DNA from: a phage
Direction: 5' to 3' (one strand)
Sequence record: PZ445451.1
DNA length: 64,000 nucleotides
The notes beneath the pieces were generated by a model. That model had not been told where the DNA came from and made no database searches. It saw only the letters and a list, made by a program, of their open reading frames with translations. The position numbers and the translations under genes are program-made. This document shows positions 1 through 64,000 of the stretch, piece after piece (positions within the stretch are counted from its first letter, which is position 1; the number at the start of each line of letters is the position of its first letter).

Positions 1-1282
1 TAAATGTGCAACAGATATCCTTCATATATTGAAGGATGTTTTTACCCATTGCTTTTGGATTGGTGTTATTTGGGTATAAAATCTCCATAGCTTCTGCTAA
101 ACCTACATAACCGATACTAATAGAGGCATAACCACCTTCAAATAGTTTACCAATCTCTTCATTAGCTTCTAGTCGAGCTAAAGCCCCTTCCATAAACAAT
201 GTAGGGTTTTGAGATGCTTTGGTATGTCTAATACGGTTAACACGTAGCATATGTGCCTTATACGCCATCTCCATATGTTGTTCCAGCAGTTCAGTAAATA
301 AGATGCCCTTTTCACGGGATTCTGCTGCAATGATAGGTAAGTTTAAAGAAACTACGCCTAAATTGAAACGACCATCATATTTTTCACCTTGCTCTGTTGC
401 ATAGTATGACAAGAAACTACGGCAACCCATGCTTGTGACGCGACCATCTGAAGATCCTGTAACTTCTTTGTTTAAAGGTACAGAGATAAAATCAGGATAA
501 ATGCGTTCAGCACAACACTCCATTGCCAGTTGCTTCAGATCATAGTTTGGATCGCCAGCTTTCATGTTAACACCATCTTCCAAGAAGAAGATAACTTTAG
601 GAAACACAGGAGTTACCCTATCTTTTCCTAATCCTTGTTTGTGCACCATTAGGTAGTTTTTAGTGATCATTCTACCAAAAGCAGAGGTATCCAAACCTAA
701 ACTAATTGTTATAAAAGGTGACTGACCATTTACACTCATTAGGGTGTTCACCTGGTAGATTAAAGTTTGCATTGCATCATAGACCTGTTTATCTACCATA
801 CGCATAGCAATATCATAATCGCCAACATCGGCATATATTTTATTAAAACTTGCTTTAACGTATTGACTAAGCCCAGTATCAATATGTGCACAAGTTTGTC
901 CACCATATTGGCTAGAAGCTACTGCTTGAATAATTTGAGTTAGGACAGTAGTCGCTACACCGATAGACTTTGGTTTTTCAATATGTGCATTACCAATACG
1001 GAAACCGTTCTCAAGCATATCTTGGTAATTTACCAGGCAACAATTAGTTAGAGGTGAGAGTAAATAATCTAAATCGTGAATGTGACCATACCCACTTTTA
1101 TGCCATTCTGCCAGATCTTCCGGTAAAATATGGGTCATTGCCATGTGCTTGCTTAGGATACCTGCTAGTAAGTCTCGGTGAGTATTAACAATCATTGCAG
1201 GTTTGTTTGCATTTTCACGAGTAAATTCTTCGGATGTTTGTTCGAGGAATCCGATTACATCCTCATATAGTTTTTGGGTCAT
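1..1282 (-). CDS. nrdD: Anaerobic ribonucleoside-triphosphate reductase NrdD (class III RNR), N-terminal ~427 aa; 3' end lies beyond window start
   Basis: Manual minus-strand translation from ATG at ~1282 (GGAGGA upstream) gives RDLLAGILSKH..HIHDLDY..NCCLVNYQDMLENGFRIGNAHIEKPKSIG..SSQYGGQT..DPNYDLKQLAMECC..SMGCRSFL..GRFNLGVVSLNLP..FMEGA..YASISIGYVG, co-linear with E. coli NrdD. Absent from ORF track because it runs off the window. Confidence 0.9.
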   Translation of the reverse strand, partial: MTQKLYEDVIGFLEQTSEEFTRENANKPAMIVNTHRDLLAGILSKHMAMTHILPEDLAEWHKSGYGHIHDLDYLLSPLTNCCLVNYQDMLENGFRIGNAHIEKPKSIGVATTVLTQIIQAVASSQYGGQTCAHIDTGLSQYVKASFNKIYADVGDYDIAMRMVDKQVYDAMQTLIYQVNTLMSVNGQSPFITISLGLDTSAFGRMITKNYLMVHKQGLGKDRVTPVFPKVIFFLEDGVNMKAGDPNYDLKQLAMECCAERIYPDFISVPLNKEVTGSSDGRVTSMGCRSFLSYYATEQGEKYDGRFNLGVVSLNLPIIAAESREKGILFTELLEQHMEMAYKAHMLRVNRIRHTKASQNPTLFMEGALARLEANEEIGKLFEGGYASISIGYVGLAEAMEILYPNNTNPKAMGKNILQYMKDICCTF

Positions 1283-1371
1283 TAATCCTCCGTGGAAAAT
1301 AAAAGCCAGCATTAAGCTGGCTTTAGGGTGGATCTTTATTTTAAATCTTTTTCGTAAGATTGTCCTTGATC

Positions 1372-2322
1372 TTAGTCAAGGTTTTTGGTAATACGTGTAC
1401 AACCATCAGAAGTCAAACCGTCAACTTGAGTTTCCCAAGTGCCATGAATATTTCGGAACAATGTTGTTACACCTTTTGGTTCATTAATAATGATTGCCAT
1501 AACAAGTTTAGGATCGATAACAGACATAATCTTTTCCTCAATACCCTCTGTAATAACATTATTACGCACAATATTAATTACATCTTCTTGTACAGAAAGG
1601 GTACTTACGTTCTTAAGAGTATATACCTGCTGCGTAGTGTAAATGATACGAACATAACTTACAGAACGAGTAGGCACAGGTTTACGCGGTCGGCGAAAAC
1701 GTGGTTTTGGTGAAGATTCAGTCTTACTTTCATTTTTTGAATAATACTCCTCAAACAGTTTAGTAAATGTTTTTACATCAACTACAAACCGATCTTTCCT
1801 ATATGGAGAATTCTTATGTGCACCATTAATACCACTGTTTTCATCGAAGAAAGTAATGTTTTCTTCAGTTGAATACATTAGATAATGATCTGCATTTTTC
1901 CAATGTGGTTGTGGACAATGAGGATTACAAACGGAAAGCAAGTAATTAATATTTTCTTCCGTGGCCTCAGTATCAAGGAAACACGTATTATGCACAGTCA
2001 GTTGTACTTTTTCAGCCATATCTTTTTCTTTATCCTCTTTAGCAAGATATTCAGTACGAATAATCTCCAGAAAACCTTCAGGTGTTACTTCCATAAATTT
2101 ATATTCAGGATGAAGCTCCATATATTCAAATCCACAACCATCTAATTGCTGTAGAAAGTTAGGGTAGAAGAACAAATCATTAACACTGTGAATCAGATCA
2201 TTGATTTCTGCTTCAGTTGTGTAACCAAAACTCTTGTGAATTGCTTCGTTAAGAATATGCAGGATACCCATCTCTTCTGCTGCTTTTTTAACTTCCAGTT
2301 TATTAGCGTAAAATGCAATCAT
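1372..2322 (-). CDS. Hypothetical protein (316 aa)
   Basis: Track ORF with AAGGAG SD upstream of ATG; no recognisable motif. Confidence 0.55.
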   Translation of the reverse strand: MIAFYANKLEVKKAAEEMGILHILNEAIHKSFGYTTEAEINDLIHSVNDLFFYPNFLQQLDGCGFEYMELHPEYKFMEVTPEGFLEIIRTEYLAKEDKEKDMAEKVQLTVHNTCFLDTEATEENINYLLSVCNPHCPQPHWKNADHYLMYSTEENITFFDENSGINGAHKNSPYRKDRFVVDVKTFTKLFEEYYSKNESKTESSPKPRFRRPRKPVPTRSVSYVRIIYTTQQVYTLKNVSTLSVQEDVINIVRNNVITEGIEEKIMSVIDPKLVMAIIINEPKGVTTLFRNIHGTWETQVDGLTSDGCTRITKNLD

Positions 2323-2339
2323 TATGTTCTCCTTCTAAA

Positions 2340-2774
2340 TTAGTTTAAAATTTCTTTTGCAATGGTAGAAGCAAGTTTTCCATCATATTGATTCGGATAC
2401 TCTGCTTTAAGGTGTTTCATCATATCTGGCATTTTCTTGCCTGTCAAGGCAAATTCTTCAGCAATAGCTCGAAGATCATCTTCAGATAGCATTTCTGGTA
2501 AATATTTTTCCAGAATGGTGATATCACGCATAGCTCGCTCACATTTGCTAATGGAGGCATTAACTTTCTTAAGCGAGTCTAGTTCCTCTTTAGCGTGTGC
2601 AATACCAATCTTAACAATGTTAATCATAATATCATCTTCTGATTTATTCAGATTTGCCTTTTGAGTACGAGCAAGGTCAAACTCACCAATAATATTAGTT
2701 AACAAAGCAAAAGCACCCTTATCGGTTGTACGTGCTAAGATACGATCTGCTTTCATTTGTGTCACAATAGACAT
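2340..2774 (-). CDS. GatB/YqeY-domain protein
   Basis: Track ORF; C-terminal ..LEKYLPEMLSEDDLRAIAEEF..GKKMPDMMKHLKAEYPNQYDGKLASTIAKEIL resembles YqeY family signature (..YLP..LSE.E...I.... MG..M....G.ADG..). Confidence 0.6.
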   Translation of the reverse strand: MSIVTQMKADRILARTTDKGAFALLTNIIGEFDLARTQKANLNKSEDDIMINIVKIGIAHAKEELDSLKKVNASISKCERAMRDITILEKYLPEMLSEDDLRAIAEEFALTGKKMPDMMKHLKAEYPNQYDGKLASTIAKEILN

Positions 2775-2786
2775 TCTATTCTCCTC

Positions 2787-3359
2787 TTATTTGCTAATGC
2801 TTTGAATCTTATTTACAACACGGTTTATTGCCAGTGAAGCCCTAGGCTCCGCAATACCTGTTGCATAGATATAAGGATGACCTTTTGGAGACTCCCTCAT
2901 ACCGAATGAACCTAATTCTAAACCATATTCATCCTCTACGTCAACCCCAATATTAGTGGGTACTAAATATGTTTTAACTCCATAATAAGTAGAGAAGAAA
3001 CAGCGCATAGCGTTAGCATACTCTTCAATTGTAGCATCAGGGTAGAACTCAATCAACTCCAATTTCAAGAAAATATTAAAATGGGTATCATCTAAATTTT
3101 CTTCTGTGCGGTAACATGGTGTTAGTGCCATATACGGATTACCTACTGCAAATTCAAAACCATCCTTCTCCATTTGCAGGAAAGATTGTTCTGCACTAGC
3201 TACATAGTATTTACCGTTAGGATGCCCTAATGGGCGATCCTCTTTATTTTCTGGTAGTGTATACGCCAGTATATCAGCATCCACGAGATATGGAACTTCT
3301 AACATTTGTGCAAATCGACCATAGTAATCAATAGCTTGAGCTATTACTGCAACATTCAT
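2787..3359 (-). CDS. Hypothetical protein (190 aa)
   Basis: Track ORF in tightly packed co-directional block; no motif recognised. Confidence 0.55.
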   Translation of the reverse strand: MNVAVIAQAIDYYGRFAQMLEVPYLVDADILAYTLPENKEDRPLGHPNGKYYVASAEQSFLQMEKDGFEFAVGNPYMALTPCYRTEENLDDTHFNIFLKLELIEFYPDATIEEYANAMRCFFSTYYGVKTYLVPTNIGVDVEDEYGLELGSFGMRESPKGHPYIYATGIAEPRASLAINRVVNKIQSISK

Positions 3360-3607
3360 GATCGACCTCCATTGCGGAATGCACGTTTAGTAATGTTTGA
3401 CATAGTGATCAAATCTTGAAGCGTCATACCAGGAAAATGCTGTTCAAGAACACCTTCAACAGCGCCTACAATATCTGATAACTCAATAAGTTGCATCAGC
3501 TTGCAATCTTGATCAATAGCATCTTGAAGTTCATAAAGCTCTTCTTGAATCTTAGCAACAGAACCATATTCCTCTTTGCTAATCTCCTTCAAATGATACC
3601 CTGCCAC
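3356..3607 (-). CDS. Hypothetical protein (83 aa)
   Basis: Track ORF overlapping neighbour by 4 nt (translational coupling). Confidence 0.5.
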   Translation of the reverse strand: MAGYHLKEISKEEYGSVAKIQEELYELQDAIDQDCKLMQLIELSDIVGAVEGVLEQHFPGMTLQDLITMSNITKRAFRNGGRS

Positions 3608-3617
3608 TTTAACCCCC

Positions 3618-6392
3618 TTAGTTTATCAGTTTATTTATGTCTGGTAAAAGATTTATTTCACCTAAGAAATCACCTTCACCTTCCTCTAGCCAACTCTCAT
3701 ATGCTTGTGCATGATTATAGTTACCATCAAAAGAATCTGCAACAAATTTTTCTACAGTTTTTCGAGATGTGCCAGCGCCAAATACACCAAGTTTAATACT
3801 ATTGATCGGTAAAGTGGTGCTTGTTGGTACTTTCTCTGTTGCAACACGGTTGATATCTATAATCTCCTGTACGGTTGTGTTCCATTGTAAGCATTTAACA
3901 CAACGGGTATGCGCTACATACAGTAGGTTTCGCTCTGCCTCTTCCAGTCCTACCCATTCACCAGTTTTTTTATCATAATTGGAAGGAAAATCATTAGCAA
4001 CAATAACCTGATCCCACTCCAAACCTTTAGACTTGTGTGCTGTAGTCAATGTGACTTTTGCTGTAGGAGAATTTCTATGCGTTCTAAGTGTATGTGCTAT
4101 AGTGTTTGCCTTGCCAGAAACTACGATGTTTAACAAGCGTTTAGCATCTGGATCAGCCTCTGCACACTCAACAAATTCATTCCAGTCTGCGTAAGGTAAT
4201 ACAGTTTCATGTTTTACTTTCTCAATATCTCCTCTCCGAAGAGCATTAACACTATCTACCATAGAGATAAAATCCCTGGTATCTACGTTAATAATAATTT
4301 CTTCCCCATCTGCAATACGATCCATTGCCTCCATAAGCAAGGTTAAATTCTTGCGAAAGATGATAGTGTAAGGTTTTGTATAGTCTACAACATCTGATTT
4401 GTAGCTACCTACTACAGTATCAAAGCCTTTACCAACCAAAGGATGACGCAAAGGTTCTTTATCGCTTAAAATCATATTGGCAATGTTTGCCACTTTGGGG
4501 CCAAAACGGAAGCAAGCAGTTAATGGAAGCTCTGCCCCATACTTAGCTGTTTCAATCATCATATTAGAGCTACCTCTAAATTGATAAATGCAGTTGTGGC
4601 TAAGAATTTCATTGCCAAAGAAGTTAGCAGTATCCTCTACTTCAATATCATAATAGATACCCTCACTATCTACAATGTCCACAATCTCTTCTGCCGTTAC
4701 AGTATCACCATCTTTTACCAACACAGACATGCCTTTAAACAAACCCGCTGCCGGAATTAAGTTATATTTGGCACTGTTCACAGAGGACATGCATTCTTTT
4801 AAAGATGCAAACGGAACTATTTCAAGGATCTTTTGTGCAAAACTCAATGCTTCACGATAAGAATTGAAATATTTACGTACACGGTAACGACCTTCCAATT
4901 TAGCAGCACTTACGCTTACACCTGCTTTAATCAGTGAAGAATAGATCGGCATTTCACTTTCTGTCCACTCAAAACTAACTTGTGTTCCTTTACAACCTTG
5001 TGCTCGCAAAGTCACTGTTAGCATTTTTCTTTCATCTACTGCACAATTGATGCTGTGCCAGTGTGGATAAGCAAAATGATAATCTTTATCCTCTAAAAGT
5101 TTAAAACCATTTTGTCCGAATTGTTCAAAGATGTTATTGATCCTTTCTTGATTAATGCCGCGTGAACTTGCTTCAAATACACAAGTAGGAATGCCATATT
5201 GTAAACTGTATGCCATTTCTTTTTCCATAGCAGCTTCACGGTTTTCAACAATATCCAACACCCATAATTTCTGTGCTTTTTCAGAACGTGTACGTTGCCC
5301 CAGTTTAGAAAAACCTTCTTTATCATCGAATTTGTTAGTGATCCCTACTCGGAAACCTAAATCTTTCCTCCACATTAGGTATACCACCATCTGATCATCT
5401 TTCAGAACATAGGATGAAGCCCAAATACGATGGTTATGTGTCATATCTAAAGTTTTACCTGTGGCAGTAATAATATTCCTACCTTTTGTACGTGTAGATA
5501 AAGTCTTATTTGTTACTTTTCTAAATGTAATTTTACCATTAGAATAAGACTCTACCTTATCACCGATTTGTAGGTCTTTCATTGTAACCTGACCATTCTC
5601 GGTATTAAGTACCGTGTTTTCCGACACACATTGGAATTCATCGCCCACTACCACAATTTGTTTTGCAGATTTAGCATTTCGCAGAATAGACAAGAATGCA
5701 GGGTTAACATCCTGGAATTCATCACCAAAAATAATGTCATAACCAAGATCAGCACCTGATAACTCAAACAATTTTACATAGGTGTCATGCGTCATCAAAG
5801 TATCTGTGTTAGGATCAATGCGCTCTCGCCACAATTGTTTTGCATACTTAACTACTTCTGTAATTAGTTTGTGTTCGTTAATACCTTTTCTTTTAATATC
5901 TGCAAGATGTACACCAGGGAAATGTTTACGGCTGATAAAAGGATCATCCGAAAATTCAAACTTACCTACGGTTTGCTTGATCATTAAACCAATCATAGCA
6001 CGAGTTAAAAGTGTTTTCCCTCGTTTATCAATAAGATTATTAATCTTAAATTTCTTTGCTATCTCACTACCTGTACCTGCAACGTTAACATACTGTCCTT
6101 CTGGTCGTGACAGTTTTGCACGTAAACGATGATCCAGGAATTGATAGCAAATGGAATGCAATGTACGGCATTCTACATTTGGTGGCATCTTACGCCGTGC
6201 TTCTTCTGCCATGCTTTTATTGAAAGCTAAGTAAAGAATGCGATCTTCTGTACTGTTAGCCAGCAAATAAAGTGTTGACGTTTTGCCTGATCCAGATTTA
6301 GCTTGGATAGTTAAAAAACGATGGTCTGGAAAAGCCTCCTTAATAGCTGTTTGCTCTTCTGTTGGAGTAAAACTCAACTCTTTCTTAGCCAT
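3618..6392 (-). CDS. SF1 UvrD/PcrA-like DNA helicase, intein-containing precursor
   Basis: Track ORF; start moved to MAKKELSF (ATG 6392). Walker A AKSGSGKTSTL, motif II FGDEFQD, motif III GDEFQ|CIYQFRG split by an in-frame insert, C-terminal TTAHKSKGLEWDQVIV..LLYVAHTRCVK. Confidence 0.85.
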   Translation of the reverse strand: MAKKELSFTPTEEQTAIKEAFPDHRFLTIQAKSGSGKTSTLYLLANSTEDRILYLAFNKSMAEEARRKMPPNVECRTLHSICYQFLDHRLRAKLSRPEGQYVNVAGTGSEIAKKFKINNLIDKRGKTLLTRAMIGLMIKQTVGKFEFSDDPFISRKHFPGVHLADIKRKGINEHKLITEVVKYAKQLWRERIDPNTDTLMTHDTYVKLFELSGADLGYDIIFGDEFQDVNPAFLSILRNAKSAKQIVVVGDEFQCVSENTVLNTENGQVTMKDLQIGDKVESYSNGKITFRKVTNKTLSTRTKGRNIITATGKTLDMTHNHRIWASSYVLKDDQMVVYLMWRKDLGFRVGITNKFDDKEGFSKLGQRTRSEKAQKLWVLDIVENREAAMEKEMAYSLQYGIPTCVFEASSRGINQERINNIFEQFGQNGFKLLEDKDYHFAYPHWHSINCAVDERKMLTVTLRAQGCKGTQVSFEWTESEMPIYSSLIKAGVSVSAAKLEGRYRVRKYFNSYREALSFAQKILEIVPFASLKECMSSVNSAKYNLIPAAGLFKGMSVLVKDGDTVTAEEIVDIVDSEGIYYDIEVEDTANFFGNEILSHNCIYQFRGSSNMMIETAKYGAELPLTACFRFGPKVANIANMILSDKEPLRHPLVGKGFDTVVGSYKSDVVDYTKPYTIIFRKNLTLLMEAMDRIADGEEIIINVDTRDFISMVDSVNALRRGDIEKVKHETVLPYADWNEFVECAEADPDAKRLLNIVVSGKANTIAHTLRTHRNSPTAKVTLTTAHKSKGLEWDQVIVANDFPSNYDKKTGEWVGLEEAERNLLYVAHTRCVKCLQWNTTVQEIIDINRVATEKVPTSTTLPINSIKLGVFGAGTSRKTVEKFVADSFDGNYNHAQAYESWLEEGEGDFLGEINLLPDINKLIN
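4593..5630 (-). mobile_element. Intein (346 aa) inserted in helicase motif III
   Basis: Insert begins CVSENTVLNTENG (block A), has TxxH-like MTHNHRI (block B) and ends ..YYDIEVEDTANFFGNEILSHN followed by extein Cys. Removing it restores GDEFQCIYQFRG. Coordinates derived from track residue numbering (residues 268-613). Confidence 0.75.
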
Positions 6393-6393
6393 T

Positions 6394-6870
6394 TCAACCT
6401 CTCTTAATTTGTTTAACAAGCATAGGAACAAAATCTCGTTTTAAAATTTGTTCAATAATGTGATCAGGTAGCTGTTGGAAATTATAATTAAAAGCTACTG
6501 TCTCACCTTTAGGTGTTTCTACCCGCACATATAACATGTTACGAAGTTTATCCACTTGTGCTGTATATTCTAAACCACGTAATTGATGCATTGCAAACAT
6601 CAAATCATCAGGTTCAGTTTGGAATCTATCACTTGTCTGCATCAAGGATAAGGTAAAAGGTAGATTTTCCCTAAGAGCTACCTTCTTAGGCACTAATGAA
6701 GGGAAATACTCCCCAATAACTTCCTGTGTAAGCTGAATACACTCTTTTTCAAGCTGGTTTTGTTCCTTGAGTTCACAAACACTTTTTTGTAAAGTGTTAA
6801 CCTCTTTTTGCAAGGCTGCTAGTTGAGCATTTAACTTTCTTTTTTGATTACGACCAAAACGTTTAGACAT
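6394..6870 (-). CDS. Hypothetical protein (158 aa), coiled-coil N-terminus
   Basis: Track ORF; stop abuts helicase start. Confidence 0.55.
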   Translation of the reverse strand: MSKRFGRNQKRKLNAQLAALQKEVNTLQKSVCELKEQNQLEKECIQLTQEVIGEYFPSLVPKKVALRENLPFTLSLMQTSDRFQTEPDDLMFAMHQLRGLEYTAQVDKLRNMLYVRVETPKGETVAFNYNFQQLPDHIIEQILKRDFVPMLVKQIKRG

Positions 6871-6878
6871 ATTTCCCC

Positions 6879-7394
6879 CTAGTAAAACCCCTTAACAATT
6901 TGTATTAACTCGGCACAACGATTGACCAACTTTTCCTCGTACAATACACGTTGTGGCATATGTTGTATAATATACTCCATTTGCTCATGCCATGTCCACT
7001 TTTCTTTTTTGTCCGGGATAACATCACTAGCACGAGAATTATCTTTTAATGTTTGTATAATCCAATTGCTTGGAAAGTGCTCTCCACCTTTCTTAAATGG
7101 TTTATAGTGGCCTAGAGTGAATTGAGAATCCCCTGTTAGAGCACCCAATTTATTTAGATGGATAATCAAACTACGAAACACGTAGTATTCATAGATGTTA
7201 TCCACCGTATAGCAAGCATAATATTTCAAGATGCCCTTATCTCGCGGATACTTACCAACATCCAGATTGCACCAGTTGACATTTTCTGGATCATAGTGGT
7301 GTTCCTTAAGCCATATTTCTCTTTCATCAAAGTCTGGATATATTACCGCCCTGCTTACAGAGTCAACAAGTGGAGATTGAGCATCAAAAAACAT
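6879..7394 (-). CDS. Hypothetical protein (171 aa)
   Basis: Track ORF in tightly packed co-directional block. Confidence 0.55.
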   Translation of the reverse strand: MFFDAQSPLVDSVSRAVIYPDFDEREIWLKEHHYDPENVNWCNLDVGKYPRDKGILKYYACYTVDNIYEYYVFRSLIIHLNKLGALTGDSQFTLGHYKPFKKGGEHFPSNWIIQTLKDNSRASDVIPDKKEKWTWHEQMEYIIQHMPQRVLYEEKLVNRCAELIQIVKGFY

Positions 7395-7415
7395 TATATT
7401 TTCCTTATTGGTTTG

Positions 7416-7781
7416 TTAAACGTTTTCTAAATCTTTTAAGGCATTACCCAACGTTAGAACAATAACATCGTTTGCTGCCTCTTCCCCATTGATATTGGTG
7501 AAATTTGGTGTGACAAAAGTAACCATATAAAACTCGTCCACCTGGAAGATAGCAATAACACCATCCATCTTAACATCTTGACGAAAGGAAAAACCAATCA
7601 TCTTCTCTTGCAAAGGCATCTCCCCTTCCTTCATTACCGCTAGGGAGTTTTCAGGAATGTTATATTTATCTGCTCCGATGTAGATGTACGTAATGTTATC
7701 TTTATCGTGATGATACAGGGTTGCTTTTTCCATATCTAAACCTGACAGATCAAATACGTTAATTTCTTGTGTAGTCTTCAT
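7416..7781 (-). CDS. Hypothetical protein (121 aa)
   Basis: Track ORF; start moved to MKTTQ (ATG 7781) which has GGGAGGA SD and removes overlap with upstream gene. Confidence 0.5.
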   Translation of the reverse strand: MKTTQEINVFDLSGLDMEKATLYHHDKDNITYIYIGADKYNIPENSLAVMKEGEMPLQEKMIGFSFRQDVKMDGVIAIFQVDEFYMVTFVTPNFTNINGEEAANDVIVLTLGNALKDLENV

Positions 7782-8145
7782 AAATATCCTCCCAAATCCA
7801 ATAATCATCTGTGTAAGTAGGATGCCTTTTATCCCACTCTGTTCTAGCCCAAGCAACCGCTGCTACCAACACATCACCATGACAAGGTTGAGGTGAGCAG
7901 AAGCAAACTAAGTCTTTCCCTTCTAATTCTAACAAATCCTCAAGAGTGATTTTACCACAACGAATTTGTTCCCACAACCACTCTTTATATCTTTGTATAG
8001 TTGATCCTCGTGGTTCATCATCCTTTAACTTGAAAGGATTTGCAAACTTTGAGGCTTTTAACCCCATATGAGGCATAGCTCTGCCAATGTACACTGCACC
8101 TTCAGGTATTACTTTACCTAAGTGGTAAAAATTTAATACTTTCAT
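7759..8145 (-). CDS. DUF4326-like protein
   Basis: Track ORF; ..ANPFKL..YKEWLWEQI..GKDLVCFCSPQPCHGDVL resembles DUF4326 pattern (recalled, not searched). Confidence 0.5.
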   Translation of the reverse strand: MKVLNFYHLGKVIPEGAVYIGRAMPHMGLKASKFANPFKLKDDEPRGSTIQRYKEWLWEQIRCGKITLEDLLELEGKDLVCFCSPQPCHGDVLVAAVAWARTEWDKRHPTYTDDYWIWEDIYEDYTRN

Positions 8146-8146
8146 A

Positions 8147-8497
8147 TTAACCCAAACACATCTGCGCGATCAAGCCTTGTATAAATTTATTAGCTTCTTT
8201 ACTGTCGTAGTCAGTCTCTTCTGGATATCCATCTTCATCGTACACAACTGTACCTTCAATATACCCTGCCTCAATTAAGGCGCGGATCATATCAAATTGC
8301 CAGCATGAGTTACCAAATGGACGTTTACCATTAAAACACTCTTCTTCTCTCCATAACGTAGAGAGTAGTTGTCGGAAATATTCCCGTACAGTGACAGTAC
8401 CAAGATCTGAATCCTCAAACATAACATCCAGGGCATCAGGATTGCTTTTCTCTACATAAGGAATATATTTAACACCATTAATAGTTACATCAAGCAT
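8147..8497 (-). CDS. Hypothetical protein (116 aa)
   Basis: Track ORF in tightly packed block. Confidence 0.5.
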   Translation of the reverse strand: MLDVTINGVKYIPYVEKSNPDALDVMFEDSDLGTVTVREYFRQLLSTLWREEECFNGKRPFGNSCWQFDMIRALIEAGYIEGTVVYDEDGYPEETDYDSKEANKFIQGLIAQMCLG

Positions 8498-8869
8498 TTA
8501 TTTCTCCTTATCATCATATTCTAGGAACATATCTGCACGATATGCTTTACGCTCTTCAAACTTAGCAGGATCTACAACAATAAGCAATACAAGGTTAACA
8601 TCTAAATACTTTTTAACAAATAGAAATAAATCTTTTCCACAGTTAAAACCTACACCAGTATAGGCATCCCCATATTGATCTACTGATTTAATCTTCTTAC
8701 TAACCGTACATTCTATGCTATTCTTTTCTTCTTGGTATAAGGCTTTCCCACCCCAATATGTAAAGAATTTAGTACCGTCAGCACCAAGTTTAAAACCCTC
8801 TGTTGCATGTCCCGCAAATGAAAGTAAGCATAACCAAGTGATCATCAGGTACTTTAGCATTTTAACCAC
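8498..8869 (-). CDS. Putative secreted/periplasmic protein (123 aa)
   Basis: Track ORF; N-terminal MVKMLKYLMITWLCLLSFAGHA looks like a signal peptide. Confidence 0.5.
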   Translation of the reverse strand: MVKMLKYLMITWLCLLSFAGHATEGFKLGADGTKFFTYWGGKALYQEEKNSIECTVSKKIKSVDQYGDAYTGVGFNCGKDLFLFVKKYLDVNLVLLIVVDPAKFEERKAYRADMFLEYDDKEK

Positions 8870-9344
8870 CTAATTGCAAATGTTTAGAAAGAACAATATC
8901 CCACTGATCACCACAACCGTTATCTATGCGGAACATAATGTACGTATCATCTTCTTCTACGACATATAATACCTCATAGGAATTACAACAGCCTTCCCAA
9001 TTTTTAACAGCCTCTGGTGTATCATGTGTAAAAATTTCATTACCATCATATGACCAAAACAAAGGAGTAAGGTTTTCGAACGTCAGTGAAGTAGGGTTCA
9101 CTTCGTCTTTAACTGCTTCCTCATATTCCTTATGCGTTTGTACTGCTTTAGTTAGTGTACTCATGTCTATCTCCTTTTCTCCTTCTTGACTATGGAGGAT
9201 AGCGAACTCTCTAAACTCCACCTCACGCCATGTTTTCAGGTAGTGCTTTATAATTTGATCAACATCTGCCTGTTCAACGTTACTTTTCAAGCAATAGTAG
9301 TCATGGTCTTCACCCATTCTACCCCATATGCTATACATTGTCAT
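8862..9344 (-). CDS. Hypothetical protein (160 aa)
   Basis: Track ORF in tightly packed block. Confidence 0.5.
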   Translation of the reverse strand: MTMYSIWGRMGEDHDYYCLKSNVEQADVDQIIKHYLKTWREVEFREFAILHSQEGEKEIDMSTLTKAVQTHKEYEEAVKDEVNPTSLTFENLTPLFWSYDGNEIFTHDTPEAVKNWEGCCNSYEVLYVVEEDDTYIMFRIDNGCGDQWDIVLSKHLQLGG

Positions 9345-9612
9345 CTGATTGATCCTTCACATTGTTCTTGGCATACACAGGAATAACATCATGGTGATCT
9401 TTATTACTTTCGTCTGTTAAAGCCCAAAACAACTTACCTGCCGGATGTTTAAAGATGTAAGCAATAGGTTCCTCTTCCTGTGCTTCTTTGCTACGGATGC
9501 CATCCCGCCAGGCAAGCCAAGTGTAGATCATCATCTCTTGACGTTCTTCTTCATTAGGCCACAGATGGGGTAGAAAGTTTTTATCAAACCATTGCTTAAA
9601 CTCTTCAGTCAT
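9331..9612 (-). CDS. Hypothetical protein (93 aa)
   Basis: Track ORF in tightly packed block. Confidence 0.5.
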   Translation of the reverse strand: MTEEFKQWFDKNFLPHLWPNEEERQEMMIYTWLAWRDGIRSKEAQEEEPIAYIFKHPAGKLFWALTDESNKDHHDVIPVYAKNNVKDQSDDNV

Positions 9613-9622
9613 AGTCTACTCC

Positions 9623-9787
9623 TTAGCGTACAAAGTTAACTTCTGCTTCTTTCAGCTTTGACACTTCTACATAACCACCATGATCATCTTTAATCCATTC
9701 TTTTCCTTTACGGATGATAACAGGATATGTAGAGTGAGTAAGTTTAGGTACAGATCTTTTTGTTTTAGTGATAGAAATGTTTTGCAT
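9623..9787 (-). CDS. Small hypothetical protein (54 aa, MQNISITKTKRSVPKL..)
   Basis: Manually found ORF below track size cut-off; TAAGGAG SD 7 nt upstream of ATG; fills gap between neighbouring genes. Confidence 0.4.
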   Translation of the reverse strand: MQNISITKTKRSVPKLTHSTYPVIIRKGKEWIKDDHGGYVEVSKLKEAEVNFVR

Positions 9788-9847
9788 AGTAATCTCCTTA
9801 GTAAATTTTACATAGAGTCTAGATTATTTAGTAGGTAGAGTCAATAA

Positions 9848-10114
9848 CTAATTACTGTTAGATCTGTACTCTGTCTTCCATTCACAATGGTAAACTTCAA
9901 CAGGTTCTAACTTCCAGTGTTCAGGAACTAGTTCAGGACAATATCTACAAAAGAGAAATAGATAGATAACTAAGACAGGTATTAAATAGTAAAATGGTAT
10001 ACGATCATAACCATACTTACGAGATAACATGTAGACATATAGATAGGGTATAACAATTAATCCTATAACTATAAGTAAGAAGAGAAGTATAAACCTTAGT
10101 GTAGTAACATCCAT
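9848..10114 (-). CDS. Small membrane protein (88 aa)
   Basis: Track ORF; two strongly hydrophobic segments. Confidence 0.5.
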   Translation of the reverse strand: MDVTTLRFILLFLLIVIGLIVIPYLYVYMLSRKYGYDRIPFYYLIPVLVIYLFLFCRYCPELVPEHWKLEPVEVYHCEWKTEYRSNSN

Positions 10115-10278
10115 AGTATTCTCCTATACAGTAATATACTCTGTTCCTGCCCCTCCATGAGTGACAGGAACAATATCTATAGAGAATACTAACTCGCTTC
10201 GCTCGTCACCTTTCAGGTTTAGGGTAGCATGTTTTTCTGAAAAAGTCAATACTCTCCACAAAACTTTACAAAATACTT

Positions 10279-10551
10279 TTACATAGGTACAACAGAGTCT
10301 GTTTTGAAGTCGTACATATGATTTACACCTGTGATTTTTGACATAGAGATCGCACGTTTAGCACCTGCAATTACCTGGTCTGTCTTCTTAATCTCTTCAC
10401 GGAACTTACGCACAGTTAGAGAGAAGAAACGATGATCCATCCATTGACGATTCACACGATCACGCTTGAAGTGACGGAAATCTTCAATCTGTTTATTGCG
10501 CAATCGGCGCAGTACATGCAATAATTTATAGTAAGGGTGTTTATTTTTCAT
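10279..10551 (-). CDS. Hypothetical basic protein (90 aa)
   Basis: Track ORF. Confidence 0.5.
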   Translation of the reverse strand: MKNKHPYYKLLHVLRRLRNKQIEDFRHFKRDRVNRQWMDHRFFSLTVRKFREEIKKTDQVIAGAKRAISMSKITGVNHMYDFKTDSVVPM

Positions 10552-10554
10552 AAT

Positions 10555-10983
10555 TTATTCTCCAAATCGAAAATCGTCAATATCATCAAACCATACACAA
10601 TGGCGAGTCCTTTCTTTTTCTGTTGCAGACATTGTTTCAACAGCTTTAGGACTAAGCACAACAGGAATGTAACGAACAGGTCGTTCATAGTAGTAGCCAT
10701 ACTTTTCTGTATTAGCTGCCTCAAAGACTTTACGGCGTTCTTCAAGATCTTCTATGGTGAATCCTACCATATAACCATCATGTTTGCTACCCCATCCTTC
10801 CTCACTTTCAACAATCGGGATATAAAAGCCGTTACGCGTCCCTGACGCTGGTTTTTCTTGAGCCTGAAGGCAAGCCTCCCATCCTGCTTTAAAGACGTTA
10901 TAGAGCGATTTACGCACGTTATGAGTGCCGCTTTCGCTTGCTGGATAGAGTTCATTAAATTTATCTTGGATTTGTTGTGTCAT
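10555..10983 (-). CDS. Hypothetical protein (142 aa)
   Basis: Track ORF. Confidence 0.5.
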   Translation of the reverse strand: MTQQIQDKFNELYPASESGTHNVRKSLYNVFKAGWEACLQAQEKPASGTRNGFYIPIVESEEGWGSKHDGYMVGFTIEDLEERRKVFEAANTEKYGYYYERPVRYIPVVLSPKAVETMSATEKERTRHCVWFDDIDDFRFGE

Positions 10984-11126
10984 ACTCGCCCCTTAGTGAT
11001 TATTTGACCAGCTAAACAAATAGCTTGTAGTACAATAAAGAAGTAGCCTAATTTTACACTACCCAATACCCAGAATGCAATGTTTGCAAACAAACAAAAA
11101 GCAATATTAAGTCTAAAGAATAACAT
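10980..11126 (-). CDS. Small hydrophobic peptide (~48 aa)
   Basis: Manual ORF MLFFRLNIAFCLFANIAFWVLG.. whose ATG follows AAGGGG at the stop of the upstream gene and whose stop overlaps the downstream ATG (ATGA). Confidence 0.35.
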   Translation of the reverse strand: MLFFRLNIAFCLFANIAFWVLGSVKLGYFFIVLQAICLAGQIITKGRV

Positions 11127-11327
11127 TTAATCCCCTTCATATTTAGGTAAAGGCATATATGCCACAATAGGAGGGTAATCAAAGTGAAAATGATGGTTCA
11201 CCACAATAATCTTACCAGACATACTTTTATGCACTTCACAATACCCTTTTTCACCATCTTCCATTACCACCACATACTCACCTAGTGGGATATCGTATGG
11301 ATCTTCTACTTTTACCCATTCTGTCAT
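11127..11327 (-). CDS. Hypothetical protein (66 aa)
   Basis: Track ORF. Confidence 0.5.
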   Translation of the reverse strand: MTEWVKVEDPYDIPLGEYVVVMEDGEKGYCEVHKSMSGKIIVVNHHFHFDYPPIVAYMPLPKYEGD

Positions 11328-11593
11328 TTTGGAAATACCTCTTGTCCATCTTCATGCATTTGTAGTAAAGTTTCACAGATTTCATACACATTCTGGTATG
11401 TTACAACTGAGAGATCAGATTCTTGATCTTCGACAAGCATAGCACAAAGAGCTTTAATGTCAATACCTTTACAATGTTCCGTAGCTACACGGTACATTTC
11501 ACCATCCTCCCAAACAATTGGTTGCGGGAGCAAAACATCTGTACCATCTTCACAAGTTACAATGTAGTCTGCAATATTATCACGAATTTTCAT
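11324..11593 (-). CDS. Hypothetical protein (89 aa)
   Basis: Track ORF, 4-nt overlap with neighbours. Confidence 0.5.
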   Translation of the reverse strand: MKIRDNIADYIVTCEDGTDVLLPQPIVWEDGEMYRVATEHCKGIDIKALCAMLVEDQESDLSVVTYQNVYEICETLLQMHEDGQEVFPK

Positions 11594-11847
11594 TGTACTA
11601 CCCCCTTAAATCCAGATGTACTGCCAGTTTTAACTTTTGCTTTAAGATGTTCCAACTCTACCATAGGTGTTGCTACTTGTATAGGATTTTCCTCAACCTC
11701 ATAAATATAATATTCATAATAAGCATACTTACCAATAGAGTGCAGATACTTAATTGCATGTTCAGGCGAATCTGCTTCAACATACCCTAAATCTTTTGTG
11801 GTACGACCTTCGCAATCACCTTCGGTAGTTACATGATAAAGTGTCAT
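11590..11847 (-). CDS. Hypothetical protein (85 aa)
   Basis: Track ORF. Confidence 0.5.
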   Translation of the reverse strand: MTLYHVTTEGDCEGRTTKDLGYVEADSPEHAIKYLHSIGKYAYYEYYIYEVEENPIQVATPMVELEHLKAKVKTGSTSGFKGVVQ

Positions 11848-11996
11848 AAAACCTCCTCATAGTAAGGTAAAGCCTTGATCAGTTGTTCTGAAGTGCCATT
11901 TTGCACCCACGTAACACCATTGTCAACAGAAACATACCCTTTTTTGTCAATAAATTTACGCAGACAGTCAGTGAACTTGTTTTTGTAGATAACCAT
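11844..11996 (-). CDS. Small hypothetical protein (50 aa, MVIYKNKFTDCLRKF..)
   Basis: Manual ORF below size cut-off; AAGGAG SD upstream; stop overlaps downstream ATG (ATGA). Confidence 0.45.
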   Translation of the reverse strand: MVIYKNKFTDCLRKFIDKKGYVSVDNGVTWVQNGTSEQLIKALPYYEEVL

Positions 11997-12010
11997 GTTT
12001 ACTCCTTTGT

Positions 12011-12196
12011 CTATTGTTCTTTCTCAACTTTACGCAGTTCATCTCGGCAATTGTTTTGATATTTTTGATCATTTAGTTCCTCCTTTGTAAGGACTGTAAT
12101 TAGTAGTTCATTAACAAGTTTTGGAATTGATTTCCCTTCTGCCTTTGCGCGATTTAACAACGCGTTATAAGTTGCAGAGTCAAAATTAATATTCAT
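12011..12196 (-). CDS. Small protein, possibly ribbon-helix-helix DNA-binding
   Basis: Track ORF; 61 aa, N-terminal beta-strand-like segment then helices (..NRAKAEGKSIPKLVNELL..); fold assignment is a guess. Confidence 0.45.
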   Translation of the reverse strand: MNINFDSATYNALLNRAKAEGKSIPKLVNELLITVLTKEELNDQKYQNNCRDELRKVEKEQ

Positions 12197-12211
12197 TTGG
12201 TTTTCTCCTTA

Positions 12212-12568
12212 TTACATCCACAGATTATGGAAATACTTAGCAAACAAAATACGACCTTCTAAACGATCTTGCCGTTGTTTTTCATTAACTTCTTCCGGTG
12301 GAGTTGAGTCCTTAAAAGAAGACTCCATTTTTTCAAGAATTTCTAACCAGTGTTCTGCTGCTCGTTCTTCCATATAAGGTAGATAGTCACCTTTAGCGTG
12401 TGGGTACATCCGACGAAGTAACCCACTAGGAATTTTAATATTGTTTGTGGCTATCACTTTTGCACGATACGCAGAAAGTGCATTGTAGATCAGTTTACTT
12501 AGTGTCACATCTAGATCAAGAAGATCACTCTCTTCAAATTGAATTTCATCGTGTACAATTTTCATCAT
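12212..12568 (-). CDS. Hypothetical protein (118 aa)
   Basis: Track ORF. Confidence 0.5.
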   Translation of the reverse strand: MMKIVHDEIQFEESDLLDLDVTLSKLIYNALSAYRAKVIATNNIKIPSGLLRRMYPHAKGDYLPYMEERAAEHWLEILEKMESSFKDSTPPEEVNEKQRQDRLEGRILFAKYFHNLWM

Positions 12569-12849
12569 GCCTTCTCCCGATCTGCGTCTAATTTCAACAA
12601 GAAAGCTGTATACTCTTCCGAACCTTGGTGTAAAAACATGCGATAAGAGCTTACCAGTTTTTTCGTTGTTGTATAACGTTCCATTTCCCCAACAATACCT
12701 CCACCCAGTGTGTAGAGCACAACACCCTCAAACCCAACATGAGTTACTACTTCAACCAAATCTGTGTTATCCCAATGGTAGTTAGGTGACACAATAAGAT
12801 CGCCAACTGTCAGTTTAATGTTTGCTGCTTCGTCTTGTGAATAGTACAT
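12565..12849 (-). CDS. Hypothetical protein (94 aa)
   Basis: Track ORF. Confidence 0.5.
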   Translation of the reverse strand: MYYSQDEAANIKLTVGDLIVSPNYHWDNTDLVEVVTHVGFEGVVLYTLGGGIVGEMERYTTTKKLVSSYRMFLHQGSEEYTAFLLKLDADREKA

Positions 12850-12861
12850 TTTGTTCTCCTC

Positions 12862-13152
12862 TCACATTAAGACACGTTTTGTACCGATGGGAGCATTGTC
12901 GAACATGTTTATCACTTTGTCAAGTTTGTGTACTAACTCGTTCGTAATGTTCCACTCTTTGTATGATCTCCATTGTTTCTTATTCTCACCTACCTGGTGT
13001 AAAACTTTGATTGGTGCATTCAAACGTACATTGCGTTCTTTGTCCTCTTCAAAAGAGGCTAACCATTTTTCGTTATGCCCATGAACAGCAATAATAATGC
13101 CAAAACCATCAAAAGTTTCTGTAATATTCTTAGTTGCTAGTGTGATGTTCAT
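12862..13152 (-). CDS. Hypothetical protein (96 aa)
   Basis: Track ORF; first gene of the minus-strand block, divergent from 13272. Confidence 0.5.
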   Translation of the reverse strand: MNITLATKNITETFDGFGIIIAVHGHNEKWLASFEEDKERNVRLNAPIKVLHQVGENKKQWRSYKEWNITNELVHKLDKVINMFDNAPIGTKRVLM

Positions 13153-13271
13153 ATCTAACCTCTTTTGTTACGATACACACAGAGTACCAGAAATTAATTT
13201 CAGATCAAGTATTGACATACTGTTTTATTGTGCTAATCTTAATGCATACACAAACGAGAGGAGATAAACGA

Positions 13272-13823
13272 ATGCAAAACACCGATCTGACTTGGATAGA
13301 AGCTAAAGAAGCCATGTTAAAAGGCAAACGCGTTAAACATAAATACTTTTGCGAAGGAGAATGGTTTGAAATGCGTAACCGATCCCTTGTAGATGAAAAA
13401 GGGAATGACATGGGACAATGGTTCAAAAATGAAATTTGGCAGGGAACAGGTTGGTCTATAGTTGAAGAGCAGCCTAGCCCAAGCGCACTGTTTAGCCCTA
13501 TTATGTATCGCGTTATCGGTGCTTTAGTTGTTGATCACGGGATTGCAGTGGAAAAAGAATGCTGGGAAGAGGTATCTTTTTTCAACCTGGCTTCTTATGC
13601 AAAAAGCCATATGCACTTGTTTGAAGAAGGGGATGAATTTGTTCTTCGTATGCGATATGGCAAAGAATTCAGATTACCACTTGATAATGATGTAGACACT
13701 GTTGTAAAATGGTTAGCAGAGCATTACGCTTACGATGCAATTTGTGGTCGCAGCTTCGGCAACGAACGCTGGGACATGATTTGTGAAAAATATGATTTTG
13801 AGCCGGAGTACGGAGTTTTATAA
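13272..13823 (+). CDS. DUF2829 (Tad2-like) domain protein with extra C-terminal domain
   Basis: Track ORF; start moved to MQNTDLTW (GGAG SD). N-terminal ..WIEAKEAMLKGKRVKH..W(5)..GTGWSIVEE matches the DUF2829 pattern (..EAL.LLK.GKKV.R.GW ... DWEVVE) recalled from Thoeris anti-defence Tad2. Confidence 0.55.
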   Translation: MQNTDLTWIEAKEAMLKGKRVKHKYFCEGEWFEMRNRSLVDEKGNDMGQWFKNEIWQGTGWSIVEEQPSPSALFSPIMYRVIGALVVDHGIAVEKECWEEVSFFNLASYAKSHMHLFEEGDEFVLRMRYGKEFRLPLDNDVDTVVKWLAEHYAYDAICGRSFGNERWDMICEKYDFEPEYGVL

Positions 13824-14074
13824 TGTTAAGTATCAAACCTAAAATGATAACAGCAGATGAAGCAGACTTTATTTTCAAATGTGGACGTGTATGGAGAGAA
13901 TTCACAAAAGGGAATGAAGTGGTGGTTGTTGTCGAACACAAGATATCTATCCAGGATCTGTTTGGACAATATGTTGATGTTATTAAATTAGGTATTGACA
14001 AGGGTTTAGTTGAGGTGTTAACATTAGATCAAGTTGAAGCAGAGCACCTCGATAAAGTGGTGGTTGAATTTTAA
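13823..14074 (+). CDS. Hypothetical protein (83 aa)
   Basis: Track ORF, start overlaps upstream stop. Confidence 0.5.
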   Translation: MLSIKPKMITADEADFIFKCGRVWREFTKGNEVVVVVEHKISIQDLFGQYVDVIKLGIDKGLVEVLTLDQVEAEHLDKVVVEF

Positions 14075-14094
14075 AATACAGACGGGAGAAAGGT

Positions 14095-14268
14095 ATGAGT
14101 TTCTTTGTTACAGTATTTATGGCTATCTGGATTGTAGTCTCACTCGTTCTTTTCCTGGTGGGTTGTCTGGAAGAGATTAAGAAAGCGGTTATTTGCGGTT
14201 TCTTTGGCTTTATTATCTCTCCTGCCTGGATGTGGTTCTTCATTATGATTGGTTTCCTTAAAAGGTAA
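14095..14268 (+). CDS. Small membrane protein (57 aa, MSFFVTVFMAIWIVVSLVLFLVG..)
   Basis: Manual ORF below size cut-off; GGGAGAAAGG SD; two hydrophobic helices. Confidence 0.4.
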   Translation: MSFFVTVFMAIWIVVSLVLFLVGCLEEIKKAVICGFFGFIISPAWMWFFIMIGFLKR

Positions 14269-14282
14269 GTGAGGAATAAAGA

Positions 14283-14720
14283 ATGAGTAAAACAAACGCA
14301 ATCGCAGATAAAGCAACGGATGTACTTCTGAACATGGTTAACGTCACTATTCAAACAATGAGTGATGTTGTGGAGTTTGGAAAACAACAAATTCCAGAAG
14401 TAATCCATCAATTATTAGTGTGGAAAGCAGTATCCGCAGGTTTATGGCAACTTTTTAGTATTTGCTTTATGCTTATTACTTTTATTGCTGTGCGGAACAT
14501 CGTAAAAGCAATTAAAGATAAAGAATGCCTGTGGTCACGAGATCGTTATGGTGAAGTATCTGCTTTACCTATTGTTGGTCTTGTTGTCTGTGCTTTCTTT
14601 TTCTTTTTAGGGTTTGTTATTTTCTTTTCGAATTTTGATTGGCTAAAAATCATTATTGCACCAAAAGTGTATCTGATTGAATTTGCTGCTGATTTAATTC
14701 GTTCATCTCAACAAAGATAA
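14283..14720 (+). CDS. Membrane protein (145 aa)
   Basis: Track ORF; several hydrophobic segments. Confidence 0.5.
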   Translation: MSKTNAIADKATDVLLNMVNVTIQTMSDVVEFGKQQIPEVIHQLLVWKAVSAGLWQLFSICFMLITFIAVRNIVKAIKDKECLWSRDRYGEVSALPIVGLVVCAFFFFLGFVIFFSNFDWLKIIIAPKVYLIEFAADLIRSSQQR

Positions 14721-14732
14721 AAGGAGTTTAAA

Positions 14733-15860
14733 ATGAAATACACGATTTATGGTGATATTGTAAGTGTAAATAAAGATATGGGCGTGGAATCTAACTATCT
14801 TCCACCTGGATTCTATACTGTTAGTCGTGATCCCCTTGGCAATTATTTTTTAAGCCGTGGTAATCTGACAGGTGTACCGGATGTTCTGTATGGTGAAACA
14901 GAAAAACGAGCAAATCACGTTATTCGTACATTCCATCGCCGGAGTGCACAAGGTAAAAATACAGGCTTGCTTCTGACAGGAACTAAGGGCAGTGGTAAAA
15001 CTATGTTAGCCAAACTCATTAGTCGTGACCTTGTAGAAGAAGGTATTCCAACTATTATGGTTACTCAAGCCTACAGTGATGCTAATTTCATTGAACTTAT
15101 TAGCAAGATCACAGACAAAGCAGTCATTATTTTTGACGAGTTTGATAAAGTATATGAGAAGAAACAAGATCAAGAAGCACTTCTCACTTTATTAGATGGT
15201 ACTGGCAGTGGTAATAAACTGTTTATTCTGACTAAAAACAGTGGTTTTATCTCTGAATTCTTTTTAAATCGTCCTAGTCGTGTGTTTTATAATTTTAATT
15301 ATGATAAAATCTCACTAGAAACTATGATTGACTATTTAGATAAAAACCTGGATAACAAAGCACACTTTGATAATTTCCAAAGACTTTGGGATGTAAGTTT
15401 AGAGTTGTCCTTTGATGTGATCCAAGGTATAGTAGAAGAACTTAATTTCTATCCTGATTTATCCTTTAAAGAATGCATCTCTATGATGGGCGTTTCTTTG
15501 GGTGGTGGTAATAAATGGGATATCAGCAGCGTTGTTATTAATGGAAAACTTCAGAAAGTTAGCTGGGTATCTAGTTGGCATAACTTCACACCTGCAATCT
15601 TTTTAGGTGGTTCGTGCACACTAGACGTGTACTTGTCATCTCCAAGTGATGCAGACTCTAAAGAAGCCCTTGCTAATAGCTCTTACGTGGTTTTTGATGA
15701 TGAAGGCGATGCTCGAATTCCATTGAATGCGACAAAAATGAAAGCAGATCTTATTACAGGCGGTAAAATAGTTGTGTTTAGTGATGATCCAGAAGATTCT
15801 TTCCGTATTGTTCTGGAACCAACTATCACCAATGGTGCAACTTTGGCAAGTGTGTTTTAA
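14733..15860 (+). CDS. AAA+ ATPase
   Basis: Track ORF; Walker A LLLTGTKGSGKTMLAK, Walker B VIIFDEFDKV; followed by rho-independent terminator. Confidence 0.7.
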   Translation: MKYTIYGDIVSVNKDMGVESNYLPPGFYTVSRDPLGNYFLSRGNLTGVPDVLYGETEKRANHVIRTFHRRSAQGKNTGLLLTGTKGSGKTMLAKLISRDLVEEGIPTIMVTQAYSDANFIELISKITDKAVIIFDEFDKVYEKKQDQEALLTLLDGTGSGNKLFILTKNSGFISEFFLNRPSRVFYNFNYDKISLETMIDYLDKNLDNKAHFDNFQRLWDVSLELSFDVIQGIVEELNFYPDLSFKECISMMGVSLGGGNKWDISSVVINGKLQKVSWVSSWHNFTPAIFLGGSCTLDVYLSSPSDADSKEALANSSYVVFDDEGDARIPLNATKMKADLITGGKIVVFSDDPEDSFRIVLEPTITNGATLASVF

Positions 15861-15876
15861 GTAAGCCAGCAAATAA

Positions 15877-15900
15877 AAACCCGCTTCGGCGGGTTTTCTT
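15877..15900 (+). terminator. Rho-independent terminator (CCCGC-TTCG-GCGGG-TTTTCTT)
   Basis: Seen directly after AAA+ ATPase gene. Confidence 0.7.
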
Positions 15901-15934
15901 GTATTAATACCAGATTTAATAAGAGGAGTAATAG

Positions 15935-17338
15935 ATGACAGCACCAAAATCATGGGAACAATATAAAGAAGAATTAACACCCCTTGCTAAAAATCACAAT
16001 ATTCAAATCCTGGGTTATGTTGGGGAATGGAAAGGGAGCAAGACTAAACTTAAACTATCTTGCCCTGATCATGGAGAGTGGGAAAGTACCACAATCGCTA
16101 AATTTAAAACTAAAGGCAGTAAATGTTGCCCCGATTGCAATGGTCGTAGAAAAGTAACAGAAGAAAAGGAATGTATTTCCCTTGTTGATATTGCTAAAGA
16201 AAGAGGGTTTACTTTTATAGGTCTTGCCGAGGAGTGGCGAGGTGTGCGAACAAAAATTCGCATAGTTTGCCCTAAACATGGAGAGTGGAACACCACGCAC
16301 ATTATTGATTTTAGGAATGGACGTGGTTGTCCTATCTGTTCTGGTAAGAAGCCGTTAACATGGGAAACAGAATTACCGATCTTGGCAGAGATAGCACAGA
16401 AGAAGGGGTATCAGGTGTTAGGGTACGTTGGAAAATGGAAAGGGTGTTACACAAAACTTGATTTGTTGTGTCATTGTGGGAACAGATGGGATACTACAAG
16501 TATTAACAGTTTTAAAAATGGCAATGGTTGTCCTTTATGTAGGAGGGAGAATATAAGGAAGGCAAAAACAATATCCGACGATCAACATATTGCAGATTTC
16601 TTTTCTACAGGGAAATTTAAGGAAGGCACTATCTTCACCAATACAGGGAAACGTAGTTGTAGTAAATCAGGAGATATTATCTGGATGATCGAGTGTCCTG
16701 TTTGCTCCCATGATGAATATGTTCAAGCAGGTGTTTGCGATGGTAAATTTTACTCTAGAGGAAGTGATCTTAAACAAGGAAGTATCCCTTGCCGCTGTGC
16801 AACTAGCTATCATTATACAGAAAATCAGATTACCTACAAAGTGAGAAAGGAAATAGAAAAGAAAGGGTATGTCTGGGTAGATTGGATTACCAAACCATCT
16901 TCTATAGGTAAGTTTAAATATCTTTGTCTTGTACATGGGGAGCAGATAGGGAGTGCTCGTAACTTATTAACTCAAGGGTGTGGGTGTTCACAGTGTGCTG
17001 GTCATAGTCAACAGCAATTATATATTAATATTGTTAAAGATAATGATATTACAGTTGCTCTTAAGTTTGGCATAGCTAAAGATAGTGACAGGCGATTAAA
17101 CAGTCAAAATAGCCGTAATCTGTTTTTTATGGAGCGTATTTGTTTATATGATTTTAGTACAGTGAAACAGTGTAAGGCTGCTGAAAGAGCTATAAAGAAA
17201 AAATTAAAAACTGGTATCTTAACAGCAAGAGAGTTGAAAGATGGTTATACAGAAACAGTAAGTGTTTCTGATTTGGAAAATCTTCAAAAAATTATTACAC
17301 AATATGGTGGCAAATTAGTATACAGTAAGGAGATGTAA
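15935..17338 (+). CDS. Multi-zinc-ribbon repeat protein with C-terminal GIY-YIG/T5orf172-like putative nuclease domain
   Basis: Track ORF; about 6 tandem repeats of CP.HGEW.TT.I..F..G.GCP.C.G; C-terminus ..LYINIVKDNDITVALKFGIAKDSDRRLNSQN..FMERI..AERAIKKKL..GYTETVSVS resembles the GIY-YIG-like T5orf172 fold (inference). Confidence 0.6.
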   Translation: MTAPKSWEQYKEELTPLAKNHNIQILGYVGEWKGSKTKLKLSCPDHGEWESTTIAKFKTKGSKCCPDCNGRRKVTEEKECISLVDIAKERGFTFIGLAEEWRGVRTKIRIVCPKHGEWNTTHIIDFRNGRGCPICSGKKPLTWETELPILAEIAQKKGYQVLGYVGKWKGCYTKLDLLCHCGNRWDTTSINSFKNGNGCPLCRRENIRKAKTISDDQHIADFFSTGKFKEGTIFTNTGKRSCSKSGDIIWMIECPVCSHDEYVQAGVCDGKFYSRGSDLKQGSIPCRCATSYHYTENQITYKVRKEIEKKGYVWVDWITKPSSIGKFKYLCLVHGEQIGSARNLLTQGCGCSQCAGHSQQQLYINIVKDNDITVALKFGIAKDSDRRLNSQNSRNLFFMERICLYDFSTVKQCKAAERAIKKKLKTGILTARELKDGYTETVSVSDLENLQKIITQYGGKLVYSKEM

Positions 17339-17890
17339 ATGCGGATTACTGATAAGTATGTGTTCTTCTTTTCAGCAAAAGATGAATTTAGCAACTGGTA
17401 TCTATCATCTTTTATTGAACCTTTAGCACCCAAGTATAATAATTCTATTACAAGTTCTGTTGAATTTACTTGTGTGGAACAATATATGATGTGGAGAAAA
17501 GCATGTTTGTTTTATGATTACAGTATTGCATCTTCTATTTTAACCGGAGATCTAAGATATACAGGAGAAAAAGAACAAGCATATTATAAGCGACTAGGCA
17601 GATTAGTTAAAGATTATGATGAAGATACCTGGACTTCTTTACGGGAGAAGATTGTCAAACGTGGTTTGTATCTTAAATACACACAAAATGAAGATCTCAA
17701 AAATAAACTTATAGCCTACGCAGATAAGGAGTTCGTAGAGGCAAGCCCCTATGATTCTATTTATGGTATCAAAATGGGGATGTGGGATCGTGATGTGGAA
17801 AATAAGGACTGTTGGAAAGGACAAAATCTTTTAGGAAAATGGCATACAGACCTTGCTGTTTATCTAAAAACACAATCTGATATTTCCTGA
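17339..17890 (+). CDS. NADAR (YbiA/DUF1768) family protein
   Basis: Track ORF; FFFSAKDEFSNW..EQYMMWRKA..W..REKIVKRGLYLKYTQNEDLKNKL..EFVEASPYDSIYGIK..CWKGQNLLGK matches NADAR signature. Confidence 0.8.
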   Translation: MRITDKYVFFFSAKDEFSNWYLSSFIEPLAPKYNNSITSSVEFTCVEQYMMWRKACLFYDYSIASSILTGDLRYTGEKEQAYYKRLGRLVKDYDEDTWTSLREKIVKRGLYLKYTQNEDLKNKLIAYADKEFVEASPYDSIYGIKMGMWDRDVENKDCWKGQNLLGKWHTDLAVYLKTQSDIS

Positions 17891-18101
17891 TATTTTGAAA
17901 ATTTTTATTTTTATAAAAAGGGGTGTGGGTTTCATGTACGGAAATTCACCCTCTGCACAGTATATCCAGAGTAAGTAGTATTCTACACCCTGTTAATAAA
18001 GTATTTAATTTGTTTGTTGGACTATGGTATCTGATCTTTAAAAGGCATACTATCTCTTAACTACTACTTATAACAAAACAGTAAAATCATTTTTATAAAA
18101 A

Positions 18102-18307
18102 GGACAAAATTATTTAAAGTTTTTACAGATTTTTGGATACAAATTTTGAAAATGAAAAGTTCAAGTTTGGTCAAAATTATTTAAAGTTTTTGTACGTATT
18201 TCTATCCAGATTTTGAAAATGAAAACTTCAATTTTTTAAAAATTCCCCAGTTTATTTAAAGTTTTTTTGCCTTTTTCCGTAGAAAAATCAAAAATGAAAA
18301 GTTCAAT
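18102..18307. repeat. Three tandem ~65-70 bp direct repeats (TATTTAAAGTTTTT ... TTTTGAAAATGAAAAGTTCAA)
   Basis: Seen directly: copies start near 18109, 18176 and 18249, in a convergent intergenic region. Confidence 0.7.
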
Positions 18308-18330
18308 TTCGTGTTTTTATAGGTGTGCGT

Positions 18331-18442
18331 ATGATAATCATTCTCATTTGTAAATGAGAATCATTATCATTTAATTATGTAAGTGATAATCATTCTCAGT
18401 AAGAGAATGAGAATCATTAGCAAATGAGAATTTTTCTCATTT
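18331..18442. promoter_or_regulatory. Array of 5 alternately oriented Fur-box-like palindromic motifs (TGATAATCATTCTCATT / AATGAGAATCATTATC)
   Basis: Seen directly; motif shares GATAATCATT core with the Fur box consensus GATAATGATAATCATTATC. Confidence 0.55.
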
Positions 18443-18703
18443 AGAGAATAACGCGCAGGGGCGGTGTTTGTCTCGCGCTCCCGTGTCCCCTCGCCATACA
18501 ATAAGAATAGCATAACCAACAACAAAAGCAAGCGATTATTTTTATCTTTACATTTCTTTACAAATTTATTTTAGACGAGCTACCGGCGATCAACCTTCCA
18601 ACCAGTGCCCCCTGGTATGTTAGCCCCGCCTTTACGCCGTGGGGGTGGCGTTTCCTCTTCTGTATGTAAAACAGTATAAGCCCGATCCCTGGGCTTGTCA
18701 AGA

Positions 18704-18970
18704 TTATTTTTTGTTTTCTTGCCAGGAAAGGACACCTAACCAAAAATACATATCGCCCCGCGCCCCTGGCGGGATCTTGCTTTCCCCGCCGCCACTGCAA
18801 GCCCATAAATAACCATCAGCGAACGGATCAAAATGTTCTATCTCTTCCACCTTATGATCGCCCAGGTTGAGAACGGTTTCAATCTTTAAGCCCGTTGCGC
18901 TTGCTACCTGGTGCACCGTGCCGCCTTGCCAGCCCAATGAGTGCATGAGATGTAAAGGAGTATTTGTCAT
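18704..18970 (-). CDS. Hypothetical protein (88 aa) in a GC-rich segment
   Basis: Track ORF with AAAGGAG SD; local GC content clearly higher than the rest of the window. Confidence 0.45.
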   Translation of the reverse strand: MTNTPLHLMHSLGWQGGTVHQVASATGLKIETVLNLGDHKVEEIEHFDPFADGYLWACSGGGESKIPPGARGDMYFWLGVLSWQENKK

Positions 18971-19234
18971 GGTATCGCCCTTTCTTTGATGTGCGCCCTG
19001 GTTGGCGCGGTAGAAAGATAATAGCCGTTTCCTTTATAGATAGCAAGCAAAAAAGAAATGAAAAAAGATTAAAAATGGTTGACGTTACCAGGATAATAAC
19101 ATATTATTCATCTTGTCGAGGGGGGCAAGGCACAACGACAATAAATAAAAGGCGGGTGCAATGCAGGACGGGCAAAGGTGAGGATCTCCATAATCCACCG
19201 TCACAATAACATTACTTATAAAAGGTTGATAACG

Positions 19235-19330
19235 ATGATCAAGAAAGAAAACAGCTTGACGGTTGGAACGATTAACGCTATCATTCTAGCCGTTCCATTT
19301 TGGATTGTAGTAGCGGTTGTTATTTTCTAA
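19235..19330 (+). CDS. Small hydrophobic peptide (31 aa, MIKKENSLTVGTINAIILAVPFWIVVAVVIF)
   Basis: Manual ORF; single TM-like segment; weak SD. Confidence 0.3.
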   Translation: MIKKENSLTVGTINAIILAVPFWIVVAVVIF

Positions 19331-19339
19331 AAAATATTC

Positions 19340-19397
19340 TTGACAACGTTTTTTAATCTGATAAGATGTATCACATAGGGCGGCAATAGTGCCGCTC
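19340..19397 (+). promoter_or_regulatory. sigma70-like promoter (TTGACA/TAAGAT) plus conserved 5' leader hairpin (GGGCGGCAATAGTGCCGCTC)
   Basis: Seen directly upstream of gene 19420. Confidence 0.6.
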
Positions 19398-19419
19398 ATA
19401 ACAGAAGAGAGAAATAATC

Positions 19420-19692
19420 ATGGCATCATATAGCGCATCAATGATCGTAACGGGCATGACTGGTAAACCTATGCGCGGTGGCGGATCTTTCGCTAACATC
19501 AATATTGATGGGCGTTTATCCCTGGATGCAGCGATCACCGTGGCACGGGAAACATTTAAAAAAGAATGTAATTTCAATAAACAAGATTATCTCGGCTTCG
19601 TTATTGAAAAAACAGCGCGCTTTGTTGATTATAAAAGCCCGAAAATGATCGACACTACACTAAAAGCGCAAGATGTAGCATTTTTGCTTTAA
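19420..19692 (+). CDS. Hypothetical protein (90 aa)
   Basis: Track ORF preceded by promoter-hairpin-SD (AGAAGAGAG) unit. Confidence 0.55.
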   Translation: MASYSASMIVTGMTGKPMRGGGSFANINIDGRLSLDAAITVARETFKKECNFNKQDYLGFVIEKTARFVDYKSPKMIDTTLKAQDVAFLL

Positions 19693-19695
19693 GGC

Positions 19696-19755
19696 TTGAC
19701 ACTGAAAAATAATTTAGTAATATATACCACATAGGGCGGGAAATGGTTTCCCGCC
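19696..19755 (+). promoter_or_regulatory. sigma70-like promoter (TTGACA/TAATAT) plus conserved leader hairpin (GGGCGGGAAATGGTTTCCCGCC)
   Basis: Seen directly upstream of gene 19778. Confidence 0.6.
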
Positions 19756-19777
19756 AAATCAAAGAAAGGGTAACACA

Positions 19778-20140
19778 ATGAGCAAGCAAATCAATACTAT
19801 CATGTTAAACCTGGTATCTTTCCGCGATGACGTGAAAAATCTTTCGCGTGATGCAGTGGATGCACGGATCGAAAGCTATCGCACACAGATCGCAACATTA
19901 CCGTTAAAACGTGATCAACATGCCGCTAATATGATGCTTGGTGCTATGATTAAAAAGATGATTCAGTGTGATCTTACCCTGGCTTATGAATATGCTGGCG
20001 ATCTCTTTGTAACGTATAATAAGCCCGTTCCAGGTATGAGCACCACGGAAGAATTGCATGCCTTAAATTTGCGACAAGATGCATGGGATAACATGCGCCG
20101 TGTTATGGTATGGGCCGAAAGCGGTAAAATTTACGAATAA
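19778..20140 (+). CDS. Hypothetical protein (120 aa)
   Basis: Track ORF after promoter-hairpin unit. Confidence 0.55.
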   Translation: MSKQINTIMLNLVSFRDDVKNLSRDAVDARIESYRTQIATLPLKRDQHAANMMLGAMIKKMIQCDLTLAYEYAGDLFVTYNKPVPGMSTTEELHALNLRQDAWDNMRRVMVWAESGKIYE

Positions 20141-20146
20141 AAACGG

Positions 20147-20200
20147 TTGACATTGCACTAAAACCTGATAAGCTATCTTAAAGCGGGAATTGTTCCCGCT
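20147..20200 (+). promoter_or_regulatory. sigma70-like promoter (TTGACA) plus leader hairpin variant (AGCGGGAATTGTTCCCGCT)
   Basis: Seen directly upstream of small gene 20219. Confidence 0.55.
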
Positions 20201-20218
20201 TACATAGGATAAAACTTT

Positions 20219-20365
20219 ATGAAACAATATGTAATGAGTATCCACACCAAAAACGGCGCTACTGTTACGACTCCGGCACGGTTTGCACTTGTAAACCGTT
20301 GCAAGAGACTAAAACGAGAGTTAAAAAATAACCGTGCAACGGGCTTTAAACGCTGGGGAGGATAA
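20219..20365 (+). CDS. Small basic protein (48 aa, MKQYVMSIHTKNGATVTTPARFALVNRCKRLKRE..)
   Basis: Manual ORF below size cut-off; follows promoter-hairpin unit; stop 2 nt before next start. Confidence 0.4.
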   Translation: MKQYVMSIHTKNGATVTTPARFALVNRCKRLKRELKNNRATGFKRWGG

Positions 20366-20367
20366 TC

Positions 20368-20628
20368 TTGTTTTTTCTAAAAGTTTGTGATAATGTGATC
20401 GCTTTTGAACATGCTACAACGTTCGACCTGGCGAGATACGCTATCAGGTTTAAAGATAATGTTTATCCCCGTGCTGGCGGCGGTTACACTATTTTTAATC
20501 ACCGTAACGCTCAATTAACGGATATAACTAATCCAGATCCTGGAGTGTATCGGATAGGCTGGCTACCGTCAAAAGACGCTGCAAGCATGTTTAAGGTGTG
20601 TAAACTACTAACAGAAGAGGCGAACTAA
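20368..20628 (+). CDS. Hypothetical protein (86 aa), probable TTG start
   Basis: Track ORF; start codon TTG preceded by GGGGAGGA SD. Confidence 0.45.
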   Translation: MFFLKVCDNVIAFEHATTFDLARYAIRFKDNVYPRAGGGYTIFNHRNAQLTDITNPDPGVYRIGWLPSKDAASMFKVCKLLTEEAN

Positions 20629-20629
20629 C

Positions 20630-21184
20630 ATGGGGCGTGAATATGTGATCCAGTCCTGGGTAAAGCATGATGCTAATGATCCGCGCATAATACCAGATGA
20701 CATGATCGATCACATGGTAGGGTATAGCGGGGAGCAGATAGGAAATCGAGCGGCAAAGAGCAACGGCAACACCAGGACGCGATCCGTTCGTCCTGGATGG
20801 CTGGCGAATGGTAACGCTGACATTGCAAGCGCCGCAGATCCAAGCGATGACGCTAAAAATAATCCCTTGTACAGCATTGATCCGGCTTTTAAGGTGTTGG
20901 AAGAGTATCCCGCTAAATTAGCCGCACTAGATAAGGCATACGAAGAAAAGCGCATGGCCTGGACTGTATACAACACCGCTAAAATGGTGCTAGATGCAAA
21001 ACTAATTAAAGCCCAGGAGAAGATCAATAAACTTGTTACCATAGCGCAAGAGGAAGACCAGGGCGACCAGGAGGAAGAGGAAGAAATCATGCCTACCCTG
21101 GAAGAGGAAGAGATCCAGCCATACATGCCGACAGAAGAGGAAAAAAGACAAGCCCTAAAAAATTATGAAAATTGCATTGTGTAA
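20630..21184 (+). CDS. Hypothetical protein (184 aa) with acidic C-terminal tail
   Basis: Track ORF; C-terminus EEDQGDQEEEEEIMPTLEEEE. Confidence 0.55.
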   Translation: MGREYVIQSWVKHDANDPRIIPDDMIDHMVGYSGEQIGNRAAKSNGNTRTRSVRPGWLANGNADIASAADPSDDAKNNPLYSIDPAFKVLEEYPAKLAALDKAYEEKRMAWTVYNTAKMVLDAKLIKAQEKINKLVTIAQEEDQGDQEEEEEIMPTLEEEEIQPYMPTEEEKRQALKNYENCIV

Positions 21185-21187
21185 GGC

Positions 21188-21244
21188 TTGACATATGCAA
21201 ACAAGCCCCGTAATATGTACCACATAAAGCGGGGCAACGCCCCA
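21188..21244 (+). promoter_or_regulatory. sigma70-like promoter (TTGACA-N17-TAATAT) plus leader hairpin variant (GCGGGGCAACGCCCC)
   Basis: Seen directly. Confidence 0.55.
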
Positions 21245-21265
21245 TAAGGTGAAATAAAAAATCAC

Positions 21266-21293
21266 TTGACACCTGAAATCAGTAAGCTATAAT
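21266..21293 (+). promoter_or_regulatory. Near-consensus sigma70 promoter (TTGACA-N16-TATAAT), second of a tandem pair
   Basis: Seen directly, about 40 nt upstream of gene 21331. Confidence 0.6.
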
Positions 21294-21330
21294 GCTTATA
21301 TAGATTGAAACATTACTAAGGAATAAAAGC

Positions 21331-21510
21331 ATGGCTATTATTGCAAAGACTGAGATCGTAGGTTTAGATTCTATCATCCTGGCATATGAGGAAGCTATAG
21401 AAATGTATGTGGTTTCCTATGGTGATTATATCCGTGAATATAAATCTATTGATCTAGCTTTTGAATGCTATATTCGCCAGGTCAATAAAGCATATGATGA
21501 TTATCGTTAA
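21331..21510 (+). CDS. Small hypothetical protein (59 aa)
   Basis: Manual ORF just below size cut-off (MAIIAKTEIVGLDSIILAYEE..), downstream of tandem promoters. Confidence 0.45.
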   Translation: MAIIAKTEIVGLDSIILAYEEAIEMYVVSYGDYIREYKSIDLAFECYIRQVNKAYDDYR

Positions 21511-21529
21511 AAGTTTTAGTCTTGTGCTA

Positions 21530-21558
21530 TTGACAACGAACGATAGTACAAGCATAAT
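21530..21558 (+). promoter_or_regulatory. sigma70-like promoter (TTGACA-N17-CATAAT)
   Basis: Seen directly upstream of gene 21606; no leader hairpin in this copy. Confidence 0.5.
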
Positions 21559-21605
21559 AACTTTTATCGGGAATACTCCTAACTAATCAAAAGAGATTAA
21601 AGACT

Positions 21606-21971
21606 ATGGCTAAAAATATCAATGTTTCTGCTTATGCTACCCTGGCTAACACTGCTAAAATTGAACTATCCAGCATTGAAGCGGTACATATTAGCGCCCG
21701 TCGCTGGTTTCAAAAGTCTTATGGTAATACTTATTTCTCTTTGATGGTTGACGTTGAGATCGGCGGTAAACTGATCGAAGTAGTTAACGTTCCGTTTCAA
21801 TATGGTTATGGGGATCATTTTGATACCGTTGCCCTAGAAGAGTTTAGCAAGGTTATCAACCTGGAAGGTAAAGAGTTTTCAAATTATGCTTACCTTTCCC
21901 GCTTTTGCCGTGATAATGGGATCGCTGTATACAGTCATGCAAGCGATGTAAAACGTAAAAAAGATTTATAA
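21606..21971 (+). CDS. Hypothetical protein (121 aa)
   Basis: Track ORF. Confidence 0.55.
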   Translation: MAKNINVSAYATLANTAKIELSSIEAVHISARRWFQKSYGNTYFSLMVDVEIGGKLIEVVNVPFQYGYGDHFDTVALEEFSKVINLEGKEFSNYAYLSRFCRDNGIAVYSHASDVKRKKDL

Positions 21972-21977
21972 AAAGCA

Positions 21978-22036
21978 TTGACAGCACGAATAAAAAGCAT
22001 ATAATACTTATATCGAGAGCGGGAATAGTTCCCGCC
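21978..22036 (+). promoter_or_regulatory. sigma70-like promoter (TTGACA/TATAAT) plus leader hairpin (GCGGGAATAGTTCCCGC)
   Basis: Seen directly upstream of gene 22060. Confidence 0.6.
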
Positions 22037-22059
22037 TCACTGAAAAAGAGATTAACATC

Positions 22060-22299
22060 ATGGCTAAATCTAAAATGTACAACGGTCACAAAAATAAAAC
22101 TCATTGGAATGTAAGCCTTTGGATTAATAATGATGAATCGTTATACTTATACGCTGTAGGTTTAATAAATGAGTGCGGCAATAAAGATAAAGCGGCGGAT
22201 CTGATGTGCTACAGATTAAAACAGGATGGAATCACTCATACACCTGATGGTTTCAAGTATAGTAAAACTGCAATCCGTGCCGCTATGGTAGGAATGTAA
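22060..22299 (+). CDS. Hypothetical protein (79 aa)
   Basis: Track ORF after promoter-hairpin unit. Confidence 0.55.
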   Translation: MAKSKMYNGHKNKTHWNVSLWINNDESLYLYAVGLINECGNKDKAADLMCYRLKQDGITHTPDGFKYSKTAIRAAMVGM

Positions 22300-22308
22300 T
22301 AAAAGCAG

Positions 22309-22368
22309 TTGACAACGTTTTTTAATCTGGTATAGTTTATCGCATAGGGCGGGAAATGGTTTCCCGCC
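22309..22368 (+). promoter_or_regulatory. sigma70-like promoter (TTGACA/TATAGT) plus conserved leader hairpin (GGGCGGGAAATGGTTTCCCGCC)
   Basis: Seen directly; identical hairpin to 19734 copy. Confidence 0.6.
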
Positions 22369-22390
22369 AAATCAAAGAAAGGTTATCATT

Positions 22391-22618
22391 ATGGCTATCG
22401 TTATTGTTCGCGTATCCGGCACGGTTGGAATCTCCCAGGTAGTAGCAGTTATCACCGAGAAGAAAGGGGATGATCTTCACTCCTCATTGAATAGCTGGGC
22501 GGTCGCTAACTTTGGGCAATGGTCGAGCGTTGAGTACATCGAATCCTACCAGGTGCCAACGATTAGCCTGACCGATCTCAACGTTGATCGTCTGTTATGC
22601 CTGGATCAATTAAACTAA
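22391..22618 (+). CDS. Hypothetical protein (75 aa)
   Basis: Track ORF after promoter-hairpin unit. Confidence 0.55.
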   Translation: MAIVIVRVSGTVGISQVVAVITEKKGDDLHSSLNSWAVANFGQWSSVEYIESYQVPTISLTDLNVDRLLCLDQLN

Positions 22619-22626
22619 AAATAATA

Positions 22627-22684
22627 TTGACAAGACAACTAAAATTAGTAAAATGTAATTCATAGGGCGGCAATAGTGCCGCCC
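22627..22684 (+). promoter_or_regulatory. sigma70-like promoter (TTGACA/TAAAAT) plus leader hairpin (GGGCGGCAATAGTGCCGCCC)
   Basis: Seen directly; perfect 8-bp stem. Confidence 0.6.
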
Positions 22685-22705
22685 CTAGTAAGAGAGATTA
22701 TCAAA

Positions 22706-22921
22706 ATGGCTAATATCCGCACCTTGTTAAAAAATGCAAAGCAAGTTTTATTTTCAGATGACGAGTATTTCAACAAAGACATTACAGGCGTGAAAAATTT
22801 AAAAGACGTGAAGGATGTTATCGGTATCCGTGGATCTTTACGTAAAGGTGACATATACGGTAACAAGGTGCAATATAAACTGTCAAAAGATTATGATTTT
22901 ACTTTGACAATTATTTCATAA
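22706..22921 (+). CDS. Hypothetical protein (71 aa)
   Basis: Track ORF; start moved to MANIRT (ATG 22706) because the track start lies inside the leader hairpin. Confidence 0.55.
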   Translation: MANIRTLLKNAKQVLFSDDEYFNKDITGVKNLKDVKDVIGIRGSLRKGDIYGNKVQYKLSKDYDFTLTIIS

Positions 22922-22927
22922 AACTAC

Positions 22928-22988
22928 TTGTAAACCTGGTAAAATAAAGTAAACTATATTCATCAAGGCGGTGGAATAGCCCACCGCC
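22928..22988 (+). promoter_or_regulatory. Weak promoter-like sequence plus leader hairpin variant (GGCGGTGGAATAGCCCACCGCC)
   Basis: Seen directly; stem arms co-vary relative to other copies. Confidence 0.5.
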
Positions 22989-23012
22989 TAACAAAGAGAA
23001 GAGGAAAACATC

Positions 23013-23183
23013 ATGATCACTTTCACTACCCGTGAAGCCGCTCGCAACGTTGCACGTAAAGTTAACGCCGCCAACCTGGGCGCTACGCTTAAAGCCCCGG
23101 TGAAAGATGAATCAGGAAAATGGATCTTTCCTGGTCTGCGTCACGCTGATAAGCTGGGAACATTAACGTTAAAAAATAAATAA
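23013..23183 (+). CDS. Small hypothetical protein (56 aa, MITFTTREAARNVARKVNAANLGATLKAP..)
   Basis: Manual ORF below size cut-off; AGAGAAGAGG SD after hairpin. Confidence 0.45.
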   Translation: MITFTTREAARNVARKVNAANLGATLKAPVKDESGKWIFPGLRHADKLGTLTLKNK

Positions 23184-23190
23184 TATCCGC

Positions 23191-23249
23191 TTGACAGTAG
23201 CATCGTTTATAAGTAAAGTAACAACAACGGCGGGAAATGGTTTCCCGCC
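23191..23249 (+). promoter_or_regulatory. sigma70-like promoter (TTGACA/TAAAGT) plus leader hairpin (GGCGGGAAATGGTTTCCCGCC)
   Basis: Seen directly upstream of gene 23270. Confidence 0.6.
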
Positions 23250-23269
23250 ATCAATAAAGAGATAAGATT

Positions 23270-23629
23270 ATGAAATCAGTAAAAGCAATTAAAACTTACA
23301 TTGTGTCGGCTATTTCTTTTGATGGTACTACAACCGAAAAAGAAAAAATCACCGAACTGATGCGCCGTTTTAACTCTGAATACTGGTATCAATCTAATCG
23401 TGATCGTTATAATAACAATATGGTACAAGCTGTTAAAAGCTGGTTACAAGGTTTACCGTCAGATATCAATATCGCTTTTAATTATAACGAGATCGATCAA
23501 TTATTAATTGAATGGAAGTACATAAAAGAAACAAGCAAAGAAACAACCGTTACCCGTGAGCGGGAAAATTATTGGTTATATATTGCAAGCATGATCGTAA
23601 CTTTGGCAAAATATCATAACGTAGCGTAA
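23270..23629 (+). CDS. Hypothetical protein (119 aa)
   Basis: Track ORF after promoter-hairpin unit. Confidence 0.55.
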   Translation: MKSVKAIKTYIVSAISFDGTTTEKEKITELMRRFNSEYWYQSNRDRYNNNMVQAVKSWLQGLPSDINIAFNYNEIDQLLIEWKYIKETSKETTVTRERENYWLYIASMIVTLAKYHNVA

Positions 23630-23643
23630 TCGAGAGGAAAAAC

Positions 23644-23781
23644 ATGAACGCATCACAGCAGATCGAAAAATTCAACCGCAACAAAGCGAGTAAAGATTGG
23701 AACGAAGAGATCACCAAGAAAGGCGACAAGCGGAACAAAACAAAAAGAGATCGCAGCAGCAAAAGATACTGGAACGAATAA
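23644..23781 (+). CDS. Small basic protein (45 aa)
   Basis: Manual ORF; GAGAGGAAAAAC-ATG SD; followed directly by terminator. Confidence 0.4.
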   Translation: MNASQQIEKFNRNKASKDWNEEITKKGDKRNKTKRDRSSKRYWNE

Positions 23782-23782
23782 C

Positions 23783-23809
23783 AAAAAAGGGCGCAATAAG
23801 CGCCCTTTT
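23783..23809 (+). terminator. Rho-independent terminator (GGGCGC-AATAA-GCGCCC-TTTT)
   Basis: Seen directly. Confidence 0.65.
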
Positions 23810-23899
23810 AGCTTATATAGAGGCTTGTTGCTTATAGGCAAGGGTAACGCCAGGATAAGCCTATAAACCACGTTAGACGGCTTTACAGGAGCTTTAAAA

Positions 23900-24082
23900 A
23901 TGAAATTAGAGGAAATAAGCAAGGCACTAGCCCAGGGGCAAAGGTTATGCGCCCGATATCGTGATCAATATGGCTTCATAACTAGCGGCGTGATCCTGGG
24001 GATGGAAGGCAATAAGATTTTTATTGACACGTTGAAAAACGTTGTATATAGTGACAATATAATCTCAATAAAACATATATGA
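23900..24082 (+). CDS. Hypothetical protein (60 aa)
   Basis: Track ORF; GGAG SD. Confidence 0.45.
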   Translation: MKLEEISKALAQGQRLCARYRDQYGFITSGVILGMEGNKIFIDTLKNVVYSDNIISIKHI

Positions 24083-24090
24083 GGCAAGAA

Positions 24091-24492
24091 ATGAAAAAAT
24101 TATTGATCGCTGGTTTACTCTCTTTTGGCATGGTTGGAACATCTAGCGCGGCGATATCCTCCACAGTAGCAGAATTAAGCGCCGTTGATGCAATGGAAAA
24201 CGTCATGATCATTAATAATGCGATCCCCGATGAAATCATGGAGGATTCACACATGATCGCTTATGGTGCTGTTACACAACTAACGGCAAAAATAGATAAA
24301 TCTATTGTTAATGGCTTAAATGAAGATGTACCATGTGAAATTATTACCAGTGTGCTCACTACTCAAAATTTTACGCCGTGGCTAAAAAGTATTCAAAAAG
24401 TACACAGTACAGCCGCAGATCGTAGCAATGAAAAACTAGTGTCAGCACTTGCAACGTATACCCTAGCAAAATGCACCGAAATAAAAGATTGA
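24091..24492 (+). CDS. Putative secreted protein (133 aa)
   Basis: Track ORF; start moved to MKKLLIAGLLSFGMVGTSSA (signal-peptide-like) with GAGG SD. Confidence 0.55.
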   Translation: MKKLLIAGLLSFGMVGTSSAAISSTVAELSAVDAMENVMIINNAIPDEIMEDSHMIAYGAVTQLTAKIDKSIVNGLNEDVPCEIITSVLTTQNFTPWLKSIQKVHSTAADRSNEKLVSALATYTLAKCTEIKD

Positions 24493-24517
24493 CAACATAG
24501 AAAGCACGTTATAAGAT
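24489..24517 (+). promoter_or_regulatory. sigma70-like promoter (TTGACA-N17-TAAGAT)
   Basis: Seen directly; -35 overlaps stop of upstream gene. Confidence 0.5.
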
Positions 24518-24539
24518 ACACACAACAAAGGAGAACTAC

Positions 24540-24842
24540 ATGAACGGCATAGCTAAAACGTTTTTTCTTTTTTCTGGTGTAAATGATCCATCAATAAAAG
24601 TCGATAGCGTAAAAGAAAACAATACTATCACCGCTAAATTGTTTCAAGATGAAACAAATAACGTGCTAATCATTAATCTTAAAGAAATAACAAAAGGTTA
24701 TTATACTATTGCTTACCATGCGATCTATAATGCTGGTACTAGTGAGGAAGTGCAAACAAGCAACAACGAAAGCGCGGCGCTACCTGGTGATCTGGTGCTG
24801 GGCGTTATCAGTTTAATTGTCAATGATTTTTTTAAGGAGTAA
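24540..24842 (+). CDS. Hypothetical protein (100 aa)
   Basis: Track ORF; AAAGGAG SD. Confidence 0.5.
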   Translation: MNGIAKTFFLFSGVNDPSIKVDSVKENNTITAKLFQDETNNVLIINLKEITKGYYTIAYHAIYNAGTSEEVQTSNNESAALPGDLVLGVISLIVNDFFKE

Positions 24843-25100
24843 AACCATGCCCTATTTACATTTATTTTTCGGTATCTTATTGACAGGATCTTTTTTCTTC
24901 TGTATGCTTGTTTCTATTGTAAACCACGTTTTAAAACATTAAGGAAACAGCATGAAAATTATTCCCGTACAGTATAGCGTAATAAATCCAGCATATGAGG
25001 AAGGAAGGAAAACAAGCATGGCTTTATGTTGTATTGCTACTATAGCCATGTTATTATACACTGTGTTTTAATAGGTTTTATAGTTGTACGCTTTAAAGGC

Positions 25101-25153
25101 TTGACAATTTTTTGTTATGCTTTAAAATATATCTTGAAAACGGCAAAGGCCGC
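25101..25153 (+). promoter_or_regulatory. sigma70-like promoter (TTGACA/TAAAAT) plus short leader hairpin (CGGCAAAGGCCG)
   Basis: Seen directly upstream of gene 25172. Confidence 0.5.
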
Positions 25154-25171
25154 AAACAAAAGGGTAAAATT

Positions 25172-25495
25172 ATGAAATCTGTGATCGGTGTTTATTTGGA
25201 TAATTCTGATTTTTTCTATCATCGCGCTCGTTTCCTTGATGCTATTGATATGATAGAATCAGGCTTTAAAGAATACCGCCTTGCACATGATGACCTGGAA
25301 GCATTACAGGGCAATAGTGTTTTTACATTGCAAGCGAAAGCACTATGTAAAAGCCGGATCGACATTGCGAGCAAAAAGATAGAACGCGGCATGTCCTGGT
25401 TGCGCACCGCAGAAATCAACATGGGGCAATGGTACGGCAAAAACTTAGAAAATAAACATACCTTTGTCAATGTAGAAAATATTGAAGATTATTGA
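25172..25495 (+). CDS. Hypothetical protein (107 aa)
   Basis: Track ORF; start moved to MKSVIGVY downstream of the promoter. Confidence 0.55.
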   Translation: MKSVIGVYLDNSDFFYHRARFLDAIDMIESGFKEYRLAHDDLEALQGNSVFTLQAKALCKSRIDIASKKIERGMSWLRTAEINMGQWYGKNLENKHTFVNVENIEDY

Positions 25496-25558
25496 TTGAC
25501 AGCACATCTAACGAGTAGTATATTGTATCTCATAGAGCGGGGAAATGGTTTCCCCGCC
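25496..25558 (+). promoter_or_regulatory. sigma70-like promoter (TTGACA-N17-TATATT) plus leader hairpin (GCGGGGAAATGGTTTCCCCGC)
   Basis: Seen directly; stem lengthened by one compensated G-C pair. Confidence 0.6.
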
Positions 25559-25577
25559 TTAAAAGAAGAGATAAGCT

Positions 25578-25862
25578 ATGAAGATCACAAAAGCACTTTC
25601 CAACTATGCAGCACGTCGCGGATTATGCTTATCCGTTGAAAACTTAGGGAAAGAAGATTTTTTGTGTTTTTGGGAGCTTGAAAATGAAAGTGAATGGTTG
25701 TTCTCTTATTCTATCTGCGAAGATCAAAACGGTTGTTTGTTAACCTGGCGCGGTAATATCTATCTACCGGAAGAAATCAAAGAAGAATTGCCAGGCACGA
25801 TCATGACTGAGAAACAGCTTAAGGAAGTGATTAATTTTGTAGGGCAAAACATTAAAAAATAA
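25578..25862 (+). CDS. Hypothetical protein (94 aa)
   Basis: Track ORF after promoter-hairpin unit. Confidence 0.55.
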   Translation: MKITKALSNYAARRGLCLSVENLGKEDFLCFWELENESEWLFSYSICEDQNGCLLTWRGNIYLPEEIKEELPGTIMTEKQLKEVINFVGQNIKK

Positions 25863-25863
25863 T

Positions 25864-25922
25864 TTGACACTAGGCAAACAACGTAGTAAAGTTTATCACA
25901 TAGGGCGGCAATAGTGCCGCTC
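25864..25922 (+). promoter_or_regulatory. sigma70-like promoter (TTGACA-N17-TAAAGT) plus leader hairpin (GGGCGGCAATAGTGCCGCTC)
   Basis: Seen directly; same hairpin variant as 19379. Confidence 0.6.
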
Positions 25923-25943
25923 ATAACAGAAGAGAAACAAATC

Positions 25944-26114
25944 ATGATCCCGACTATGTTTTATGTATCGCGCAAAGGTCACAATATTTTTTGGTCTGAA
26001 GATTTAAATGAAGCCATGACGTTTGCCCGTGATCGTGTTGCTATCGGTGGCGTTAACATTACTGTAACCGATGAAAACGGCATTGAATACTATAACGGCG
26101 ACGATGAAGAGTAA
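25944..26114 (+). CDS. Hypothetical protein (56 aa)
   Basis: Track ORF; start moved to MIPTMFYV because the track start lies in the hairpin. Confidence 0.5.
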   Translation: MIPTMFYVSRKGHNIFWSEDLNEAMTFARDRVAIGGVNITVTDENGIEYYNGDDEE

Positions 26115-26121
26115 TTAATAA

Positions 26122-26142
26122 GGCGGGGGAGTATTCCCCGCC
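26122..26142 (+). promoter_or_regulatory. Leader-type hairpin (GGCGGGGGAGTATTCCCCGCC) without an upstream promoter
   Basis: Seen directly between genes 25944 and 26162. Confidence 0.5.
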
Positions 26143-26161
26143 GTCAATAAAGAGGTAAATC

Positions 26162-26431
26162 ATGAAAATATCTTTGGACGTTGCAATCAAGGCCATCGAA
26201 TCCGGTTACACCCTGGTAAAAGATGATAAGGCTAAAATAGTGCATCATGTTAACAAGGAAACAGGCGAAAGCATGATCACATATAAAGCCGCCTACTTTC
26301 TCCAATCAGTAGCAGATCCGCGCGTACAACGCCAGGTTACAGCGGCTATTGCTAAAAAATTATGTGCTTTACAGGGCACAAGTTTTAACGAGATCGCCCC
26401 GTGTTTTGACTGGTCGAGCTTGAAAAAATAG
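26162..26431 (+). CDS. Hypothetical protein (89 aa)
   Basis: Track ORF; AAAGAGG SD after hairpin. Confidence 0.55.
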   Translation: MKISLDVAIKAIESGYTLVKDDKAKIVHHVNKETGESMITYKAAYFLQSVADPRVQRQVTAAIAKKLCALQGTSFNEIAPCFDWSSLKK

Positions 26432-26432
26432 T

Positions 26433-26494
26433 TTGACAATATGCTGTTATCTGGTAAAGTGTACGACATAGGGCGAGGCAATAAGGCAACGCCC
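26433..26494 (+). promoter_or_regulatory. sigma70-like promoter (TTGACA/TAAAGT) plus divergent leader hairpin (GGGCGAGGCAATAAGGCAACGCCC)
   Basis: Seen directly. Confidence 0.5.
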
Positions 26495-26513
26495 ATTAAT
26501 GAGGGGTAGAATC

Positions 26514-26618
26514 ATGTTAGAGAAAATTTTCACGGTTGTAATAGTGGGCCTGGCGTTATCGGTTGGATTGGTTGCAACTATGGCTAACATGATCCTATCT
26601 TCCCACGGTATTGGATAA
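26514..26618 (+). CDS. Small hydrophobic peptide (34 aa, MLEKIFTVVIVGLALSVGLVATMANMILSSHGIG)
   Basis: Manual ORF; GAGGGG SD; first ORF after the promoter-hairpin unit. Confidence 0.3.
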   Translation: MLEKIFTVVIVGLALSVGLVATMANMILSSHGIG

Positions 26619-26628
26619 GGTGAATCAA

Positions 26629-26844
26629 ATGATCACGAATAAGACAGGTAAAACAGAATTTTTACGCAGCTTGCAAATAGGTAAACCTGAGATCTGGCAT
26701 TGCACTAAATCCGCGCATAATGAAATGAAAGATTTTACCGCTACTTTACAACGTGTTAAAATATCTATCACACAGAAAAAAGCCTTGTTAGTAGTAGAAA
26801 ACGAGATCCCGCAAACCATTATTATTGTCGAGCGTACAGCATGA
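26629..26844 (+). CDS. Hypothetical protein (71 aa)
   Basis: Track ORF; start moved to MITNKTGK (AAGGTGA SD). Confidence 0.5.
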   Translation: MITNKTGKTEFLRSLQIGKPEIWHCTKSAHNEMKDFTATLQRVKISITQKKALLVVENEIPQTIIIVERTA

Positions 26845-27227
26845 AAACTGAAATCATTAACGAAATGATCAACGGCTATAAAGAAGCCTTTATTTTTGCC
26901 GAACCAGCGACGGATCACAATGGGGAATATATTGAGAATCTAGACGATTATGATTTTTCTCCTAGCGCCCTGAAACGTATTACCAGCGATGTGACCGCCT
27001 TTTGTAGTGCCAATGTTGCCGCTATCTCTGAGGCAATGAGCGACGGCGCTACAGCAAACCAGATCGGGAATGATTTACATTTTACCCGTAACGGTCACGG
27101 CGTAGGTTTTTGGGATCGCCCTGAAATATACACTACTAACACCGCCAACCGTTTAACTGATGCAGCTAAATTAATGCCATTGGTGCATGCTTACATTGGT
27201 GAAGATAATTTGATTTATATTGACTAA
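26841..27227 (+). CDS. Hypothetical protein (128 aa)
   Basis: Track ORF; ATGA overlap with upstream gene. Confidence 0.55.
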   Translation: MKTEIINEMINGYKEAFIFAEPATDHNGEYIENLDDYDFSPSALKRITSDVTAFCSANVAAISEAMSDGATANQIGNDLHFTRNGHGVGFWDRPEIYTTNTANRLTDAAKLMPLVHAYIGEDNLIYID

Positions 27228-27232
27228 AAGTG

Positions 27233-27291
27233 TTGACACCGATCCCCAATATGTTATTATTTACCACGTAAGCGGGAAATGGTTTCCCGCC
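27233..27291 (+). promoter_or_regulatory. sigma70-like promoter (TTGACA/TATTAT) plus leader hairpin (GCGGGAAATGGTTTCCCGC)
   Basis: Seen directly. Confidence 0.6.
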
Positions 27292-27314
27292 AGGTAATCA
27301 AAAAGGTAAATACT

Positions 27315-27704
27315 ATGCGCAACCTGGTTTCTGTTTCTAACGTTGAAAAATTTCAATCTTTACAGGGTATCGTTAACAACGTAGCGCCTTTTTTAGTCAA
27401 CGGCTTGATTGCAAAGATGAAAAATAAACATCATGCGGCATGGTCTGCTTACTGCTTTGATAATGATGAAAAAGCGGCTGAAATGATGCTAAATATGCTG
27501 TTAGACAGTGTAGAATCATCTTTACCGGAAAACATCGCAGAAGAGATCACCTATCGTTATAATATGGCGATCACTTACCAGGAGGTTGCGCAATTTAATA
27601 TGATGGACGATGACGAACAACAGGATCAGGAAATGTTTTGGGAGTATGCTGATCGTCAATCGGCTTTTGATGAAAAATTAGCGATGTATTATAACGAATA
27701 TTAA
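27315..27704 (+). CDS. Hypothetical protein (129 aa)
   Basis: Track ORF; start moved to MRNLVSVS downstream of hairpin. Confidence 0.55.
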   Translation: MRNLVSVSNVEKFQSLQGIVNNVAPFLVNGLIAKMKNKHHAAWSAYCFDNDEKAAEMMLNMLLDSVESSLPENIAEEITYRYNMAITYQEVAQFNMMDDDEQQDQEMFWEYADRQSAFDEKLAMYYNEY

Positions 27705-27714
27705 TACACGGTAA

Positions 27715-27745
27715 AAGAAAGGGGCGCACTAAGCGCCCTTTTTTG
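27715..27745 (+). terminator. Rho-independent terminator (GGGGCGC-ACTAA-GCGCCC-TTTTTT)
   Basis: Seen directly. Confidence 0.7.
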
Positions 27746-28089
27746 TATTCTTTTTTCACGATGGAAACAACACGTAAAGAATAGGCGTAAAGGTGGCGTA
27801 AAACCATCTAAAACCGACTGTAACCGCTTAAACAAGGTAGGAATGATTAATCACCTTACCAGGGTGAAAAAGCTGTTATAAAGCTACCTAGAGCGTTTAA
27901 AGCACATAGGGAATAATTTGCTTTTTATCTTGCCTTTTATCCTGCTTTTGATTATTATTATGGAACGGGCGGCACCTGGGGACAGGGGAAGATAATCACC
28001 GGAAGATCCCGCTATATATTGATAGCTAATACCTATTAAACAACAAAACATCAAAGGAATAAACTATCAAATCTTTACAATCCTACCTA

Positions 28090-28150
28090 TTGACACAGGA
28101 TCACCCTTATACTAATATGTATCCCGTAGGGCGGGAAATGGTTTCCCGCT
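28090..28150 (+). promoter_or_regulatory. sigma70-like promoter (TTGACA-N17-TAATAT) plus leader hairpin (GGGCGGGAAATGGTTTCCCGCT)
   Basis: Seen directly. Confidence 0.6.
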
Positions 28151-28168
28151 TGATATAGGAATCATACC

Positions 28169-28402
28169 ATGATCGAACAAATTAAAAGCACTACACCAAA
28201 TGTTAACGGCAATGTTTCACACTTTATCGGTGATAATGAAAGGGGCACACCATACGCCGCCGTAACCGTGCAACCTAATGGCGATTATTGGTTTACCGTG
28301 TACGGATCATACTCTTTCGGACGCCCGGCACATGATAAGATCTTGCAAGCGGTTAAACCTGCGGGGAAGAATATCACAGCAGAAAAATTTTATAAAAAAT
28401 AG
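28169..28402 (+). CDS. Hypothetical protein (77 aa)
   Basis: Track ORF after promoter-hairpin unit. Confidence 0.55.
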   Translation: MIEQIKSTTPNVNGNVSHFIGDNERGTPYAAVTVQPNGDYWFTVYGSYSFGRPAHDKILQAVKPAGKNITAEKFYKK

Positions 28403-28403
28403 C

Positions 28404-28432
28404 TTGCTTTATTTCTTCTGTTAACTTATAGT
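28404..28432 (+). promoter_or_regulatory. sigma70-like promoter (TTGCTT-N17-TATAGT)
   Basis: Seen directly; leader hairpin degenerate here. Confidence 0.45.
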
Positions 28433-28477
28433 TATCGCGTAGGGCAAACAATTTTAAACGGTAAACGAGGAATCACC

Positions 28478-28861
28478 ATGAGCAATATCATCAACCTGGC
28501 AGCGACTGTAAACGGTAAAGATTTTAACGGCGCTGTAGACCGTGATCCTATGTGGTGCTTATCAGTGTTTAAAGGCGACCTGGTTGAAGTTAGAACAACC
28601 GAAGGCTATAGCGATGATTATAAATGCGAGATCCATTTACATAACTGGTACACGGGGAAAACTTATGCGCTGAATCACGCATTTATCGGGAAAATTGAAT
28701 ATCGCGAAATGATCGACGAAGAAACGGGGCAAGATTTTAGCGATTATGTTTATATCCGTTCAGAAACATTAGCCGAACGCTTGATCGAGAAAATGAAAGC
28801 AAAAAATAAAATTAATTTAGCTCATTGGCTTGATATAACAAATGATCCGGCTTACAAGTAA
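28478..28861 (+). CDS. Hypothetical protein (127 aa)
   Basis: Track ORF; ACGAGGAA SD. Confidence 0.55.
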   Translation: MSNIINLAATVNGKDFNGAVDRDPMWCLSVFKGDLVEVRTTEGYSDDYKCEIHLHNWYTGKTYALNHAFIGKIEYREMIDEETGQDFSDYVYIRSETLAERLIEKMKAKNKINLAHWLDITNDPAYK

Positions 28862-28876
28862 ATAACATTTCACACC

Positions 28877-28903
28877 AGGGCGCACAAAGCGCCCTTTCTT
28901 TTT
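28877..28903 (+). terminator. Rho-independent terminator (AGGGCGC-ACAAA-GCGCCCT-TTCTTTTT)
   Basis: Seen directly; ends the small-gene array. Confidence 0.7.
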
Positions 28904-29106
28904 ACCTAAATAAAGATGATAGCTTTTACCTATCAAAAACGTTCACCGAAAAAAGTGAATAGATCGCGGTATCGAGCTAATCAAGGAGCAGATGAACAAC
29001 CATACCATGAAGATCATAAGGCGCTTACAACGTGTTTTAGACCGCTTATTTTTAATTTCTCAATGTAACTATCGGGCAAAAACAGCCTTTTTCTTGTCTT
29101 TCCTCT

Positions 29107-29184
29107 TAAATGATAATCATTCTTATTTATAGCTGATTATTTATGCAATAAACTGCATAATGCAATAATGATAATCATTCTTAA
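29107..29184. promoter_or_regulatory. Two Fur-box-like sites (AAATGATAATCATTCTTA; ATAATGATAATCATTCTTA)
   Basis: Seen directly; second copy matches 16 of 18 positions of Fur consensus ATAATGATAATCATTATC. Confidence 0.55.
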
Positions 29185-29542
29185 CTTATGACCATCTAAC
29201 CTATAAAATAATAAGTTATCTAACTAAATTAAAACTAATTATCCCACCTTTATTTATAACTTACTTTTACTATCTCATTGATAACCTTATATTAAACAAC
29301 AATAACCAATATAAATCATTACTAAGCTAACTATAATCTATCTAACCCTTAAAACTATAACTATAATCTATCGAATTGTTGCACAAAGTAACTATTAAAT
29401 TGTTAGTAACTTTACTAAATAATTAATATCCTATCTATTTATGATCTAATCTTTACCTTACTATCTATTACCTAAATAACCATTTCATACAGAAATTATT
29501 TCATACAATAACTATAACAAGAAATATAATTCGCAAGCGTAT

Positions 29543-29703
29543 CATTAGCAGCCTATGCCGGACACATAGGCGGCTAATAATAACGCAACTACACACCCCA
29601 CATAATAACCATCACCGATAGTTATTATTTGTGCTTATGTAGCTTGCAACAATTGCAAGCGCAACAATATACATGGTATATTGTATCCCTTACATTGTTG
29701 CGG
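29543..29703. repeat. Cluster of nested inverted repeats (13-bp stem ATTAGCAGCCTATG/CATAGGCGGCTAAT; CTTGCAACAATTGCAAG; CGCAACAAT...ATTGTTGCG enclosing ATATAC-ATG-GTATAT)
   Basis: Seen directly in the 1.8-kb non-coding region. Confidence 0.6.
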
Positions 29704-30042
29704 TGCGTTATTATTAGCTAATGTTTGGAACATTGGCTATAATATAAGCTACATATAATAAGCTATACAATAATAAACATAATGAATAATGACACTGATG
29801 ATCATAATGCGCCACCTTCCAGGGGGCGCTATGTGAACACAAAGAAATCTTTCTTGTCAAGAAAAATATCACCATTATTGCGCAAAATTATTTATATCTG
29901 AACAGATGATTTTTCATACTATTGCCCCCTATAGTATCCCTATTTGTTGTAATGTATTCCCCTATTTGTTGAGCCTACTCTCTTAAAAGCGCAATAAATT
30001 AGAATTATCTTGATTTTTAGGTAGTTTTATAGTATAGAAAAT

Positions 30043-30066
30043 ATGCAAATGATAATCATTATCAGC
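30043..30066. promoter_or_regulatory. Fur-box-like site (GCAAATGATAATCATTATC)
   Basis: Seen directly; AATGATAATCATTATC is a 16/16 match to the 3' part of the Fur consensus. Confidence 0.6.
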
Positions 30067-30229
30067 TATCTTCCACAGGTGGCACTATTTCACGCCAGAT
30101 CATTTCATTTGGCAAGGTGTATATAGATGTTTAGAAATGCCAAGCCATTGATTTACTTAGAATTTATCTGTTTTGTTGTGAGTAGTGCCTTTCTTGCTCA
30201 GAAAATAATCAAAAGTCTTATAAGTCATT

Positions 30230-30264
30230 GAATGATAATGCAAATGATAATTATTCTCATTGAT
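30230..30264. promoter_or_regulatory. Fur-box-like site (GAATGATAATGCAAATGATAATTATTCTCATT)
   Basis: Seen directly. Confidence 0.5.
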
Positions 30265-30378
30265 ATTTGAGGGGGACGGTCGGCAGAAATCGGGGGCGCT
30301 AAAAATCGCGTTAAGCACCTCTCGCAAGCGAGCAGTATTTTGCGGCAAGTTATTGATATTATTGGCTTTACGCTTATG

Positions 30379-30485
30379 GAAAGGGGGTGTGTCGAAATAA
30401 ATCGGGTATACCGGAAAATTTTTGTGGCATAGATATTTATTTGTCTATATTATGTACAAAGGGGTGTGTTAAAAATAATAGGTAT
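30379..30485. repeat. Two copies of AAAGGGGTGTGT..AAATAA..GGTATA motif about 73 bp apart
   Basis: Seen directly; third partial copy at ~17919. Confidence 0.45.
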
Positions 30486-30717
30486 ATATAGAATAATTGA
30501 TAGGGAAATCCTATACTAATCCCTCCATTAATGATGTTCCTAGGTTGCTGTTCTTGTAACAGATGAAAAGACGCTGTATGATGTGTGGCATGAGACGTAA
30601 ATTTATAAGATGCAAATAATGCTTGCATTGAATAGAAATGTCTGTATAGTGGTTTGCATACCGCGCACGACGCGTTTCCATTTTCAATAAAATGTTAGCA
30701 TTATGGGGAGGTAGAAA

Positions 30718-31179
30718 ATGAGACAACTATCTATACTGGAAGCACATGTGCAATGTGTTGCAGATTATGTCAAAGAACACTCAAGTTTGTTGGATGTAAC
30801 CTGTGCAGTGCAAAATGATGTAGGTATTGTCTGTGTGCGACATATCTTATCTGAAACTCGTTATGAAGTATTTCGTGCCAAGTTGTTTGGATGTGATCAA
30901 GTGCATGTAAACTTCTTGGATTCCAATTTTCGTTATGCTTTAGAAAATATTGATGATTATCTTCCTTGCTCTCCGACCGGATATGTGATGATAGCAGCAA
31001 ATGAAGTAACACCAAACAACAGTGAGCGGGAAACTTTGTTACGGAAGAAAATACGCCAACTGCAAGTGTTGAATGAACTGAAAGAAGAGATTGAAAAAGA
31101 ACTGAAAGAAGATTTTGGTATGCTTCCAAAAGACGCTTTGAAATGGTTTGATGAACTAGGAGAGGAAAGTTATGAATAA
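30718..31179 (+). CDS. Hypothetical protein (153 aa); N-terminus paralogous to 36932 gene
   Basis: Track ORF; GGGGAGG SD; shares ..H.SLL.V...V....G.V.V.H.LS.T.Y.VF....... with 36932..37183. Confidence 0.55.
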   Translation: MRQLSILEAHVQCVADYVKEHSSLLDVTCAVQNDVGIVCVRHILSETRYEVFRAKLFGCDQVHVNFLDSNFRYALENIDDYLPCSPTGYVMIAANEVTPNNSERETLLRKKIRQLQVLNELKEEIEKELKEDFGMLPKDALKWFDELGEESYE

Positions 31180-31348
31180 AGAAACTACTGTGTACTTAGT
31201 AACAAAGAATACCCCAGGCTGGAGCCAATGCAGCACTGTCCCTTACAAGATCTGTGCAACATTAGAACTAGCACAACGTGCAGAAGCAGAAGTGAATGCC
31301 ATGCAATACAGCTATGGTGAAATCATTCCTTTTACTCTTGAACAATAA
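31172..31348 (+). CDS. Small hypothetical protein (58 aa)
   Basis: Manual ORF below size cut-off; GGAGAGGAAAG SD; overlaps upstream stop. Confidence 0.4.
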   Translation: MNKETTVYLVTKNTPGWSQCSTVPYKICATLELAQRAEAEVNAMQYSYGEIIPFTLEQ

Positions 31349-31359
31349 GGAGTTGTGTA

Positions 31360-31812
31360 ATGTTTGAAATTGGTAAAGTGTATCGTTTTAAAAACCCATC
31401 TTATATCCGTAAGTTTGCTAACGTGTCTGAGTGCAATAGCAGGATTGCTTCTTTTTTAGGTGATTCATATTTTCGTGTATTAGATGTGGATGATTGGTAT
31501 GGTGTCACTGCTTTGCAATCCTTAGCAGGAGAACAAGAAATTATCGCTCAAAATGAAGGAGACTTTCTTCAGTGTTACACGTTGCTTGCAAAAAGTGAGT
31601 TTGAGTATTTTGTAGAAGTCTTAGAGGAAGCACCAAAAAGTAAACACGAAGAGAAATACCTGCTTGTAGTGGATGGAGTTCCGATCATGGAAACCATCTC
31701 CCGTGAGGAAGTTGAAAAAGAGGCGAAACGTTACAAGCTGGATCGTACACAGAGTGTAGTTGAAGTCTATTCTCTTGTTGGTGTTGCAGATATTAGTGTG
31801 AACATCGTATAA
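31360..31812 (+). CDS. Hypothetical protein (150 aa)
   Basis: Track ORF; AAGGAG SD. Confidence 0.55.
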   Translation: MFEIGKVYRFKNPSYIRKFANVSECNSRIASFLGDSYFRVLDVDDWYGVTALQSLAGEQEIIAQNEGDFLQCYTLLAKSEFEYFVEVLEEAPKSKHEEKYLLVVDGVPIMETISREEVEKEAKRYKLDRTQSVVEVYSLVGVADISVNIV

Positions 31813-31815
31813 TAT

Positions 31816-32028
31816 ATGTGTAATGACAGATACATTCTTCGTGTATCTGATAAGTCTCCTATGTTTGACTGGCGGGGTTGGTGGCTACTAGCTCCGATGC
31901 AAGGTCTGACAGACGTGGAAAAGGAGGCTTATGTGTATACAAAAGAAGAGATAGAAGATAGCCTTTATTTGACAGATAACATTAAGAATGGTATCTTTGA
32001 GTGTAAATTGAAAGGAGAGGAAGAATGA
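31816..32028 (+). CDS. Hypothetical protein (70 aa)
   Basis: Track ORF. Confidence 0.45.
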   Translation: MCNDRYILRVSDKSPMFDWRGWWLLAPMQGLTDVEKEAYVYTKEEIEDSLYLTDNIKNGIFECKLKGEEE

Positions 32029-32324
32029 CTATTACAGAAAAACTGCGCTGTATTGCAAAGCAAAGTGGAGAAGGTTTATGGTTTCCTATTGAGGAAATTA
32101 TTCAGGACTGTTATGATCAGGCTAAGACTGGCAAATACTCCAAAGCATTTAAACCATCTGTTTTCGGTTTGGATGACTATCCAAAAAATGAACAAGCAAA
32201 GAAACGACAAGTTGATTTGATTGATCTTGCTATGGAAGCACTACGAGAGCATGGGCTTAGTAAGGTGTATGCTTTAAACACCAAAGAGGGCTTTGTAGAT
32301 TCAGTGATCGTAGACTGGTATTAA
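32025..32324 (+). CDS. Hypothetical protein (99 aa)
   Basis: Track ORF, ATGA overlap. Confidence 0.5.
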   Translation: MTITEKLRCIAKQSGEGLWFPIEEIIQDCYDQAKTGKYSKAFKPSVFGLDDYPKNEQAKKRQVDLIDLAMEALREHGLSKVYALNTKEGFVDSVIVDWY

Positions 32325-32333
32325 GGAGAAGTC

Positions 32334-32702
32334 ATGCAAGAAAATAATAAAGTGTGTAGCATGAAAAGCAGCCCATATTTGCTACAATTTTATGAGTGGT
32401 GGTTAGAACAAGAAGATACAAACTTTAGCAAAAAGCATTATGGTCTTTGCACGTGTCTTGTAGACTTCTTATACAATATTGCTTGGATAAAAGATGTTGA
32501 GAATGTATCAAAGCTCCAATCCTCTGTACGAGAGGAAATGAAGGAACAATTTAAGAAAGCGGGTTTGAACCATTTACATCCGTTTAATACGGATTTCTCG
32601 CACTACTTTACGGAAACAGAGCTAGGCATTGCACACCTTAATAAAGAACGTGTACAATGGGTGATTGATCGTATTCGTGATATGGAGGAATACAATGGTT
32701 AA
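32334..32702 (+). CDS. Hypothetical protein (122 aa); paralog of 33326 gene
   Basis: Track ORF; shares LLQFY..W, LHPFN and HLNKERV.WV motifs with 33326..33910. Confidence 0.55.
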   Translation: MQENNKVCSMKSSPYLLQFYEWWLEQEDTNFSKKHYGLCTCLVDFLYNIAWIKDVENVSKLQSSVREEMKEQFKKAGLNHLHPFNTDFSHYFTETELGIAHLNKERVQWVIDRIRDMEEYNG

Positions 32703-32913
32703 GTTTAAAACTTTCTGTGCAATCACTGTTTGTCTTATTCTTGCATACGTGTTATTCTCTGGTATCGTTCGTTTAGGTGAGTATATGGCAAGAGAAGCTC
32801 GTGAAAGTGCAGCTAAAAAAGAACAGTGTATTGTGTTCAAGCATCAAAGAGATGCTGAAAAGTTTCTCGCACTTGATTGCAATCGTTATGTATCATATCA
32901 AATGTATGAGTAA
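32698..32913 (+). CDS. Small membrane-anchored protein (71 aa); paralog of 37407 gene
   Basis: Track ORF; start moved to MVKFKTF (GGAGGAA SD); shares KE.CI..KH.R.AE.FL...C..Y..Y with 37407..37631. Confidence 0.5.
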   Translation, partial: VKFKTFCAITVCLILAYVLFSGIVRLGEYMAREARESAAKKEQCIVFKHQRDAEKFLALDCNRYVSYQMYE

Positions 32914-32922
32914 GGAGAATTT

Positions 32923-33147
32923 ATGGTAAAACGTTTGGAATGGGATGCGTGTACTGCTCACGCTTGTCACTGCGATATTGTTGAAGATCCTAATGGAGAA
33001 ATGGTGTATTATGAAGATTACGAAGCATTGCACAATGCTGTGATTGCTTTACTGGATGATATTAGCTCACGCTATCCAGGACAACAATTCACGTGTCCAC
33101 ATATCCAACTATTAGCCGAACTTACGGAGTATCCAAGTGTTCCATAA
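32923..33147 (+). CDS. Hypothetical protein (74 aa); weak paralog of 38292 gene
   Basis: Track ORF; shares CDIV.DP.G..V...DY..L. Confidence 0.5.
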   Translation: MVKRLEWDACTAHACHCDIVEDPNGEMVYYEDYEALHNAVIALLDDISSRYPGQQFTCPHIQLLAELTEYPSVP

Positions 33148-33148
33148 T

Positions 33149-33316
33149 ATGGGTGTCCCTGAACAACTGCTCTTTATTGTAGGATTAGTAGGCTTATTGG
33201 CGGCTGGCGCTAAAGCCGCTTCTCACACGCATCACATAATGTTAAGATTTCTATTCCTGCTCCCTTCTATCCTCGTACTACTAGTCATACTGATCGATAA
33301 CATTTTGCATAATTAA
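33149..33316 (+). CDS. Small membrane protein (55 aa)
   Basis: Manual ORF (MGVPEQLLFIVGLVGLLAAGAKAASH..); two hydrophobic helices. Confidence 0.35.
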   Translation: MGVPEQLLFIVGLVGLLAAGAKAASHTHHIMLRFLFLLPSILVLLVILIDNILHN

Positions 33317-33325
33317 GGAGAGGTT

Positions 33326-33910
33326 ATGAGTAAAATTATACCAAGCAGTTATGAATTATTACAGTTTTATGTGTATTATATAGACTGGGTTAGTAGATTG
33401 AATGTTAAAGACAATGCGATGTTTAGTAAAAACATCTGTTTAACAGAAAGTATCTTCCGTTACTGGCACACAGGTAGAAAGTGTACACACAGTGAAGCTA
33501 TGCGCATTGTAGGAGAATATCTGGAGCAATTGCAAAAAGCAGAACTTCCTGTCCTTCACCCATTCAATGAATCTAAAGAAGAATTAGAACAAGAATGTAG
33601 GGAAGGTAAGTGCCATTTGAATGAAAAACGTATCGAATGGGTGAGGCAACGTTTAGCCGATGCAGGGAATCCTCCTAGTGACTCTGACTATACGTGGTAT
33701 GATGTAGAGGGTTTAGTTCAAGGTTTTGAGGCTTGTGCTATAGGTAATACCAACTTTGCCAAAGTTTTATGCGAGGTTTATGATCTGGCAGATAAAATCC
33801 GAAATCACGGATGGAAACAAGAGCATAAAGAATCATATGAACGCCTTGACAAGATTTTCAAACAGATCTATTCTAACCACAAAGAGATGTTCCAAATGGA
33901 GGATGTGTAA
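33326..33910 (+). CDS. Hypothetical protein (194 aa); paralog of 32334 gene
   Basis: Track ORF; AAGGAGAGG SD. Confidence 0.55.
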   Translation: MSKIIPSSYELLQFYVYYIDWVSRLNVKDNAMFSKNICLTESIFRYWHTGRKCTHSEAMRIVGEYLEQLQKAELPVLHPFNESKEELEQECREGKCHLNEKRIEWVRQRLADAGNPPSDSDYTWYDVEGLVQGFEACAIGNTNFAKVLCEVYDLADKIRNHGWKQEHKESYERLDKIFKQIYSNHKEMFQMEDV

Positions 33911-34596
33911 TGAAAGAGATTATGTTTGAAGGGCATCGTTACGAAGTTCCAGACAATGCAAATTTCATGGCTCGTGATATCACTGGAGATGTGTTCTGGT
34001 TTGAAGATGAACCTGTGTTTTCTTCGAACAAACACTGGTTTTCACAACAATCTTCTTCGGAAAATATGACTTTTGGTTATGTAGAACCTAAAGTACGTTG
34101 CAAAGCAGCTTCTTCTTTGGTAAAAATTTCCCAAGATGACCAAGAAAATACTCAAGATGTTGTTAGTGCACTACTGAAGTACATTGCAGAACTTGAAAAT
34201 AAAATTAAAGAAGCAGAAACTAAGGTGAAAGCACGATCAGCAATCATTGAAGCTATGTCTGAACGTATTTTAGAACTAGAAGATTTGTGTGGAGAGGCTT
34301 ATCAAGTGGTTGGGGCACTGGCTTGTGAAGCACAAATGTTTGAAACTTCAGAACAAGTTTCACATATGTTAGATAATTTGAGTGAATGTAAAATGATTCA
34401 TGATGATGTATTGCCATTTTGTTGCAATGTTAACAAAACAGAGCAAACAGAAGATTCAGAAACAGTTTATGTTCCGCTAATGTGTGTTCCAGATCATCTG
34501 AAAGGTGTATTCTCTTGTAAATGGTCACTGTTGAGCGTTAATAATTGTGGTGAAAACTATTCTGCTAACATTGAATTGCTAAAACACGTTAAATAA
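33910..34596 (+). CDS. Hypothetical protein (228 aa) with central coiled coil
   Basis: Track ORF. Confidence 0.55.
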   Translation: MKEIMFEGHRYEVPDNANFMARDITGDVFWFEDEPVFSSNKHWFSQQSSSENMTFGYVEPKVRCKAASSLVKISQDDQENTQDVVSALLKYIAELENKIKEAETKVKARSAIIEAMSERILELEDLCGEAYQVVGALACEAQMFETSEQVSHMLDNLSECKMIHDDVLPFCCNVNKTEQTEDSETVYVPLMCVPDHLKGVFSCKWSLLSVNNCGENYSANIELLKHVK

Positions 34597-34606
34597 GGAG
34601 AGTGAT

Positions 34607-35011
34607 ATGTGGTCTGTTAAAATCAAATATAATGCGCAGTATTATGGTGGAAAACCTTACGAAGTTGTTATTTGTGATTGTATCTCTGAAGAAGTTGCAC
34701 AGCTTTGTGGCGCTGGTGTTAGTGAAGCTATGAACAAAATGCATAACTCGACTGTGCGTTACCTGGATCAAGATATTCCAGAAGATGTAAATGACTATGC
34801 TTACGAAGTTATTTATAGTGAAGGTAAGAAGCTCTCTATTGAAGATGCACTTAAAGCACTACCTGCTATGTGCAACCCGACACCAGAAGCAGTTAAAGAG
34901 ATTTTACCAGAATCCAACCCCGATGAATATGCTGCTATGGTTGCTTCAGACATGTGGAATCTCTGTCGAGAAACTATGATTAAAAATCTGGTGGAAATGG
35001 CACATGAGTAA
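34607..35011 (+). CDS. Hypothetical acidic protein (134 aa)
   Basis: Track ORF; AAGGAGAG SD. Confidence 0.55.
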   Translation: MWSVKIKYNAQYYGGKPYEVVICDCISEEVAQLCGAGVSEAMNKMHNSTVRYLDQDIPEDVNDYAYEVIYSEGKKLSIEDALKALPAMCNPTPEAVKEILPESNPDEYAAMVASDMWNLCRETMIKNLVEMAHE

Positions 35012-35222
35012 AACGCACTTTATACATCCGTTTGATCCAAGGAACAAGGCGGTTATACACCGCCGTTGGACTGAAACGCGCATTACAAAATGTCCTGTGC
35101 CAGCAGCACAGGAATATAACAAAACATATAAAGCAGAATTTGTGGAGTACACCTTTGTAAATAACAAAGGGAAGGAGGTTTATGTTCCAGAATACTGCCT
35201 TTGGATAAAATGGGAGGAATAA
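35004..35222 (+). CDS. Hypothetical protein (72 aa)
   Basis: Track ORF. Confidence 0.5.
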   Translation: MSKTHFIHPFDPRNKAVIHRRWTETRITKCPVPAAQEYNKTYKAEFVEYTFVNNKGKEVYVPEYCLWIKWEE

Positions 35223-35389
35223 TGCAAACATTTTTTATCGACAAGTTCAATAAAAATATGAACACGTGGATGGCAACATTCACTATGCAATTTGCATCGT
35301 TTAAAGAAGCTCAAGAATGGTGCGATCAACACAAGGATTTTGACTTTTACTATCAAATCAATCCGAATCTCTCTCCAGAGGAGAAATAA
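35222..35389 (+). CDS. Hypothetical protein (55 aa)
   Basis: Track ORF; start moved to MQTFFIDKF (GGGAGGAA SD). Confidence 0.45.
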   Translation: MQTFFIDKFNKNMNTWMATFTMQFASFKEAQEWCDQHKDFDFYYQINPNLSPEEK

Positions 35390-35390
35390 T

Positions 35391-35735
35391 ATGTTGGCTG
35401 ATATTGAAATCCTTATGTACCGACAAGGTATGATCAAAATGTGGCTAGATTCTTTTAGCAACATATACTGCACAGTACGATCAGCAGACGAGCGTAAAAC
35501 GCTTATTTTATCTGCTATTGTTGATAAACAACGTTTCTTCAAAGAAATTTTGCAAACAGGCTTCTCCGATGCAGGAGTAGAGATTGCAACGCTTAGTCTT
35601 GGAGTGCTGTCTTACTTGGAATCCGTTGTTTTATATGTCTTCTCTTTAGAAGAACACTTGCAATTTGAAGCATTAAAACTTATCTTAGATGCTGCAATTG
35701 ACATAGAACAAAATCGAATTGATTCTTTTGAATAA
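35391..35735 (+). CDS. Hypothetical protein (114 aa)
   Basis: Track ORF; start moved to MLADIEIL (GAGGAGAAA SD). Confidence 0.5.
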   Translation: MLADIEILMYRQGMIKMWLDSFSNIYCTVRSADERKTLILSAIVDKQRFFKEILQTGFSDAGVEIATLSLGVLSYLESVVLYVFSLEEHLQFEALKLILDAAIDIEQNRIDSFE

Positions 35736-35751
35736 AAATAAGGAGGAAACT

Positions 35752-36210
35752 ATGCAAGAGGTTAAACATTATCCACATGGTCGTAGTTTTGTAGCTGTAT
35801 GGCATGTTCCTGCTCGTAATGAACTATTTTGTGCATCTTTTCATTACAAAGATGGACAATATTTCACCTATGACGAGACGATGGATGATTTTATCCCAGA
35901 GTGCGATCATGGGTATACACCAATGTTCTTTAAACGTATGAAAGCTCGTTTCTTCGTTACAGATGTTGATGGTGAACCTACTTGGCACATCGAAGAAGAT
36001 TGGCAAGATTCTGTGGATATTAAAGAAGCCCCAGAATGGGCTACATTACTGGTACACGTCAAAACCCCTACTCTTGACGTTATGGCGTGGGTTAATCATG
36101 ATGATACCCATTACCAATACATAAATGGTAGCACAGAGATTTCTGGTGAGATTATTGGTCGTTGGAAGCCTACGAATCAGGTTGCTATTGTCGGGTATAA
36201 GACAGTATAA
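35752..36210 (+). CDS. Hypothetical protein (152 aa)
   Basis: Track ORF; start moved to MQEVKHYP (AAGGAGGAA SD). Confidence 0.55.
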   Translation: MQEVKHYPHGRSFVAVWHVPARNELFCASFHYKDGQYFTYDETMDDFIPECDHGYTPMFFKRMKARFFVTDVDGEPTWHIEEDWQDSVDIKEAPEWATLLVHVKTPTLDVMAWVNHDDTHYQYINGSTEISGEIIGRWKPTNQVAIVGYKTV

Positions 36211-36211
36211 T

Positions 36212-36406
36212 ATGAAAAAGAGTGTAGATTGGGATGATTTATCCGATTTTGAAAAATGGTTCTTAGGTAGTGGTTGTTATGCAGATGGGGATCTCGAAAG
36301 AGATCCTTCTGGAAACTACACTATGCCATTAACCCAAGGTTTTTATGAGTGCTGGTGCGCAGCACAAAACAACGTACTGAATAAGGAGACAACACAATGC
36401 AATTAA
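36212..36406 (+). CDS. Hypothetical protein (64 aa)
   Basis: Track ORF; start moved to MKKSVDWDD to remove overlap with upstream gene. Confidence 0.45.
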   Translation: MKKSVDWDDLSDFEKWFLGSGCYADGDLERDPSGNYTMPLTQGFYECWCAAQNNVLNKETTQCN

Positions 36407-36636
36407 ACATCGGACAACCAATTTTTGATGCAGATACTGGTCAATATGCAGTGATTGTTGCTCGTATGAGCGGTGATGACCTTATTGTTTCAGAACTACT
36501 CGGATCCGATCCGCAACTGCGCGTAGTATGTGACCTATATCTTCGAGACGAAAGTGATCGCATTGCACTGAAAGAAGATGGTATGCTCTACTACACCTGG
36601 ACTAGAGATCCTGGGGTAACGGAGGTAGAGGTATAA
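36397..36636 (+). CDS. Hypothetical protein (79 aa)
   Basis: Track ORF. Confidence 0.5.
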   Translation: MQLNIGQPIFDADTGQYAVIVARMSGDDLIVSELLGSDPQLRVVCDLYLRDESDRIALKEDGMLYYTWTRDPGVTEVEV

Positions 36637-36935
36637 TGGTAAGGAATAGGGGTTTACATAAAAGAAGACACCTTACTTACTGGCATCGTAAAGTACATGA
36701 ACCTGTATCAAAGAAAGAATGGCAATATCTGCCTTATGGGAAGGAGCGAAGAAAGTATTTGTTAGCTCATTTAAGGGTACATGGTTCTCTTCCTGTTAAC
36801 AGTAAGTGGCAATTGCAAACAGCTTATGACGAAGATATGAAATATCTGTTAAAGAGAGGCATTATTTGCCTTGTTAAGATTGGACGATGGAAATCTCGTC
36901 AATCTTATATCGTACTTAAACAGGAGAAACGATGA
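36636..36935 (+). CDS. Hypothetical basic protein (99 aa)
   Basis: Track ORF. Confidence 0.5.
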   Translation: MVRNRGLHKRRHLTYWHRKVHEPVSKKEWQYLPYGKERRKYLLAHLRVHGSLPVNSKWQLQTAYDEDMKYLLKRGIICLVKIGRWKSRQSYIVLKQEKR

Positions 36936-37183
36936 ATATCAAAGATGTTGTAGCATACGTAGAAGATGAAGTTAAAAACCATACAAGTTTACTGAAAGTA
37001 ATGGTTGTGGTTAAAGATGGTATTGGACAAGTAAACGTACAACATGTCTTATCTGACACTGTATATAATGTGTTTGAATGTAAAGAAACACCTCATGGAG
37101 TACGTGTGGTTTATATTGATAACAATTTCAAAGAATGTGTGAGACATACCTTAGAAAATGAACTAAGGATCACAATCTTATGA
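36932..37183 (+). CDS. Hypothetical protein (83 aa); paralog of N-terminus of 30718 gene
   Basis: Track ORF. Confidence 0.5.
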   Translation: MNIKDVVAYVEDEVKNHTSLLKVMVVVKDGIGQVNVQHVLSDTVYNVFECKETPHGVRVVYIDNNFKECVRHTLENELRITIL

Positions 37184-37353
37184 GTTATTATGTTGTACCT
37201 TATGCCAATAAGTGGAGAGTAAGAGAAACTTGTTTTCTATTCTCCTGGTGGGCTACGTTCGGAGATGGTTGTGGGAATGATACAGGAAAGCCTGTAGAGT
37301 ACGACACAAAAGAAGAATGTGAACAGTGGATAAAATTAACACAAAGATGTTGA
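37180..37353 (+). CDS. Small Cys-containing protein (57 aa)
   Basis: Manual ORF (MSYYVVPYANKWRVRETCFLFSWWATFGDGCGND..); ATGA overlap with upstream stop. Confidence 0.35.
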   Translation: MSYYVVPYANKWRVRETCFLFSWWATFGDGCGNDTGKPVEYDTKEECEQWIKLTQRC

Positions 37354-37406
37354 CACGATCTTAACTTCTTGTTAGTATCAATGTGTACTAACGATAAGGA
37401 GGGTTT

Positions 37407-37631
37407 ATGAAGTCTGTAAACAAGTTGCAACAATTTTTGTTATCAACAGCAATCTTTTTGCTTTTGTTGATTGGTATTCTGTATGGTGCATCTAATTTGT
37501 ACAATCTACATAATGATGTAGAACAGAACAAAGAGAAGTGCATCATTCTGAAACACAAGAGACAAGCAGAAGATTTCTTAAAGAATAAGTGTTACAACTA
37601 CATTGATTATGAGGAGACAAACAATGATTAA
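37407..37631 (+). CDS. Small membrane-anchored protein (74 aa); paralog of 32698 gene
   Basis: Track ORF; AAGGAGGG SD. Confidence 0.5.
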   Translation: MKSVNKLQQFLLSTAIFLLLLIGILYGASNLYNLHNDVEQNKEKCIILKHKRQAEDFLKNKCYNYIDYEETNND

Positions 37632-37866
37632 AGAATTAGGTATGCGAGTATACAGTGAGTGGACTCCAAGCAATGGCCCAGGAGTTGTTGCAGCTAAATG
37701 TATCAATGGTCGTATTGAGTACCTGGAAGGGTATGAAGATAATGAAGAGTTAGTAGATTATGCTAAATCTTTTATTGAAGATGATACAGACTTTATTGTG
37801 TTATATGATACAGGAGAGTTAGAGTATGGATATGATGGAGATGGGGATATCTTTGAACTTCAATAA
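37624..37866 (+). CDS. Hypothetical acidic protein (80 aa)
   Basis: Track ORF; start moved to MIKELGMRVY. Confidence 0.5.
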   Translation: MIKELGMRVYSEWTPSNGPGVVAAKCINGRIEYLEGYEDNEELVDYAKSFIEDDTDFIVLYDTGELEYGYDGDGDIFELQ

Positions 37867-38073
37867 GAGTAGTAAGTAAGGTATAAAGAGTATATAGTTA
37901 GTTATAGAGTTAGTAACATTACATATACTCTTTCCATGTATAACATGGAATATTCTCTACCTCGCTATCGCTCGGTATATAAGATTAGGGTAGCATGTTT
38001 TTTACGAAAAGTAAAACTGTTTATACCGATTGATAGCAGGTTTTTAATAGATTCTATCTATGAGGAGTAGAAA

Positions 38074-38292
38074 GTGTACAAATTATATAAAGGAAAAGAT
38101 AAGTTTACGGGTAATACATCTGGTTTCTATGTAACACCACGTGGTGTTGCTGTGTTCGATTGGATCTCTGGTACGCCAGATCGTGAAATGATCTCTCTTG
38201 TAAAACTGTCAGAACAAGATTATACTTACGGTGACATTACAACATTCTATTCTCGTGCAGAAAATCCAAAACTGATTGCGGAGTGGGAATAA
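38074..38292 (+). CDS. Hypothetical protein (72 aa), GTG start
   Basis: Track ORF; GAGGAG SD before GTG. Confidence 0.5.
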   Translation: MYKLYKGKDKFTGNTSGFYVTPRGVAVFDWISGTPDREMISLVKLSEQDYTYGDITTFYSRAENPKLIAEWE

Positions 38293-38555
38293 TGGTTACA
38301 CGATATGATTTAGAGGTGTACAGCCAAGGTGCTGCTGGTCAATGTGATATTGTACCAGATCCAGAAGGAGACTATGTTCTTCTTGCTGATTACAACAAGC
38401 TAGAAGAAAGACTTCTGGCTGTGTATGCTAAAGAGAACAAAACAATCTGCCCTTATTGCAATGGAATGGGTTGGGTGGTTGCAGATGTTGGACAAATGTA
38501 TGAATGTGTACCGTGTAAAACCACAGGATTTATTGAAAAGGATACTGACAAATGA
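38292..38555 (+). CDS. Cys-rich hypothetical protein (87 aa); weak paralog of 32923 gene
   Basis: Track ORF; start moved to MVTRYDLEV (ATG 38292); CPYCNG..C..C motif. Confidence 0.5.
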   Translation: MVTRYDLEVYSQGAAGQCDIVPDPEGDYVLLADYNKLEERLLAVYAKENKTICPYCNGMGWVVADVGQMYECVPCKTTGFIEKDTDK

Positions 38556-38800
38556 CTGTAGCAGATAAAATGAGAGAACTGGCAGAAAACGCAGAACTTA
38601 ACAAAGCAAAAGAGAGTTTACAAAGCATCTACGCGTATATTGAAAGAGCAGCTAAAGATGGAGACAGAGAAGCTGCTATATACACGCTTTATCCAACTTT
38701 CGTAAAAGTTAGCTTGGATGCTGAAGGTTTTTCAACTTTTATTGATACAGAAACATCTCATTACGATGAAAACTTTACTCGAATAGTTATTCGATGGTAA
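38552..38800 (+). CDS. Hypothetical protein (82 aa)
   Basis: Track ORF. Confidence 0.5.
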   Translation: MTVADKMRELAENAELNKAKESLQSIYAYIERAAKDGDREAAIYTLYPTFVKVSLDAEGFSTFIDTETSHYDENFTRIVIRW

Positions 38801-38905
38801 ATTTCTGATATTTATGCGCCCTGGCTACCTGGGCGTAATAAATTCAGCTTATATTTGATCCGCGCCTTCGGCGCTTAGGCAAAGCCACGCCACACAGGAG
38901 AGTTT

Positions 38906-39316
38906 ATGTTCAAATGGTTAAAAGAGTTTCTAACATCTTTGGCAGAACCTAAGCAAGATGTTATTAAAAGCTCTATCACAGGAAAACCGCTTGTTATAGT
39001 TACAGGCGGCTTTGGTCATGGGTTTTCTCTTAAACAAACAGATATAGGTTTACAGGGATCTTTGATTAGTTTTAGAATCACCCAACTAGGAGATAATAGA
39101 CAAACAATCTTAGACCTTTTCAATGGGGAATTTGATGACTATTTATCTAAGAGTGGTAAAGAACGTCTGATCGAGCATATAAAACACCGCTATGAGCATG
39201 GTGGTTACTACTTAGATACAAAACGTAATGCACAAGGTGATCTTGACATAGTTCGTATAGCGTGGGATAATGAATTTAAAACTAAACTTGGTAAACTTCT
39301 GGAGGAGTTATGGTAA
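38906..39316 (+). CDS. Hypothetical protein (136 aa)
   Basis: Track ORF; GGAGAG SD. Confidence 0.55.
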   Translation: MFKWLKEFLTSLAEPKQDVIKSSITGKPLVIVTGGFGHGFSLKQTDIGLQGSLISFRITQLGDNRQTILDLFNGEFDDYLSKSGKERLIEHIKHRYEHGGYYLDTKRNAQGDLDIVRIAWDNEFKTKLGKLLEELW

Positions 39317-39492
39317 ATATTAAAACAGGTGATATTGTACGTCTTGCCAGTGAAGAAATGTTAATGACTGTAATGGTATCTACTTACGATACTTGCGAAG
39401 TGGTGTGGTTTGATGTTAATGAGCAACTACAGAAAGCTACATTTGATAAACGTATGCTTCGTAAAGTTGAAGAAGTGAAGGAGGAAGAATAA
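39310..39492 (+). CDS. Hypothetical protein (60 aa)
   Basis: Track ORF. Confidence 0.5.
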   Translation: MVNIKTGDIVRLASEEMLMTVMVSTYDTCEVVWFDVNEQLQKATFDKRMLRKVEEVKEEE

Positions 39493-39493
39493 T

Positions 39494-39706
39494 ATGGGAA
39501 TGTTGCTTCGTGTTTTTGTGTTTCTTATGTTCTGGATTATCGTTGGTAACGGTATTGTATTTTTGATTTTTCCTGAAGTGATGACAGGTAATGAAAATAA
39601 GGCAGTGCCTTACATTATGCTTATCGGTTACGGTATTGGTACACTTGGACTACTGTTTGCTGATTGGTTAATCAATACTTTGTTCTCTAAGTACAGGAAC
39701 AACTAA
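39494..39706 (+). CDS. Small membrane protein (70 aa)
   Basis: Track ORF; two hydrophobic helices. Confidence 0.5.
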   Translation: MGMLLRVFVFLMFWIIVGNGIVFLIFPEVMTGNENKAVPYIMLIGYGIGTLGLLFADWLINTLFSKYRNN

Positions 39707-39707
39707 T

Positions 39708-39980
39708 ATGTCGGAAAACTTACCTAATGTTTTCTTTTGTTTTGTAGATTGTGTTACACAAGAAATTATAGTTGACGAAGAAGGTATGTTTACTTATTTT
39801 GCATCTGAAGAAGAGGCAAAACTATCAGTTATGAAATGTATAAGCCAACTATCAGTACCTGCTGTCAACAGGTTCGGTATTGCACAGGTGTATAAAACAG
39901 TAACAGAGTTTACACCAGATCGAAAACTAACTTTTCTTAACGTTCACTTTGTTTGTAAGTTTAGTGAACTACGACATTAA
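39708..39980 (+). CDS. Hypothetical protein (90 aa)
   Basis: Track ORF. Confidence 0.5.
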   Translation: MSENLPNVFFCFVDCVTQEIIVDEEGMFTYFASEEEAKLSVMKCISQLSVPAVNRFGIAQVYKTVTEFTPDRKLTFLNVHFVCKFSELRH

Positions 39981-39993
39981 ATCAGGAGTAAAA

Positions 39994-40593
39994 ATGAAAG
40001 AATATTGGAGTGGTGAGAAGGGCTTACTAAAGCCAGGAATGCTTTTACGAGTAAAGAACATGTTGATCACACAAGATTACATAATGCCTAATCCTGGAGC
40101 ATTAGTAGAATTCCTTACTGCGCGAGATCAACCTGGGATTGGTGAAATGTGGATTGTAACGTGGATATCTCTCGATGGTAAATTGCGCGTTGCTCCTATT
40201 GACCCAAAACACTTAGAATCTCCTTACGCCAGTATTGATCCTCGGATCATAGATTTGGCTAGAGTTTATAAAGCTCGGACTGGTGTAGAATTAAATGTGG
40301 AAATTTTAAATCAATGTATTGACTTCTTACCGGAAAAAGTGCATAATGCTCAACAAGAAGGTAACGGTTTAGAAGTTGTTCTTCTTAATGATGGGATGTT
40401 CTCTGGTTTGGCATCCGTAGATTTTCCAATAACATTAAGATTGTTACCTGGAGAATATGTACTGGATGAAGATACTATTGCTATATCCTCTAAAATTTTA
40501 GAACTCATTCCAGGTGCAAGGTGTGTTGGTGATACATCTTCCTTGCTGTTTACTCTGAATGAAGAAGCCATTATAGTTAAAAAGGAGAAGTAA
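39994..40593 (+). CDS. Hypothetical protein (199 aa)
   Basis: Track ORF; start moved to MKEYWSGEKG (CAGGAG SD). Confidence 0.55.
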   Translation: MKEYWSGEKGLLKPGMLLRVKNMLITQDYIMPNPGALVEFLTARDQPGIGEMWIVTWISLDGKLRVAPIDPKHLESPYASIDPRIIDLARVYKARTGVELNVEILNQCIDFLPEKVHNAQQEGNGLEVVLLNDGMFSGLASVDFPITLRLLPGEYVLDEDTIAISSKILELIPGARCVGDTSSLLFTLNEEAIIVKKEK

Positions 40594-40698
40594 ATGATGA
40601 CGTTTATTGTTGGTGTTGTTGTTGGTTATTTTGGTCACAAGTACCAAGATGTTATCATCGATAAAGTTGACGAAGTAATCGAAAAATTTAAACACTAA
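40594..40698 (+). CDS. Small hydrophobic peptide (34 aa)
   Basis: Manual ORF (MMTFIVGVVVGYFGHKYQDV..); AAGGAGAAG SD. Confidence 0.3.
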   Translation: MMTFIVGVVVGYFGHKYQDVIIDKVDEVIEKFKH

Positions 40699-40748
40699 TT
40701 TTTAAAAGGCTGTACTGCTGTGCAGCCTATCTTTCAAAGGAGAGTAAA

Positions 40749-40922
40749 ATGTTCAAAGATACCCATTATAAATGTGTACATTGTGGTAAATCTTTTGGTG
40801 ATCACAAAGCTAAAACATTCAATTGTCCACGAAAAGGGCGAGGTAGCTTTAAAGGTTTTAATCCATCCCACGTTTATTCTCCCAACTACGAGAAACCAGA
40901 AGAAGAAAAATTTGTAATCTGA
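40749..40922 (+). CDS. Small zinc-ribbon-like protein (57 aa)
   Basis: Manual ORF MFKDTHYKCVHCGKSFGDHKAKTFNCPRKG.. with AAAGGAG SD; preferred over overlapping track ORF 40720..40917 in another frame. Confidence 0.45.
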   Translation: MFKDTHYKCVHCGKSFGDHKAKTFNCPRKGRGSFKGFNPSHVYSPNYEKPEEEKFVI

Positions 40923-40931
40923 GGAGGCAAT

Positions 40932-41219
40932 ATGGAACTAGTGCAAGAAGTTTATGAAAAACTGAAAGAAGAGAATCTTGATTGGCCTGAACATGCTCTT
41001 ATTGTCGTCAAAGATACTAATGGTGAAATAAAATTCTCAAGTGTAAGTGAAGATGATGTTGTTTTAAGTCCTACAGGATATTATATGAGAGGTGTTACGT
41101 GTCTATTCAACACCAAAGTGTATCCTGAAATTAAACTTAGTTACGGTGAACCTGATCATCCAGAAATCGTTACACGTAATGAATATGAAAATTATTATTT
41201 TGCTCGTGAAAGCAAATAA
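40932..41219 (+). CDS. Hypothetical protein (95 aa)
   Basis: Track ORF; GAGGAGG SD. Confidence 0.55.
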   Translation: MELVQEVYEKLKEENLDWPEHALIVVKDTNGEIKFSSVSEDDVVLSPTGYYMRGVTCLFNTKVYPEIKLSYGEPDHPEIVTRNEYENYYFARESK

Positions 41220-41227
41220 GGAAAACT

Positions 41228-41551
41228 ATGCAAAAAATAAACACTGGTTCTCGTCCTAAACAGAAGCAAACAAAAGCAAGGGTATCTTATGTTGACAACT
41301 CTTGTTATAATTTCAAAAATGTTAAAGAAGTTATCATTGATGAAAAAGAAGGTTTGATTCACATTTCATCTGAACGTTTGAAAGGTAGTGTTACTCTTCG
41401 TGAGAATGTATCTATACCTATGAAATTTGTGGCTACACTCTGTGTTGATAAACCAGATGTTGTTAACTACTATGTGTTCCGTGATAGTTGTATTTCATTA
41501 CATAATAAGATTTTTAAATCTTCGCACGTTAAAACAAAACACATTGTATAA
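41228..41551 (+). CDS. Hypothetical protein (107 aa)
   Basis: Track ORF. Confidence 0.55.
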   Translation: MQKINTGSRPKQKQTKARVSYVDNSCYNFKNVKEVIIDEKEGLIHISSERLKGSVTLRENVSIPMKFVATLCVDKPDVVNYYVFRDSCISLHNKIFKSSHVKTKHIV

Positions 41552-41556
41552 CACAT

Positions 41557-41580
41557 AAACCCGCTTCGGCGGGTTTTCTT
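41557..41580 (+). terminator. Rho-independent terminator (CCCGC-TTCG-GCGGG-TTTTCTT)
   Basis: Seen directly; same ~26-nt sequence as terminator at 15877. Confidence 0.7.
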
Positions 41581-41625
41581 GTATATGTGTTTTTATTTGT
41601 CTTAGCCTAAATAATAGGAGGTATT

Positions 41626-41847
41626 ATGTCTGTAGTTGTAGAAGGTAGTATTGGTTTCTTAGTAGATAACCCTCACCCTTTCGTGGTTAAGGTTCATATT
41701 CAAGAAAAGGTAAGCAACAATACGTGGTTGTGCTTGTTAGATAGTAAGATACACTCTTATACAGAGGTTTATCTTCATACTTGGCAAATTGGTACGATAA
41801 CAGCAGAGGATGAATTGATAATTGAATTATATGAACGAGATCTATAG
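41626..41847 (+). CDS. Hypothetical protein (73 aa)
   Basis: Track ORF; AGGAGG SD. Confidence 0.5.
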   Translation: MSVVVEGSIGFLVDNPHPFVVKVHIQEKVSNNTWLCLLDSKIHSYTEVYLHTWQIGTITAEDELIIELYERDL

Positions 41848-41926
41848 ATGACTTTACTAGAGAGTATCGTAGTGTTAATCATCTTTATCATTGTTGTCAT
41901 AGGATATTTTACAGAAGACTAAAATA

Positions 41927-41960
41927 AAGCCCCTAGAATCGCTTCTAGGGGCTTTTGTTT
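41927..41960 (+). terminator. Rho-independent terminator (AGCCCCTAGAA-TCGC-TTCTAGGGGCT-TTTGTTTG)
   Basis: Seen directly; end of plus-strand block. Confidence 0.65.
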
Positions 41961-42022
41961 GCATTAGATAGGGAAACGTATTACTAAAATAAAAAGTGCG
42001 TTAGAATTCGTTACAGGAGGTT

Positions 42023-42280
42023 TTAGGAATGCATAAAATCTTCTTCAGGGCAGGTTGAGAGATAAGAGATGCACGTTGGGACAACAACAACATTGTCTTT
42101 AAGGTTTTCAACCAAGCCTTTTGTAATCCCAGCCACTGCCCCGTTAATATCTGCTTGACGGATACCAAAGCCTTGTTGTGCGGATAGATAACAAAATCCC
42201 TCACCTTTCTGTTGATTGTTATTGAAGTAATAAACGTAGTGCATCATAAAATGGTCTTTAACGATTTGTTCTGTGGTCAT
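42023..42280 (-). CDS. Hypothetical protein (85 aa)
   Basis: Track ORF. Confidence 0.5.
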   Translation of the reverse strand: MTTEQIVKDHFMMHYVYYFNNNQQKGEGFCYLSAQQGFGIRQADINGAVAGITKGLVENLKDNVVVVPTCISYLSTCPEEDFMHS

Positions 42281-42286
42281 AATATT

Positions 42287-42312
42287 CTCCTATAAGAAAA
42301 GGGGCTTTCGCC
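42287..42312 (-). terminator. Rho-independent terminator (GGGGGCGAAAGCCCC-TTTTCTT on minus strand)
   Basis: Seen directly downstream of Sir2-like gene. Confidence 0.6.
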
Positions 42313-42324
42313 CCCTTGGTTAAG

Positions 42325-43137
42325 TTATTTAGTCAAATGATCTTCTATCATTTTTATGAAAGCAGGATTGCTAAAAGCATCTGCGGCCTTTTCTCGATAA
42401 ACAAAAACTCCTCTATCTTCGTAAAGAAGAGTTTCTTCGTAATTAATTCCTGGGTTAACAACAATCATTTTTGTACCCATACTAAGTGCAGGGAATAATT
42501 CCCAATTAAAATTGATAACTTGGTTTGAACATCCTACTACAACAACCAAATCTTGCATGGTCAAAGTATCAAACAAGTGAGCCATATCTGCATACAAAGG
42601 TGCAGCCTCACCAAAAAATACAACATTAGGCTTCACCCAGTTGTAATCATCTATGTTTATACTGTTGTAACCAATATCTACCAGTGTTTTGTAGTCCCCA
42701 GGATGCATACGGTAAACTACTTCAGGAAGATATCCGTGCACGTGGATAACAGAATCCCTGTCTACACCTGCTCGCTCTAGTAGATCATCAACGTTTGTTG
42801 TCAAGTTTACTACTTGGTTAGGATATTCCTTAAACCACTTTGCTATTTGAATATGTGCAGCATTAGGTTGTACATCTTTAAGCTCAACACGTCTTTTGTT
42901 ATAAAATTCGTGTGTTTTGGCATACAAATCCATACCGTTTTCGTCTACACCACCAACCACTGGAAGATCTGGTGATGTTCTCACACGATAACCTGCTTGG
43001 AAAGCTCCAATATCGCAGATCTCTTCTAAATCCCATTCTTCCCATAGGGCACGACCACTATCTGTGTCTGTTCGGAATGTTCGAATCCCACTGTCTGCAC
43101 TTAAACCAGCTCCACTAACAAAAATTACTCTTCGCAT
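42325..43137 (-). CDS. Sir2-family (sirtuin-like) NAD-dependent deacylase/ADP-ribosyltransferase, zinc-less
   Basis: Track ORF; VIFVSGAGLSADSGIRTFR (GAGIS..SGIP.FR), TTNVDDLLERAG (QN.D.LH..AG), IHVHG (catalytic His), KPNVVFFGE, VVVGCS; no CxxC zinc ribbon between HG and FGE. Confidence 0.75.
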   Translation of the reverse strand: MRRVIFVSGAGLSADSGIRTFRTDTDSGRALWEEWDLEEICDIGAFQAGYRVRTSPDLPVVGGVDENGMDLYAKTHEFYNKRRVELKDVQPNAAHIQIAKWFKEYPNQVVNLTTNVDDLLERAGVDRDSVIHVHGYLPEVVYRMHPGDYKTLVDIGYNSINIDDYNWVKPNVVFFGEAAPLYADMAHLFDTLTMQDLVVVVGCSNQVINFNWELFPALSMGTKMIVVNPGINYEETLLYEDRGVFVYREKAADAFSNPAFIKMIEDHLTK

Positions 43138-43694
43138 TCAATATCCTCTTCGTAATCATCATCCCAAGAAGATGCGTCGTAACGCTCTTCCTCTTCGAAA
43201 TCCCAGTTAATTTCTACCCCAAAATCTAAAAACAATTTAACAATGTTTTCTGTAGAGTAGTATTTATCATAAGCATTAGCTAGTTCCCAATACTTATCAC
43301 TCAATTTTTTATAAGTAGGATCATTATAGTCATAATCTACTTTATAACTATAGTCATACATCTCTTGTTCAGCTTTAAGCATAGCTTCTGGTGTAAGAAG
43401 ATTAGGGGACGGACGATTTCTTTCTTTTAACTTAGAAGCGATCCAGTTTGCAACATTCGCCACTTCACCATCTCGATTATCACCTAAACAACTTGCATAA
43501 TCTCCATCTTCGTAAGTGCCTAAATCCCCATTTACTTCATGTACAATAGATGAATACGATCCACACGTTTCACAATCTGAAAAAGTGTCTACTGTTGTAA
43601 TATCAATAGATAAAACTGGTAAAGCCATAGCTTCTTTCACACAAGCCTCCTCATATAATAACATATCATCAAAACCCATATATCCTCCACACAA
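43125..43694 (-). CDS. Hypothetical acidic protein (189 aa)
   Basis: Track ORF. Confidence 0.5.
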   Translation of the reverse strand: MCGGYMGFDDMLLYEEACVKEAMALPVLSIDITTVDTFSDCETCGSYSSIVHEVNGDLGTYEDGDYASCLGDNRDGEVANVANWIASKLKERNRPSPNLLTPEAMLKAEQEMYDYSYKVDYDYNDPTYKKLSDKYWELANAYDKYYSTENIVKLFLDFGVEINWDFEEEERYDASSWDDDYEEDIECEE

Positions 43695-43733
43695 ATAAAG
43701 CCCCTGATTGGGGCTTTGGTTAAGTTTTACGGA

Positions 43734-44342
43734 TTATACCAGACTTTTAAGGTACTTGTCAAGGGCTTCTTGATCACCTTGACAAACATAGCAACGGAAG
43801 TCTTGAGCAGAAGGTTCTTTGTCCTCGTCCCAATCCCAATAAACCGTACCTTTATAACGTGAACCTGGGAACTCGAAATATGCTGTATGAGTAATATGAT
43901 GTGGGCCACCCCAAAACTGTGTAAAAGTAAATTGAGGATACGCTGCTTTAACTGTATTTTCAAACCAAGTTTTACGATCTAATGCTTCGTTTATAAAATA
44001 AGCATGGCGTTCCATTTCATCCCAGTTTTTCCAAACGCATTTTTCATCCAGAGAAAAAACAAAATCTTCACTGTTGAATTCATCTGTATCTTCCAAAGTA
44101 TCATAATCATGTGCACTAGGTATCCACCATCCAGCTTCTAATAGTGCTTTCACGGGTACAAAACCTTTTTCAGCATATTGATCAAATTCTTTTACTCTAC
44201 GTACAGTGCAGTATTCATCTTCACCACCAATGTCCAGTAGACAAGCGCCTCTGCGTCTTGCTGCAAGACCATGTGTATCAAAAACTACAACGCTACCTTC
44301 ACCATCTTCACGATCTACTTGATATGCAACTTTTTGAGTCAT
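43734..44342 (-). CDS. Hypothetical protein (202 aa)
   Basis: Track ORF. Confidence 0.55.
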   Translation of the reverse strand: MTQKVAYQVDREDGEGSVVVFDTHGLAARRRGACLLDIGGEDEYCTVRRVKEFDQYAEKGFVPVKALLEAGWWIPSAHDYDTLEDTDEFNSEDFVFSLDEKCVWKNWDEMERHAYFINEALDRKTWFENTVKAAYPQFTFTQFWGGPHHITHTAYFEFPGSRYKGTVYWDWDEDKEPSAQDFRCYVCQGDQEALDKYLKSLV

Positions 44343-44343
44343 A

Positions 44344-44466
44344 TTACCCCCAATGTATATGGGAAATTACCCAAAAGATAAATTCCCAAAAACACCAACC
44401 AAGAAAAGTTAATGGAATTATAAAAGCTATCAGAGCAGTCTTCCAGCCTTTCCACAATGTTTCCAT
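44344..44466 (-). CDS. Small hydrophobic peptide (40 aa, METLWKGWKTALIAFIIPLTFLGWCFWEFIFWVISHIHWG)
   Basis: Manual ORF; start overlaps stop of methyltransferase gene (TAATG), stop 2 nt before next ATG. Confidence 0.35.
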   Translation of the reverse strand: METLWKGWKTALIAFIIPLTFLGWCFWEFIFWVISHIHWG

Positions 44467-45455
44467 TATTCCCCCATAGATTTAAGAATATGTGCAATGA
44501 CAGGTATAGTCCAACCGTTGCCTAACATCTTATATGCTTGTGTGTTACTACTCACTTTAAAGTAATCATCTGGAACACCTTGTAAGCGGCAACACTCTTT
44601 AACCGTTAACTTTCTATAATGTACGCCTTCACTCAATTTTTCAAAGGCATCTAGATATTTTCCAGGTGGAATGTAAGCTAGTAGTACGTCTTTAGGCACA
44701 GTCGTGAGGCAACGAGTTTTTTCACTGTCCTGAACTTCCAAACAATGTACCAAACGATCAGTTTTAGATGTACTACGTTTGCCATTTTCATTAATTCTAC
44801 GCCCATATATTGCTGCCGGATAAAAAACCAGTTGTCTGCGACTCTTTTCAAAATACTGTTCTATATTACCACCTTTGGCATAATTTGCATCTATGCAATA
44901 AGCCTTATCTCTGTCTACAATACTATCATCTTCAATGATATCTTGCAACACTTCATTGGTAATATTCCAAGGTTTTATTTCCCAATTGCACCAGTATAAA
45001 CGTTGCCTATTCTGTGCAGTGAAATCTGCGGAGTTAATGAATACGGGATCAACACCTAAGTAACTTGTGATCACGTTTTCCCACTCCACCTTCATCTTAA
45101 CGTTCTCAAGCATGAACTTAACATTAGGGTTAAACTTTTTAATATGTTCAAGAATTTCAACATACTCAAAGAACAGTTTAGATCGCGGATCTTGAAAGTT
45201 CAAACCCTTACCAGAAGAAGAGAAGCCTTGGCACGGGCTACCACCTAACAAAAGATCAATTTCTCCCCACGGGATATTCCATTCTCTCCATTTTGTAACA
45301 TCACCTAATTGAACAATATCTGGAAAATTGGCTTGGCTTTCAGCTATGGCAAATTTGTCTAATTCTGAAGCATAATACTTATCTACTTCAATACCTGCGC
45401 TTTTTAGTGCAAGCATTCCTCCTGACATACCATCAAAAAGACTTAAAACTTTCAT
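44466..45455 (-). CDS. DNA (cytosine-5)-methyltransferase
   Basis: Track ORF; motif I LSLFDGMSGG, motif IV GGSPCQGFS, motif VI FMLENVK, motif VIII QNRQR, motif X GNGWTIPVIAHI. Confidence 0.85.
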   Translation of the reverse strand: MKVLSLFDGMSGGMLALKSAGIEVDKYYASELDKFAIAESQANFPDIVQLGDVTKWREWNIPWGEIDLLLGGSPCQGFSSSGKGLNFQDPRSKLFFEYVEILEHIKKFNPNVKFMLENVKMKVEWENVITSYLGVDPVFINSADFTAQNRQRLYWCNWEIKPWNITNEVLQDIIEDDSIVDRDKAYCIDANYAKGGNIEQYFEKSRRQLVFYPAAIYGRRINENGKRSTSKTDRLVHCLEVQDSEKTRCLTTVPKDVLLAYIPPGKYLDAFEKLSEGVHYRKLTVKECCRLQGVPDDYFKVSSNTQAYKMLGNGWTIPVIAHILKSMGE

Positions 45456-45868
45456 TATTGCTTCTTCTCCTTAACACTAGCTGGTAACTCTACCTTGAGG
45501 CAGAAGTTTAAACGGTAAGCCTCATTCTCATTTAAAAGTACAGATTCACACGATAACCAGAACAAGAGATCCTCAATACCAGGGCTGTTAAGCCAACAGT
45601 GCAGAAGAGAATGTTGTTCTATATCAATGTAATTTAGTAACAAGGCTTGTAAGGCATAACTAGTTCCTGTCGTTTTTGCTTTTTCAAGGATGATATTGTG
45701 TTTACTAACAACTTTCTTCCTAAGACCAAACCATTTATTAACAACAACAGTCTCCTCTTGTAGTTGTTTTCTTATTTTCTCACATTCTTTAACTACAATC
45801 TGCATCTTATCCACTGCTGATTGAAGTTGTTCTTTTGTTGGGTTTACAAAATAGTCACTATAGTACAT
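45455..45868 (-). CDS. Hypothetical protein (137 aa)
   Basis: Track ORF. Confidence 0.5.
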   Translation of the reverse strand: MYYSDYFVNPTKEQLQSAVDKMQIVVKECEKIRKQLQEETVVVNKWFGLRKKVVSKHNIILEKAKTTGTSYALQALLLNYIDIEQHSLLHCWLNSPGIEDLLFWLSCESVLLNENEAYRLNFCLKVELPASVKEKKQ

Positions 45869-45925
45869 GCTAATCTTCTCCTCTTCTGTTTTTCTGTAGT
45901 TTATTTGAAAAAACTGGTCTTGTCA

Positions 45926-45952
45926 ACAAAAAACCCGCCGAAGCGGGTTTAT
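45926..45952 (-). terminator. Rho-independent terminator (CCCGC-TTCG-GCGGG-TTTTTTGTT on minus strand)
   Basis: Seen directly. Confidence 0.6.
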
Positions 45953-45953
45953 A

Positions 45954-46211
45954 TTATTCTACAGGAACTTCTTCACCAAGAGAAACTTCTAAACGGAATG
46001 CTTTACTTTCAATACACTCACTACCTTTTAGAAAATCAAATTGCACTATAGACTGACTTAATAGAATAGATAGAATCACATCGCAATCTTCACTAGGAGC
46101 TAGATGTTTGTATTCTTCCTTCAAGGTAACATCATAAAAACATAAATCCCCTACTCCTAGTTCATCCCATCCTTCCCACGCATCTACAAAGTTAAACTCT
46201 AAACCTTTCAT
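45954..46211 (-). CDS. Hypothetical protein (85 aa)
   Basis: Track ORF. Confidence 0.5.
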   Translation of the reverse strand: MKGLEFNFVDAWEGWDELGVGDLCFYDVTLKEEYKHLAPSEDCDVILSILLSQSIVQFDFLKGSECIESKAFRLEVSLGEEVPVE

Positions 46212-46732
46212 ACAACCTCCTCGTAATTGTTATTGTGTTTTACTGTCTCAACATACAATAAAGATTCCATCTGTAATACATTACCAGAAATAATAAACCC
46301 ATAAGCCATTTCAGATGTGTCTATATCATATGCCCCGTCTTCCGGTTTAGCAAAGTGTAAAACTATTTCATCTGGGTTTTCTTCATCCCATATTTTAGAA
46401 ATTTTTCGAACCAGAATATTAGCTAAAATAGTTGACATTCGGGATAAAGCTGTATCCTCGTATCTTTTAAAACCTAACCAATAGAGGTTAAGAATTTCTA
46501 CTTCTTCTTGTGTTAAGTTTTTGTCTAAAGTAATCAGATCTGTAGGATACATCGTTTTTGTTGAACCTACTATTACAAAACCTGGAGTGTTATGAAAAAC
46601 AATCTTAACTTTATCACGTATGAAGTTTAAACCTTGTGCCTCAACTATATATTGTATTGTAGGTACAATATCGTTTGTTACATCAATAAAGCTATCTTTA
46701 ATGACGCTTATATTATTTCTGGACAAGACCAT
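46208..46732 (-). CDS. Hypothetical protein (174 aa)
   Basis: Track ORF. Confidence 0.55.
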   Translation of the reverse strand: MVLSRNNISVIKDSFIDVTNDIVPTIQYIVEAQGLNFIRDKVKIVFHNTPGFVIVGSTKTMYPTDLITLDKNLTQEEVEILNLYWLGFKRYEDTALSRMSTILANILVRKISKIWDEENPDEIVLHFAKPEDGAYDIDTSEMAYGFIISGNVLQMESLLYVETVKHNNNYEEVV

Positions 46733-47291
46733 TCTCCTCTAAAATAGGTTTAATAAATTCGAAGATTTGTTTTTTACTTTTACCTCGAATATTAAAACAA
46801 GGAACATTAAACTTTTTAGCCAACATCCAAGCTGTTCTTGTACCACCTAAAGGATCTCCATTTTTATCTGTATTTGCACAAGCTAAAAGAAAACAAGATG
46901 GTTTTGGATTCTCAAGATCTCTGCCAAGAACTTGGTGGATATTTCTTTGATGTAATTTTTTAGCACCTTGAGATAATCTGTCCCAAGCTGGATGCAATTC
47001 TTTTGCATATTGCAAGGTTAGAGCATAGTTTACACTATCTGGTCTGTCAAGAACAATAACCTCTCCTTCTATCTCATTACCTTTAAACGAAGGCCAAGGA
47101 ATGTATATTTCTTTCTTTGTATTGTTTCCACTATCATATACCCCGCATTCAAATGCGGAATCTGCACCTTCTGCTTTACCAGATCGCAAAATGAACCATG
47201 TAGATAACCATTTTGCAACAGCTACCATAGTGTCCCATTCTTCGTCTGTAATATCTCTGCTACCAACACCTGTGTAGAATAAATCGCTCAT
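46713..47291 (-). CDS. DprA/Smf-like (SLOG superfamily) Rossmann-fold protein
   Basis: Track ORF; start moved to MSDLFYTGVGSRD (AAGGAG SD). YTGVGSRDIT..LRSGKAEGADSAFECG resembles DprA core (GSR..Y...SG.A.GID.A.H). Confidence 0.55.
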   Translation of the reverse strand: MSDLFYTGVGSRDITDEEWDTMVAVAKWLSTWFILRSGKAEGADSAFECGVYDSGNNTKKEIYIPWPSFKGNEIEGEVIVLDRPDSVNYALTLQYAKELHPAWDRLSQGAKKLHQRNIHQVLGRDLENPKPSCFLLACANTDKNGDPLGGTRTAWMLAKKFNVPCFNIRGKSKKQIFEFIKPILEENGLVQK

Positions 47292-47301
47292 GGTTTTCTC
47301 C

Positions 47302-47622
47302 TTAACAAGTAATATTGGGAATAATACTGGGAGTAACAATTGGAGTAATAGGGTACGTAAACCAAGGGCTTCCAATTTCCCAAGGACTATAAGGTGTACG
47401 AGGATCAAATGGAGGCGTTACTTGAGGCTTTTTCCAAATCTCCGCTAGTTGTTTCTTCCATTTATCCCTTGCTGTATCGTTATCTTCATCCAACTGTTCG
47501 TCATTATCTTTTATTTCTGATTTTGGAAATAAAAGCTCTTTGACTAACTCAACGTCTTCCGTTTCAATAGTAGTTTCTTTCGTAATATTCCCTACCGTCT
47601 CTTTAATTGTGACTTTATACAT
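47302..47622 (-). CDS. Hypothetical protein (106 aa)
   Basis: Track ORF. Confidence 0.5.
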   Translation of the reverse strand: MYKVTIKETVGNITKETTIETEDVELVKELLFPKSEIKDNDEQLDEDNDTARDKWKKQLAEIWKKPQVTPPFDPRTPYSPWEIGSPWFTYPITPIVTPSIIPNITC

Positions 47623-48368
47623 TAGTCCTCCTCTAAAGTAGAATAAAATTGTAACGTATTTGAATCATCAAAATATGCAAAGGTTAAATTACCATTGAAG
47701 CAAGATCCTGTATCCATATATACCCTATTACTGCTAATTACAGGTTTAGGAACATAAGAATGCCCGTGAAATACATAATCTACTCCTGAAACTCTAGGAA
47801 GAAGAATCCCTTCAAGGGCGCAATCTATCATATCACGATCCCACATTAAAGATTCTGTGAATCGAGATACTTGCTCTTTATTCATATTCAAACAAAATGG
47901 CAAAACTTCTGTCACTGGTAAATGTTCCAAAACTGAAGGATACCCACCGTGAATAAAGCCTAGTTTCATATCACGATAATTGACAACAAGTACAACAGGT
48001 AAATCTTCTAGCATCAAAGCAAGAGCAGTTGCACCCTCTTCTCCACACTCGTCTAGAACTGTATGGCCTCCGTTCTGAAACCAACATTCGTAATATCGTC
48101 TATCACCTTCTAGCAACCCTTTAATCATCATATCTTCATGATTTCCACGAATACCATAACGATTTAGCTTTCTGGTGAATTCAACAACACAACGAAAATT
48201 CTGCTTGCCGCGATCTGTAAGATCTCCTAAAGATACAACAACATCTTGATCTCGGATACCTAAAGTATTAACACCTTTCTGGTACAAATCAAAGCAACCA
48301 TGTAAATCACCAATAATAAACAGGTCTTGATCATCTTTTACACTAATTTCTTGATATACTAGCATCAA
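47622..48368 (-). CDS. Ser/Thr protein phosphatase (PPP/metallophosphoesterase family, lambda-PPase-like)
   Basis: Track ORF; GDLHG, GDLTDRG, GNHE motifs in canonical order. Confidence 0.8.
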   Translation of the reverse strand: MMLVYQEISVKDDQDLFIIGDLHGCFDLYQKGVNTLGIRDQDVVVSLGDLTDRGKQNFRCVVEFTRKLNRYGIRGNHEDMMIKGLLEGDRRYYECWFQNGGHTVLDECGEEGATALALMLEDLPVVLVVNYRDMKLGFIHGGYPSVLEHLPVTEVLPFCLNMNKEQVSRFTESLMWDRDMIDCALEGILLPRVSGVDYVFHGHSYVPKPVISSNRVYMDTGSCFNGNLTFAYFDDSNTLQFYSTLEED

Positions 48369-48691
48369 CTCTCCTCAAAATCCATAAGTATAAAGATATT
48401 AACTTTACCTTCTATATTATGTTCTACAACAAGATCTGCAAATTCTTTGTAGGCTTTTTCTTCTATTTGTTCAATGTGAGACGCTACATCTTTGTATATA
48501 GCGTCACCATCTACTTTAACAAGGAGGAATAGAGATCTTACTTCAATCTCTTTATTTTTACGGGGTAGAAAATCGACGGCTTCTTGTATACGCCAGCCGA
48601 GATACCCTGGAGTCCTTTGAATATCCTCCAAATGACTTTCTAAGATTTCCCTTCCTTTGTCTATTAAAGCCTGTTCTGTCGTTATTTTCAT
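48365..48691 (-). CDS. Hypothetical protein (108 aa)
   Basis: Track ORF. Confidence 0.5.
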   Translation of the reverse strand: MKITTEQALIDKGREILESHLEDIQRTPGYLGWRIQEAVDFLPRKNKEIEVRSLFLLVKVDGDAIYKDVASHIEQIEEKAYKEFADLVVEHNIEGKVNIFILMDFEES

Positions 48692-48701
48692 CCCCTTCTC
48701 C

Positions 48702-49274
48702 TTAATGTGTTAATGAAACTGCATAACTAAACACAGGTTCAGATATTACATCGGCTACAGTAATAAAAACGTCCTCGTCTTGCGTTGTTTCTACACGACA
48801 TACAGTTACACCATTTACCACGAATTCAACGCAATGTGGAATATCTTCACAAACGAAGGTAGTGTAAGTAACACCCAAAGCATCATACAAAGATTTAACA
48901 GTGTTTGCAAGTGCCGCAGTTTCTTCTTTTTCTGAGACAATGAATGCTGTAACAATAAGATTGTTTGCATAGTTTAGACTGTCCTCTATAGCCAATGATT
49001 TACAAGGTAGTAATGCAAAATATTTACCTGGTTTAATCAGACCTGCTTCCCATTGATTCAAAATTGCCTGGGATGGTTTAGTAATATAAAATAGATTTTC
49101 ACTTGGGTTATCAATATTACTTCTGGCGATACAACGTGAAGGATTATTAATATCAAATACATGATCAAAATCTACACAAACAGGTAAACTGAAAGGTGTA
49201 AATTTTTTACCTAATAATCCTATGGCTGATAATATGTTTGCTGTGCTTATCTTCCCGTTAAAAGCTAAACGCAT
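48702..49274 (-). CDS. Hypothetical protein (190 aa)
   Basis: Track ORF. Confidence 0.55.
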   Translation of the reverse strand: MRLAFNGKISTANILSAIGLLGKKFTPFSLPVCVDFDHVFDINNPSRCIARSNIDNPSENLFYITKPSQAILNQWEAGLIKPGKYFALLPCKSLAIEDSLNYANNLIVTAFIVSEKEETAALANTVKSLYDALGVTYTTFVCEDIPHCVEFVVNGVTVCRVETTQDEDVFITVADVISEPVFSYAVSLTH

Positions 49275-49285
49275 ATTTAACTCCT

Positions 49286-49489
49286 TTAACTAGCGACCGT
49301 AACTTCCGAACTTTCTTCTTTCGTACTGTCTACGATATGCCTGGTGGCAATATACGAGACTTGCCAGTTACCATCTGGTGTAGTCTCAATAAGTACCCTA
49401 TCTACTTCGAGAAAATGCAAAAATTCCACCATCGCTCGCTTCGATAGGAATTGTTTTTTAACAGTCTCCTCAAAAGATTGAACTGCCAT
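49286..49489 (-). CDS. Hypothetical protein (67 aa)
   Basis: Track ORF. Confidence 0.5.
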   Translation of the reverse strand: MAVQSFEETVKKQFLSKRAMVEFLHFLEVDRVLIETTPDGNWQVSYIATRHIVDSTKEESSEVTVAS

Positions 49490-49498
49490 GTTTCCTCC

Positions 49499-50161
49499 TT
49501 ATTTAATATTCAATTTTGCACAAAGACGTTGTACCGCTTTGGCATCGAACAAACTCCCACGAATAGTTCTCTTTCCTGATTCATTCAGATGCTTTGCAAT
49601 CGTCATATATGGCGTTTTACAAGCTCTGTATGCAACTAAAGAATCTTTTAAAGAAAGCGCAAACTCTCTTGAGCGTTTTGCTTCTTCCGTTTTCGTATAG
49701 TCTGTTCTTTTGTATTTAGGGTTTGCTGCACCAAGAAGCGTTCCCTTCGCTTTTGCTACCTTAAGGCTCTTCTTAACACGATCAGATATTGCACGAGCCT
49801 CTTCTTCTGCCAGAACTGCTAAAATATTTATTATCATATTTTCAGCGGAGGGCATAGTTGCTATTCGTACATTAATCATCTCTAACAAGGTTGCAACAGA
49901 AGCTGTGTTACGTCCAAGACGGTCAACCTTAGCAACAACAAGTGTAGCACCTGTTTCTTTGCAAAGATTAACAGCTTTTACAAGCTCTCTACGTTGCTTC
50001 CAATCGCCTTTACCCGAATAAAACTCTGCAAAGCTACCTACAATAGTATAATTTTCTTGTGAATCCAGGAAGCGTTGAATATCTGCTTCCTGTGATTCTA
50101 TACCATACTGGTTGCCTTGTTGTTTCTTCTTAGAAAGTCGATGATATAGTACAAACTTCAT
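49499..50161 (-). CDS. Small serine recombinase (resolvase/invertase family) with C-terminal HTH
   Basis: Track ORF; N-terminal YHRLSKKKQ (catalytic Ser), VAKVDRLGRN, EEEARAISDRVK, C-terminal HTH ..YMTIAKHLNESGKRTIRGSLF. Confidence 0.8.
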   Translation of the reverse strand: MKFVLYHRLSKKKQQGNQYGIESQEADIQRFLDSQENYTIVGSFAEFYSGKGDWKQRRELVKAVNLCKETGATLVVAKVDRLGRNTASVATLLEMINVRIATMPSAENMIINILAVLAEEEARAISDRVKKSLKVAKAKGTLLGAANPKYKRTDYTKTEEAKRSREFALSLKDSLVAYRACKTPYMTIAKHLNESGKRTIRGSLFDAKAVQRLCAKLNIK

Positions 50162-50218
50162 AATACCCTCCTGTTCTGTTACAGGAAGTATGCACTACCT
50201 TAATGTTAAAGTCAACAG

Positions 50219-50434
50219 TTAAGTAGTGGTAATATCATCCTCTTGAATACCAGGGTCAACTTCTGCAAAGATAGCCTCTACAGGAATTTCTTCACCTGCT
50301 ATTCTAGAAAGAAGCACTGAACCAATAGCTTTTGCGTGTTCTTCGGATTCCGCATAAACATTAGTTCCTGTGTCTTTTTTCTTAGTTTCGTTAAAATATA
50401 CCAGATAGTAATTGTATGCCATTATTCTTCCCAA
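50219..50434 (-). CDS. Hypothetical protein (71 aa)
   Basis: Track ORF. Confidence 0.5.
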   Translation of the reverse strand: MGRIMAYNYYLVYFNETKKKDTGTNVYAESEEHAKAIGSVLLSRIAGEEIPVEAIFAEVDPGIQEDDITTT

Positions 50435-50673
50435 TCGTTGTTACGAGCACTTTCAAGAACCTTGACAACTTCTGCATACTCTACAGCTAAACCAGCACAC
50501 ACTTCAGCTTGTTTTGCAATTGCTTGTTTAAAGAACATAGCGATTGCAACACTCTGTGTTGTGTGAATGTTATCTGCTTTAGTTGATACATGAAGATCAA
50601 AATCTTCTTCATCAAAGGTGAGTTCCATAGTAACAATAAATTTCTCGGTCATAAAAATGCTCCTCTTAAACAA
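50422..50673 (-). CDS. Hypothetical protein (83 aa)
   Basis: Track ORF. Confidence 0.5.
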   Translation of the reverse strand: MFKRSIFMTEKFIVTMELTFDEEDFDLHVSTKADNIHTTQSVAIAMFFKQAIAKQAEVCAGLAVEYAEVVKVLESARNNDWEE

Positions 50674-51175
50674 AATAGAAAGGTTGAGTTAAACCCAGCC
50701 TGTTTTTTGGGTCGTAGACGTACCAAGCATATGCTGTCTTATCAGTACCACCTGCAACAAAAGATGGTCGTTCAGCAAGAACAATCAAATTTGTTGGTGG
50801 ATTCTGTTTATGGAATTCCCTTCGTTTAATAGACTCTAGGAACCCAAGACGCAACAAGTATATGCAAACGTCTGCTTCTTTTAAGCTCTTTTGCAAGAAC
50901 TCAAGTGCAAGTCTGAATGGTGGATTTGTGATTATAATATCCGGCTTAGTATGCCATTCGTGGTTAAAATAATCCTTCCCTTCTTCTAACTCACAATATT
51001 CTGATCCTTCTGGAAAATGTTGATAAATTGCAGCAGCAGCGCCTTTACACGGTTCTGCAAAAATAAAACCTTCTTCTTTAAGGTTATTAAAATCTATTAC
51101 ACTAAATAATGCATTTATACATTTTTGTGGAGTAGGATAGTAATCAGTTGGTGGACGATCATACTTATTTGCCAC
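50666..51175 (-). CDS. Putative DNA amino-methyltransferase (N6-adenine or N4-cytosine)
   Basis: Track ORF; DYYPTP near N-terminus, AdoMet-like FAEPCKGAAAA, catalytic IIITNPPF (D/N-PP-F/Y) motif. Confidence 0.65.
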   Translation of the reverse strand: MANKYDRPPTDYYPTPQKCINALFSVIDFNNLKEEGFIFAEPCKGAAAAIYQHFPEGSEYCELEEGKDYFNHEWHTKPDIIITNPPFRLALEFLQKSLKEADVCIYLLRLGFLESIKRREFHKQNPPTNLIVLAERPSFVAGGTDKTAYAWYVYDPKNRLGLTQPFYFV

Positions 51176-51593
51176 TATTTAAAATCTCCTCTTTTGTGAT
51201 TTCAGGGTTTTCTTCAAAAACCATAATATCTCTTAAGAACGTTAATTCTTCCATAGATACTGGTATTGTATCTTCTTCTGTTTTTCGTTTACATAAATCG
51301 TCAAGAAAGTTTTTAACGCTTTCTGACACATCGTAAAATTTCAACAGTTGATAATCACAGGAGAAGATCCTATCTAGTTCTAACATTCTTTCTAAGATAT
51401 TTTCTGTGTTGCCGTACAACACACGAACCTCTCCGAAAGGGTTGACTAAATATTGTGAATTTCTGAACCATCCCTTTTTAGATACAGTGTAACGCTGTTC
51501 TGCTAAACTTTCAATAAAATTTTTAGCCCTTTTACAGTTTTGTTCTAAAGAGTAGTAGGCTTTTTCTACAAAGATTACAGGTACTGGTAACAT
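51165..51593 (-). CDS. Hypothetical protein (142 aa)
   Basis: Track ORF. Confidence 0.5.
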   Translation of the reverse strand: MLPVPVIFVEKAYYSLEQNCKRAKNFIESLAEQRYTVSKKGWFRNSQYLVNPFGEVRVLYGNTENILERMLELDRIFSCDYQLLKFYDVSESVKNFLDDLCKRKTEEDTIPVSMEELTFLRDIMVFEENPEITKEEILNSGK

Positions 51594-51633
51594 ATCTCCT
51601 CCTAATAACCCCCGTGAGGGGGTTTATGTTAGA

Positions 51634-52287
51634 TTAATTATCAGAGGATACTTTATCAAGTTTTTCAGAGACTGTCAATACTTTTTCTTGTGATTCTTTC
51701 ATTTCTGCTAAAATACTTTCAGCTTCATCACTATCAGGATCACCAGTCAACAGCATACTAATTAGTTGCTCCTTGCTGAAGTTCAGAATATCTTCCGCTG
51801 TTAGCTCCAGTTGTTCTTCAATCTCTTCGACAAAAGTTTCACCGCCTGAAAAAGCATCTCGTAGTTTTGCAACTTCCATCGCTTCTTCTGGGGTTGCCCC
51901 AGCGTCTAAAGCTGCTAAAGCAAAATCTGCCCCACTACCAACAGCATAGTAATCTTCAGTTAAAGGATATGCTCGCGTTGGATTATTACCCTCGTGCATA
52001 TAAATTTTACCGTCTGGGTGAACAACCAATGCCACAAACTCTTCATCTTCTTTATCAGGATCTGACTGGATCACCAAACCTGGGATTGTCTCTTGTGCTG
52101 CCTGGCACTGTAAGTTTTGTTCGAACCAAGAAAAGAAAGTCAGGATAGAAGACAGACGTCCTGCACCACCAACAAGGTAATCCCCAATTTTACGCACTTT
52201 CTTAAAATTTAAAGTGTCTACTCGATTACCTACTGTTACTTTACCGTCAGATAGAATTTTGTTATGTGTTGCAATAATTGTTGTCAT
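51634..52287 (-). CDS. HslV-like / proteasome beta-type Ntn-hydrolase peptidase with acidic C-terminal extension
   Basis: Track ORF; MTTIIATHNKILSDGKVTVGNRV..KKVRKIGDYLVGGAG..AVGSGADFALAALDAG parallels E. coli HslV (MTTIVSVRR..GDGQATLGNTV..KKVRRL..AGFAG..AIGSGGPYA), N-terminal Thr after Met. Confidence 0.7.
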   Translation of the reverse strand: MTTIIATHNKILSDGKVTVGNRVDTLNFKKVRKIGDYLVGGAGRLSSILTFFSWFEQNLQCQAAQETIPGLVIQSDPDKEDEEFVALVVHPDGKIYMHEGNNPTRAYPLTEDYYAVGSGADFALAALDAGATPEEAMEVAKLRDAFSGGETFVEEIEEQLELTAEDILNFSKEQLISMLLTGDPDSDEAESILAEMKESQEKVLTVSEKLDKVSSDN

Positions 52288-52778
52288 TGTACTTCCTCCT
52301 GTAGTGTTTTAAGGACTGCTTTACCACCGCTTACATACTTACGGAGGTAATCAATAGCTCTTAGTGTTTCTTTATCCACAAGAATTTTATTAGTTCTTGT
52401 CAATGGATGATTCAGTAAGTCACTGCAATTTCTTACTAACATAGATTTCTTGTGAAAGATACTGCTAAGAAAAAGAAGTTTAGAATCTTCTTCATCAATC
52501 AGGAGTAATTCTGAATTAGACCCAGCTACATTTATTATACACTCAAACAAGCCTTCTTGACTATCAGATAATTCCTGGTAATATTTAGTTAGCCAATCCT
52601 CTCCTTTTAACCAACTAAAAAACATCTGAACTTTTTGCAAAGTTGTCATGTTCTCTAAACGAAGAGATATTTCTTTTTCAATCTTGTCAATATAAATCTG
52701 TCTAAACTCATTCGGCTTAACTAAGCCAGCTTGATAGCATTCATCAATACCATTGCGATCAATCTCAATTAGCGTCAT
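52284..52778 (-). CDS. Hypothetical protein (164 aa)
   Basis: Track ORF. Confidence 0.5.
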   Translation of the reverse strand: MTLIEIDRNGIDECYQAGLVKPNEFRQIYIDKIEKEISLRLENMTTLQKVQMFFSWLKGEDWLTKYYQELSDSQEGLFECIINVAGSNSELLLIDEEDSKLLFLSSIFHKKSMLVRNCSDLLNHPLTRTNKILVDKETLRAIDYLRKYVSGGKAVLKTLQEEVQ

Positions 52779-52814
52779 TTAACCTCCATAATAGGCATCC
52801 TTGCCTTGTAATTA

Positions 52815-53567
52815 TTAATATACTTCCGTGATGAACTGAGACAAACGGGAACGTTGGTTATCAGCAGTTGTCATTTCAACATAACCAATAAAATCTACAA
52901 TAGCTTCCCTTTCTCCTTCTTCGTTAATAGGAACAACACGATCTAACAAATCACCTAACCCGTTAGCTCTTCGTTTAATTGCATATGTTTGATTAACATC
53001 GCCCATAATGACAATACGTGTATTAAGACCTGCTCGCTCAAGGAGAAGTTTTACTGTGTTTGGTGACATAAGTTGAACTTCATCAATAAGAATAATGCTG
53101 TTATCCCACGTAGCACCTAGTGCATAGTTCGGAATATTAAGTTCAATTTTGCCACTTGCAATATCGTTTTCCAATTTATTTGCAGTCATAAACTGTTGGA
53201 AAATTCTTTTAGTTGACTCGTAGTGTGCTGCTAGTTTATCAGTCTTATCTCCAGATAAGAAACCGATTTGGTCATCACCTACTTCTGTCGGGTTTTTAAG
53301 GAAAATCAACTTTCTGAAGTCACCAGCTTTAAGCATTTGCAATGCTTTCCATAGTGCTGTTGTCGTTTTTCCTGTTCCTGCTGGGGCATTAACAATGGTT
53401 AAATCATTCCAAACCATGCTTCTTACAATAGCTTCTTGATTCCCAACAGGGGTAAATTCATCAAGACGGTAATCATCATTTCCTACTGCTTTAGCCGCAT
53501 AACGACTGGCACGTTTGTCATCATTGGCTGCTGATTGACGACGAGCCTTTGCGGTTTTATTTCCCAT
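52815..53567 (-). CDS. phoH: PhoH-like ATPase
   Basis: Track ORF; Walker A NAPAGTGKTTTA, Walker B/PhoH motif IILIDEVQ..RIVIMGDVNQT. Confidence 0.8.
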   Translation of the reverse strand: MGNKTAKARRQSAANDDKRASRYAAKAVGNDDYRLDEFTPVGNQEAIVRSMVWNDLTIVNAPAGTGKTTTALWKALQMLKAGDFRKLIFLKNPTEVGDDQIGFLSGDKTDKLAAHYESTKRIFQQFMTANKLENDIASGKIELNIPNYALGATWDNSIILIDEVQLMSPNTVKLLLERAGLNTRIVIMGDVNQTYAIKRRANGLGDLLDRVVPINEEGEREAIVDFIGYVEMTTADNQRSRLSQFITEVY

Positions 53568-53583
53568 GTTTGCACTCCTTATA

Positions 53584-53606
53584 AAAGGGGCTTTCGCCCC
53601 TTTGTT
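53584..53606 (-). terminator. GC hairpin plus T-run (AGGGGCGAAAGCCCCT-TTTAT), bidirectional terminator-like
   Basis: Seen directly between lysozyme and phoH. Confidence 0.5.
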
Positions 53607-54106
53607 TAGTTATAAGCGTCTAATGTTCCAGTTTTAAGCACCTGAATTACACGCTCTGCGCGATTAGGCGTTTGGCGATACCATTTACTTTTACGTAAAT
53701 TTATAGAGGCTTGAGTATAATATGAATTACTCACTAAAGTCAAGCTATTTTTGAAAGATTCTGCACCTTTCAATCCCATTTGAAATACCATATTAATAAT
53801 AGCCATTTTACGATTAGAACTTACTTTATCGTAAATAGGAGATAATATGGTGCTTGAATGGATTTGTTGTATCGCTTTCTTTACGTCACTCTCAAAGATT
53901 CTTCTAGCTTCCGCTTCAGTAATAACTCCATTGGTTTTTCTACCTACTAAGTTATCAAGAATGCGTATAGCTTCTGCTTTATCTTTGAGTTTTGTCAGAA
54001 GGTGTCCAATACCAACTGTCCAATACCCTTCGGTATCAGGATATACAGTTAGCTTTAGTCCTTCATCAAAACGTAACATATCAAACACATCAACTACTTT
54101 AGCCAT
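53606..54106 (-). CDS. e: T4-type lysozyme (endolysin, glycoside hydrolase family 24)
   Basis: Track ORF; [66 protein letters not shown] is near co-linear with T4 gpe ([32 protein letters not shown]...NQTPNRAKRVI..GTWDAY). Confidence 0.9.
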   Translation of the reverse strand: [166 protein letters not shown]

Positions 54107-54118
54107 GTTTTCCTTATA

Positions 54119-54262
54119 TTAGTCGCCATCCCCATGATCTAGCTCTTGAAACAGTAGGTGTTCAGGAGACATTTCACGTTTAGGCTTCGTCTTTTTAGTT
54201 TGGGACTTAAGCTCTGTTGCCAAAGCACGAGAAAAGATCTTACGTTTCTGTTTACCTTTCAT
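54119..54262 (-). CDS. Small basic protein (47 aa)
   Basis: Manual ORF MKGKQKRKIFSRALATELKSQTKKTKPKREMSP..; GGAG SD. Confidence 0.35.
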   Translation of the reverse strand: MKGKQKRKIFSRALATELKSQTKKTKPKREMSPEHLLFQELDHGDGD

Positions 54263-54266
54263 ATTG

Positions 54267-54533
54267 TTACTCCGCAATCTGAGCCATGAATTCACGTAGT
54301 TCAGAAAAACCTCCTACGTGGGTTAGCTGTTCACCATCTTCCACAAAAATCTGAGGAAATGTGCGTGGTAGAACACCTGTTTTCTCTAAAACCAGATTCT
54401 GAATCTGATCTAAAGAATAGTCTTCATCTAAGGTAAGGTATTTAAAATCCTGTTCACGCTGTTCCAGTAGAATCTTAGCGTTAGTGCAGAAAGGACAATT
54501 TGGTTTACCGTAGATAATAAAATTCATTTTCAC
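54267..54533 (-). CDS. nrdC: NrdC-like thioredoxin/glutaredoxin
   Basis: Track ORF; 88 aa, IIYGKPNCPFCTNAKILL..FPQIFVEDGEQLTHVGGFSELREF parallels T4 NrdC (VYGYD..CVYCDNAKRLL..QVFAPDGSHIGGFDQLREY). Confidence 0.8.
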   Translation of the reverse strand: MKMNFIIYGKPNCPFCTNAKILLEQREQDFKYLTLDEDYSLDQIQNLVLEKTGVLPRTFPQIFVEDGEQLTHVGGFSELREFMAQIAE

Positions 54534-55360
54534 TCCTTGTTTAAAAGTATAGTTAAAGTTCTTACAATACCGCTATCAACACTTCGCGGATTTAAAGTAG
54601 GATCTGTTTTTAAATAAGATGTTGCTGGTCTGACTGCTTTGGAATTATAGGTTGAAGCAGATACAGGATTAACTGTAACAGACAAATCTATAACAAGAAA
54701 TATCTTTCGTGCAAAATCATACCAAGAAATATAATCTGCACCTGCATAGTGTACAATTTTACTATTTACACCATCTTTTACAAGTTTAAAAATTGTTTCT
54801 GCAAGATCAGGTGCATAAGTAGGACATGATAAATGATCACATACTACATTAAATTCTTTTTGACCACCGTTGTAGCGTTCCAACATAGTTTTCAAAAAGT
54901 TATGTCCAAATTCACTATAAACAGAAGCTGTTCTGATAATAAGTGCTGTAGGACAAACTGCTTGTACTAAAGTTTCACCTAATTGTTTACTGTAACCGTA
55001 GGTGTTCAAGGGGTTTGTTTTACTCTCTTCTGTGCCAGCAACATGTCCATCAAAAACATAGTCTGTTGAAATATGTACAAACTGTATCAGTAAATCATTA
55101 CATGCTTTGGCAATGTTTGTTGCACCGTATGCATTAACATTTATACAGGTGTTAACATCTTCTTCAGCTTTATCTACTGCCGTGTAAGCCGCACAATTCA
55201 CAACAACATCAGGCACGTGCTGTACAAGACTATTCATAACATCTTTAAAGTTGGTAATGTCTATATCACTTGCTTCAATCAAAATAACATCTTCGGGCGC
55301 AACTTTTGCCAAAGACTGTCCTAATTGACCTTTTGAACCAAAGACTAAAAATTTTGTCAA
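54530..55360 (-). CDS. rmlD: dTDP-4-dehydrorhamnose reductase
   Basis: Track ORF; N-terminal LVFGSKGQLGQSL Rossmann motif, size and operon position after rmlC. Confidence 0.8.
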   Translation of the reverse strand: MTKFLVFGSKGQLGQSLAKVAPEDVILIEASDIDITNFKDVMNSLVQHVPDVVVNCAAYTAVDKAEEDVNTCINVNAYGATNIAKACNDLLIQFVHISTDYVFDGHVAGTEESKTNPLNTYGYSKQLGETLVQAVCPTALIIRTASVYSEFGHNFLKTMLERYNGGQKEFNVVCDHLSCPTYAPDLAETIFKLVKDGVNSKIVHYAGADYISWYDFARKIFLVIDLSVTVNPVSASTYNSKAVRPATSYLKTDPTLNPRSVDSGIVRTLTILLNKE

Positions 55361-55911
55361 AATATGATCTCCTTTAGTGTTTTGGCTTCCTGATCTTTTT
55401 GTGACAAGATAGGTTTAAAATTAATATCATTAAAGATTAAATCAAAACCCCAATCTATATTGATATCTGGATCATTCCACGCAAGACTACACTCTGAAGT
55501 CGGATCGTAATATTCCGTACATTTGTATTCAAAATCAGCAATATCACTAATCACAACAAAACCATGAGCGAAACCAGGAGGAATCCAAAATTGTGTTTTA
55601 TTCTTTTCAGATAAGAGAACACCTACCCATTCTCCAAATGTTGGACTACCAACTCTAATATCTACAGCAACATCATAAACTTCACCACGAACACAACGTA
55701 CTAACTTCCCTTGTGGGTTTTTCTTTTGAAAATGAAGCCCACGTAGAACTCCTCGGATAGAACGTGAATGGTTATCTTGGACAAAGTTTTGTTTACCTAT
55801 GTATTGATCATATAAAGCCTGATTAAAACTTTCTAAGAAAAAGCCACGTTCATCTCCGTAAACGTCAGGTTGAATGATCAACAAATCTTCGATTTTTGTT
55901 GCTTGAATCAT
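55357..55911 (-). CDS. rmlC: dTDP-4-dehydrorhamnose 3,5-epimerase
   Basis: Track ORF; ..DERGFFLESF..RGLHFQ..QGKLVRCVRGEVYDVAVDIR..PPGFAHGF typical RmlC cupin motifs. Confidence 0.85.
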   Translation of the reverse strand: MIQATKIEDLLIIQPDVYGDERGFFLESFNQALYDQYIGKQNFVQDNHSRSIRGVLRGLHFQKKNPQGKLVRCVRGEVYDVAVDIRVGSPTFGEWVGVLLSEKNKTQFWIPPGFAHGFVVISDIADFEYKCTEYYDPTSECSLAWNDPDINIDWGFDLIFNDINFKPILSQKDQEAKTLKEIIF

Positions 55912-55923
55912 TTAATTCCCCCT

Positions 55924-56793
55924 TTATTTTAATTTAAGTAAATACTTACCGTAGTCTGTTTTACTTAAAACCTCTCCAGAACTTTTTACAGAGTCTAAAG
56001 TAATCCATTCATTTTTAAAAGCAATCTCTTCCAGGCATGCAACCTTCATACCTTGTTGCTTCTCTATTGCATGAACAAATTGAGATGCTTCCATAAGACT
56101 TTCATGTGTTCCTGTATCCAGCCAAGTGAAACCTCTTCCTAGTTTACAGACACGTAAAGTCTTTTCTTTCCAGTACATCTCATTTATATCCGTAATCTCT
56201 AACTCCCCTCTAGCAGAAGGTTTAACGCTCTTAGCTTTCTGTATAACAGAATTATCGTAAAAGTACAAGCCTGTGATTGCGTAGTTGCTTTTTGGTGTTT
56301 TTGGTTTTTCTTCAATACTCACCACTGTACCTTCAGAATCAAACTCAACAACACCAAATCTTTCAGGATCATTTACGTGATACCCAAAAATATTAGCTCC
56401 ACCATTCTTTTCAATATGTTCTTTAGCAGAATCTAAAATGCTACCAAAACTCTGACCAAAGAACAAATTATCACCTAGAACAAGTGCTACAGAATCTTCA
56501 CCAATAAAGTTCTCACCAATAATAAATGCTTCTGCTAAACCTTTTGGGCTGTTCTGTACTGCATACTGTAGGGAAATACCAAAAGAAGAACCATCACCTA
56601 AAAGATTTACAAAATTAATTTGATCTTCTGGTGTTGTAATTATTAGTATTTCCCTAATTCCAGAAAGCATTAGGACAGAGAGTGGATAATAAATCATAGG
56701 CTTATCGTAAATTGGTAATAGTTGTTTACTAACCCCTTTAGTAACTGGGTAAAGTCTTGTTCCGCTACCACCTGCTAAGATAATACCTTTCAT
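55924..56793 (-). CDS. rmlA: Glucose-1-phosphate thymidylyltransferase
   Basis: Track ORF; [36 protein letters not shown]. Confidence 0.9.
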
Positions 56794-56801
56794 ACTCCTC
56801 C

Positions 56802-57791
56802 TTAAACTTTATTTTCCCACCACTCTTTGTTATCTACATACCAATCAATGGTTGAATAAAGTTTTTCTTCAAATGTGCCTTTAGCTTTCCACCCTAATTC
56901 CTTTTCAATCTTATAAGGATTCACTTCATATCTTAGATCATGTCCAGGTCTATCTGTAACCATCTCAATTAGGCTACAAGCATCTGTTTCAGATGGATAC
57001 ACCGCATCCATATAATCACAAATCATATAGATTACATCAATATTAGTTCTAGGGTTTCTGCTCCCAATATTATATGTTTCTCCAGATTTGCCTTTAGTTA
57101 CTACTAGGTGTAATGCTTCTGCGTGATCGTCAACGTATAACCAGTCTCTTACTTGAAGACCATTGCCATAAACAGGGATTGGTTTATTCATCAAGATATT
57201 TGTTATCGTTTTAGGTATCAGTTTTTCTGGATGATGATATGCTCCAAAATTATTTGAACAATTTGTTATAACTGTCGGAATACCATAAGTACGATGCCAC
57301 GCTCTTACCAAATGATCGCTTGCTGCCTTAGATGCAGCATATGGACTACTTGGCTTATAAGGATTCTGTTCTGTAAACGGATAATCCCCTTCTTCCATAT
57401 CACCATACACTTCATCTGTTGAAATATGATGAAACATTTTAAGATTTGATTTATCTCCCATTAAACGAACAGCTTCTAGAAGATTAAATGTTCCAACAAT
57501 ATTTGAATTTATAAAAACACTCGGTGATGCTATTGAATTATCTACGTGACTTTCTGCTGCAAGATGCATTATATAATCTGGGTTAACATCTGCCACAATC
57601 TTAGCAGTTAACTGAGCATTTGTCAAGTCAACACGACAAAACTTTACATTAGGTGTTTCTGATAAATTTCTAGGGTCTGAAGCGTAACCCCATTTATCTA
57701 TAACGTAAATATCATTCTTAGTATTTTTAGCCAGGAAACGAACTACTGCACTTCCAATAAAGCCTAAACCACCTGTTACTAAGTATTTCAT
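56802..57791 (-). CDS. rmlB: dTDP-glucose 4,6-dehydratase
   Basis: Track ORF; [31 protein letters not shown] (YxxxK), HISTDEVYG. Confidence 0.9.
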
Positions 57792-58078
57792 TTAGTCTCC
57801 TTCCAATTATTCCCTTCAGTAAAAATAATACCTTCATAAAACAACCATCTGGAACCTTTTTCAACAGGAACAGGAATCTCTTCTTCAGTAAAGTTATAAA
57901 CCTCTCTAGCATCTTCTAAAAGTGATGCAAATGTTTTTGGACTTACTGTTACGCGAGGAGCATTGATCAGTTGATCTAGCATCATTCTACTATCCTCCTT
58001 ACCAAACGTGTTGAGAAATAATAGTTTCCGTTTCAATGTTATATTTTTCAAGAAGTTGTGCGTAGGCTTCTTTTGCAT
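57788..58078 (-). CDS. Hypothetical protein (96 aa)
   Basis: Track ORF. Confidence 0.5.
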   Translation of the reverse strand: MQKKPTHNFLKNITLKRKLLFLNTFGKEDSRMMLDQLINAPRVTVSPKTFASLLEDAREVYNFTEEEIPVPVEKGSRWLFYEGIIFTEGNNWKETK

Positions 58079-58325
58079 TCTTATTTAGTTGCTCAAGATC
58101 TACAGCTATACTTCCTTCGCCACCTTCTAAATAAATGCCATATATGCAATAAGATTCATCAGCATCATAGAAAGGAGAGATACGGCTTAAATCAAGACCT
58201 TCTTGTAAGAACCAATTAAAATCTCCATCAAATTCTTCTTCAATTCTAGGATCTTCTCCTACAGCCTCTTCCCATTTATTAAAAGGTGCACCCTGTAACA
58301 TACGCCATTCAGTGGCAACTCCCAT
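57999..58325 (-). CDS. Hypothetical protein (108 aa)
   Basis: Track ORF; GAGGAGG SD 5 nt upstream of ATG 58325. Confidence 0.5.
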   Translation of the reverse strand: MGVATEWRMLQGAPFNKWEEAVGEDPRIEEEFDGDFNWFLQEGLDLSRISPFYDADESYCIYGIYLEGGEGSIAVDLEQLNKNAKEAYAQLLEKYNIETETIISQHVW

Positions 58326-58461
58326 TATCTTCCTCCTCTTCTTTTTCTTCCGTGTGAACGAAGCCTAAACCGTTACAATTCCAACACGGAATAAATTGTT
58401 CCATACTAACAATAAAATTCCCAGTACCACCGCAGATAGGACAAATACTTACATCATCCAT
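58309..58461 (-). CDS. Mini zinc-finger protein with DnaJ-type CxxCxGxG repeats (50 aa)
   Basis: Manual ORF MDDVSICPICGGTGNFIVSMEQFIPCWNCNGLGFVHTEEKEEEEDNGSCH; GAGGAG SD; overlaps next gene by ~17 nt in another frame. Confidence 0.45.
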   Translation of the reverse strand: MDDVSICPICGGTGNFIVSMEQFIPCWNCNGLGFVHTEEKEEEEDNGSCH

Positions 58462-58463
58462 TA

Positions 58464-58646
58464 TTAAAGCTCCTCAATCTTTTCTAACATCTGTTTTAAC
58501 TCATTCTCTGTTAACAGAATTTCTGTGATACCATCATAAGTTTCTACCATCAGAGTAAAACATTTTTCTCCATCTGAACACACAAAAGCACCACCTTCAT
58601 CTTCTGTTAAGTCAGAATTAATATCCACATCAACAAAATCAATCAT
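58464..58646 (-). CDS. Hypothetical acidic protein (60 aa)
   Basis: Track ORF; start moved to MIDFVDVD (AAGGAG SD). Confidence 0.45.
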   Translation of the reverse strand: MIDFVDVDINSDLTEDEGGAFVCSDGEKCFTLMVETYDGITEILLTENELKQMLEKIEEL

Positions 58647-58857
58647 CTTTTTCTCCTTTGATAATTTCAAACTTGGCTACACCATTAACTATAATGTGAC
58701 CGCAAGACATAACTCCTAGCCAATGATCACCATTCTTTTTTAAACGTTTACCGTAAACATCACAGAAACCATTCTGTAATTCGGAAGCCTCATAAGAGGC
58801 TCCCTTTTCGAAAACGTCTTTGAAGTCAGAAATTAATCCAACACAAAGTAGTTTCAT
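58639..58857 (-). CDS. Hypothetical protein (72 aa)
   Basis: Track ORF immediately downstream of nrdB. Confidence 0.5.
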   Translation of the reverse strand: MKLLCVGLISDFKDVFEKGASYEASELQNGFCDVYGKRLKKNGDHWLGVMSCGHIIVNGVAKFEIIKGEKDD

Positions 58858-59942
58858 TAGAAGTCTAACTCCTCGTCATCACTTACATCTTTATTTGCTG
58901 AATTCAGTTTGTAAGCTGTAATTTGGATCTCCTGTGCTGCTGCTTGAATTTGATCTGGATTTAACCAAACATCCATCCAAGGCAGTGGACTTTTCTTCGG
59001 TGCACGGAATTTGTGTTTCATTTTCAGTCTGCGATAGATAGGCGCGGCATTGAAGTAAACCCAAAGTTTGAACAACTCTGCGTTACCACCAACGATAACC
59101 CTTCCTTCACTAAACAGATAGTCACACCAATCTTCCTCTTGTCCAACTACCGTATCAAGAATTTCTGTCAGAACGTCGATATTATCTTCGTATACTTTTC
59201 TCCAGACAGGATCTTTCAGCAGTGCATCAATAATAGCATAATCCATTTTAACGTGCAATAGTTCATCCAACATAATTTTTTGAATAAGTTTAGCTGCACC
59301 TACAAACAGTTGCTGCTCTGCTAAGGCAAATGTTGCAGCAAAAGATGATATGAATTGAATGCCTTCCAGACCGATAAGTGCAATCATTCCTTTCAGAATC
59401 AGTAGACGAAGGTTATCATCCTTCTCAATCAGACCTAGAGCATATTTATGTCCTGCCTCTGCCAGATCACTCATTATCTCTTCAACTATACCCATCCTCT
59501 GGAAGATTCTTTCGTTCTCCATAATCTGATCGATAACTTCATTTGGATTAGGGATACACTGACGAATAATTTCAGAATATGTCAAAGCGTGTAAAACTTC
59601 CATTTCTGATTGCTTCATCATCATTGCACATGCTTCGTTGTTGCTTAAAAATGGTGCAAACAAAGTGATGATTGATTTAGCAAGTGAATCATTTTCCCAC
59701 TGGAAAGATAGGTTTTTGATCATAACATCATAGTTGCTTTTAGAACAAGCTACGAAATCTTTTCGTGTCTGATCTAAGTTTACTTCGTTTTCATCCCAAT
59801 CTTGCTGTTTTTGTAGTTTGTACAGGCGATGCATTTCTGGGTATGTTACGTTAATAGAATCAAAAATACCTAACTGTTCGCCCAAAAATACAGGGTAGAA
59901 ACCTTCTTTGTAAGTGTCGTTGTATAAATTAATTGCTGCCAT
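58857..59942 (-). CDS. nrdB: Ribonucleoside-diphosphate reductase small subunit (class Ia NrdB)
   Basis: Track ORF; 361 aa, ferritin-like di-iron ligand helices (..EVLHALTYSEII.., ..LEGIQFISSFAATFAL..), acidic C-terminal tail DDEELDF; continuous ORF with no intron. Confidence 0.9.
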   Translation of the reverse strand: MAAINLYNDTYKEGFYPVFLGEQLGIFDSINVTYPEMHRLYKLQKQQDWDENEVNLDQTRKDFVACSKSNYDVMIKNLSFQWENDSLAKSIITLFAPFLSNNEACAMMMKQSEMEVLHALTYSEIIRQCIPNPNEVIDQIMENERIFQRMGIVEEIMSDLAEAGHKYALGLIEKDDNLRLLILKGMIALIGLEGIQFISSFAATFALAEQQLFVGAAKLIQKIMLDELLHVKMDYAIIDALLKDPVWRKVYEDNIDVLTEILDTVVGQEEDWCDYLFSEGRVIVGGNAELFKLWVYFNAAPIYRRLKMKHKFRAPKKSPLPWMDVWLNPDQIQAAAQEIQITAYKLNSANKDVSDDEELDF

Positions 59943-60264
59943 TTAAATCCTCCACAATATCACACATTGCTTTTATTGTATCAATGTGTTCTCTCTCCAT
60001 ACCATTCTCTATGTAAGCCTTCTCTAATGCGTTCCATACACTCTTTGTGAGTAGTACAGTAACCTCTCCCTCATATCTTGCCCTGGTTAAAGCATACCAG
60101 GTAGCTTCGGGATCATTGGAAGCCCATATTTCAACACTGGAAAATTGAAAACCTGCAATATGATGACAACACCAATCGAATGTAAAATCTTTACTATCTA
60201 CCAGTGTATAATTGCCCCAACGCCTTTGTGGTGTTGCCCCAGGTAATACAACTAATGTAGGCAT
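59929..60264 (-). CDS. Hypothetical protein (111 aa)
   Basis: Track ORF; start moved to MPTLVVLPG (AAGGAGG SD) so that the GC hairpin after nrdA is not coding. Confidence 0.5.
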   Translation of the reverse strand: MPTLVVLPGATPQRRWGNYTLVDSKDFTFDWCCHHIAGFQFSSVEIWASNDPEATWYALTRARYEGEVTVLLTKSVWNALEKAYIENGMEREHIDTIKAMCDIVEDLNGSN

Positions 60265-60305
60265 ATTCCTCCTTAAGAAATGGGGGACAAAGCCCCCTAG
60301 CTTCA

Positions 60306-62567
60306 TTACATCTTACAAGACTCACAACCGGATTCTTCATCCTCTTGAGCGAGTGAGGTTGCTGATTTTGTTCGACTATTTAGATAGTACAAAGATTTAC
60401 CACCAAGTTTTGCAAACTGAAGGATATATTGCATTTCTGATTTAATGGATAAACGACCACCTTCCATCTTAGAATAGTCAATCCACTTGTCACATGATGC
60501 ACCTTGATCTAAGAATTTAGTCAACAGTCCATATGCTTCAGCCATATCTTTATCTGGCGTATCCCAAGCCGATTGGTAAATATCTTTTAGTTTATCGTAA
60601 TCTGGCACAATAAACAAGACATTACCTTTTTGGCTTTGTTTATAAACTATAGTATCACGTACAGGATACACAGAGTTAGTCGTATTACTTACAAGACTAC
60701 TGGACTCATTCGGAGCAATAGCTGCTAATACACTATTTCGGATACCACCTTGTGCAATTATATCTTGTCGTAAACCTTCCCAATCCATTTTAAGTTTAAA
60801 ATTGCCAATATCGTCTACAGCTTTAGCGTAGGTATCAATAGGCAACCATCCTTCAGGCCATTTGGTTTTATGCATCCATTCTGCATTACCTTTCTCTTTT
60901 GCCAAACGAAGAGAAGCTCTTGCTAACCAGTAATAATGTATTTCTGCTAATTCGTGAATTAGTTTTTTGCCGTAAGGATCTGAATAAGTAACAAAATTAC
61001 TTGCCAGATAATGTGCAAGGTTTGTAATACCTACACCGATAGACCTACGTGCTTTAGCAGTGATTTCGTTATGTTTAAACGGATACTGCATTGTTTCAAT
61101 CACATTATCAATAGTTAGAACGGTATAATATGCAACATCTTCATATTCTTCTGGTGTAACACGACCAGCTACAATAGAAGACAGGAAGCATAATGCCAAT
61201 TCTTGGTCTTCTGTATTCTCACCTGTGAAAAGATCAGTCATATTGTGAAATGCTTTCGTAGGTAAGAAAATTTCTTGGCACAAGTTTGACTGGTAAATAA
61301 CATCCTTAAACGGAGTATGCTTATTAACATTATCCGCAAAGAACATATAAATACGTCCTGTTTCTGCTCTTTGTGTAATAATTTCTGCCAGAAGATCTCG
61401 TGCTTTTACAAACTTCTTCTTAATTCGTTTGCGACTAACTTTTTCATATACTTCTTCAAACTCTTCCTCGCTTTTATAAAGCGCCTCATAGAGTTCTGGT
61501 GCTTCGTCATAACTGACTAGCATCCAATCTTTACCTTTTGCTGCACGGCGCAGGAAAGCATTGTTTACTACAATAGAGTAATCAAGTTTATCTACTCGTT
61601 TTTCACTAACAGTAGTTGGATTTTTCAAACGTACCAGATCTTCAAAATCAGGTTCCAATATTGTAAACGTTACTGTTGCACTTCCACCACGGCTTGCTTG
61701 TTTTGATGCTCCAACACTTGTTTCCATCCATTTCAGATATGGTAAAAGACCACCGTGAACTATACGGTTGTTCTTAACACCTTGTCCTGTAGCACGGGTT
61801 TGGAGGTTAACACCAATACCTGCATTATTCAATGTATATTCATGAGCAAGATAGTTAGCAATTGCTAAAGATTCTGCTGTATCATCTGCTCTAAACAGAC
61901 AACAAGAAGCACTACCTTTAATCTTAGTACGCAAAGTTGTTAAATAAGGTGATGGTAAATTAATCTTAAGATCACTTACGTAGGTATATAGACGTTTAAT
62001 GTCTTCTACTCTGCGATCTTTTGGTTGAATTTCCATTACCTTCATTGCTACACCAATGAATAAAAACTGTGGTGATTCAAAAACCACATCATTGATCGCA
62101 TCTTTCACAAGATACTTATCAACCATCTGGCGCAGTACGGAATAACCATAAGTTAGGTTTTTATCATGATTGATAATTTTACCAATCTCAATAATTTCTT
62201 CTTCTGTATAATCCATTTTCCCCCAATAGCCTTTACTTACAGACATATTGTAGAAATCCAGGAGGGAGGGGATATTGTGATATCCCCCATGAGCCTGTTT
62301 ATAGATCATACCAAGAAGTAACCGACCTGCCATATCACTATATGCCTGATCTTTCTTATCAATACATGCTGCTATCATAGCTTTATGTAAATCACGAGTA
62401 GGCACACCGTCGTAACAACGTTTAACAGCTTCGAGTTCAATTTCAGACCAATTTAATTTACCAGCAGCAAACTCTGACCATTTACGAAGTTTTTCTGGAT
62501 TAAATTCTTCTTTCTTGCCGTTTGTTTTTGTTACATAACGGATAGATTTGCTTAGATACTGAGTCAC
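60306..62567 (-). CDS. nrdA: Ribonucleoside-diphosphate reductase large subunit (class Ia NrdA)
   Basis: Track ORF; 753 aa, N-terminal ATP-cone-like segment, C-terminal Cys pair ..SGCESCKM, gene order nrdA-nrdB. Confidence 0.9.
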   Translation of the reverse strand: MTQYLSKSIRYVTKTNGKKEEFNPEKLRKWSEFAAGKLNWSEIELEAVKRCYDGVPTRDLHKAMIAACIDKKDQAYSDMAGRLLLGMIYKQAHGGYHNIPSLLDFYNMSVSKGYWGKMDYTEEEIIEIGKIINHDKNLTYGYSVLRQMVDKYLVKDAINDVVFESPQFLFIGVAMKVMEIQPKDRRVEDIKRLYTYVSDLKINLPSPYLTTLRTKIKGSASCCLFRADDTAESLAIANYLAHEYTLNNAGIGVNLQTRATGQGVKNNRIVHGGLLPYLKWMETSVGASKQASRGGSATVTFTILEPDFEDLVRLKNPTTVSEKRVDKLDYSIVVNNAFLRRAAKGKDWMLVSYDEAPELYEALYKSEEEFEEVYEKVSRKRIKKKFVKARDLLAEIITQRAETGRIYMFFADNVNKHTPFKDVIYQSNLCQEIFLPTKAFHNMTDLFTGENTEDQELALCFLSSIVAGRVTPEEYEDVAYYTVLTIDNVIETMQYPFKHNEITAKARRSIGVGITNLAHYLASNFVTYSDPYGKKLIHELAEIHYYWLARASLRLAKEKGNAEWMHKTKWPEGWLPIDTYAKAVDDIGNFKLKMDWEGLRQDIIAQGGIRNSVLAAIAPNESSSLVSNTTNSVYPVRDTIVYKQSQKGNVLFIVPDYDKLKDIYQSAWDTPDKDMAEAYGLLTKFLDQGASCDKWIDYSKMEGGRLSIKSEMQYILQFAKLGGKSLYYLNSRTKSATSLAQEDEESGCESCKM

Positions 62568-62578
62568 TTCCTCTCCTA

Positions 62579-62839
62579 TTAATTGTGCATGTTTAGAACA
62601 TCTACATCATAACCGCCACGCATCTCATTATATAAGCCATTTGCGTATAGAAAACCTTCAAAATGATCTATACCTTCAAAACCTTTTGCCTTTGCTTTGC
62701 GGTCTGCTTCTTGTCTTTTTGGGGATAATCTTTTAGATGTATCAAGGATAACTGTTACATTGCAACCTAATGTTTCATCAAAATAGACTTCAATTTCACA
62801 GCCTTCATATTTATTACTTTCTGTCATTTGGCCTCTCAA
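62579..62839 (-). CDS. Hypothetical protein (86 aa)
   Basis: Track ORF. Confidence 0.5.
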   Translation of the reverse strand: MRGQMTESNKYEGCEIEVYFDETLGCNVTVILDTSKRLSPKRQEADRKAKAKGFEGIDHFEGFLYANGLYNEMRGGYDVDVLNMHN

Positions 62840-63250
62840 TTAGAATTCAGAATCATCATCTCGTGATGGATCATGTTCATTTCCGAAGTCTTCCATTTTG
62901 ATATGAGAGCTACCCCAACCTGTAAAATCTTCTTCTCCAAAGTGCAAAATATCTACACCTTGATAGATTCGCTTATATTTATAGTCTTGTCGAACTGGGA
63001 AAGTATACAATGTAGTATTTGCAAACACCACACGTCGATTGTTGTTACTACGAATATTAACACCACGTTCTACTGTATAATGTCCATCGGTAGACATACC
63101 AAGCATTACTAATGCTGCTCGCAATGTAGTGTTATGATACTCGTGAGGAATTTTTCCTCCGTGTTTTTTAGCCATTTCTTTCCAGATCGGTGTAGCCTTA
63201 ATGGTAGACATACTTACGGTCGCCCAAACGGTTGTATTAATTAGTGACAT
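62840..63250 (-). CDS. Hypothetical protein (136 aa)
   Basis: Track ORF. Confidence 0.5.
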   Translation of the reverse strand: MSLINTTVWATVSMSTIKATPIWKEMAKKHGGKIPHEYHNTTLRAALVMLGMSTDGHYTVERGVNIRSNNNRRVVFANTTLYTFPVRQDYKYKRIYQGVDILHFGEEDFTGWGSSHIKMEDFGNEHDPSRDDDSEF

Positions 63251-63348
63251 AAATTCTCCTTCTCTCTTTTTAAGGAGAGCTACGCTCTCCTAACGTTAGC
63301 CTATACTACACGAATCTCAATTAAAAGTCAACTATAATTTTAAGTTGA

Positions 63349-64000
63349 TCACCATTTTGTATGGTTAGTCAAAAGTTGACGATGTTGAATCCAACCACAG
63401 AAGTTTCCACTCCACAAACGATGTTTACGATCCATATGTGTAATACCTTCTTCCCAAGAGGTAGGGAACGGAGGAATATTAATACCACCTTTCTGTTGTT
63501 TTAATCCTGACAAATCCATTTCTTTCATTGGCGTTGCCTGGTGTTCAAACGGAGATGCATGTACCTTTTGTCCAGACAGCAAACGAGAATAGATATCCAA
63601 TGCTTTATCTTTGGTATCATTCAATTTACGATAACTTACCTGAGCGCAACAAGAAGCTGAAATAGCTTTTGCTTCCTCTTCTGTCAACATTTTCTCGTTG
63701 GAGAAGGTTTCACCCAAGAAATAACGGATCATACCAGTTTCTGGATCTCGATCACGATTAACGTAAGGTGTATGCCATTCCCCTGGGAAAAGAAGATATG
63801 GTTCAGAAGATTCATACAGTTTTTTAATTTCTTTAGCAAGAGCCTCAATAGTAGGATCTGCATCAGCATCTACGCGCAACCACAAGAAGTTTTCTAGCTC
63901 TGTAGTGGTTACTACAGTCTTCATACGCTGGAATGGTTCTAGTAGGCGGTTTGCAACCTGTTTATGATAACCAGCAAGGGCAAACTCTTCTGCAAAACGT
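63349..64000 (-). CDS. Putative flavin-dependent thymidylate synthase (ThyX-like), 5' end beyond window
   Basis: Track ORF stays open in-frame to the window edge (..RFAEEFALAGYHKQVANRLLEPFQRMKTVVTTTELENFLWLR..). Segments resemble ThyX motifs (ANRLLEP..TVVTT..NFLWLR; HASPFEH; RKHRLWS) but order and spacing are atypical; no ThyA motifs. Confidence 0.4.
   Translation of the reverse strand, partial: RFAEEFALAGYHKQVANRLLEPFQRMKTVVTTTELENFLWLRVDADADPTIEALAKEIKKLYESSEPYLLFPGEWHTPYVNRDRDPETGMIRYFLGETFSNEKMLTEEEAKAISASCCAQVSYRKLNDTKDKALDIYSRLLSGQKVHASPFEHQATPMKEMDLSGLKQQKGGINIPPFPTSWEEGITHMDRKHRLWSGNFCGWIQHRQLLTNHTKW

Follow-up and report, generated by a model that had tools for sequence, protein, structure and literature searches.

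The conserved intergenic element in the 64,000-nucleotide stretch of phage DNA analysed here (the window) is best read as a host-type extended -10 promoter followed by a sequence-constrained 5′ mini-hairpin leader, the two forming a conserved regulatory module. We assign a rough probability of 0.6 to the reading in which host RNA polymerase would start transcription at each module, the hairpin at approximately +1 to +30 would serve as a 5′ stabiliser and possibly as a handle for a factor, and one of the two copies in the window would give rise to a small RNA. The sequence architecture, the copy number, the synteny, the conservation, the covariation and the match to a known mini-hairpin consensus are all direct observations. 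A first-pass annotation of the window had recognized the element correctly, had read it on the wrong strand and had discounted a promoter for a reason that fails genome-wide; overall, its interpretation is partly supported.

Window positions correspond to positions in record MZ501100.1 minus 64675. This reference record is Escherichia phage PaulScherrer (Bas60; Justusliebigvirus, Stephanstirmvirinae, phi92-like), which is 100% identical over a 3-kb piece around the element, and the whole-genome comparison covered record positions 1-150000. The window contains the 18-mer TTAGGGTAGCATGTTTTT exactly two times (10219-10236 and 37985-38002), in both cases on the plus strand, and its chance expectation is approximately 0.12 matches in the window with three mismatches allowed. 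These exact matches confirm the two copies placed by the first-pass annotation at 10193-10250 (copy 1) and 37960-38012 (copy 2). The accompanying CTCGCTTCGCTC is found at 10193-10204 in copy 1, its counterpart in copy 2 (CTCGCTATCGCTC at 37961-37973) is one base longer, and the gapless repeat between the two copies (family D18) measures 31 nt at 84% identity. As had been noted earlier, copy 1 lies between minus-strand genes, in a gap of 164 nt, and copy 2 between plus-strand genes, in a gap of 207 nt; the local palindromes reported near each copy are likewise present in the sequence (Table 1). The spacer palindrome TTTTTC.GAAAAA of copy 1 is not conserved in the other copies.

A motif scan of the genome revealed a third copy at record positions 142862-142919 on the plus strand (full extent 142862-142930), approximately 14 kb past the window end, where bas60_0253 (minus) and the PRPP synthetase gene bas60_0254 (plus) diverge from an intergenic region of 410 nt. 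When 13 distinct aligned copies representing at least four lineages were combined in a covariance model, it recovered exactly three copies in the 150-kb genome, with scores of 78.7, 68.7 and 63.4 bits, and the next best match in the 150 kb scores 18.6 bits. Since copy 3 is inverted relative to copies 1 and 2, the orientation of the element is not tied to the genome: the earlier claim of a genome-fixed orientation is correct in so far as both copies in the window occupy the same strand and breaks down at the third. Searching the genome and related phages thus yielded both a further copy and conservation across genera, the absence of which had been named as the case against the element, and its description as a real, conserved and non-coding element stands. 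With the covariance models of Rfam 15 no match was obtained at gathering thresholds in the window, a search of two orthologous loci at E<=10 returned nothing on the element, and a tRNA scan of the window found none.

Read on the minus strand, copy 1 has the sequence TTGACT-TTTTCAGAAAAACATGC-TACCCT-AAACCTGAAAGGTGAC-GAGCGAAGCGAG and copy 2 the sequence TTTACT-TTTCGTAAAAAACATGC-TACCCT-AATCTTATATACC-GAGCGATAGCGAG; read on the plus strand, copy 3 is TTGACA-AACGCAAAAAAGTATGC-TACCCT-AACCCCCGAAAAACGCC-GAGCGCAGCGAG. Each of the three PaulScherrer copies presents, in this order, a -35 hexamer (TTGACT, TTTACT and TTGACA, respectively), a 17-bp spacer ending in TG, a TAnnnT -10 hexamer and the hairpin block, with a purine 7-8 nt past the -10 in copies 1 and 2. 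When reverse-complemented, the 18-mer by which the element had been recognized yields the -10 region together with the A-rich spacer, and CTCGCTTCGCTCG, the second block seen in the first pass, corresponds to approximately +10 to +25 of the predicted transcript. All 13 aligned copies retain TT(G/T)AC, a spacer of 17-18 bp, TG and TACCCT(A), the remainder being variable; TG(C/G/A)TACCCT is invariant (13/13), and nearly all copies carry a purine at the distance predicted for the start. A promoter had been considered unlikely by the first-pass annotation on the grounds that the element disregards the direction of its neighbouring genes. That every copy has a -35 hexamer and, after a 17-bp spacer, a TAnnnT -10 extended by TG contradicts this judgement, and the argument behind it fails because two of the three copies (types 1 and 3, see below) are directed into the genes that follow them; type 2 runs counter to its neighbours, and no ORF follows it.

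The main internal weakness of the promoter reading is the low match to TATAAT. TACCCT agrees with it at only 3/6 positions, below the usual consensus-scan threshold of >=4/6, and for this reason a consensus promoter/terminator scanner called none of the three copies as a promoter. The three matched positions, T-12, A-11 and T-7, are the most important ones of the hexamer. When the pattern TTGAC..TGnTACCCTAA was scanned for in IMG/VR and the matches were counted by spacer length as sequence clusters, at least 49 clusters were obtained at 17 bp versus at least 19 at 16 bp, 29 at 18 bp and 31 at 19 bp; such a preference is the spacing that would be expected of a working promoter. Many of these matches form conserved families in unrelated phage contigs of approximately 43 kb that lack the hairpin, so that the hairpin is specific to the present phage group and no general companion of this -10 sequence.

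Reliance on host sigma-70 promoters, many of them of the extended -10 type, has been proposed from sequence for the related rV5-group phages (PMC3606486). With the extended -10 sigma-70 promoters of E. coli, the early promoters of T4 and those predicted in rV5, the element shares a TTGACA-like -35, a 17-bp spacer and TG at -15/-14, together with T-12, A-11, T-7, a purine start 7-8 nt downstream and AT-rich upstream DNA. In contrast to that class, its -10 is the GC-rich TACCCT with 3/6 consensus matches, and this sequence is fixed exactly, with the following AA and usually the preceding C, across paralogues and genera. The CTACCCT-AA of the element resembles CTAcacT-TAA, a sequence preferred by sigma-S. 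The same genome contains approximately 15 early-type promoters (TTGACA, 16-17 bp, TAnnnT) at window positions 19340-28170, each of which is accompanied by a GC-rich hairpin within a few nucleotides of the predicted start (about +4 to +8) and then an RBS. The combination of promoter and 5′ hairpin is thus a general design of this genome, of which the element is a separate, sequence-constrained class.

Table 1. Features of copies 1 and 2 of the element and their surroundings (window coordinates).
Feature	Position	Strand	Basis or detail
Copy 1 (type 1), -35 hexamer TTGACT	10244..10249	minus	read from sequence; TTGAC/TTTAC conserved against 12 other copies
Copy 1, extended -10 TGC-TACCCT	10221..10229	minus	17 bp past the -35
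Copy 1, predicted transcription start (G or A)	10213..10214	minus	7-8 nt past the -10, standard sigma-70 spacing
Copy 1, mini-hairpin 5′-UGAC GA GC GAA GC GA GUUA-3′	10190..10208	minus	invariant core, covarying flanks, predicted minimum-energy fold
Copy 1, rest of predicted 5′ leader	10112..10189	minus	hairpin UGUUCCUG..CAGGAACA 10142-10172, RBS AGGAG 10121-10125, ATG 10112-10114
Gene bas60_0092, 88-aa predicted membrane protein	9848..10114	minus	gene served by copy 1
Palindrome TGTTCCTG/CAGGAACA near copy 1	10142-10172		read from sequence
Copy 2 (type 2), -35 hexamer TTTACT	38010..38015	minus	sequence and alignment
Copy 2, extended -10 TGC-TACCCT	37987..37995	minus	17-bp spacer
Copy 2, mini-hairpin 5′-ACC GA GC GAUA GC GA GGU-3′	37959..37976	minus	alignment, covariation and folding
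Copy 2, predicted orphan transcript of about 110 nt, 3′ end approximate	37870..37980	minus	mini-hairpin plus hairpins 37932-37950 and 37885-37933
Palindrome AAAGAGTATAT/ATATACTCTTT near copy 2	37885-37933		read from sequence
Palindrome TTCCATGT.ACATGGAA near copy 2	37932-37950		read from sequence

The second part of the module is the hairpin GAGCG(N or NN)AGCGAG, located at approximately +7 to +30 of the predicted transcript. Its core of 12-13 nt is invariant across the 13 distinct copies and the loop centre alone varies (GAA, GCA or GATA), GCGAAGC, GCGCAGC and GCGATAGC being the sole variants, all of which fit the consensus GCGNAGC/GCGNNAGC. This consensus defines the "mini-hairpin", in which a sheared G.A pair closes a stem of two base pairs (PMC13037366; Hirao and colleagues), and DNA sites of this type are known from the complementary-strand origins of G4, St-1 and alpha3, from the vicinity of RSF1010 ssiA and from the promoters of the N4 virion RNA polymerase (PMC13037366). 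The sequence around the core covaries as a stem. The first flanking pair is C-G in all 13 copies, the second is C-G in seven and A-U in four of the 13, and a further flanking pair is standard throughout (13/13: UA 6, UG 4, CG 3). For these 13 partly related sequences, the covariation score amounts to 0.313 versus 0.186 for column shuffles (2/500 reach 0.313) and 0.05-0.11 for slid registers. CGAG...CGAG is the preferred context of tandem sheared G.A pairs, as established by structural work. Owing to the G-U pairs, the structure is assigned to the sense strand, that is, to the RNA or the non-template DNA strand; as carriers of the predicted hairpin these two would fit the data equally and are not separated by them.

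Structure prediction, which the first-pass annotation had proposed, was carried out with ViennaRNA and returns the hairpin architecture as the minimum-energy fold in most copies; in some of them the leading GAA is paired with a UUC further downstream. Nearest-neighbour energies are modest (-5 to -8.5 kcal/mol), the exceptional stability of mini-hairpins being a property known from experiment, and the hairpin energies of five of six copies are not clearly under those of shuffles (z about -0.7 to -1.3). The hairpin of copy 2 is the sole one clearly beating its shuffles, with a z-score of -3.95 and 0/200 shuffles folding as well.

With respect to known systems, the hairpin resembles 5′ stabilising stem-loops such as that of the ompA 5′ UTR in its position, no more than a few nucleotides from the predicted 5′ end, and a promoter paired with a 5′ hairpin is also seen in this phage's early genes. 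In generic protective hairpins the sequence is unconstrained, whereas here an invariant core is common to three otherwise unrelated transcripts. Both TGnTACCCTAA and the hairpin core are conserved more exactly than a plain promoter or a generic protective hairpin would need, and a specific partner is likely. Known mini-hairpins function in ssDNA replicons, within their single-stranded DNA, or as a promoter used by an RNA polymerase that a phage encodes; in contrast to these, the present motif follows a host-type promoter at a distance of 10-30 nt, belongs to a dsDNA myovirus of 150 kb and may exert its effect in RNA. It constitutes a natural case in which the GCGNAGC/GCGNNAGC mini-hairpin, with only its permitted loop variants, is under selection beside a host-type promoter. 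A hairpin promoter of the N4 virion-RNAP type was considered and rejected: the hairpin lies downstream of a sigma-70-type promoter and no RNA polymerase gene is annotated, the longest annotated CDSs encoding an intein-containing DNA polymerase (approximately 1,100 aa) and tail-fibre proteins (approximately 950 aa). In N4-type promoters the hairpin is located upstream of the start and has a 5-7-bp stem with a 3-nt loop, and the virion RNA polymerase comprises approximately 3,500 aa.

Conservation was informative between genera. Within Justusliebigvirus the element regions are 93-100% identical and thus uninformative; between genera the module is kept and the surrounding intergenic DNA does not align. 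In Phapecoctavirus the match is limited to query positions 38-133 of copy 1 (79%), Klebsiella phages match at 74-88% and Citrobacter phage Tr1 at 71%. The three copies represent three types, all of which hold their genomic position across the genera of Stephanstirmvirinae. Type 1, exemplified by copy 1, lies in sense orientation upstream of the gene for the 88-aa predicted membrane protein in Justusliebigvirus and in the Klebsiella-phage group examined. By tblastn, this gene is found in the same lineages as well as in Citrobacter and a Salmonella phage, with no match in Phapecoctavirus, whose genomes each match the element at just two places; type 1 and its downstream gene co-occur across phages. 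In the minimum-energy fold of the copy 1 leader, UAUUCUCUAUAG is paired with the RBS region, a predicted interaction that may hint at translational control. Type 3 occupies a divergent intergenic region and points into the PRPP synthetase, NAMPT and tRNA genes in PaulScherrer, L012 and Tr1, and into small ORFs followed by tRNA genes in a Phapecoctavirus-like contig.

Type 2, exemplified by copy 2, is an orphan in PaulScherrer, FKP3, ESCO13, phiWec181, phiWec179 and SF1-1, in each of which the gap around it measures roughly 80-360 nt and its direction is opposite to that of all neighbouring genes, with only hairpins and AT-rich DNA downstream. The transcript predicted for copy 2 contains no conserved ORF and is antisense to the surrounding plus-strand genes. 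Judged from this arrangement, type 2 probably specifies an unannotated antisense small RNA of approximately 100-130 nt, and the small-RNA interpretation favoured in the first pass alongside a protein-binding element fits this orphan copy. A terminator scan found no convincing U-tract terminator after copy 2. On the plus strand the scanner called a single terminator-like hairpin, at 37932-37950, and on the minus strand a weak one over copy 3, where there is no gene to terminate. Comparison of the type-2 transcripts of five phages by RNAalifold identified only the mini-hairpin as common to them, with no conserved small-RNA fold across genera.

From these features we infer promoter activity, the start sites, a role of the hairpin at the RNA level and the small RNA, and the pathway may be envisaged as follows. 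E. coli RNA polymerase carrying sigma-70 (or the closely related sigma-S) would recognise TTGAC(T/A), the 17-bp spacer, TGn and TACCCT, and transcription would begin 7-8 nt past the -10. An initial stretch of about 30 nucleotides would then fold into a variable base stem of 2-6 bp, a tandem G.A/A.G pair, two G-C pairs and a GNA/GNNA loop. Three paralogous modules per genome would in this way drive three separate transcription units, namely the small membrane-protein gene (copy 1), an orphan small RNA of approximately 100-130 nt antisense to the gene block around it (copy 2) and the PRPP-synthetase/NAMPT/tRNA arm (copy 3, outside the window). In the RNA, the hairpin would constitute a 5′-terminal element with +1 already paired in several copies, which may confer protection from 5′-end-dependent decay, and it may in addition be a handle for a phage or host factor. 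Action in RNA as a 5′-terminal element appears to be the most likely role; a single-stranded DNA priming signal is less likely than a 5′-end stabiliser or a regulatory handle.

To our knowledge, the transcription of phi92-like and phAPEC8-like phages is essentially unstudied, and the literature on promoters and transcriptomes of Phapecoctavirus, Stephanstirmvirinae, phi92 and phAPEC8 was found to contain no description of the element and no transcript or start-site data. These phages are candidates for therapy and members of the BASEL collection. The present analysis provides a defined, subfamily-wide promoter class with three testable predicted start sites, on the minus strand near window positions 10213/10214 and 37980 and on the plus strand near record positions 142898/142899, together with a probable unannotated antisense small RNA.

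Among the alternatives, a nut- or put-like cis-acting RNA site fares best and is nonetheless doubtful. According to this proposal, the nascent hairpin would recruit a phage or host protein and thereby bring about antitermination, processing or translational control at three units. The 12-nt invariance across genera, with the loop centre alone free, goes beyond a generic protective hairpin, and the copies are few per genome and each directly promoter-proximal. nutL/nutR and putL/putR are likewise few per genome and directly promoter-proximal; the element and the lambdoid nut or HK022 put sites thus have in common that a small number of transcribed hairpin signals lies downstream of separate promoters in one genome. 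In addition, the type-1 leader of the Klebsiella phages carries a strong hairpin followed by UUUUCUUUU ahead of the gene, which could be a terminator for read-through. However, inspection of the leaders revealed no boxA-like CGCUCUU(U)A, the hairpin is unlike boxB or put, and the five neighbouring proteins all belong to PHROG families of unknown function and offer no candidate partner; the invariance itself may stem from the sequence needs of sheared G.A pairs and GNA loops alone. A lambdoid nut site in the strict sense was rejected, as there is no boxA (CGCUCUUUA-like) and the loops comprise 3-4 nt as opposed to the GNRA-like pentaloop of boxB. The element also differs from both nut and put in having neither a put-like double hairpin nor an identified N-like partner.

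A transcription-activated replication origin is improbable. It would require that the promoter opens the DNA or forms an R-loop, that the displaced non-template strand adopts an SSB-resistant GCGNAGC mini-hairpin and that the latter, beside an AT-rich unwinding region, serves as an initiation (loading or priming) signal for the phage gp4-like primase-helicase. This view is supported by the fit of the core to the DNA mini-hairpin consensus of the primase-dependent origins of G4, St-1 and alpha3 and of the site near RSF1010 ssiA (PMC13037366). The match cannot, however, tell a DNA from an RNA role because the RNA carries the same sequence. In every copy the hairpin-forming strand is the non-template strand, and among the genes of the phage is one for a primase/helicase, bas60_0046. 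Downstream of copy 3 lies the 120-nt stretch that ranks third in AT content genome-wide, TTAATTA-rich tracts follow the type-2 copy of FKP3 and the type-3 copy of L012, and copy 3 coincides with the global minimum of the cumulative GC skew. In this genome, however, GC skew follows gene orientation; a skew minimum at a divergent junction is therefore uninformative and was rejected as an origin indicator. The two most AT-rich, repeat-bearing regions are found elsewhere, at approximately 18.1 kb and 29.2 kb of the window, and copy 1 has no AT-rich tract, its RBS and gene following within 100 nt. Promoter-plus-unwinding origins such as the R-loop origins oriF/oriG of T4, the T7 primary origin and ColE1 (RNA II and primosome assembly site) resemble the element at copy 3 and some type-2 copies, where a promoter is followed by AT-rich DNA and a structured signal lies on the displaced strand; copy 1 departs from them in lacking the AT-rich tract, and the analogy is one of sequence composition only. 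If true, this model would imply that a single-strand initiation signal of the G4/ssiA type is embedded in the promoters of a large dsDNA myovirus. The element represents a tractable system in which the action of such hairpins in RNA (stability or factor binding) can be set against their action in a displaced DNA strand (priming).

Slightly less probable again is a double-stranded DNA operator in which GAGCG and AGCGAG, perhaps together with TACCCTAA, would be half-sites for a phage regulator blocking or activating the three promoters. An invariant motif just past the start site occupies the classic roadblock position, the phage encodes several putative DNA-binding or transcription factors, and the -10 region is conserved beyond the needs of sigma-70. 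Rigid duplex-binding dimers, however, rarely allow spacing changes of the kind seen here, where the half-sites differ in spacing by a single base (A or C versus TA) and in their distance from the -10 by several; moreover, the stem formed by the covarying flanks has G-U pairs on only one of the strands, which suggests that the structure is single-stranded.

Coding and mobile-remnant explanations jointly account for a very small part of the probability. Deposited records annotate tiny proteins over the element, bas60_0093 (45 aa, minus) over copy 1 and bas60_0170 (44 aa, plus) over copy 2, and such ORFs are annotated in several related records as well; the frame of copy 1 is also open in the Klebsiella phage orthologue. 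That these proteins explain the element is nevertheless very improbable. The two annotated ORFs lie on opposite strands of homologous DNA, and their TTG starts lack ribosome-binding sites, the start codon in the Klebsiella phage being the -35 hexamer itself. A comparison of the copies and their orthologues found no conserved reading frame. Between the -10 and the core, the aligned copies have anywhere from 13 to 17 nt without regard to frame; read in the frame of copy 1, copy 2 meets a TAG within the conserved core; and the core falls into other frames in copy 3 and in the ESCO13 copy. As the spacer lengths differ by amounts that are not multiples of three, the TAG interrupts copy 2 and the frames differ, conservation operates at the nucleotide level. 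It is probable that the tiny ORFs called at copies 1 and 2 are spurious, and such calls could be corrected in dozens of GenBank records.

Least credible of all is a remnant of a mobile element (MITE-like, or a homing-endonuclease footprint), which the first-pass annotation had entertained: the element is a short repeat dispersed in intergenic DNA, but it has only three copies and neither terminal inverted repeats nor target-site duplications, each copy is syntenic in different genera with function-linked neighbours, and among the matches listed there are no copies in bacterial genomes or unrelated metagenome contigs, where a loosened pattern gave chance matches without -35/TG context. The IMG/VR matches L011, L016/17/20 and L018 fit the strict pattern without promoter context and were treated as chance; L018 is a terminator-like hairpin with a GAAA tetraloop.

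The unusual TACCCT -10 hexamer of the element, a predicted extended -10 promoter followed by a leader mini-hairpin with a GAGCG core, is also found in a family of ~43-kb phage contigs from IMG/VR, which have the core TTGAC-N15/16-TGnTACCCTAA in common with it, and the hexamer therefore recurs in unrelated phages. Downstream of the core, these contigs have a conserved leader, CCCCCTACACCACCCAAGGGT, and lack the GAGCG hairpin. At the orphan (type-2) copies, which lie antisense to their neighbours, the -35 is preceded, at a distance of ~14 nt, by a motif, ATTGATAGG. Phapecoctavirus has two occurrences of this motif, whereas PaulScherrer and FKP3 each have a single one in inverted form (CTATCAAT); it may be where a regulator acts specifically on the orphan copy. 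The type-1 leader, preceding the 88-aa membrane-protein gene, takes a different form in Klebsiella phage phi1_175008, where a long, GC-rich hairpin is followed by TTTTCTTTT immediately before the RBS, an arrangement suggestive of a possible attenuator or terminator; unlike this leader, its counterpart in the E. coli phage is devoid of a U-tract. The deposited annotation places hypothetical proteins over copies 1 and 2 of the element, on opposite strands of the two copies. Similar ORF calls are present in many related records, and bas60_0093 and bas60_0170 are probably gene-caller artefacts filling intergenic gaps.

Features of the window and related loci
Feature	Position	Strand	Remarks
bas60_0093	10124-10261	minus	45-aa hypothetical protein, over copy 1
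bas60_0170	37936-38070	plus	44-aa hypothetical protein, over copy 2
ATTGATAGG motif	38028-38036		also in relatives: L004 (~1437-1446, ~1477-1486), L481, L482, L483
~43-kb contig family			IMG/VR L043, L072, L084, L113, L124, L144, L149, L157, L161, L202, L211, L212
phi1_175008 type-1 leader	L005 1570-1620
Promoter/hairpin units	19340-28170
AAACCCGCTTCGGCGGGTTTTCTTGTAT terminator	15877-15904, 41557-41584
GGGCGCAATAAGCGCCCTTTT terminators	23779, 27712, 28868
AT-rich tandem repeats	18089-18309		repeat family D2; three repeats of 67-75 nt
AATGATAATCATT(A/C)TCA motif	5072-5090, 18325-18421, 29109-29186, 30043-30067, 30238-30270		repeat families D5, D9, D12

A further set of ~15 promoters, near the sigma-70 consensus by sequence (TTGACA, 16-17 bp, TAnnnT), was found within a single stretch of the window. 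In each case, a GC-rich hairpin, either GGGCGGGAAATGGTTTCCCGCC or GGGCGGCAATAGTGCCGC, comes a few nucleotides past the predicted start, with an RBS and a small gene behind it; the unit is a repeated cassette of promoter, 5′-hairpin, and gene. Intrinsic terminators are repeated as well: the 28-nt sequence AAACCCGCTTCGGCGGGTTTTCTTGTAT is identical at two far-apart sites, and a second family, GGGCGCAATAAGCGCCCTTTT, comprises three copies.

The ~20-nt motif AATGATAATCATT(A/C)TCA is clustered in very AT-rich stretches poor in ORFs and resembles GATAATGATAATCATTATC, the consensus of the Fur box in E. coli. Five loci match this consensus at ≤3 mismatches versus 0.03 expected. The phage may carry arrays of Fur-binding sites, serving in iron-responsive control or in the titration of Fur. 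Directly adjoining these boxes are the D2 tandem repeats, whose iteron-like appearance makes them a candidate for a replication origin or a regulatory region. The 120-nt stretches with the lowest GC content genome-wide start at ~18070, just upstream of the D2 repeats, and at ~29202.

What the first reader, a model, noticed from the sequence alone, without database searches (positions are those of the whole stretch)
13272..13823. DUF2829/Tad2-like domain fused to an unknown C-terminal domain
The first ~85 residues (..WIEAKEAMLKGKRVKH..W..GTGWSIVEE) follow the DUF2829 pattern that I associate with Tad2, a phage sponge for Thoeris signalling nucleotides. Here it is extended by about 100 residues of unknown fold, and it is the first gene of a plus-strand block diverging from the early minus-strand genes. 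It is a candidate signal-sequestering anti-defence protein, possibly with an added activity.
Basis: inference. Interest (0 to 1): 0.65.

Follow-up and report, generated by a model that had tools for sequence, protein, structure and literature searches.

The report
Inversion-made fusion with mini Tad2-like domain
This early gene of E. coli phage PaulScherrer (phi92 gp217) joins a shortened, distant relative of the Tad2 immune-signal sponge to a secretion-chaperone-like domain; the two were brought together by a DNA inversion, and the function is untested.

Summary
The ORF is real. Window 13272-13823 (+) is bas60_0105 of Escherichia phage PaulScherrer, 99% identical to phi92 gp217 and annotated as hypothetical.

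It has two modules:
- **N-domain (residues 1-66).** It gets no Pfam PF11195 hit, but it is a demonstrable remote relative of Tad2/DUF2829. hhalign gives P about 7e-6, with 0 of 300 shuffles reaching the score. Its best solved-structure matches are SPO1 Tad2 (TM about 0.6), and it matches DUF2829-annotated viral models at E about 1e-4. It lacks about 24 residues (Tad2's beta2-beta3/alpha2 dimer loop), the GWNGKG and SQTD motifs, and the polar ligand contacts N26 and D79. Two pocket aromatics are kept.

The fusion exists only in the phi92 clade (32 phage records). It spans the junction of a roughly 1.3 kb inversion of the divergent early promoter cassette. Relatives keep the N-domain gene on the minus strand and the C-domain gene on the plus strand. 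Both halves are under purifying selection.

"Tad2 sponge with added activity" is only a hypothesis, and canonical Tad2 membership is not met.

The parts
13212..13239 (+). Promoter-like element for the plus-strand block: TTGACA at 13212-13217, a 16-nt spacer containing TG, then TAATCT at 13234-13239.
   Evidence: Read directly from the sequence. The same TTGACAT element occurs in the opposite orientation in VEcB and ESCO5, so it moves with the inverted segment. The consensus scan did not call it, so it is only a weak candidate.
13256..13263 (+). Ribosome-binding site GAGAGGAG, 8 nt upstream of the ATG.
   Evidence: Sequence. phi92 annotates an AGGAG RBS at the equivalent position.
13272..13469 (+). 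N-domain, residues 1-66: a shortened Tad2/DUF2829-like fold (alpha1, three beta strands, a short helix, a last strand). It belongs to the family of phrog_3474 and phrog_22208.
   Evidence: PHROG hits at E 4e-25 and 6e-26. AF2 model pLDDT 84.7. Top PDB matches are SPO1 Tad2. BFVD hits carry DUF2829 annotation. hhalign against Tad2 gives P about 7e-6. Family-invariant A11, G18, F26, E30, E42, G44, W50, G60 and W61 are all present.
13470..13487 (+). Six-residue linker QPSPSA at the fusion and inversion junction. The next codon, CTG (Leu73), sits where stand-alone homologues have their ATG start.
   Evidence: Alignment with stand-alone C-domain proteins that begin MFSK.../MFSP.... The linker is the most variable part among fused alleles, with 2 nonsynonymous changes in 6 codons.
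13488..13823 (+). C-domain, residues 73-183, plus the stop codon: a type III secretion chaperone/YbjN-like alpha-beta5-alpha2 fold. It belongs to the family of phrog_11295 and has conserved KSH, RY and GRxFGNxxW motifs.
12212..13487 (.). Segment inverted relative to unfused relatives. It carries the genes MKIVHDE (bas60_0102), Phage_tudor (bas60_0103) and DUF7325 (bas60_0104), the divergent promoter region, and the N-domain coding part.
   Evidence: blastn shows window 12217-12565 and 12855-13373 matching VEcB MT932211 in reverse orientation, while 11850-11990 and 13576-13884 match in direct orientation. Gene orders in ESCO5, KP13-26 and metagenome contigs agree.

Best explanation
**What is shown.** bas60_0105 (phi92 gp217) is a chimeric early accessory protein made of two modules that work as separate proteins in most phages.
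- Module 1 (residues 1-66) belongs to a family of 60-65 aa proteins that is widespread in Enterobacterales phages. It is a remote, shortened branch of the Tad2/DUF2829 superfamily.
- Module 2 (residues 73-183) belongs to a family of 111-aa proteins with a type III secretion chaperone/YbjN-like fold.
- In the wider Stephanstirmvirinae the two genes face away from each other across the divergent early promoter region.
- In the phi92 clade a segment of about 1.3 kb, containing the promoters and the N-domain gene, was inverted. The N-domain gene lost its basic tail. The C-domain gene lost its own start codon and RBS. The two now form one reading frame driven by the N-domain gene's promoter and RBS.
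- Both halves keep their family-invariant residues and evolve under purifying selection.

**What is inferred.**
- The two modules probably keep their separate original jobs rather than forming a new joint activity.
- The N-module probably oligomerises and binds a small ligand, plausibly a nucleotide-derived immune signal. The pocket would be lined by F26, W50, E54 and W56, and its specificity would differ from gcADPR-binding Tad2.
- The C-module is probably a dimeric protein-binding adaptor that captures a host or phage polypeptide.
- The overall role would be host takeover or counter-defence early in infection.
For: **Gene identity and two-module structure**
- Identity of the gene and the two-module PHROG architecture.
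- The N-family is stand-alone in many phages. 377 phage records match by tblastn, mostly through the N-domain. It sits in the nrdH-gp55 hyperplastic region of T4-like phage Merlin.

**Homology of the N-module to Tad2**
- hhalign local mode gives probability 84.8% and P 6.6e-6, covering residues 3-65 against Tad2 residues 2-89. The control-run setting scores 31.3 against 300 column shuffles (mean 10.5, sd 2.4, maximum 20.6); a reversed control scores 12.9.
- The PDB top hits are SPO1 Tad2 8wje/8smf/8smg, TM 0.59-0.62.
- BFVD hits annotated DUF2829/Tad2-like reach E 1.3e-4 to 6.5e-4.
- The only PDB profile hit is SptTad2, at E 0.33.
- Two aromatic ligand contacts of Tad2 align with nearly invariant family residues: W25 with F26 and W73 with W50.

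**C-module fold**
-.

**Inversion**
-.

**Uniqueness of the fusion**
- 32 of 135 phage records that carry the C-domain have the fused form.
- No other two-domain protein appears among 1.84 billion representative proteins.

**Selection**
- pN/pS is 0.05-0.35 for the N-domain and 0-0.05 for the C-domain among four fused alleles.

**Precedent**
- The Tad2 family binds many different signals (PMC12393519).
- Tad2 domains are often fused to other sponge families (PMC12265669).
Against: - There is no experimental evidence for any function.
- Pfam PF11195 is not met.
- The polar Tad2 ligand contacts N26 and D79, and the GWNGKG and SQTD motifs, are not conserved.
- The alpha2/beta2-beta3 loop that builds the Tad2 dimer is deleted. 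A Tad2-type tetramer and pocket may therefore not form.
- Foldseek E-values against solved Tad2 structures are about 1-3.
- The mid-domain alignment differs between hhalign modes, so residue mapping there is unreliable.
- The order of events (inversion, then deletions and loss of the start codon) is reconstructed from comparisons, not observed. No inverted repeats explain the breakpoints.
- The selection estimate rests on few substitutions.
Confidence: 0.6

Rival explanations
1. The protein is a bona fide Tad2 sponge that sequesters Thoeris gcADPR signals, and the C-terminal 100 residues give it an additional (enzymatic or second-sponge) activity.
For: - Remote homology and fold similarity to Tad2.
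- Tad2 domains are often fused to other sponges such as Acb4 and Sequestin.
- The gene is in an early accessory region.
Against: - No PF11195 hit.
- N26 and D79, which contact the phosphates and hydroxyls of gcADPR, are replaced (C27; I55 or E54).
- The family-defining GWNGKG and SQTDxLAEDW motifs are absent, and the dimer-forming alpha2 loop is missing.
- The C-domain has no Pfam match to Acb4 (PF13876) or Sequestin (PF21825). Its fold is a peptide-binding chaperone type.
- The fusion is a clade-specific rearrangement, not a recurrent architecture.
Confidence: 0.1
2. The mini Tad2-like module is not a small-molecule binder. It is a protein-binding inhibitor or regulator of a host (or defence) protein. 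The chaperone-like module binds another protein. The fusion is then simply two protein-targeting early factors on one chain.
For: - The loop and polar residues that build the Tad2 ligand pocket are lost.
- In Phapecoctavirus and Klebsiella relatives the N-module is joined to a different, highly basic tail (…KGKGHNKLKKGKKK). This suggests a modular binding domain attached to varying partners.
- A DUF2829 protein was earlier proposed as an anti-CRISPR, as cited in Yirmiya et al..
- The C-domain fold is typical of peptide-binding adaptors.
Against: - The most conserved positions of the family (F26, E30, W50, G60, W61; consensus GExWQ) lie in the two segments that line the Tad2 pocket. This fits a retained pocket better than a new protein interface.
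- No partner is known.
Confidence: 0.25
3. The fusion is a neutral accident of rearrangement. One half is on its way to decay, or the protein as a whole is dispensable and has no specific function.
For: - In the sister lineage VEcB (MT932211) the N-domain gene is visibly degraded to a 59-aa remnant with an internal deletion. The N-module is therefore dispensable in this genus.
- The linker and N-domain carry most of the amino-acid changes among fused alleles.
Against: - The reading frame is intact in all 32 fused records, at 95-100% identity.
- All family-invariant residues of both modules are retained.
- pN/pS is below 0.35 in the N-domain and below 0.05 in the C-domain.
Confidence: 0.05

Closest known systems
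Tad2 (Thoeris anti-defence 2; Pfam PF11195 / DUF2829), e.g. SPO1 gp34.65, PDB 8SME-8SMG, 8WJE
   Same: - Same overall fold order: an N-terminal helix followed by an antiparallel sheet.
- Conserved helix motif (xEAxxAMxxGKxV against FGxAxxALKxGxKV).
- An aromatic residue follows beta1 (F26 against W25).
- Two tryptophans occur near the C-terminus (W50 and W61 against W73 and W85).
- It is a small phage early accessory protein.
- The profile-profile match is statistically supported, and the closest structural matches are Tad2.
   Different: - About 24 residues shorter, because the beta2-beta3 loop with helix alpha2 (the dimer interface) is missing.
- GWNGKG and SQTDxLAEDW motifs are absent, and the polar ligand contacts N26 and D79 are not conserved.
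- It scores below Pfam's threshold.
- Ligand and oligomeric state are unknown.
Class I type III secretion chaperones (CesT/SycT/ExsC/ShcA family) and YbjN/AmyR/DR_1245 proteins
   Different: - No sequence-level relationship.
- It is phage-encoded with no secretion system context.
- It has its own conserved motifs (KSH, RY, GRxFGNxxW), which are not features of those families.
- Dimerisation and peptide binding are untested.
Sponge-sponge fusion proteins (Tad2-Acb4, Tad2-Sequestin; PMC12265669)
   Same: A Tad2-type module is joined to a second small module that also occurs as a stand-alone phage protein.
   Different: - The partner is neither Acb4 (PF13876) nor Sequestin (PF21825).
- The fusion arose once, through an inversion in one clade, rather than recurring in many lineages. 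"Guilt by fusion" is therefore weak here.

Membership tests
Tad2-like / DUF2829 (Pfam PF11195) | Profile HMM match at or above the curated gathering score (25 bits) | tested here: not met
   The query gets no hit even at E<=10. Five of 31 family members give sub-threshold hits, the best at E 0.0028. P0041 scores 15.5 bits over profile positions 1-37 only. None of 49 relatives in the large database has a precomputed PF11195 hit.
Tad2-like / DUF2829 (Pfam PF11195) | Detectable homology to the family by profile-profile comparison | tested here: met
   The N-family (31 sequences) was compared by hhalign with 16 Tad2 homologues from Yirmiya et al., Supplementary Tables 7 and 12. Local mode gives probability 84.8% and P 6.6e-6 over nearly the full length. 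The control-run setting scores 31.3, against a shuffle mean of 10.5, sd 2.4 and maximum 20.6; 0 of 300 shuffles reach the score.
Tad2-like / DUF2829 (Pfam PF11195) | [quoted passage not shown] | tested here: met
   The AF2 model has pLDDT 84.7 with elements H8-16, E20-23, E32-35, E38-41, H55-58 and E61-64. The best PDB matches are SPO1 Tad2 at TM 0.59-0.62. BFVD matches to DUF2829/Tad2-like annotated proteins reach E 1.3e-4 to 6.5e-4.
Tad2-like / DUF2829 (Pfam PF11195) | Extended beta2-beta3 loop with helix alpha2 that forms the V-shaped dimer of the homotetramer | tested here: not met
   The hhalign alignment places a gap of about 22-24 residues exactly there. The model has no helix between beta2 and beta3. 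The actual oligomeric state could not be tested.
Tad2-like / DUF2829 (Pfam PF11195) | Ligand-contact residues of SPO1 Tad2: W25, N26, W73, D79 (plus T78, S76, H71, D67) | tested here: not met
   The aromatics are kept (W25 aligns with F26, W73 with W50; both nearly invariant in the family). N26 aligns with C27 (T in the family consensus) and D79 with I55. H71 aligns with G48. The GWNGKG and SQTD motifs are absent.
Tad2-like / DUF2829 (Pfam PF11195) | Binds and sequesters gcADPR or another immune signalling nucleotide, and inhibits Thoeris | not testable with these tools
   Needs binding assays and infection assays.
[quoted passage not shown] | alpha-beta-beta-beta-beta-beta-alpha topology of about 110-140 residues | tested here: met
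[quoted passage not shown] | Sequence-family membership (Pfam CesT, YbjN and related models) | tested here: not met
   No such Pfam hit for the query or for 10 homologues at E<=1. The PDB profile search finds nothing relevant.
[quoted passage not shown] | Homodimer that binds an extended segment of a partner protein | not testable with these tools
   No multimer modelling or interaction data were available.
Known sponge partners of Tad2 (Acb4 PF13876, Sequestin PF21825) | The second domain matches one of these families | tested here: not met
   No Pfam hit for the whole protein or the C-domain family. The fold differs: Sequestin is described as alpha-helical, whereas this domain is alpha/beta.

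The most novel reading that the evidence does not exclude
The 60-65 aa mini Tad2-like family (phrog_3474) is stand-alone in many Klebsiella, Citrobacter, Erwinia, Shigella and Salmonella phages. It could be an unrecognised clade of immune-signal sponges that builds its pocket without the Tad2 alpha2 dimer loop and binds a different signal from gcADPR. The chaperone-like 111-aa family that neighbours it across Stephanstirmvirinae, and is fused to it in phi92-like phages, could be a second, new counter-defence module. The phi92 fusion would then be a natural two-in-one inhibitor created by a promoter-cassette inversion.
Probability: 0.2. Interest if true: 0.75.

Novelty: new variant of a known kind. 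Interest (0 to 1): 0.45.

Why it matters
If the mini Tad2-like family binds immune signals, the known range of phage sponges would extend to a shorter architecture that standard Pfam and sequence searches miss. It would cover many therapeutic-type Enterobacterales phages, including the Klebsiella T4-like group, phi92-like phages and the BASEL phage Bas60.

The locus also gives a clean natural example of how an inversion of a divergent promoter cassette can weld two neighbouring early genes into one. Split and fused alleles occur within the same genus, which is a ready-made comparison for asking whether fusion changes function.

As it stands, this is an uncharacterised accessory protein with a well-supported remote homology and no functional data.

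Tried and rejected
- **Pfam on the query.** No hit at all.
- **Single-sequence search of solved structures.** Only chance-level hits.
- **Word-indexed homologue search.** The full protein found only its own cluster. The N-domain alone found nothing. The exhaustive representative search and an alignment query were needed.
- **Repeat-protein hits P0003, P0021 and P0022.** P0021 and P0022 were read and are unrelated repeat or junk ORFs that match a short WxGTxWSIV-like stretch. P0003 (5,991 aa, 15 short stretches) was not read but shows the same pattern. All three were rejected as relatives.
- **Mixed global alignment of both domain families (A3).** It misaligned the C-domain homologues, so the domains were modelled separately.
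- **afdb50 fold library.** Unavailable.
- **Inverted repeats that might explain the inversion.** Only short, chance-level pairs were found in the window, VEcB and ESCO5. A 15-nt pair in ESCO5 lies at the 3' end of gp163 and the 5' end of the C-domain gene. It is suggestive but no better than the 26 other pairs found in that 1.8 kb.
- **Consensus promoter scan.** It did not call a promoter upstream of the gene. One terminator-like hairpin inside the ORF is at chance level.
- **Whether the gene is the Bas60 protein sensed by KpAvs2.** It is not; that protein is Bas60_220.
- **Sequestin/T4 Y16Q as an identity for the 60-65 aa N-family.** Rejected: Sequestin is alpha-helical, and the N-termini encoded by the published cloning primers are unlike the N-domain's.
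- **Apparent N-to-C adjacency in Klebsiella phage NDO71.** The tblastn match extending to residue 87 is read-through into an unrelated 58-aa gene.

Full report
**1. What is at the coordinates**

Window 13272-13823 (+) is a 183-codon ORF that begins MQNTDLTWIEAKEAML and ends EPEYGVL. A GAGAGGAG ribosome-binding site lies 8 nt upstream. Its stop codon overlaps the ATG of the next gene.

The window is Escherichia phage PaulScherrer (Bas60, MZ501100.1; Stephanstirmvirinae, Justusliebigvirus). The ORF is the annotated CDS bas60_0105, a "hypothetical protein", and is 99% identical to phi92 gp217.

It is the first gene of a plus-strand block. The genes that follow are an 83-aa protein, two small membrane proteins, an AAA ATPase, a protein with four CapR domains plus T5orf172, and a YbiA-like protein. 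This block diverges from a long minus-strand block of small genes.

**2. Two modules**

PHROGs splits the protein cleanly:
- Residues 1-69 match phrog_3474 (a 64-aa profile, E 4e-25) and phrog_22208 (a 147-aa profile).
- Residues 73-182 match phrog_11295 (a 110-aa profile, E 3e-50).

An exhaustive HMMER search of 1.84 billion representative proteins gave only 46 hits at E<=0.001. Each covers one half or the other and none covers both. Two of the three repeat-protein hits were read and are spurious. The third, P0003, was not read but matches only as short repeated stretches.

In the phage collection:
- The N-half occurs as a 60-65 aa stand-alone protein in many Klebsiella, Citrobacter, Erwinia, Shigella, Salmonella and Cronobacter phages. 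One example sits in the nrdH-gp55 variable region of T4-like phage Merlin.
- The C-half occurs in 135 records. In 32 of them it is fused (>=95% identity). In the rest it is a stand-alone 111-112 aa gene.

**3. Is the N-module Tad2/DUF2829-like?**

*Standard membership test: no.*
- Pfam gives no hit for the query at E<=10.
- Only 5 of 31 family members give sub-threshold PF11195 hits, the best at E 0.0028. One scores 15.5 bits against a cut-off of 25 and covers only the first half of the profile.
- None of 49 relatives in the 5.8-billion-protein collection carries a precomputed Pfam domain.

*More sensitive tests: a real but remote relationship.*
- A profile of the family finds SptTad2 (8wjd) as its only PDB hit, at E 0.33.
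- The AF2 model of residues 1-72 (pLDDT 84.7; helix, three strands, short helix, last strand) has SPO1 Tad2 chains as its best solved-structure matches. TM is 0.59-0.62, although Foldseek E-values are about 1-3.
- Against predicted viral structures, the hits that follow its own family include proteins annotated DUF2829 or Tad2-like. One is a 63-aa protein at E 1.3e-4, another scores E 6.5e-4, and more appear further down the list.
- I took the SPO1 Tad2 sequence and 15 homologues from the supplementary tables of Yirmiya et al. and ran hhalign against the N-family. Local mode gives 84.8% probability and P 6.6e-6, covering residues 3-65 against Tad2 residues 2-89. The control-run setting scores 31.3 against 300 column shuffles (mean 10.5, sd 2.4, maximum 20.6). 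A reversed profile scores 12.9 and the unrelated C-domain profile scores 10.5.

**4. How the N-module differs from Tad2**

The Tad2 features below are from Yirmiya et al.; the mapping is.

| Tad2 feature | State in the N-module |
|---|---|
| beta2-beta3 loop with helix alpha2 (forms the V-shaped dimer of the tetramer) | Absent; the alignment has a gap of about 22-24 residues here |
| W25 (ligand contact) | F26, nearly invariant in the family |
| W73 (ligand contact) | W50, nearly invariant in the family |
| N26 (polar contact) | C27 (T in the family consensus) |
| D79 (polar contact) | I55 |
| H71 | G48 |
| GWNGKG motif | Absent |
| SQTDxLAEDW motif | Absent |

The module is best described as a shortened, divergent branch of the Tad2 superfamily. 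Its ligand, if any, cannot be read off from Tad2.

The Tad2 family itself binds very different signals: gcADPR, His-ADPR, cCMP/cUMP and N7-cADPR. A sponge role therefore remains plausible but unspecific.

**5. The C-module**

The AF2 model of residues 73-183 is very confident (pLDDT 95.1, pTM 0.89; helix, five strands, two helices).

There is no sequence-level match to any Pfam family or solved structure. The family has its own conserved polar motifs: KSH, RY and GRxFGNxxW. The fold is typical of dimeric peptide-binding adaptors. That function is an inference, not a result.

**6. How the fusion arose**

Related phages share a different layout from the window. It is seen in Phapecoctavirus ESCO5, in Klebsiella phage KP13-26, in the Justusliebigvirus record VEcB MT932211, and in two metagenome contigs:
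- The C-domain is a stand-alone gene on the plus strand. It lies downstream of a DUF7325 gene and a gene that begins MKIVHDE.
- The N-domain gene lies on the minus strand, first or second after the divergent promoter region. It usually carries a basic tail ending KGKGHNKLKKGKKK.

In the window, blastn against VEcB shows the following:
- Window 12217-12565 and 12855-13373 (the MKIVHDE and DUF7325 genes, the promoter region and the first 100 nt of the N-domain gene) match in reverse orientation.
- The flanks 11850-11990 and 13576-13884 match in direct orientation.

The fused ORF spans the right-hand junction. Leu73 (CTG) sits where the stand-alone genes have their ATG (MFSK.../MFSP...), and QPSPSA is the linker. 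In phi92 the left junction is tight: the gp214 stop lies 12 nt from the gp213 start.

The split arrangement is found in several divergent lineages, and both modules are stand-alone far beyond this subfamily. I therefore infer that the fusion is derived. The exact series of events (inversion, loss of the tail, loss of the C-gene start) is reconstructed rather than observed. No inverted repeats mark the breakpoints.

In VEcB MT932211 the N-domain gene has decayed to a 59-aa remnant.

**7. Is the fused gene maintained?**

Four fused alleles (PaulScherrer, phi92, SD2, inny) differ at 26 codons.

| Region | Synonymous | Nonsynonymous | Pairwise pN/pS |
|---|---|---|---|
| N-domain | 9 | 8 | 0.05-0.35 |
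| Linker | 0 | 2 | not computed |
| C-domain | 6 | 1 | 0-0.05 |

All family-invariant residues of both modules are intact. The counts are small, but they point to purifying selection on both halves.

**8. Interpretation**

*Shown:*
- A real early gene.
- A two-module architecture.
- Remote Tad2 homology of module 1.
- A chaperone-like fold for module 2.
- An inversion-associated fusion that is specific to one clade.

*Inferred:*
- Both modules keep independent ancestral functions.
- Module 1 may be an oligomeric small-ligand binder with non-gcADPR specificity.
- Module 2 may be a protein-binding adaptor.
- The overall role may be host takeover or counter-defence.

The main rival is that module 1 binds a protein rather than a ligand. 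The canonical "Tad2 gcADPR sponge plus extra activity" reading is unlikely, given the missing motifs and missing loop. Fusions of Tad2 with other sponges are documented. Here, however, the partner is neither known sponge family, and the fusion happened once. "Guilt by fusion" is therefore weak.

**9. Verdict**

- This is a new variant of a known kind and is of moderate interest.
- Its main value is twofold. It points to a possibly overlooked short clade of Tad2-like proteins in Enterobacterales phages. It is also a tidy example of gene fusion by inversion of a promoter cassette.

Noticed in passing
window 12011-12196 (-), bas60_0101: A 61-aa ORF (MNINFDSATYNALLNRAKAEGKSIPKLV...) sits exactly at the left inversion junction. 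Window 12000-12200 matched only PaulScherrer itself and OZ035773.1 among the listed megablast hits. phi92 and most other fused-type phages lack it, with gp214's stop lying 12 nt from gp213's start. It has no Pfam hit.
   Followed up: partly
L003 1949-2128 (-), VEcB MT932211 vecB_213: In this Justusliebigvirus record the N-domain gene is a 59-aa remnant. A 16-residue internal deletion removes the beta2-beta3 region, and nearly the whole tail is lost, leaving only its last ~20 nt. The module is therefore dispensable or decaying in that lineage.
   Followed up: partly
L002 1307-1750 (-) ESCO5 gp163; L004 158-604 (-) KP13-26; proteins P0004, P0012, P0014: In Phapecoctavirus, Klebsiella Stephanstirmvirinae and metagenomic relatives the mini Tad2-like domain carries a different C-terminal extension. 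This extension ends in a conserved, very basic motif (K/R)G(K/C)GHNKL(K/Q)K(G/R)KKK. Its function is unknown.
   Followed up: no
window 13488-13820 compared with L003 3001-3339: The C-domain of fused alleles is only 61-67% identical in protein (77% in DNA) to the stand-alone C-domain of unfused phages of the same genus. The flanking genes are about 95-100% identical. This points either to mosaic replacement or to fast change after fusion.
   Followed up: no
phage records OZ035773.1 and MT932211.1: Two records that both carry the name VEcB have opposite arrangements of this locus. OZ035773.1 is 98.4% identical to the window over 12000-16000, which includes the fused gene and bas60_0101. MT932211.1 has the split arrangement.
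   Followed up: no
window 15935-17338 (+), bas60_0110: This 467-aa protein has four CapR homology domains (PF21817, E 3e-46) followed by a T5orf172 (GIY-YIG-like) domain. Sister phages annotate it as an endonuclease.
   Followed up: no
window 12565-12849 (-) and 12862-13152 (-): The two genes next to the divergent promoter on the minus strand are a Phage_tudor domain protein (PF24144, E 1e-25) and a DUF7325 protein (PF24011, E 6e-20). Both lie inside the inverted segment.
   Followed up: no
protein P0017 (175 aa, metagenomic): This protein carries two tandem copies of the mini Tad2-like domain in one polypeptide. That would fit a module that works as a dimer or higher oligomer.
   Followed up: no

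Follow-up and report, generated by a model that had tools for sequence, protein, structure and literature searches.

A probable homing-endonuclease-type gene with five CapR modules beside a separate AAA+ ATPase gene in Escherichia phage PaulScherrer

When an ATPase gene is directly followed by a gene for a repeat protein with a nuclease-like tail, do the two belong together, and what is the second one for? This question is raised by two plus-strand genes in phage sequence record PZ445451.1, within a window of 64,000 nucleotides, which is the whole stretch of DNA that was analysed. The stretch is 100% identical to Escherichia phage PaulScherrer (MZ501100.1), where the genes are called bas60_0109 and bas60_0110. 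The initial annotation placed them at 14733-15860 (+, 375 aa) and 15935-17338 (+, 467 aa), and both open reading frames are indeed there.

The first gene, bas60_0109, is a separate, conserved phage gene, and its product is an AAA+ motor. The second is quite probably a free-standing T5orf172-family gene of the homing endonuclease type with five CapR modules, to which the ATPase does not belong. This kind of gene is an ordinary one: it is a selfish phage nuclease gene of an already described sort.

The repeats of bas60_0110 were originally counted as about six zinc ribbons. Tandem zinc modules are real, but there are five of them, all N-terminal to the nuclease. They span residues 9-75 (15959..16159), 76-142 (16160..16360), 143-208 (16361..16558), 209-292 (16559..16810) and 293-359 (16811..17011), all on the plus strand. 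The Pfam family CapR (PF21817) has a gathering cut-off of 24.2 bits, which modules 1 to 4 exceed with 42.2, 39.9, 56.1 and 48.5 bits, while module 5 stays below it at 18.6 bits (E 0.002). An HMM made from the protein's own repeats recovers modules 1, 2 and 5 at 4e-33, 4e-37 and 7e-31. Module 3 contains invariant columns, and module 4, a divergent form, is predicted with a pLDDT > 90. There are also weaker co-matches to DUF723 and DUF4379. At the nucleotide level the modules have diverged, and Tandem Repeats Finder accordingly reports no tandem repeat in the DNA.

Each module has two pairs of candidate zinc ligands some 17-30 residues apart, where CapR has CxxC ... CxC. In module 1 these are C43, H46, C64/C65 and C68 (CPDH...CCPDC), and in module 2 C112, H115, C132 and C135 (CPKH...CPIC). 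Module 3 offers C179, C181 (or H180), C199 and C202 (CHC...CPLC), module 4 C254, C257, C286 and C288 (CPVC...CRC), and module 5 C331, H334, C351 and C354 (CLVH...CGCSQC). The ligand columns of modules 3 to 5 are invariant or nearly so; C179, C199 and C202 do not vary in 71 homologues. The pattern CP.HGEW...GCP.C, earlier given for all repeats, is exact in modules 1 and 2 and loose in 3 and 5, but fails for module 4.

Residues 360-467 (17012..17335, +) form the nuclease domain. The motif first noticed there, KFGIAKDSDRRL...FFMERI, is present. Pfam T5orf172 (PF10544) matches the whole protein at a marginal 20.7 bits against a cut-off of 20, the isolated domain at 23.5 bits, and 14 of 26 family members. 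The predicted fold is of the GIY-YIG superfamily, with Slx1/HIGLE as the closest structures and I-TevI lower down. Together, the Pfam result, the family-level matches and the predicted fold bear out the claim of a GIY-YIG-like tail on a multi-zinc-finger protein. Whole-chain Foldseek of the endonuclease is not significant, and PDB sequences give no meaningful match to either phmmer with the whole endonuclease or a profile of the nuclease domain.

The invariant residues of the domain are Y363, K377, G379, R387, E417, D436, G437, E440 and T441. In 71 homologues the first five never vary, and their positions on beta1, beta2, alpha1 and alpha2 are those of GIY-YIG. Going by predicted secondary structure, R387 in helix 1 and E417 in helix 2 would be the catalytic equivalents, with the Glu corresponding to Odn E180 and I-TevI E75. 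The first Tyr is Y363, but K377/F378 stand in place of the Tyr of YIG. Because of this replacement, and because it has no match to canonical GIY-YIG (PF01541), the protein is assigned to the T5orf172 branch. The domain is under purifying selection: omega is 0.11-0.15 in three of four comparisons, and 0.43 against cardinal.

The ATPase gene that flanks this element (14733..15860, +) carries the motifs GTKGSGKT and IIFDEFD, as reported from the start. It matches Pfam AAA at 1.5e-9 and, over its full length, phrog_2376 at 6.6e-108. An N-terminal beta domain (~1-50) is followed by the AAA+ core and lid (~55-252). The long C-terminal domain of the initial annotation is beta-rich, covers residues ~255-365 and lies outside the AAA+ fold matches. 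Walker A, Walker B, sensor 1, the SRH arginine fingers, a pore-loop aromatic and the AAA+ fold place the protein in the classic clade, along with Bcs1, Trip13/Pch2, NSF-D2, p97 and the AAA module of FtsH. What sets it apart are N- and C-terminal beta domains of its own, which have no counterpart among the AAA+ matches listed. It probably forms an oligomeric ring.

The deposited name of bas60_0109 is 'FtsH-like protease'. The resemblance to FtsH is confined to the AAA module, and no peptidase family is found among the Pfam and NCBIfam matches listed. The name is unfounded since there is neither a protease domain nor an HExxH motif. A missing pore loop was also suspected at first, because the best PDB sequence match aligned without one. 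This was dropped, as column counts gave a conserved aromatic-x-Gly.

The ATPase gene was said to have its own terminator, and it does. An intrinsic-terminator-like hairpin at 15876..15897 (+), AAAACCCGC-TTCG-GCGGGTTTT, closes the gene with a 9-bp stem, a TTCG loop and a T-rich tail. Folding of the intergenic RNA beats 200 out of 200 shuffles (z = -3.0). Compensatory stem changes keep the hairpin in relatives, even in Klebsiella phage phi1_175008, which has no endonuclease. The endonuclease gene starts downstream of the hairpin, with a Shine-Dalgarno sequence AAGAGGAG at 15921..15928 (+), 6 nt 5' of its ATG, that is conserved in orthologous loci. Given this position right after a terminator, bas60_0110 is probably expressed at a low level by read-through.

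Between related phages, it is the endonuclease gene that varies. Orthologues carry 3, 2 or 1 N-terminal modules, and relatives with 2 or 1 show alignment gaps about one or two modules long within 16000-16450. EmilieFrey (Bas61) and JLBYU50 are examples of phages with 2- and 1-module alleles. Counted with the own-repeat HMM, 55 relatives have 0-5 modules, so that the five of bas60_0110 are at the upper end. Identity drops to 60-90% inside the array, against 97-100% in the flanks, and dS is 0.2-0.5 in the endonuclease gene versus 0.03-0.13 in the flanks. The raised dS suggests allele exchange at this locus. With an omega of 0.3-0.46, the gene is not decaying.

Members of the family also occur in unrelated sites: inside a tail gene block (L012), or in front of the T5 tape-measure gene, following a terminator (T5.141). 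Further relatives are found at other loci of genomes that also hold the ATPase. At the site itself, the endonuclease is present in all Justusliebigvirus records and in all listed Phapecoctavirus records, and no empty site is seen in either set. A resident or domesticated gene therefore fits this distribution as well as one that is actively homing.

How might such a gene work as a homing endonuclease? The five CapR-type modules, folding independently like beads on a string, would jointly recognise a long stretch of target DNA. Near the bound site, the DNA would then be cut by the C-terminal T5orf172 nuclease, which has Tyr363, Arg387 and Glu417 at catalytic-type positions. In a mixed infection with related phages, recombinational repair of the cut would carry the gene over to the other genome along with the markers on either side. 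Target specificity may be re-tuned as modules are gained, lost and exchanged.

Cleavage, target and homing are here put forward by analogy, with Odn (gp88) of phage ICP1 as the only precedent for cutting. This chimeric anti-PLE nuclease (Barth et al. 2021, PMC8263062) is the experimental proof that a T5orf172 domain cuts DNA, and changing its equivalent Glu to Ala abolishes cutting. In PLE CapR, the capsid-operon repressor of a Vibrio cholerae satellite, the CapR cysteines are needed for DNA binding (Netter et al. 2021, PMC8096241). Phage homing endonuclease genes have been described that join T5orf172 to repeated CapR, DUF723 or DUF4379 fingers and whose repeats recombine (Barth, Dunham & Seed 2023, PMC10448857). 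With the modules, the tail and the predicted fold, these precedents (PMC8096241, PMC10448857) make a homing endonuclease, one of the functions suggested initially, the best reading.

The closest known likeness is to gp165 and gp174 of ICP1 (PMC10448857), which also have zinc-finger modules at the N-terminus and T5orf172 at the C-terminus. bas60_0110, known here from sequence alone, aligns with the putative homing endonucleases of ICP1 at 31-32% identity (E 1e-25). The in-frame, module-sized indels of its orthologues parallel the repeat-number variation of gp174/gp174*, and like the ICP1 T5orf172 genes it sits beside a conserved gene. Unlike them, it occupies one fixed locus in two genera. The PaulScherrer genome also has just a single copy, while T5orf172 copies are numerous in ICP1 and T5-like phages. 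The supplements of the 2023 study (PMC10448857) contain neither PaulScherrer nor bas60_0110 by name or accession, and they do list the genomes of its relatives Muut, Inny and Mt1B1_P17.

PLE CapR shares PF21817 with bas60_0110, and module 4 repeats its CxxC...CxC arrangement, while modules 1, 2 and 5 have Cys-x2-His in place of the first CxxC. CapR is a single-domain repressor without a nuclease tail, as opposed to five modules plus a nuclease domain. Odn has the same type of T5orf172 domain; both proteins retain Arg and Glu, and in both the first helix lacks His and Tyr. To read DNA, Odn uses a RepA_N domain that it took from its satellite target, and bas60_0110 would use CapR fingers. The canonical GIY-YIG enzymes I-TevI and the T4 seg genes follow a similar beads-on-a-string logic, in which a catalytic domain with the GIY-YIG fold is tethered to modular DNA-binding parts, a zinc finger among them. 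They too are free-standing and lie between conserved genes.

The comparison with Odn opens another reading, in which homing has been lost and a domesticated nuclease cuts the DNA of competitors, be it co-infecting phages, satellites or the host, with a variable array that tracks its targets in an arms race. This is rather unlikely, although the gene is intact at one fixed locus in two genera and its catalytic-type residues are invariant. Module gain and loss and the exchange of alleles diversify the DNA-binding array, while the nuclease tail is conserved. Inny and Muut, of the same genus, carry other T5orf172 genes for which a role as anti-satellite nucleases is proposed (PMC10448857). Against this, blastn, used as a test of satellite origin, finds no nucleotide-level relative of the endonuclease in 5,426 complete E. 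coli genomes. The RepA_N-type genes are different in this respect: their binding domains match satellite genes. In addition, dN/dS stays under 1 in all segments, which gives no signal of positive selection at that resolution. It is likewise doubtful that the gene is a resident weapon of rV5-like phages, held at one locus in two genera while its array is reshuffled (1-3 N-terminal modules, imported diverged alleles) against competing phages or satellites. If that were true, bas60_0110 would be the CapR-finger counterpart of Odn.

It is even less plausible, and indeed quite improbable, that the array represses or tunes phage transcription with an inactive tail, as a domesticated DNA-binding regulator like PLE CapR. 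CapR itself is a repressor derived from the same family (PMC8096241), and an ORF-poor stretch rich in palindromes lies ~1 kb downstream, at 18329-18443. However, CapR lacks a T5orf172 tail, and here all orthologues have one, with Tyr, Arg and Glu invariant and the low omega given above (0.11-0.15 in three of four, 0.43 against cardinal). A change in module number between near-identical genomes would also be unexpected for a regulator. That the repeat protein is an inhibitor which mimics nucleic-acid binding and has no enzymatic role, the other function once suggested, is scarcely conceivable. Nothing beyond the repeat architecture speaks for it, and the modules are CapR-type DNA-binding zinc fingers. 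Invariant catalytic-type residues in the nuclease-fold tail and purifying selection on the nuclease domain make it a disfavoured idea.

Lastly, the ATPase and the nuclease could form a two-gene module of defence or counter-defence, as was initially assumed. ATPase-nuclease pairs are common in defence systems, and the two genes adjoin on the same strand in Justusliebigvirus, Phapecoctavirus and Pseudomonas phage PsgM04F. Their distribution largely refutes this very improbable reading. The endonuclease adjoins only 3 of 80 scanned ATPase loci and not the other 77. It is missing after the ATPase in Klebsiella phage phi1_175008 (74% identical) and in L017 (73%), and jumbo phage CBB likewise has the ATPase without it. 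Even in a phage of the same subfamily, the ATPase occurs on its own. Conversely, the ATPase is within 4 kb in just 3 of 53 endonuclease loci, the nuclease family doing without it in 50. Outside Stephanstirmvirinae the expected conserved co-occurrence is absent; it is confined to the closest lineages. The conserved terminator stands between the two genes, and their evolutionary rates are opposite, with a dN of ~0 in the ATPase and a divergence hot spot in the nuclease array. PADLOC has no match for the nuclease and only weak P-loop noise (E of at least 8.5e-4) for the ATPase. The ATPase is a neighbour of the endonuclease and not its partner; there is no functional pair and no defence island.

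No new defence or counter-defence system is revealed. What does change are three annotations in the widely used BASEL collection of model phages. bas60_0110, previously a hypothetical protein, becomes a T5orf172/CapR homing-endonuclease-type gene, and bas60_0109 an AAA+ ATPase that lacks a protease domain. The third concerns the gene upstream of the ATPase, discussed below. Alleles with 3, 2 and 1 modules in nearly identical E. coli phage backbones also form a clean natural series. This is handy for asking in what way CapR fingers in tandem determine target specificity, and if genes of this sort drive the exchange of markers between phages.

The surroundings do not bear out the proposed four-gene island either, as the plus-strand block comprises seven genes. 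The upstream gene at 13272-13823 had been called Tad2-like. Neither the whole protein nor its N-terminal 73 aa has a Pfam match at E<=10, Tad2/DUF2829 included, and PDB sequence matches at E<=10 contain no Tad2-named chain. Similarity to Tad2 is undetectable at the sequence level. Rfam and tRNA scans of the 64,000-nt window came back empty.

The downstream neighbour, bas60_0111 (17339..17890, +), starts one base after the stop codon of the endonuclease and is a genuine NADAR-family gene, as had been proposed. It scores 125.4 bits against a cut-off of 35.1 for NADAR (PF08719; E 3.5e-36), with NCBIfam TIGR02464 at 1.9e-31 and PADLOC PDC-M42C at 1.7e-34. For NADAR enzymes of phages, a counter-defence role against DarTG1 is documented (PMC11825919, PMC11543638), and bas60_0111 is probably such an ADP-ribosyl-DNA hydrolase. 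Beyond it, ~1 kb downstream of the endonuclease, lies the ORF-poor stretch with its repeated palindromes (18329-18443).

The region matches Escherichia phage PaulScherrer (Bas60, MZ501100.1) with 100% identity; this is an rV5-like myovirus of the BASEL collection (Justusliebigvirus, Stephanstirmvirinae). Both open reading frames lie on the plus strand where the initial annotation placed them, and every motif it quoted is found in them. The ATPase gene, bas60_0109 (14733-15860, 375 aa), was deposited as ‘FtsH-like protease’, and the endonuclease gene, bas60_0110 (15935-17338, 467 aa), as ‘hypothetical protein’. Between them is a terminator-like hairpin, AAAACCCGC-TTCG-GCGGGTTTT (15876-15897); the intergenic RNA folds better than 200 of 200 shuffles (z = -3.0). 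The endonuclease has a strong Shine-Dalgarno sequence upstream, AAGAGGAG (15921-15928). Its stop codon (TAA, 17336-17338) is directly followed by the NADAR start at 17339, and in Phapecoctavirus the endonuclease and the next gene overlap by 7 nt. This means that the endonuclease is tightly embedded in its operon, without flanking spacers.

The endonuclease consists of an array of zinc fingers and a nuclease tail. Pfam reports the CapR homology domain (PF21817, 3.2e-46) in four stretches, with weaker DUF723 and DUF4379 zinc-finger matches and a marginal T5orf172, while in PHROGs the whole protein matches phrog_681, ‘endonuclease’ (3.6e-91). An HMM of the gene’s own repeats, together with per-module Pfam scans, yields five tandem CapR-type modules (residues 9-75, 76-142, 143-208, 209-292 and 293-359). 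The zinc-ribbon repeats are thus present as first noted, but number five and not about six. Four score above the Pfam CapR cut-off of 24.2 bits (40-56 bits), and the fifth falls below it (18.6 bits). Each has two pairs of candidate zinc ligands: CPDH...CCPDC, CPKH...CPIC, CHC...CPLC, CPVC...CRC and CLVH...CGCSQC in modules 1 to 5. Across 71 homologues, modules 3-5 show no or almost no variation in their ligand columns.

Scanned alone, residues 360-467 match T5orf172 with 23.5 bits. Among 26 diverse family members, 14 match T5orf172 and 6 match MUG113, a family of the same Pfam clan. Y363, K377, G379, R387, E417, D436, G437, E440 and T441 are invariant. These matches and residues support the original call of a GIY-YIG-like T5orf172 tail; it is of the T5orf172 branch, not canonical PF01541. 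Another residue stands in place of the YIG tyrosine. The first helix contains neither His nor Tyr, a feature also reported for Odn of ICP1, a T5orf172 protein that cuts DNA in vitro and is dead as a Glu-to-Ala mutant (PMC8263062).

This architecture is not new; the gene is a member of an already described kind. In the Vibrio satellite PLE, CapR serves as a zinc-finger repressor that needs its four cysteines for DNA binding; its origin has been traced to N-terminal domains of T5orf172 proteins of ICP1 that were read as homing endonucleases (PMC8096241). Barth, Dunham and Seed surveyed 229 T5orf172 genes, 87% of them with CapR, DUF723 or DUF4379 fingers, often in tandem; they describe inter-repeat recombination (ICP1 gp174 versus gp174*), domain swapping from gene to gene, and clustering next to essential genes (PMC10448857). 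Our protein can be aligned directly to T5.141 of phage T5 and, with E 1e-25, to ICP1 genes whose annotation is putative homing endonuclease. Its RefSeq relatives are named ‘endonuclease’, and one UniRef entry ‘CapR homology domain-containing protein’. By tblastn, PaulScherrer has one T5orf172-type locus only. The close relatives Inny, Muut and Mt1B1_P17 carry a different T5orf172 gene with RepA_N domains, a proposed anti-satellite nuclease; the same study lists 224 putative E. coli satellites (Barth et al. 2023, PMC10448857).

At this locus, orthologues fall into size classes set apart by whole modules. The largest holds PaulScherrer, cardinal, alia and ALITA, with three N-terminal modules counted in PaulScherrer and cardinal (467 and 465 aa). 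ZYD, PD06, phAPEC8 and TSP7_1 have two (390-397 aa), JLBYU50 and PsgM04F one (330 and 331 aa). EmilieFrey (325 aa) shares this last size class, and ZCKP1 has a 486-aa form. Compared with four close relatives, flanking genes are 97-100% identical in nucleotides; within the endonuclease, chiefly at 16000-17000, identity drops to 60-90%, with in-frame, module-sized gaps. Nei-Gojobori estimates of dS are 0.20-0.53 for the endonuclease versus 0.03-0.13 for the flanks, so the alleles are older than the backbones carrying them. This comparison points to import by recombination, beyond mere relaxed constraint. Omega is 0.30-0.46 for the endonuclease, 0.39-0.58 for modules 1-3, and for the tail 0.11-0.15 in three comparisons and 0.43 against cardinal. 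Since omega is below 1 and reading frames are intact, the gene is maintained. The ATPase behaves in the opposite way, with 16-20 synonymous and 0-1 non-synonymous differences by the same estimates. The most useful product here is a natural allele series for how tandem CapR fingers set specificity.

It had been proposed that ATPase and nuclease form a pair. Such a module is hardly credible, on five grounds: the terminator, the ATPase’s range, two locus counts and the opposite evolution just described. The hairpin shows compensatory stem changes and is kept even in Klebsiella phage phi1_175008, where the ATPase is 74% identical and no endonuclease follows. This assigns the terminator to the ATPase gene, as had been claimed, with the endonuclease beyond it. 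Members of the ATPase family also occur in jumbo phages (in CBB a tRNA gene follows) and in phages infecting Aeromonas, Salmonella, Bacillus, Enterococcus, Staphylococcus and Lactococcus. Conserved co-occurrence was checked at 80 IMG/VR ATPase-relative loci (100% down to 32% identity) and 53 endonuclease-relative loci, with adjacency in only three of each. The former three are all of the closest lineages (>=67% identity); one locus with a 73% identical ATPase (L017) has no CapR+T5orf172 gene next door. The latter three, with the ATPase within 4 kb, are Justusliebigvirus-type only. Elsewhere, endonuclease relatives sit on the opposite strand within a tail/baseplate block (locus L012), among small genes (L011), or, in T5, between the tail chaperone and tape-measure genes, again right after a terminator. 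In several ATPase-carrying genomes they are tens of kilobases off. The adjacency is specific to one lineage, and is the usual placement of such genes next to a conserved gene.

The homing endonuclease reading of the initial annotation holds, given the CapR modules, the T5orf172 tail and the match to ICP1 putative homing endonucleases; its module and island do not. It is likely that this is a T5orf172 homing-endonuclease-type gene that works as follows. The five-finger array would bind an extended site, and the tail would cut DNA nearby. Expression may come from read-through of the ATPase terminator. Recombination in mixed infections would spread or keep the gene, and its specificity would shift as modules are gained, lost or exchanged. 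As the main alternative, the gene could encode a domesticated nuclease, resident in these phages and turned against competitors; this is rather unlikely. All Justusliebigvirus records and all listed Phapecoctavirus records have the gene at the same site, a presence that active homing does not require; against Odn-style capture of a satellite domain, however, blastn found no relative in 5,426 complete E. coli genomes. That the CapR modules, here joined to a nuclease tail, act as a CapR-like regulator is very improbable, and the suggested nucleic-acid-mimicking inhibitor is disfavoured to the point of being negligible.

In the ATPase, Walker A and B, sensor-1 Asn169 and Arg180/Arg183 of the NRPSR motif are invariant. 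An aromatic residue occupies position 114 in 60 of 72 members, followed by x-Gly, a pore-loop-1 pattern. Conservation is lowest in the C-terminal domain (20-27% identity). The protein is probably an AAA+ motor that forms a ring and threads a substrate specific to the phage, and it is probably essential or nearly so, because dN is ~0. The name ‘FtsH-like protease’ is unjustified: HExxH was looked for in the ATPase, and there is none.

In phage cardinal (locus L010, 2234-3362) the annotation splits the ATPase gene into two overlapping CDS; with 99-100% conservation otherwise, this suggests a frameshift or sequencing error. Genomes of the genus also carry a paralogous AAA+ ATPase (match 4001-4756 in each of the relatives’ loci L027 and L028, outside the window), 47% identical over residues 3-256 and ~12-16 kb from the first on the opposite strand; the window holds no second copy. 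Weak phmmer matches of the lid region (residues 201-291) to the influenza NS1 effector domain (E about 8e-4 to 5e-3) are probably spurious.

The supposed four-gene defence island is a plus-strand block of seven genes, bas60_0105 to bas60_0111. Its NADAR gene (17339-17890) is genuine (Pfam 3.5e-36), and phage NADARs have been reported to counter DarTG1 (PMC11825919, PMC11543638). The ‘Tad2-like’ gene (13272-13823) has nothing in Pfam at E<=10 and no match in a PDB sequence search; it hits two separate PHROGs, N-terminal phrog_3474/22208 and C-terminal phrog_11295, with no function assigned. PADLOC returned no match for the nuclease and P-loop noise only for the ATPase. A single plausible counter-defence gene is not enough for an island. 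Because ZYD and PD06, near-identical elsewhere, have different sequence in place of 13000-13750, this stretch is a second variable spot of the block.

After the NADAR gene follows an ORF-poor stretch (17900-19400), in which no Rfam family or tRNA is found and whose equivalent is annotated ‘repeat_region’ in relatives. It contains three AT-rich direct repeats of ~70-79 nt (18089-18309), a palindrome, ATGATAATCATTCTCATTT/AAATGAGAATCATTATCAT, of which degenerate versions make up three 45-nt repeat copies (18329-18443), and terminator-like hairpins (18626-18773). This could be an origin or regulatory region.
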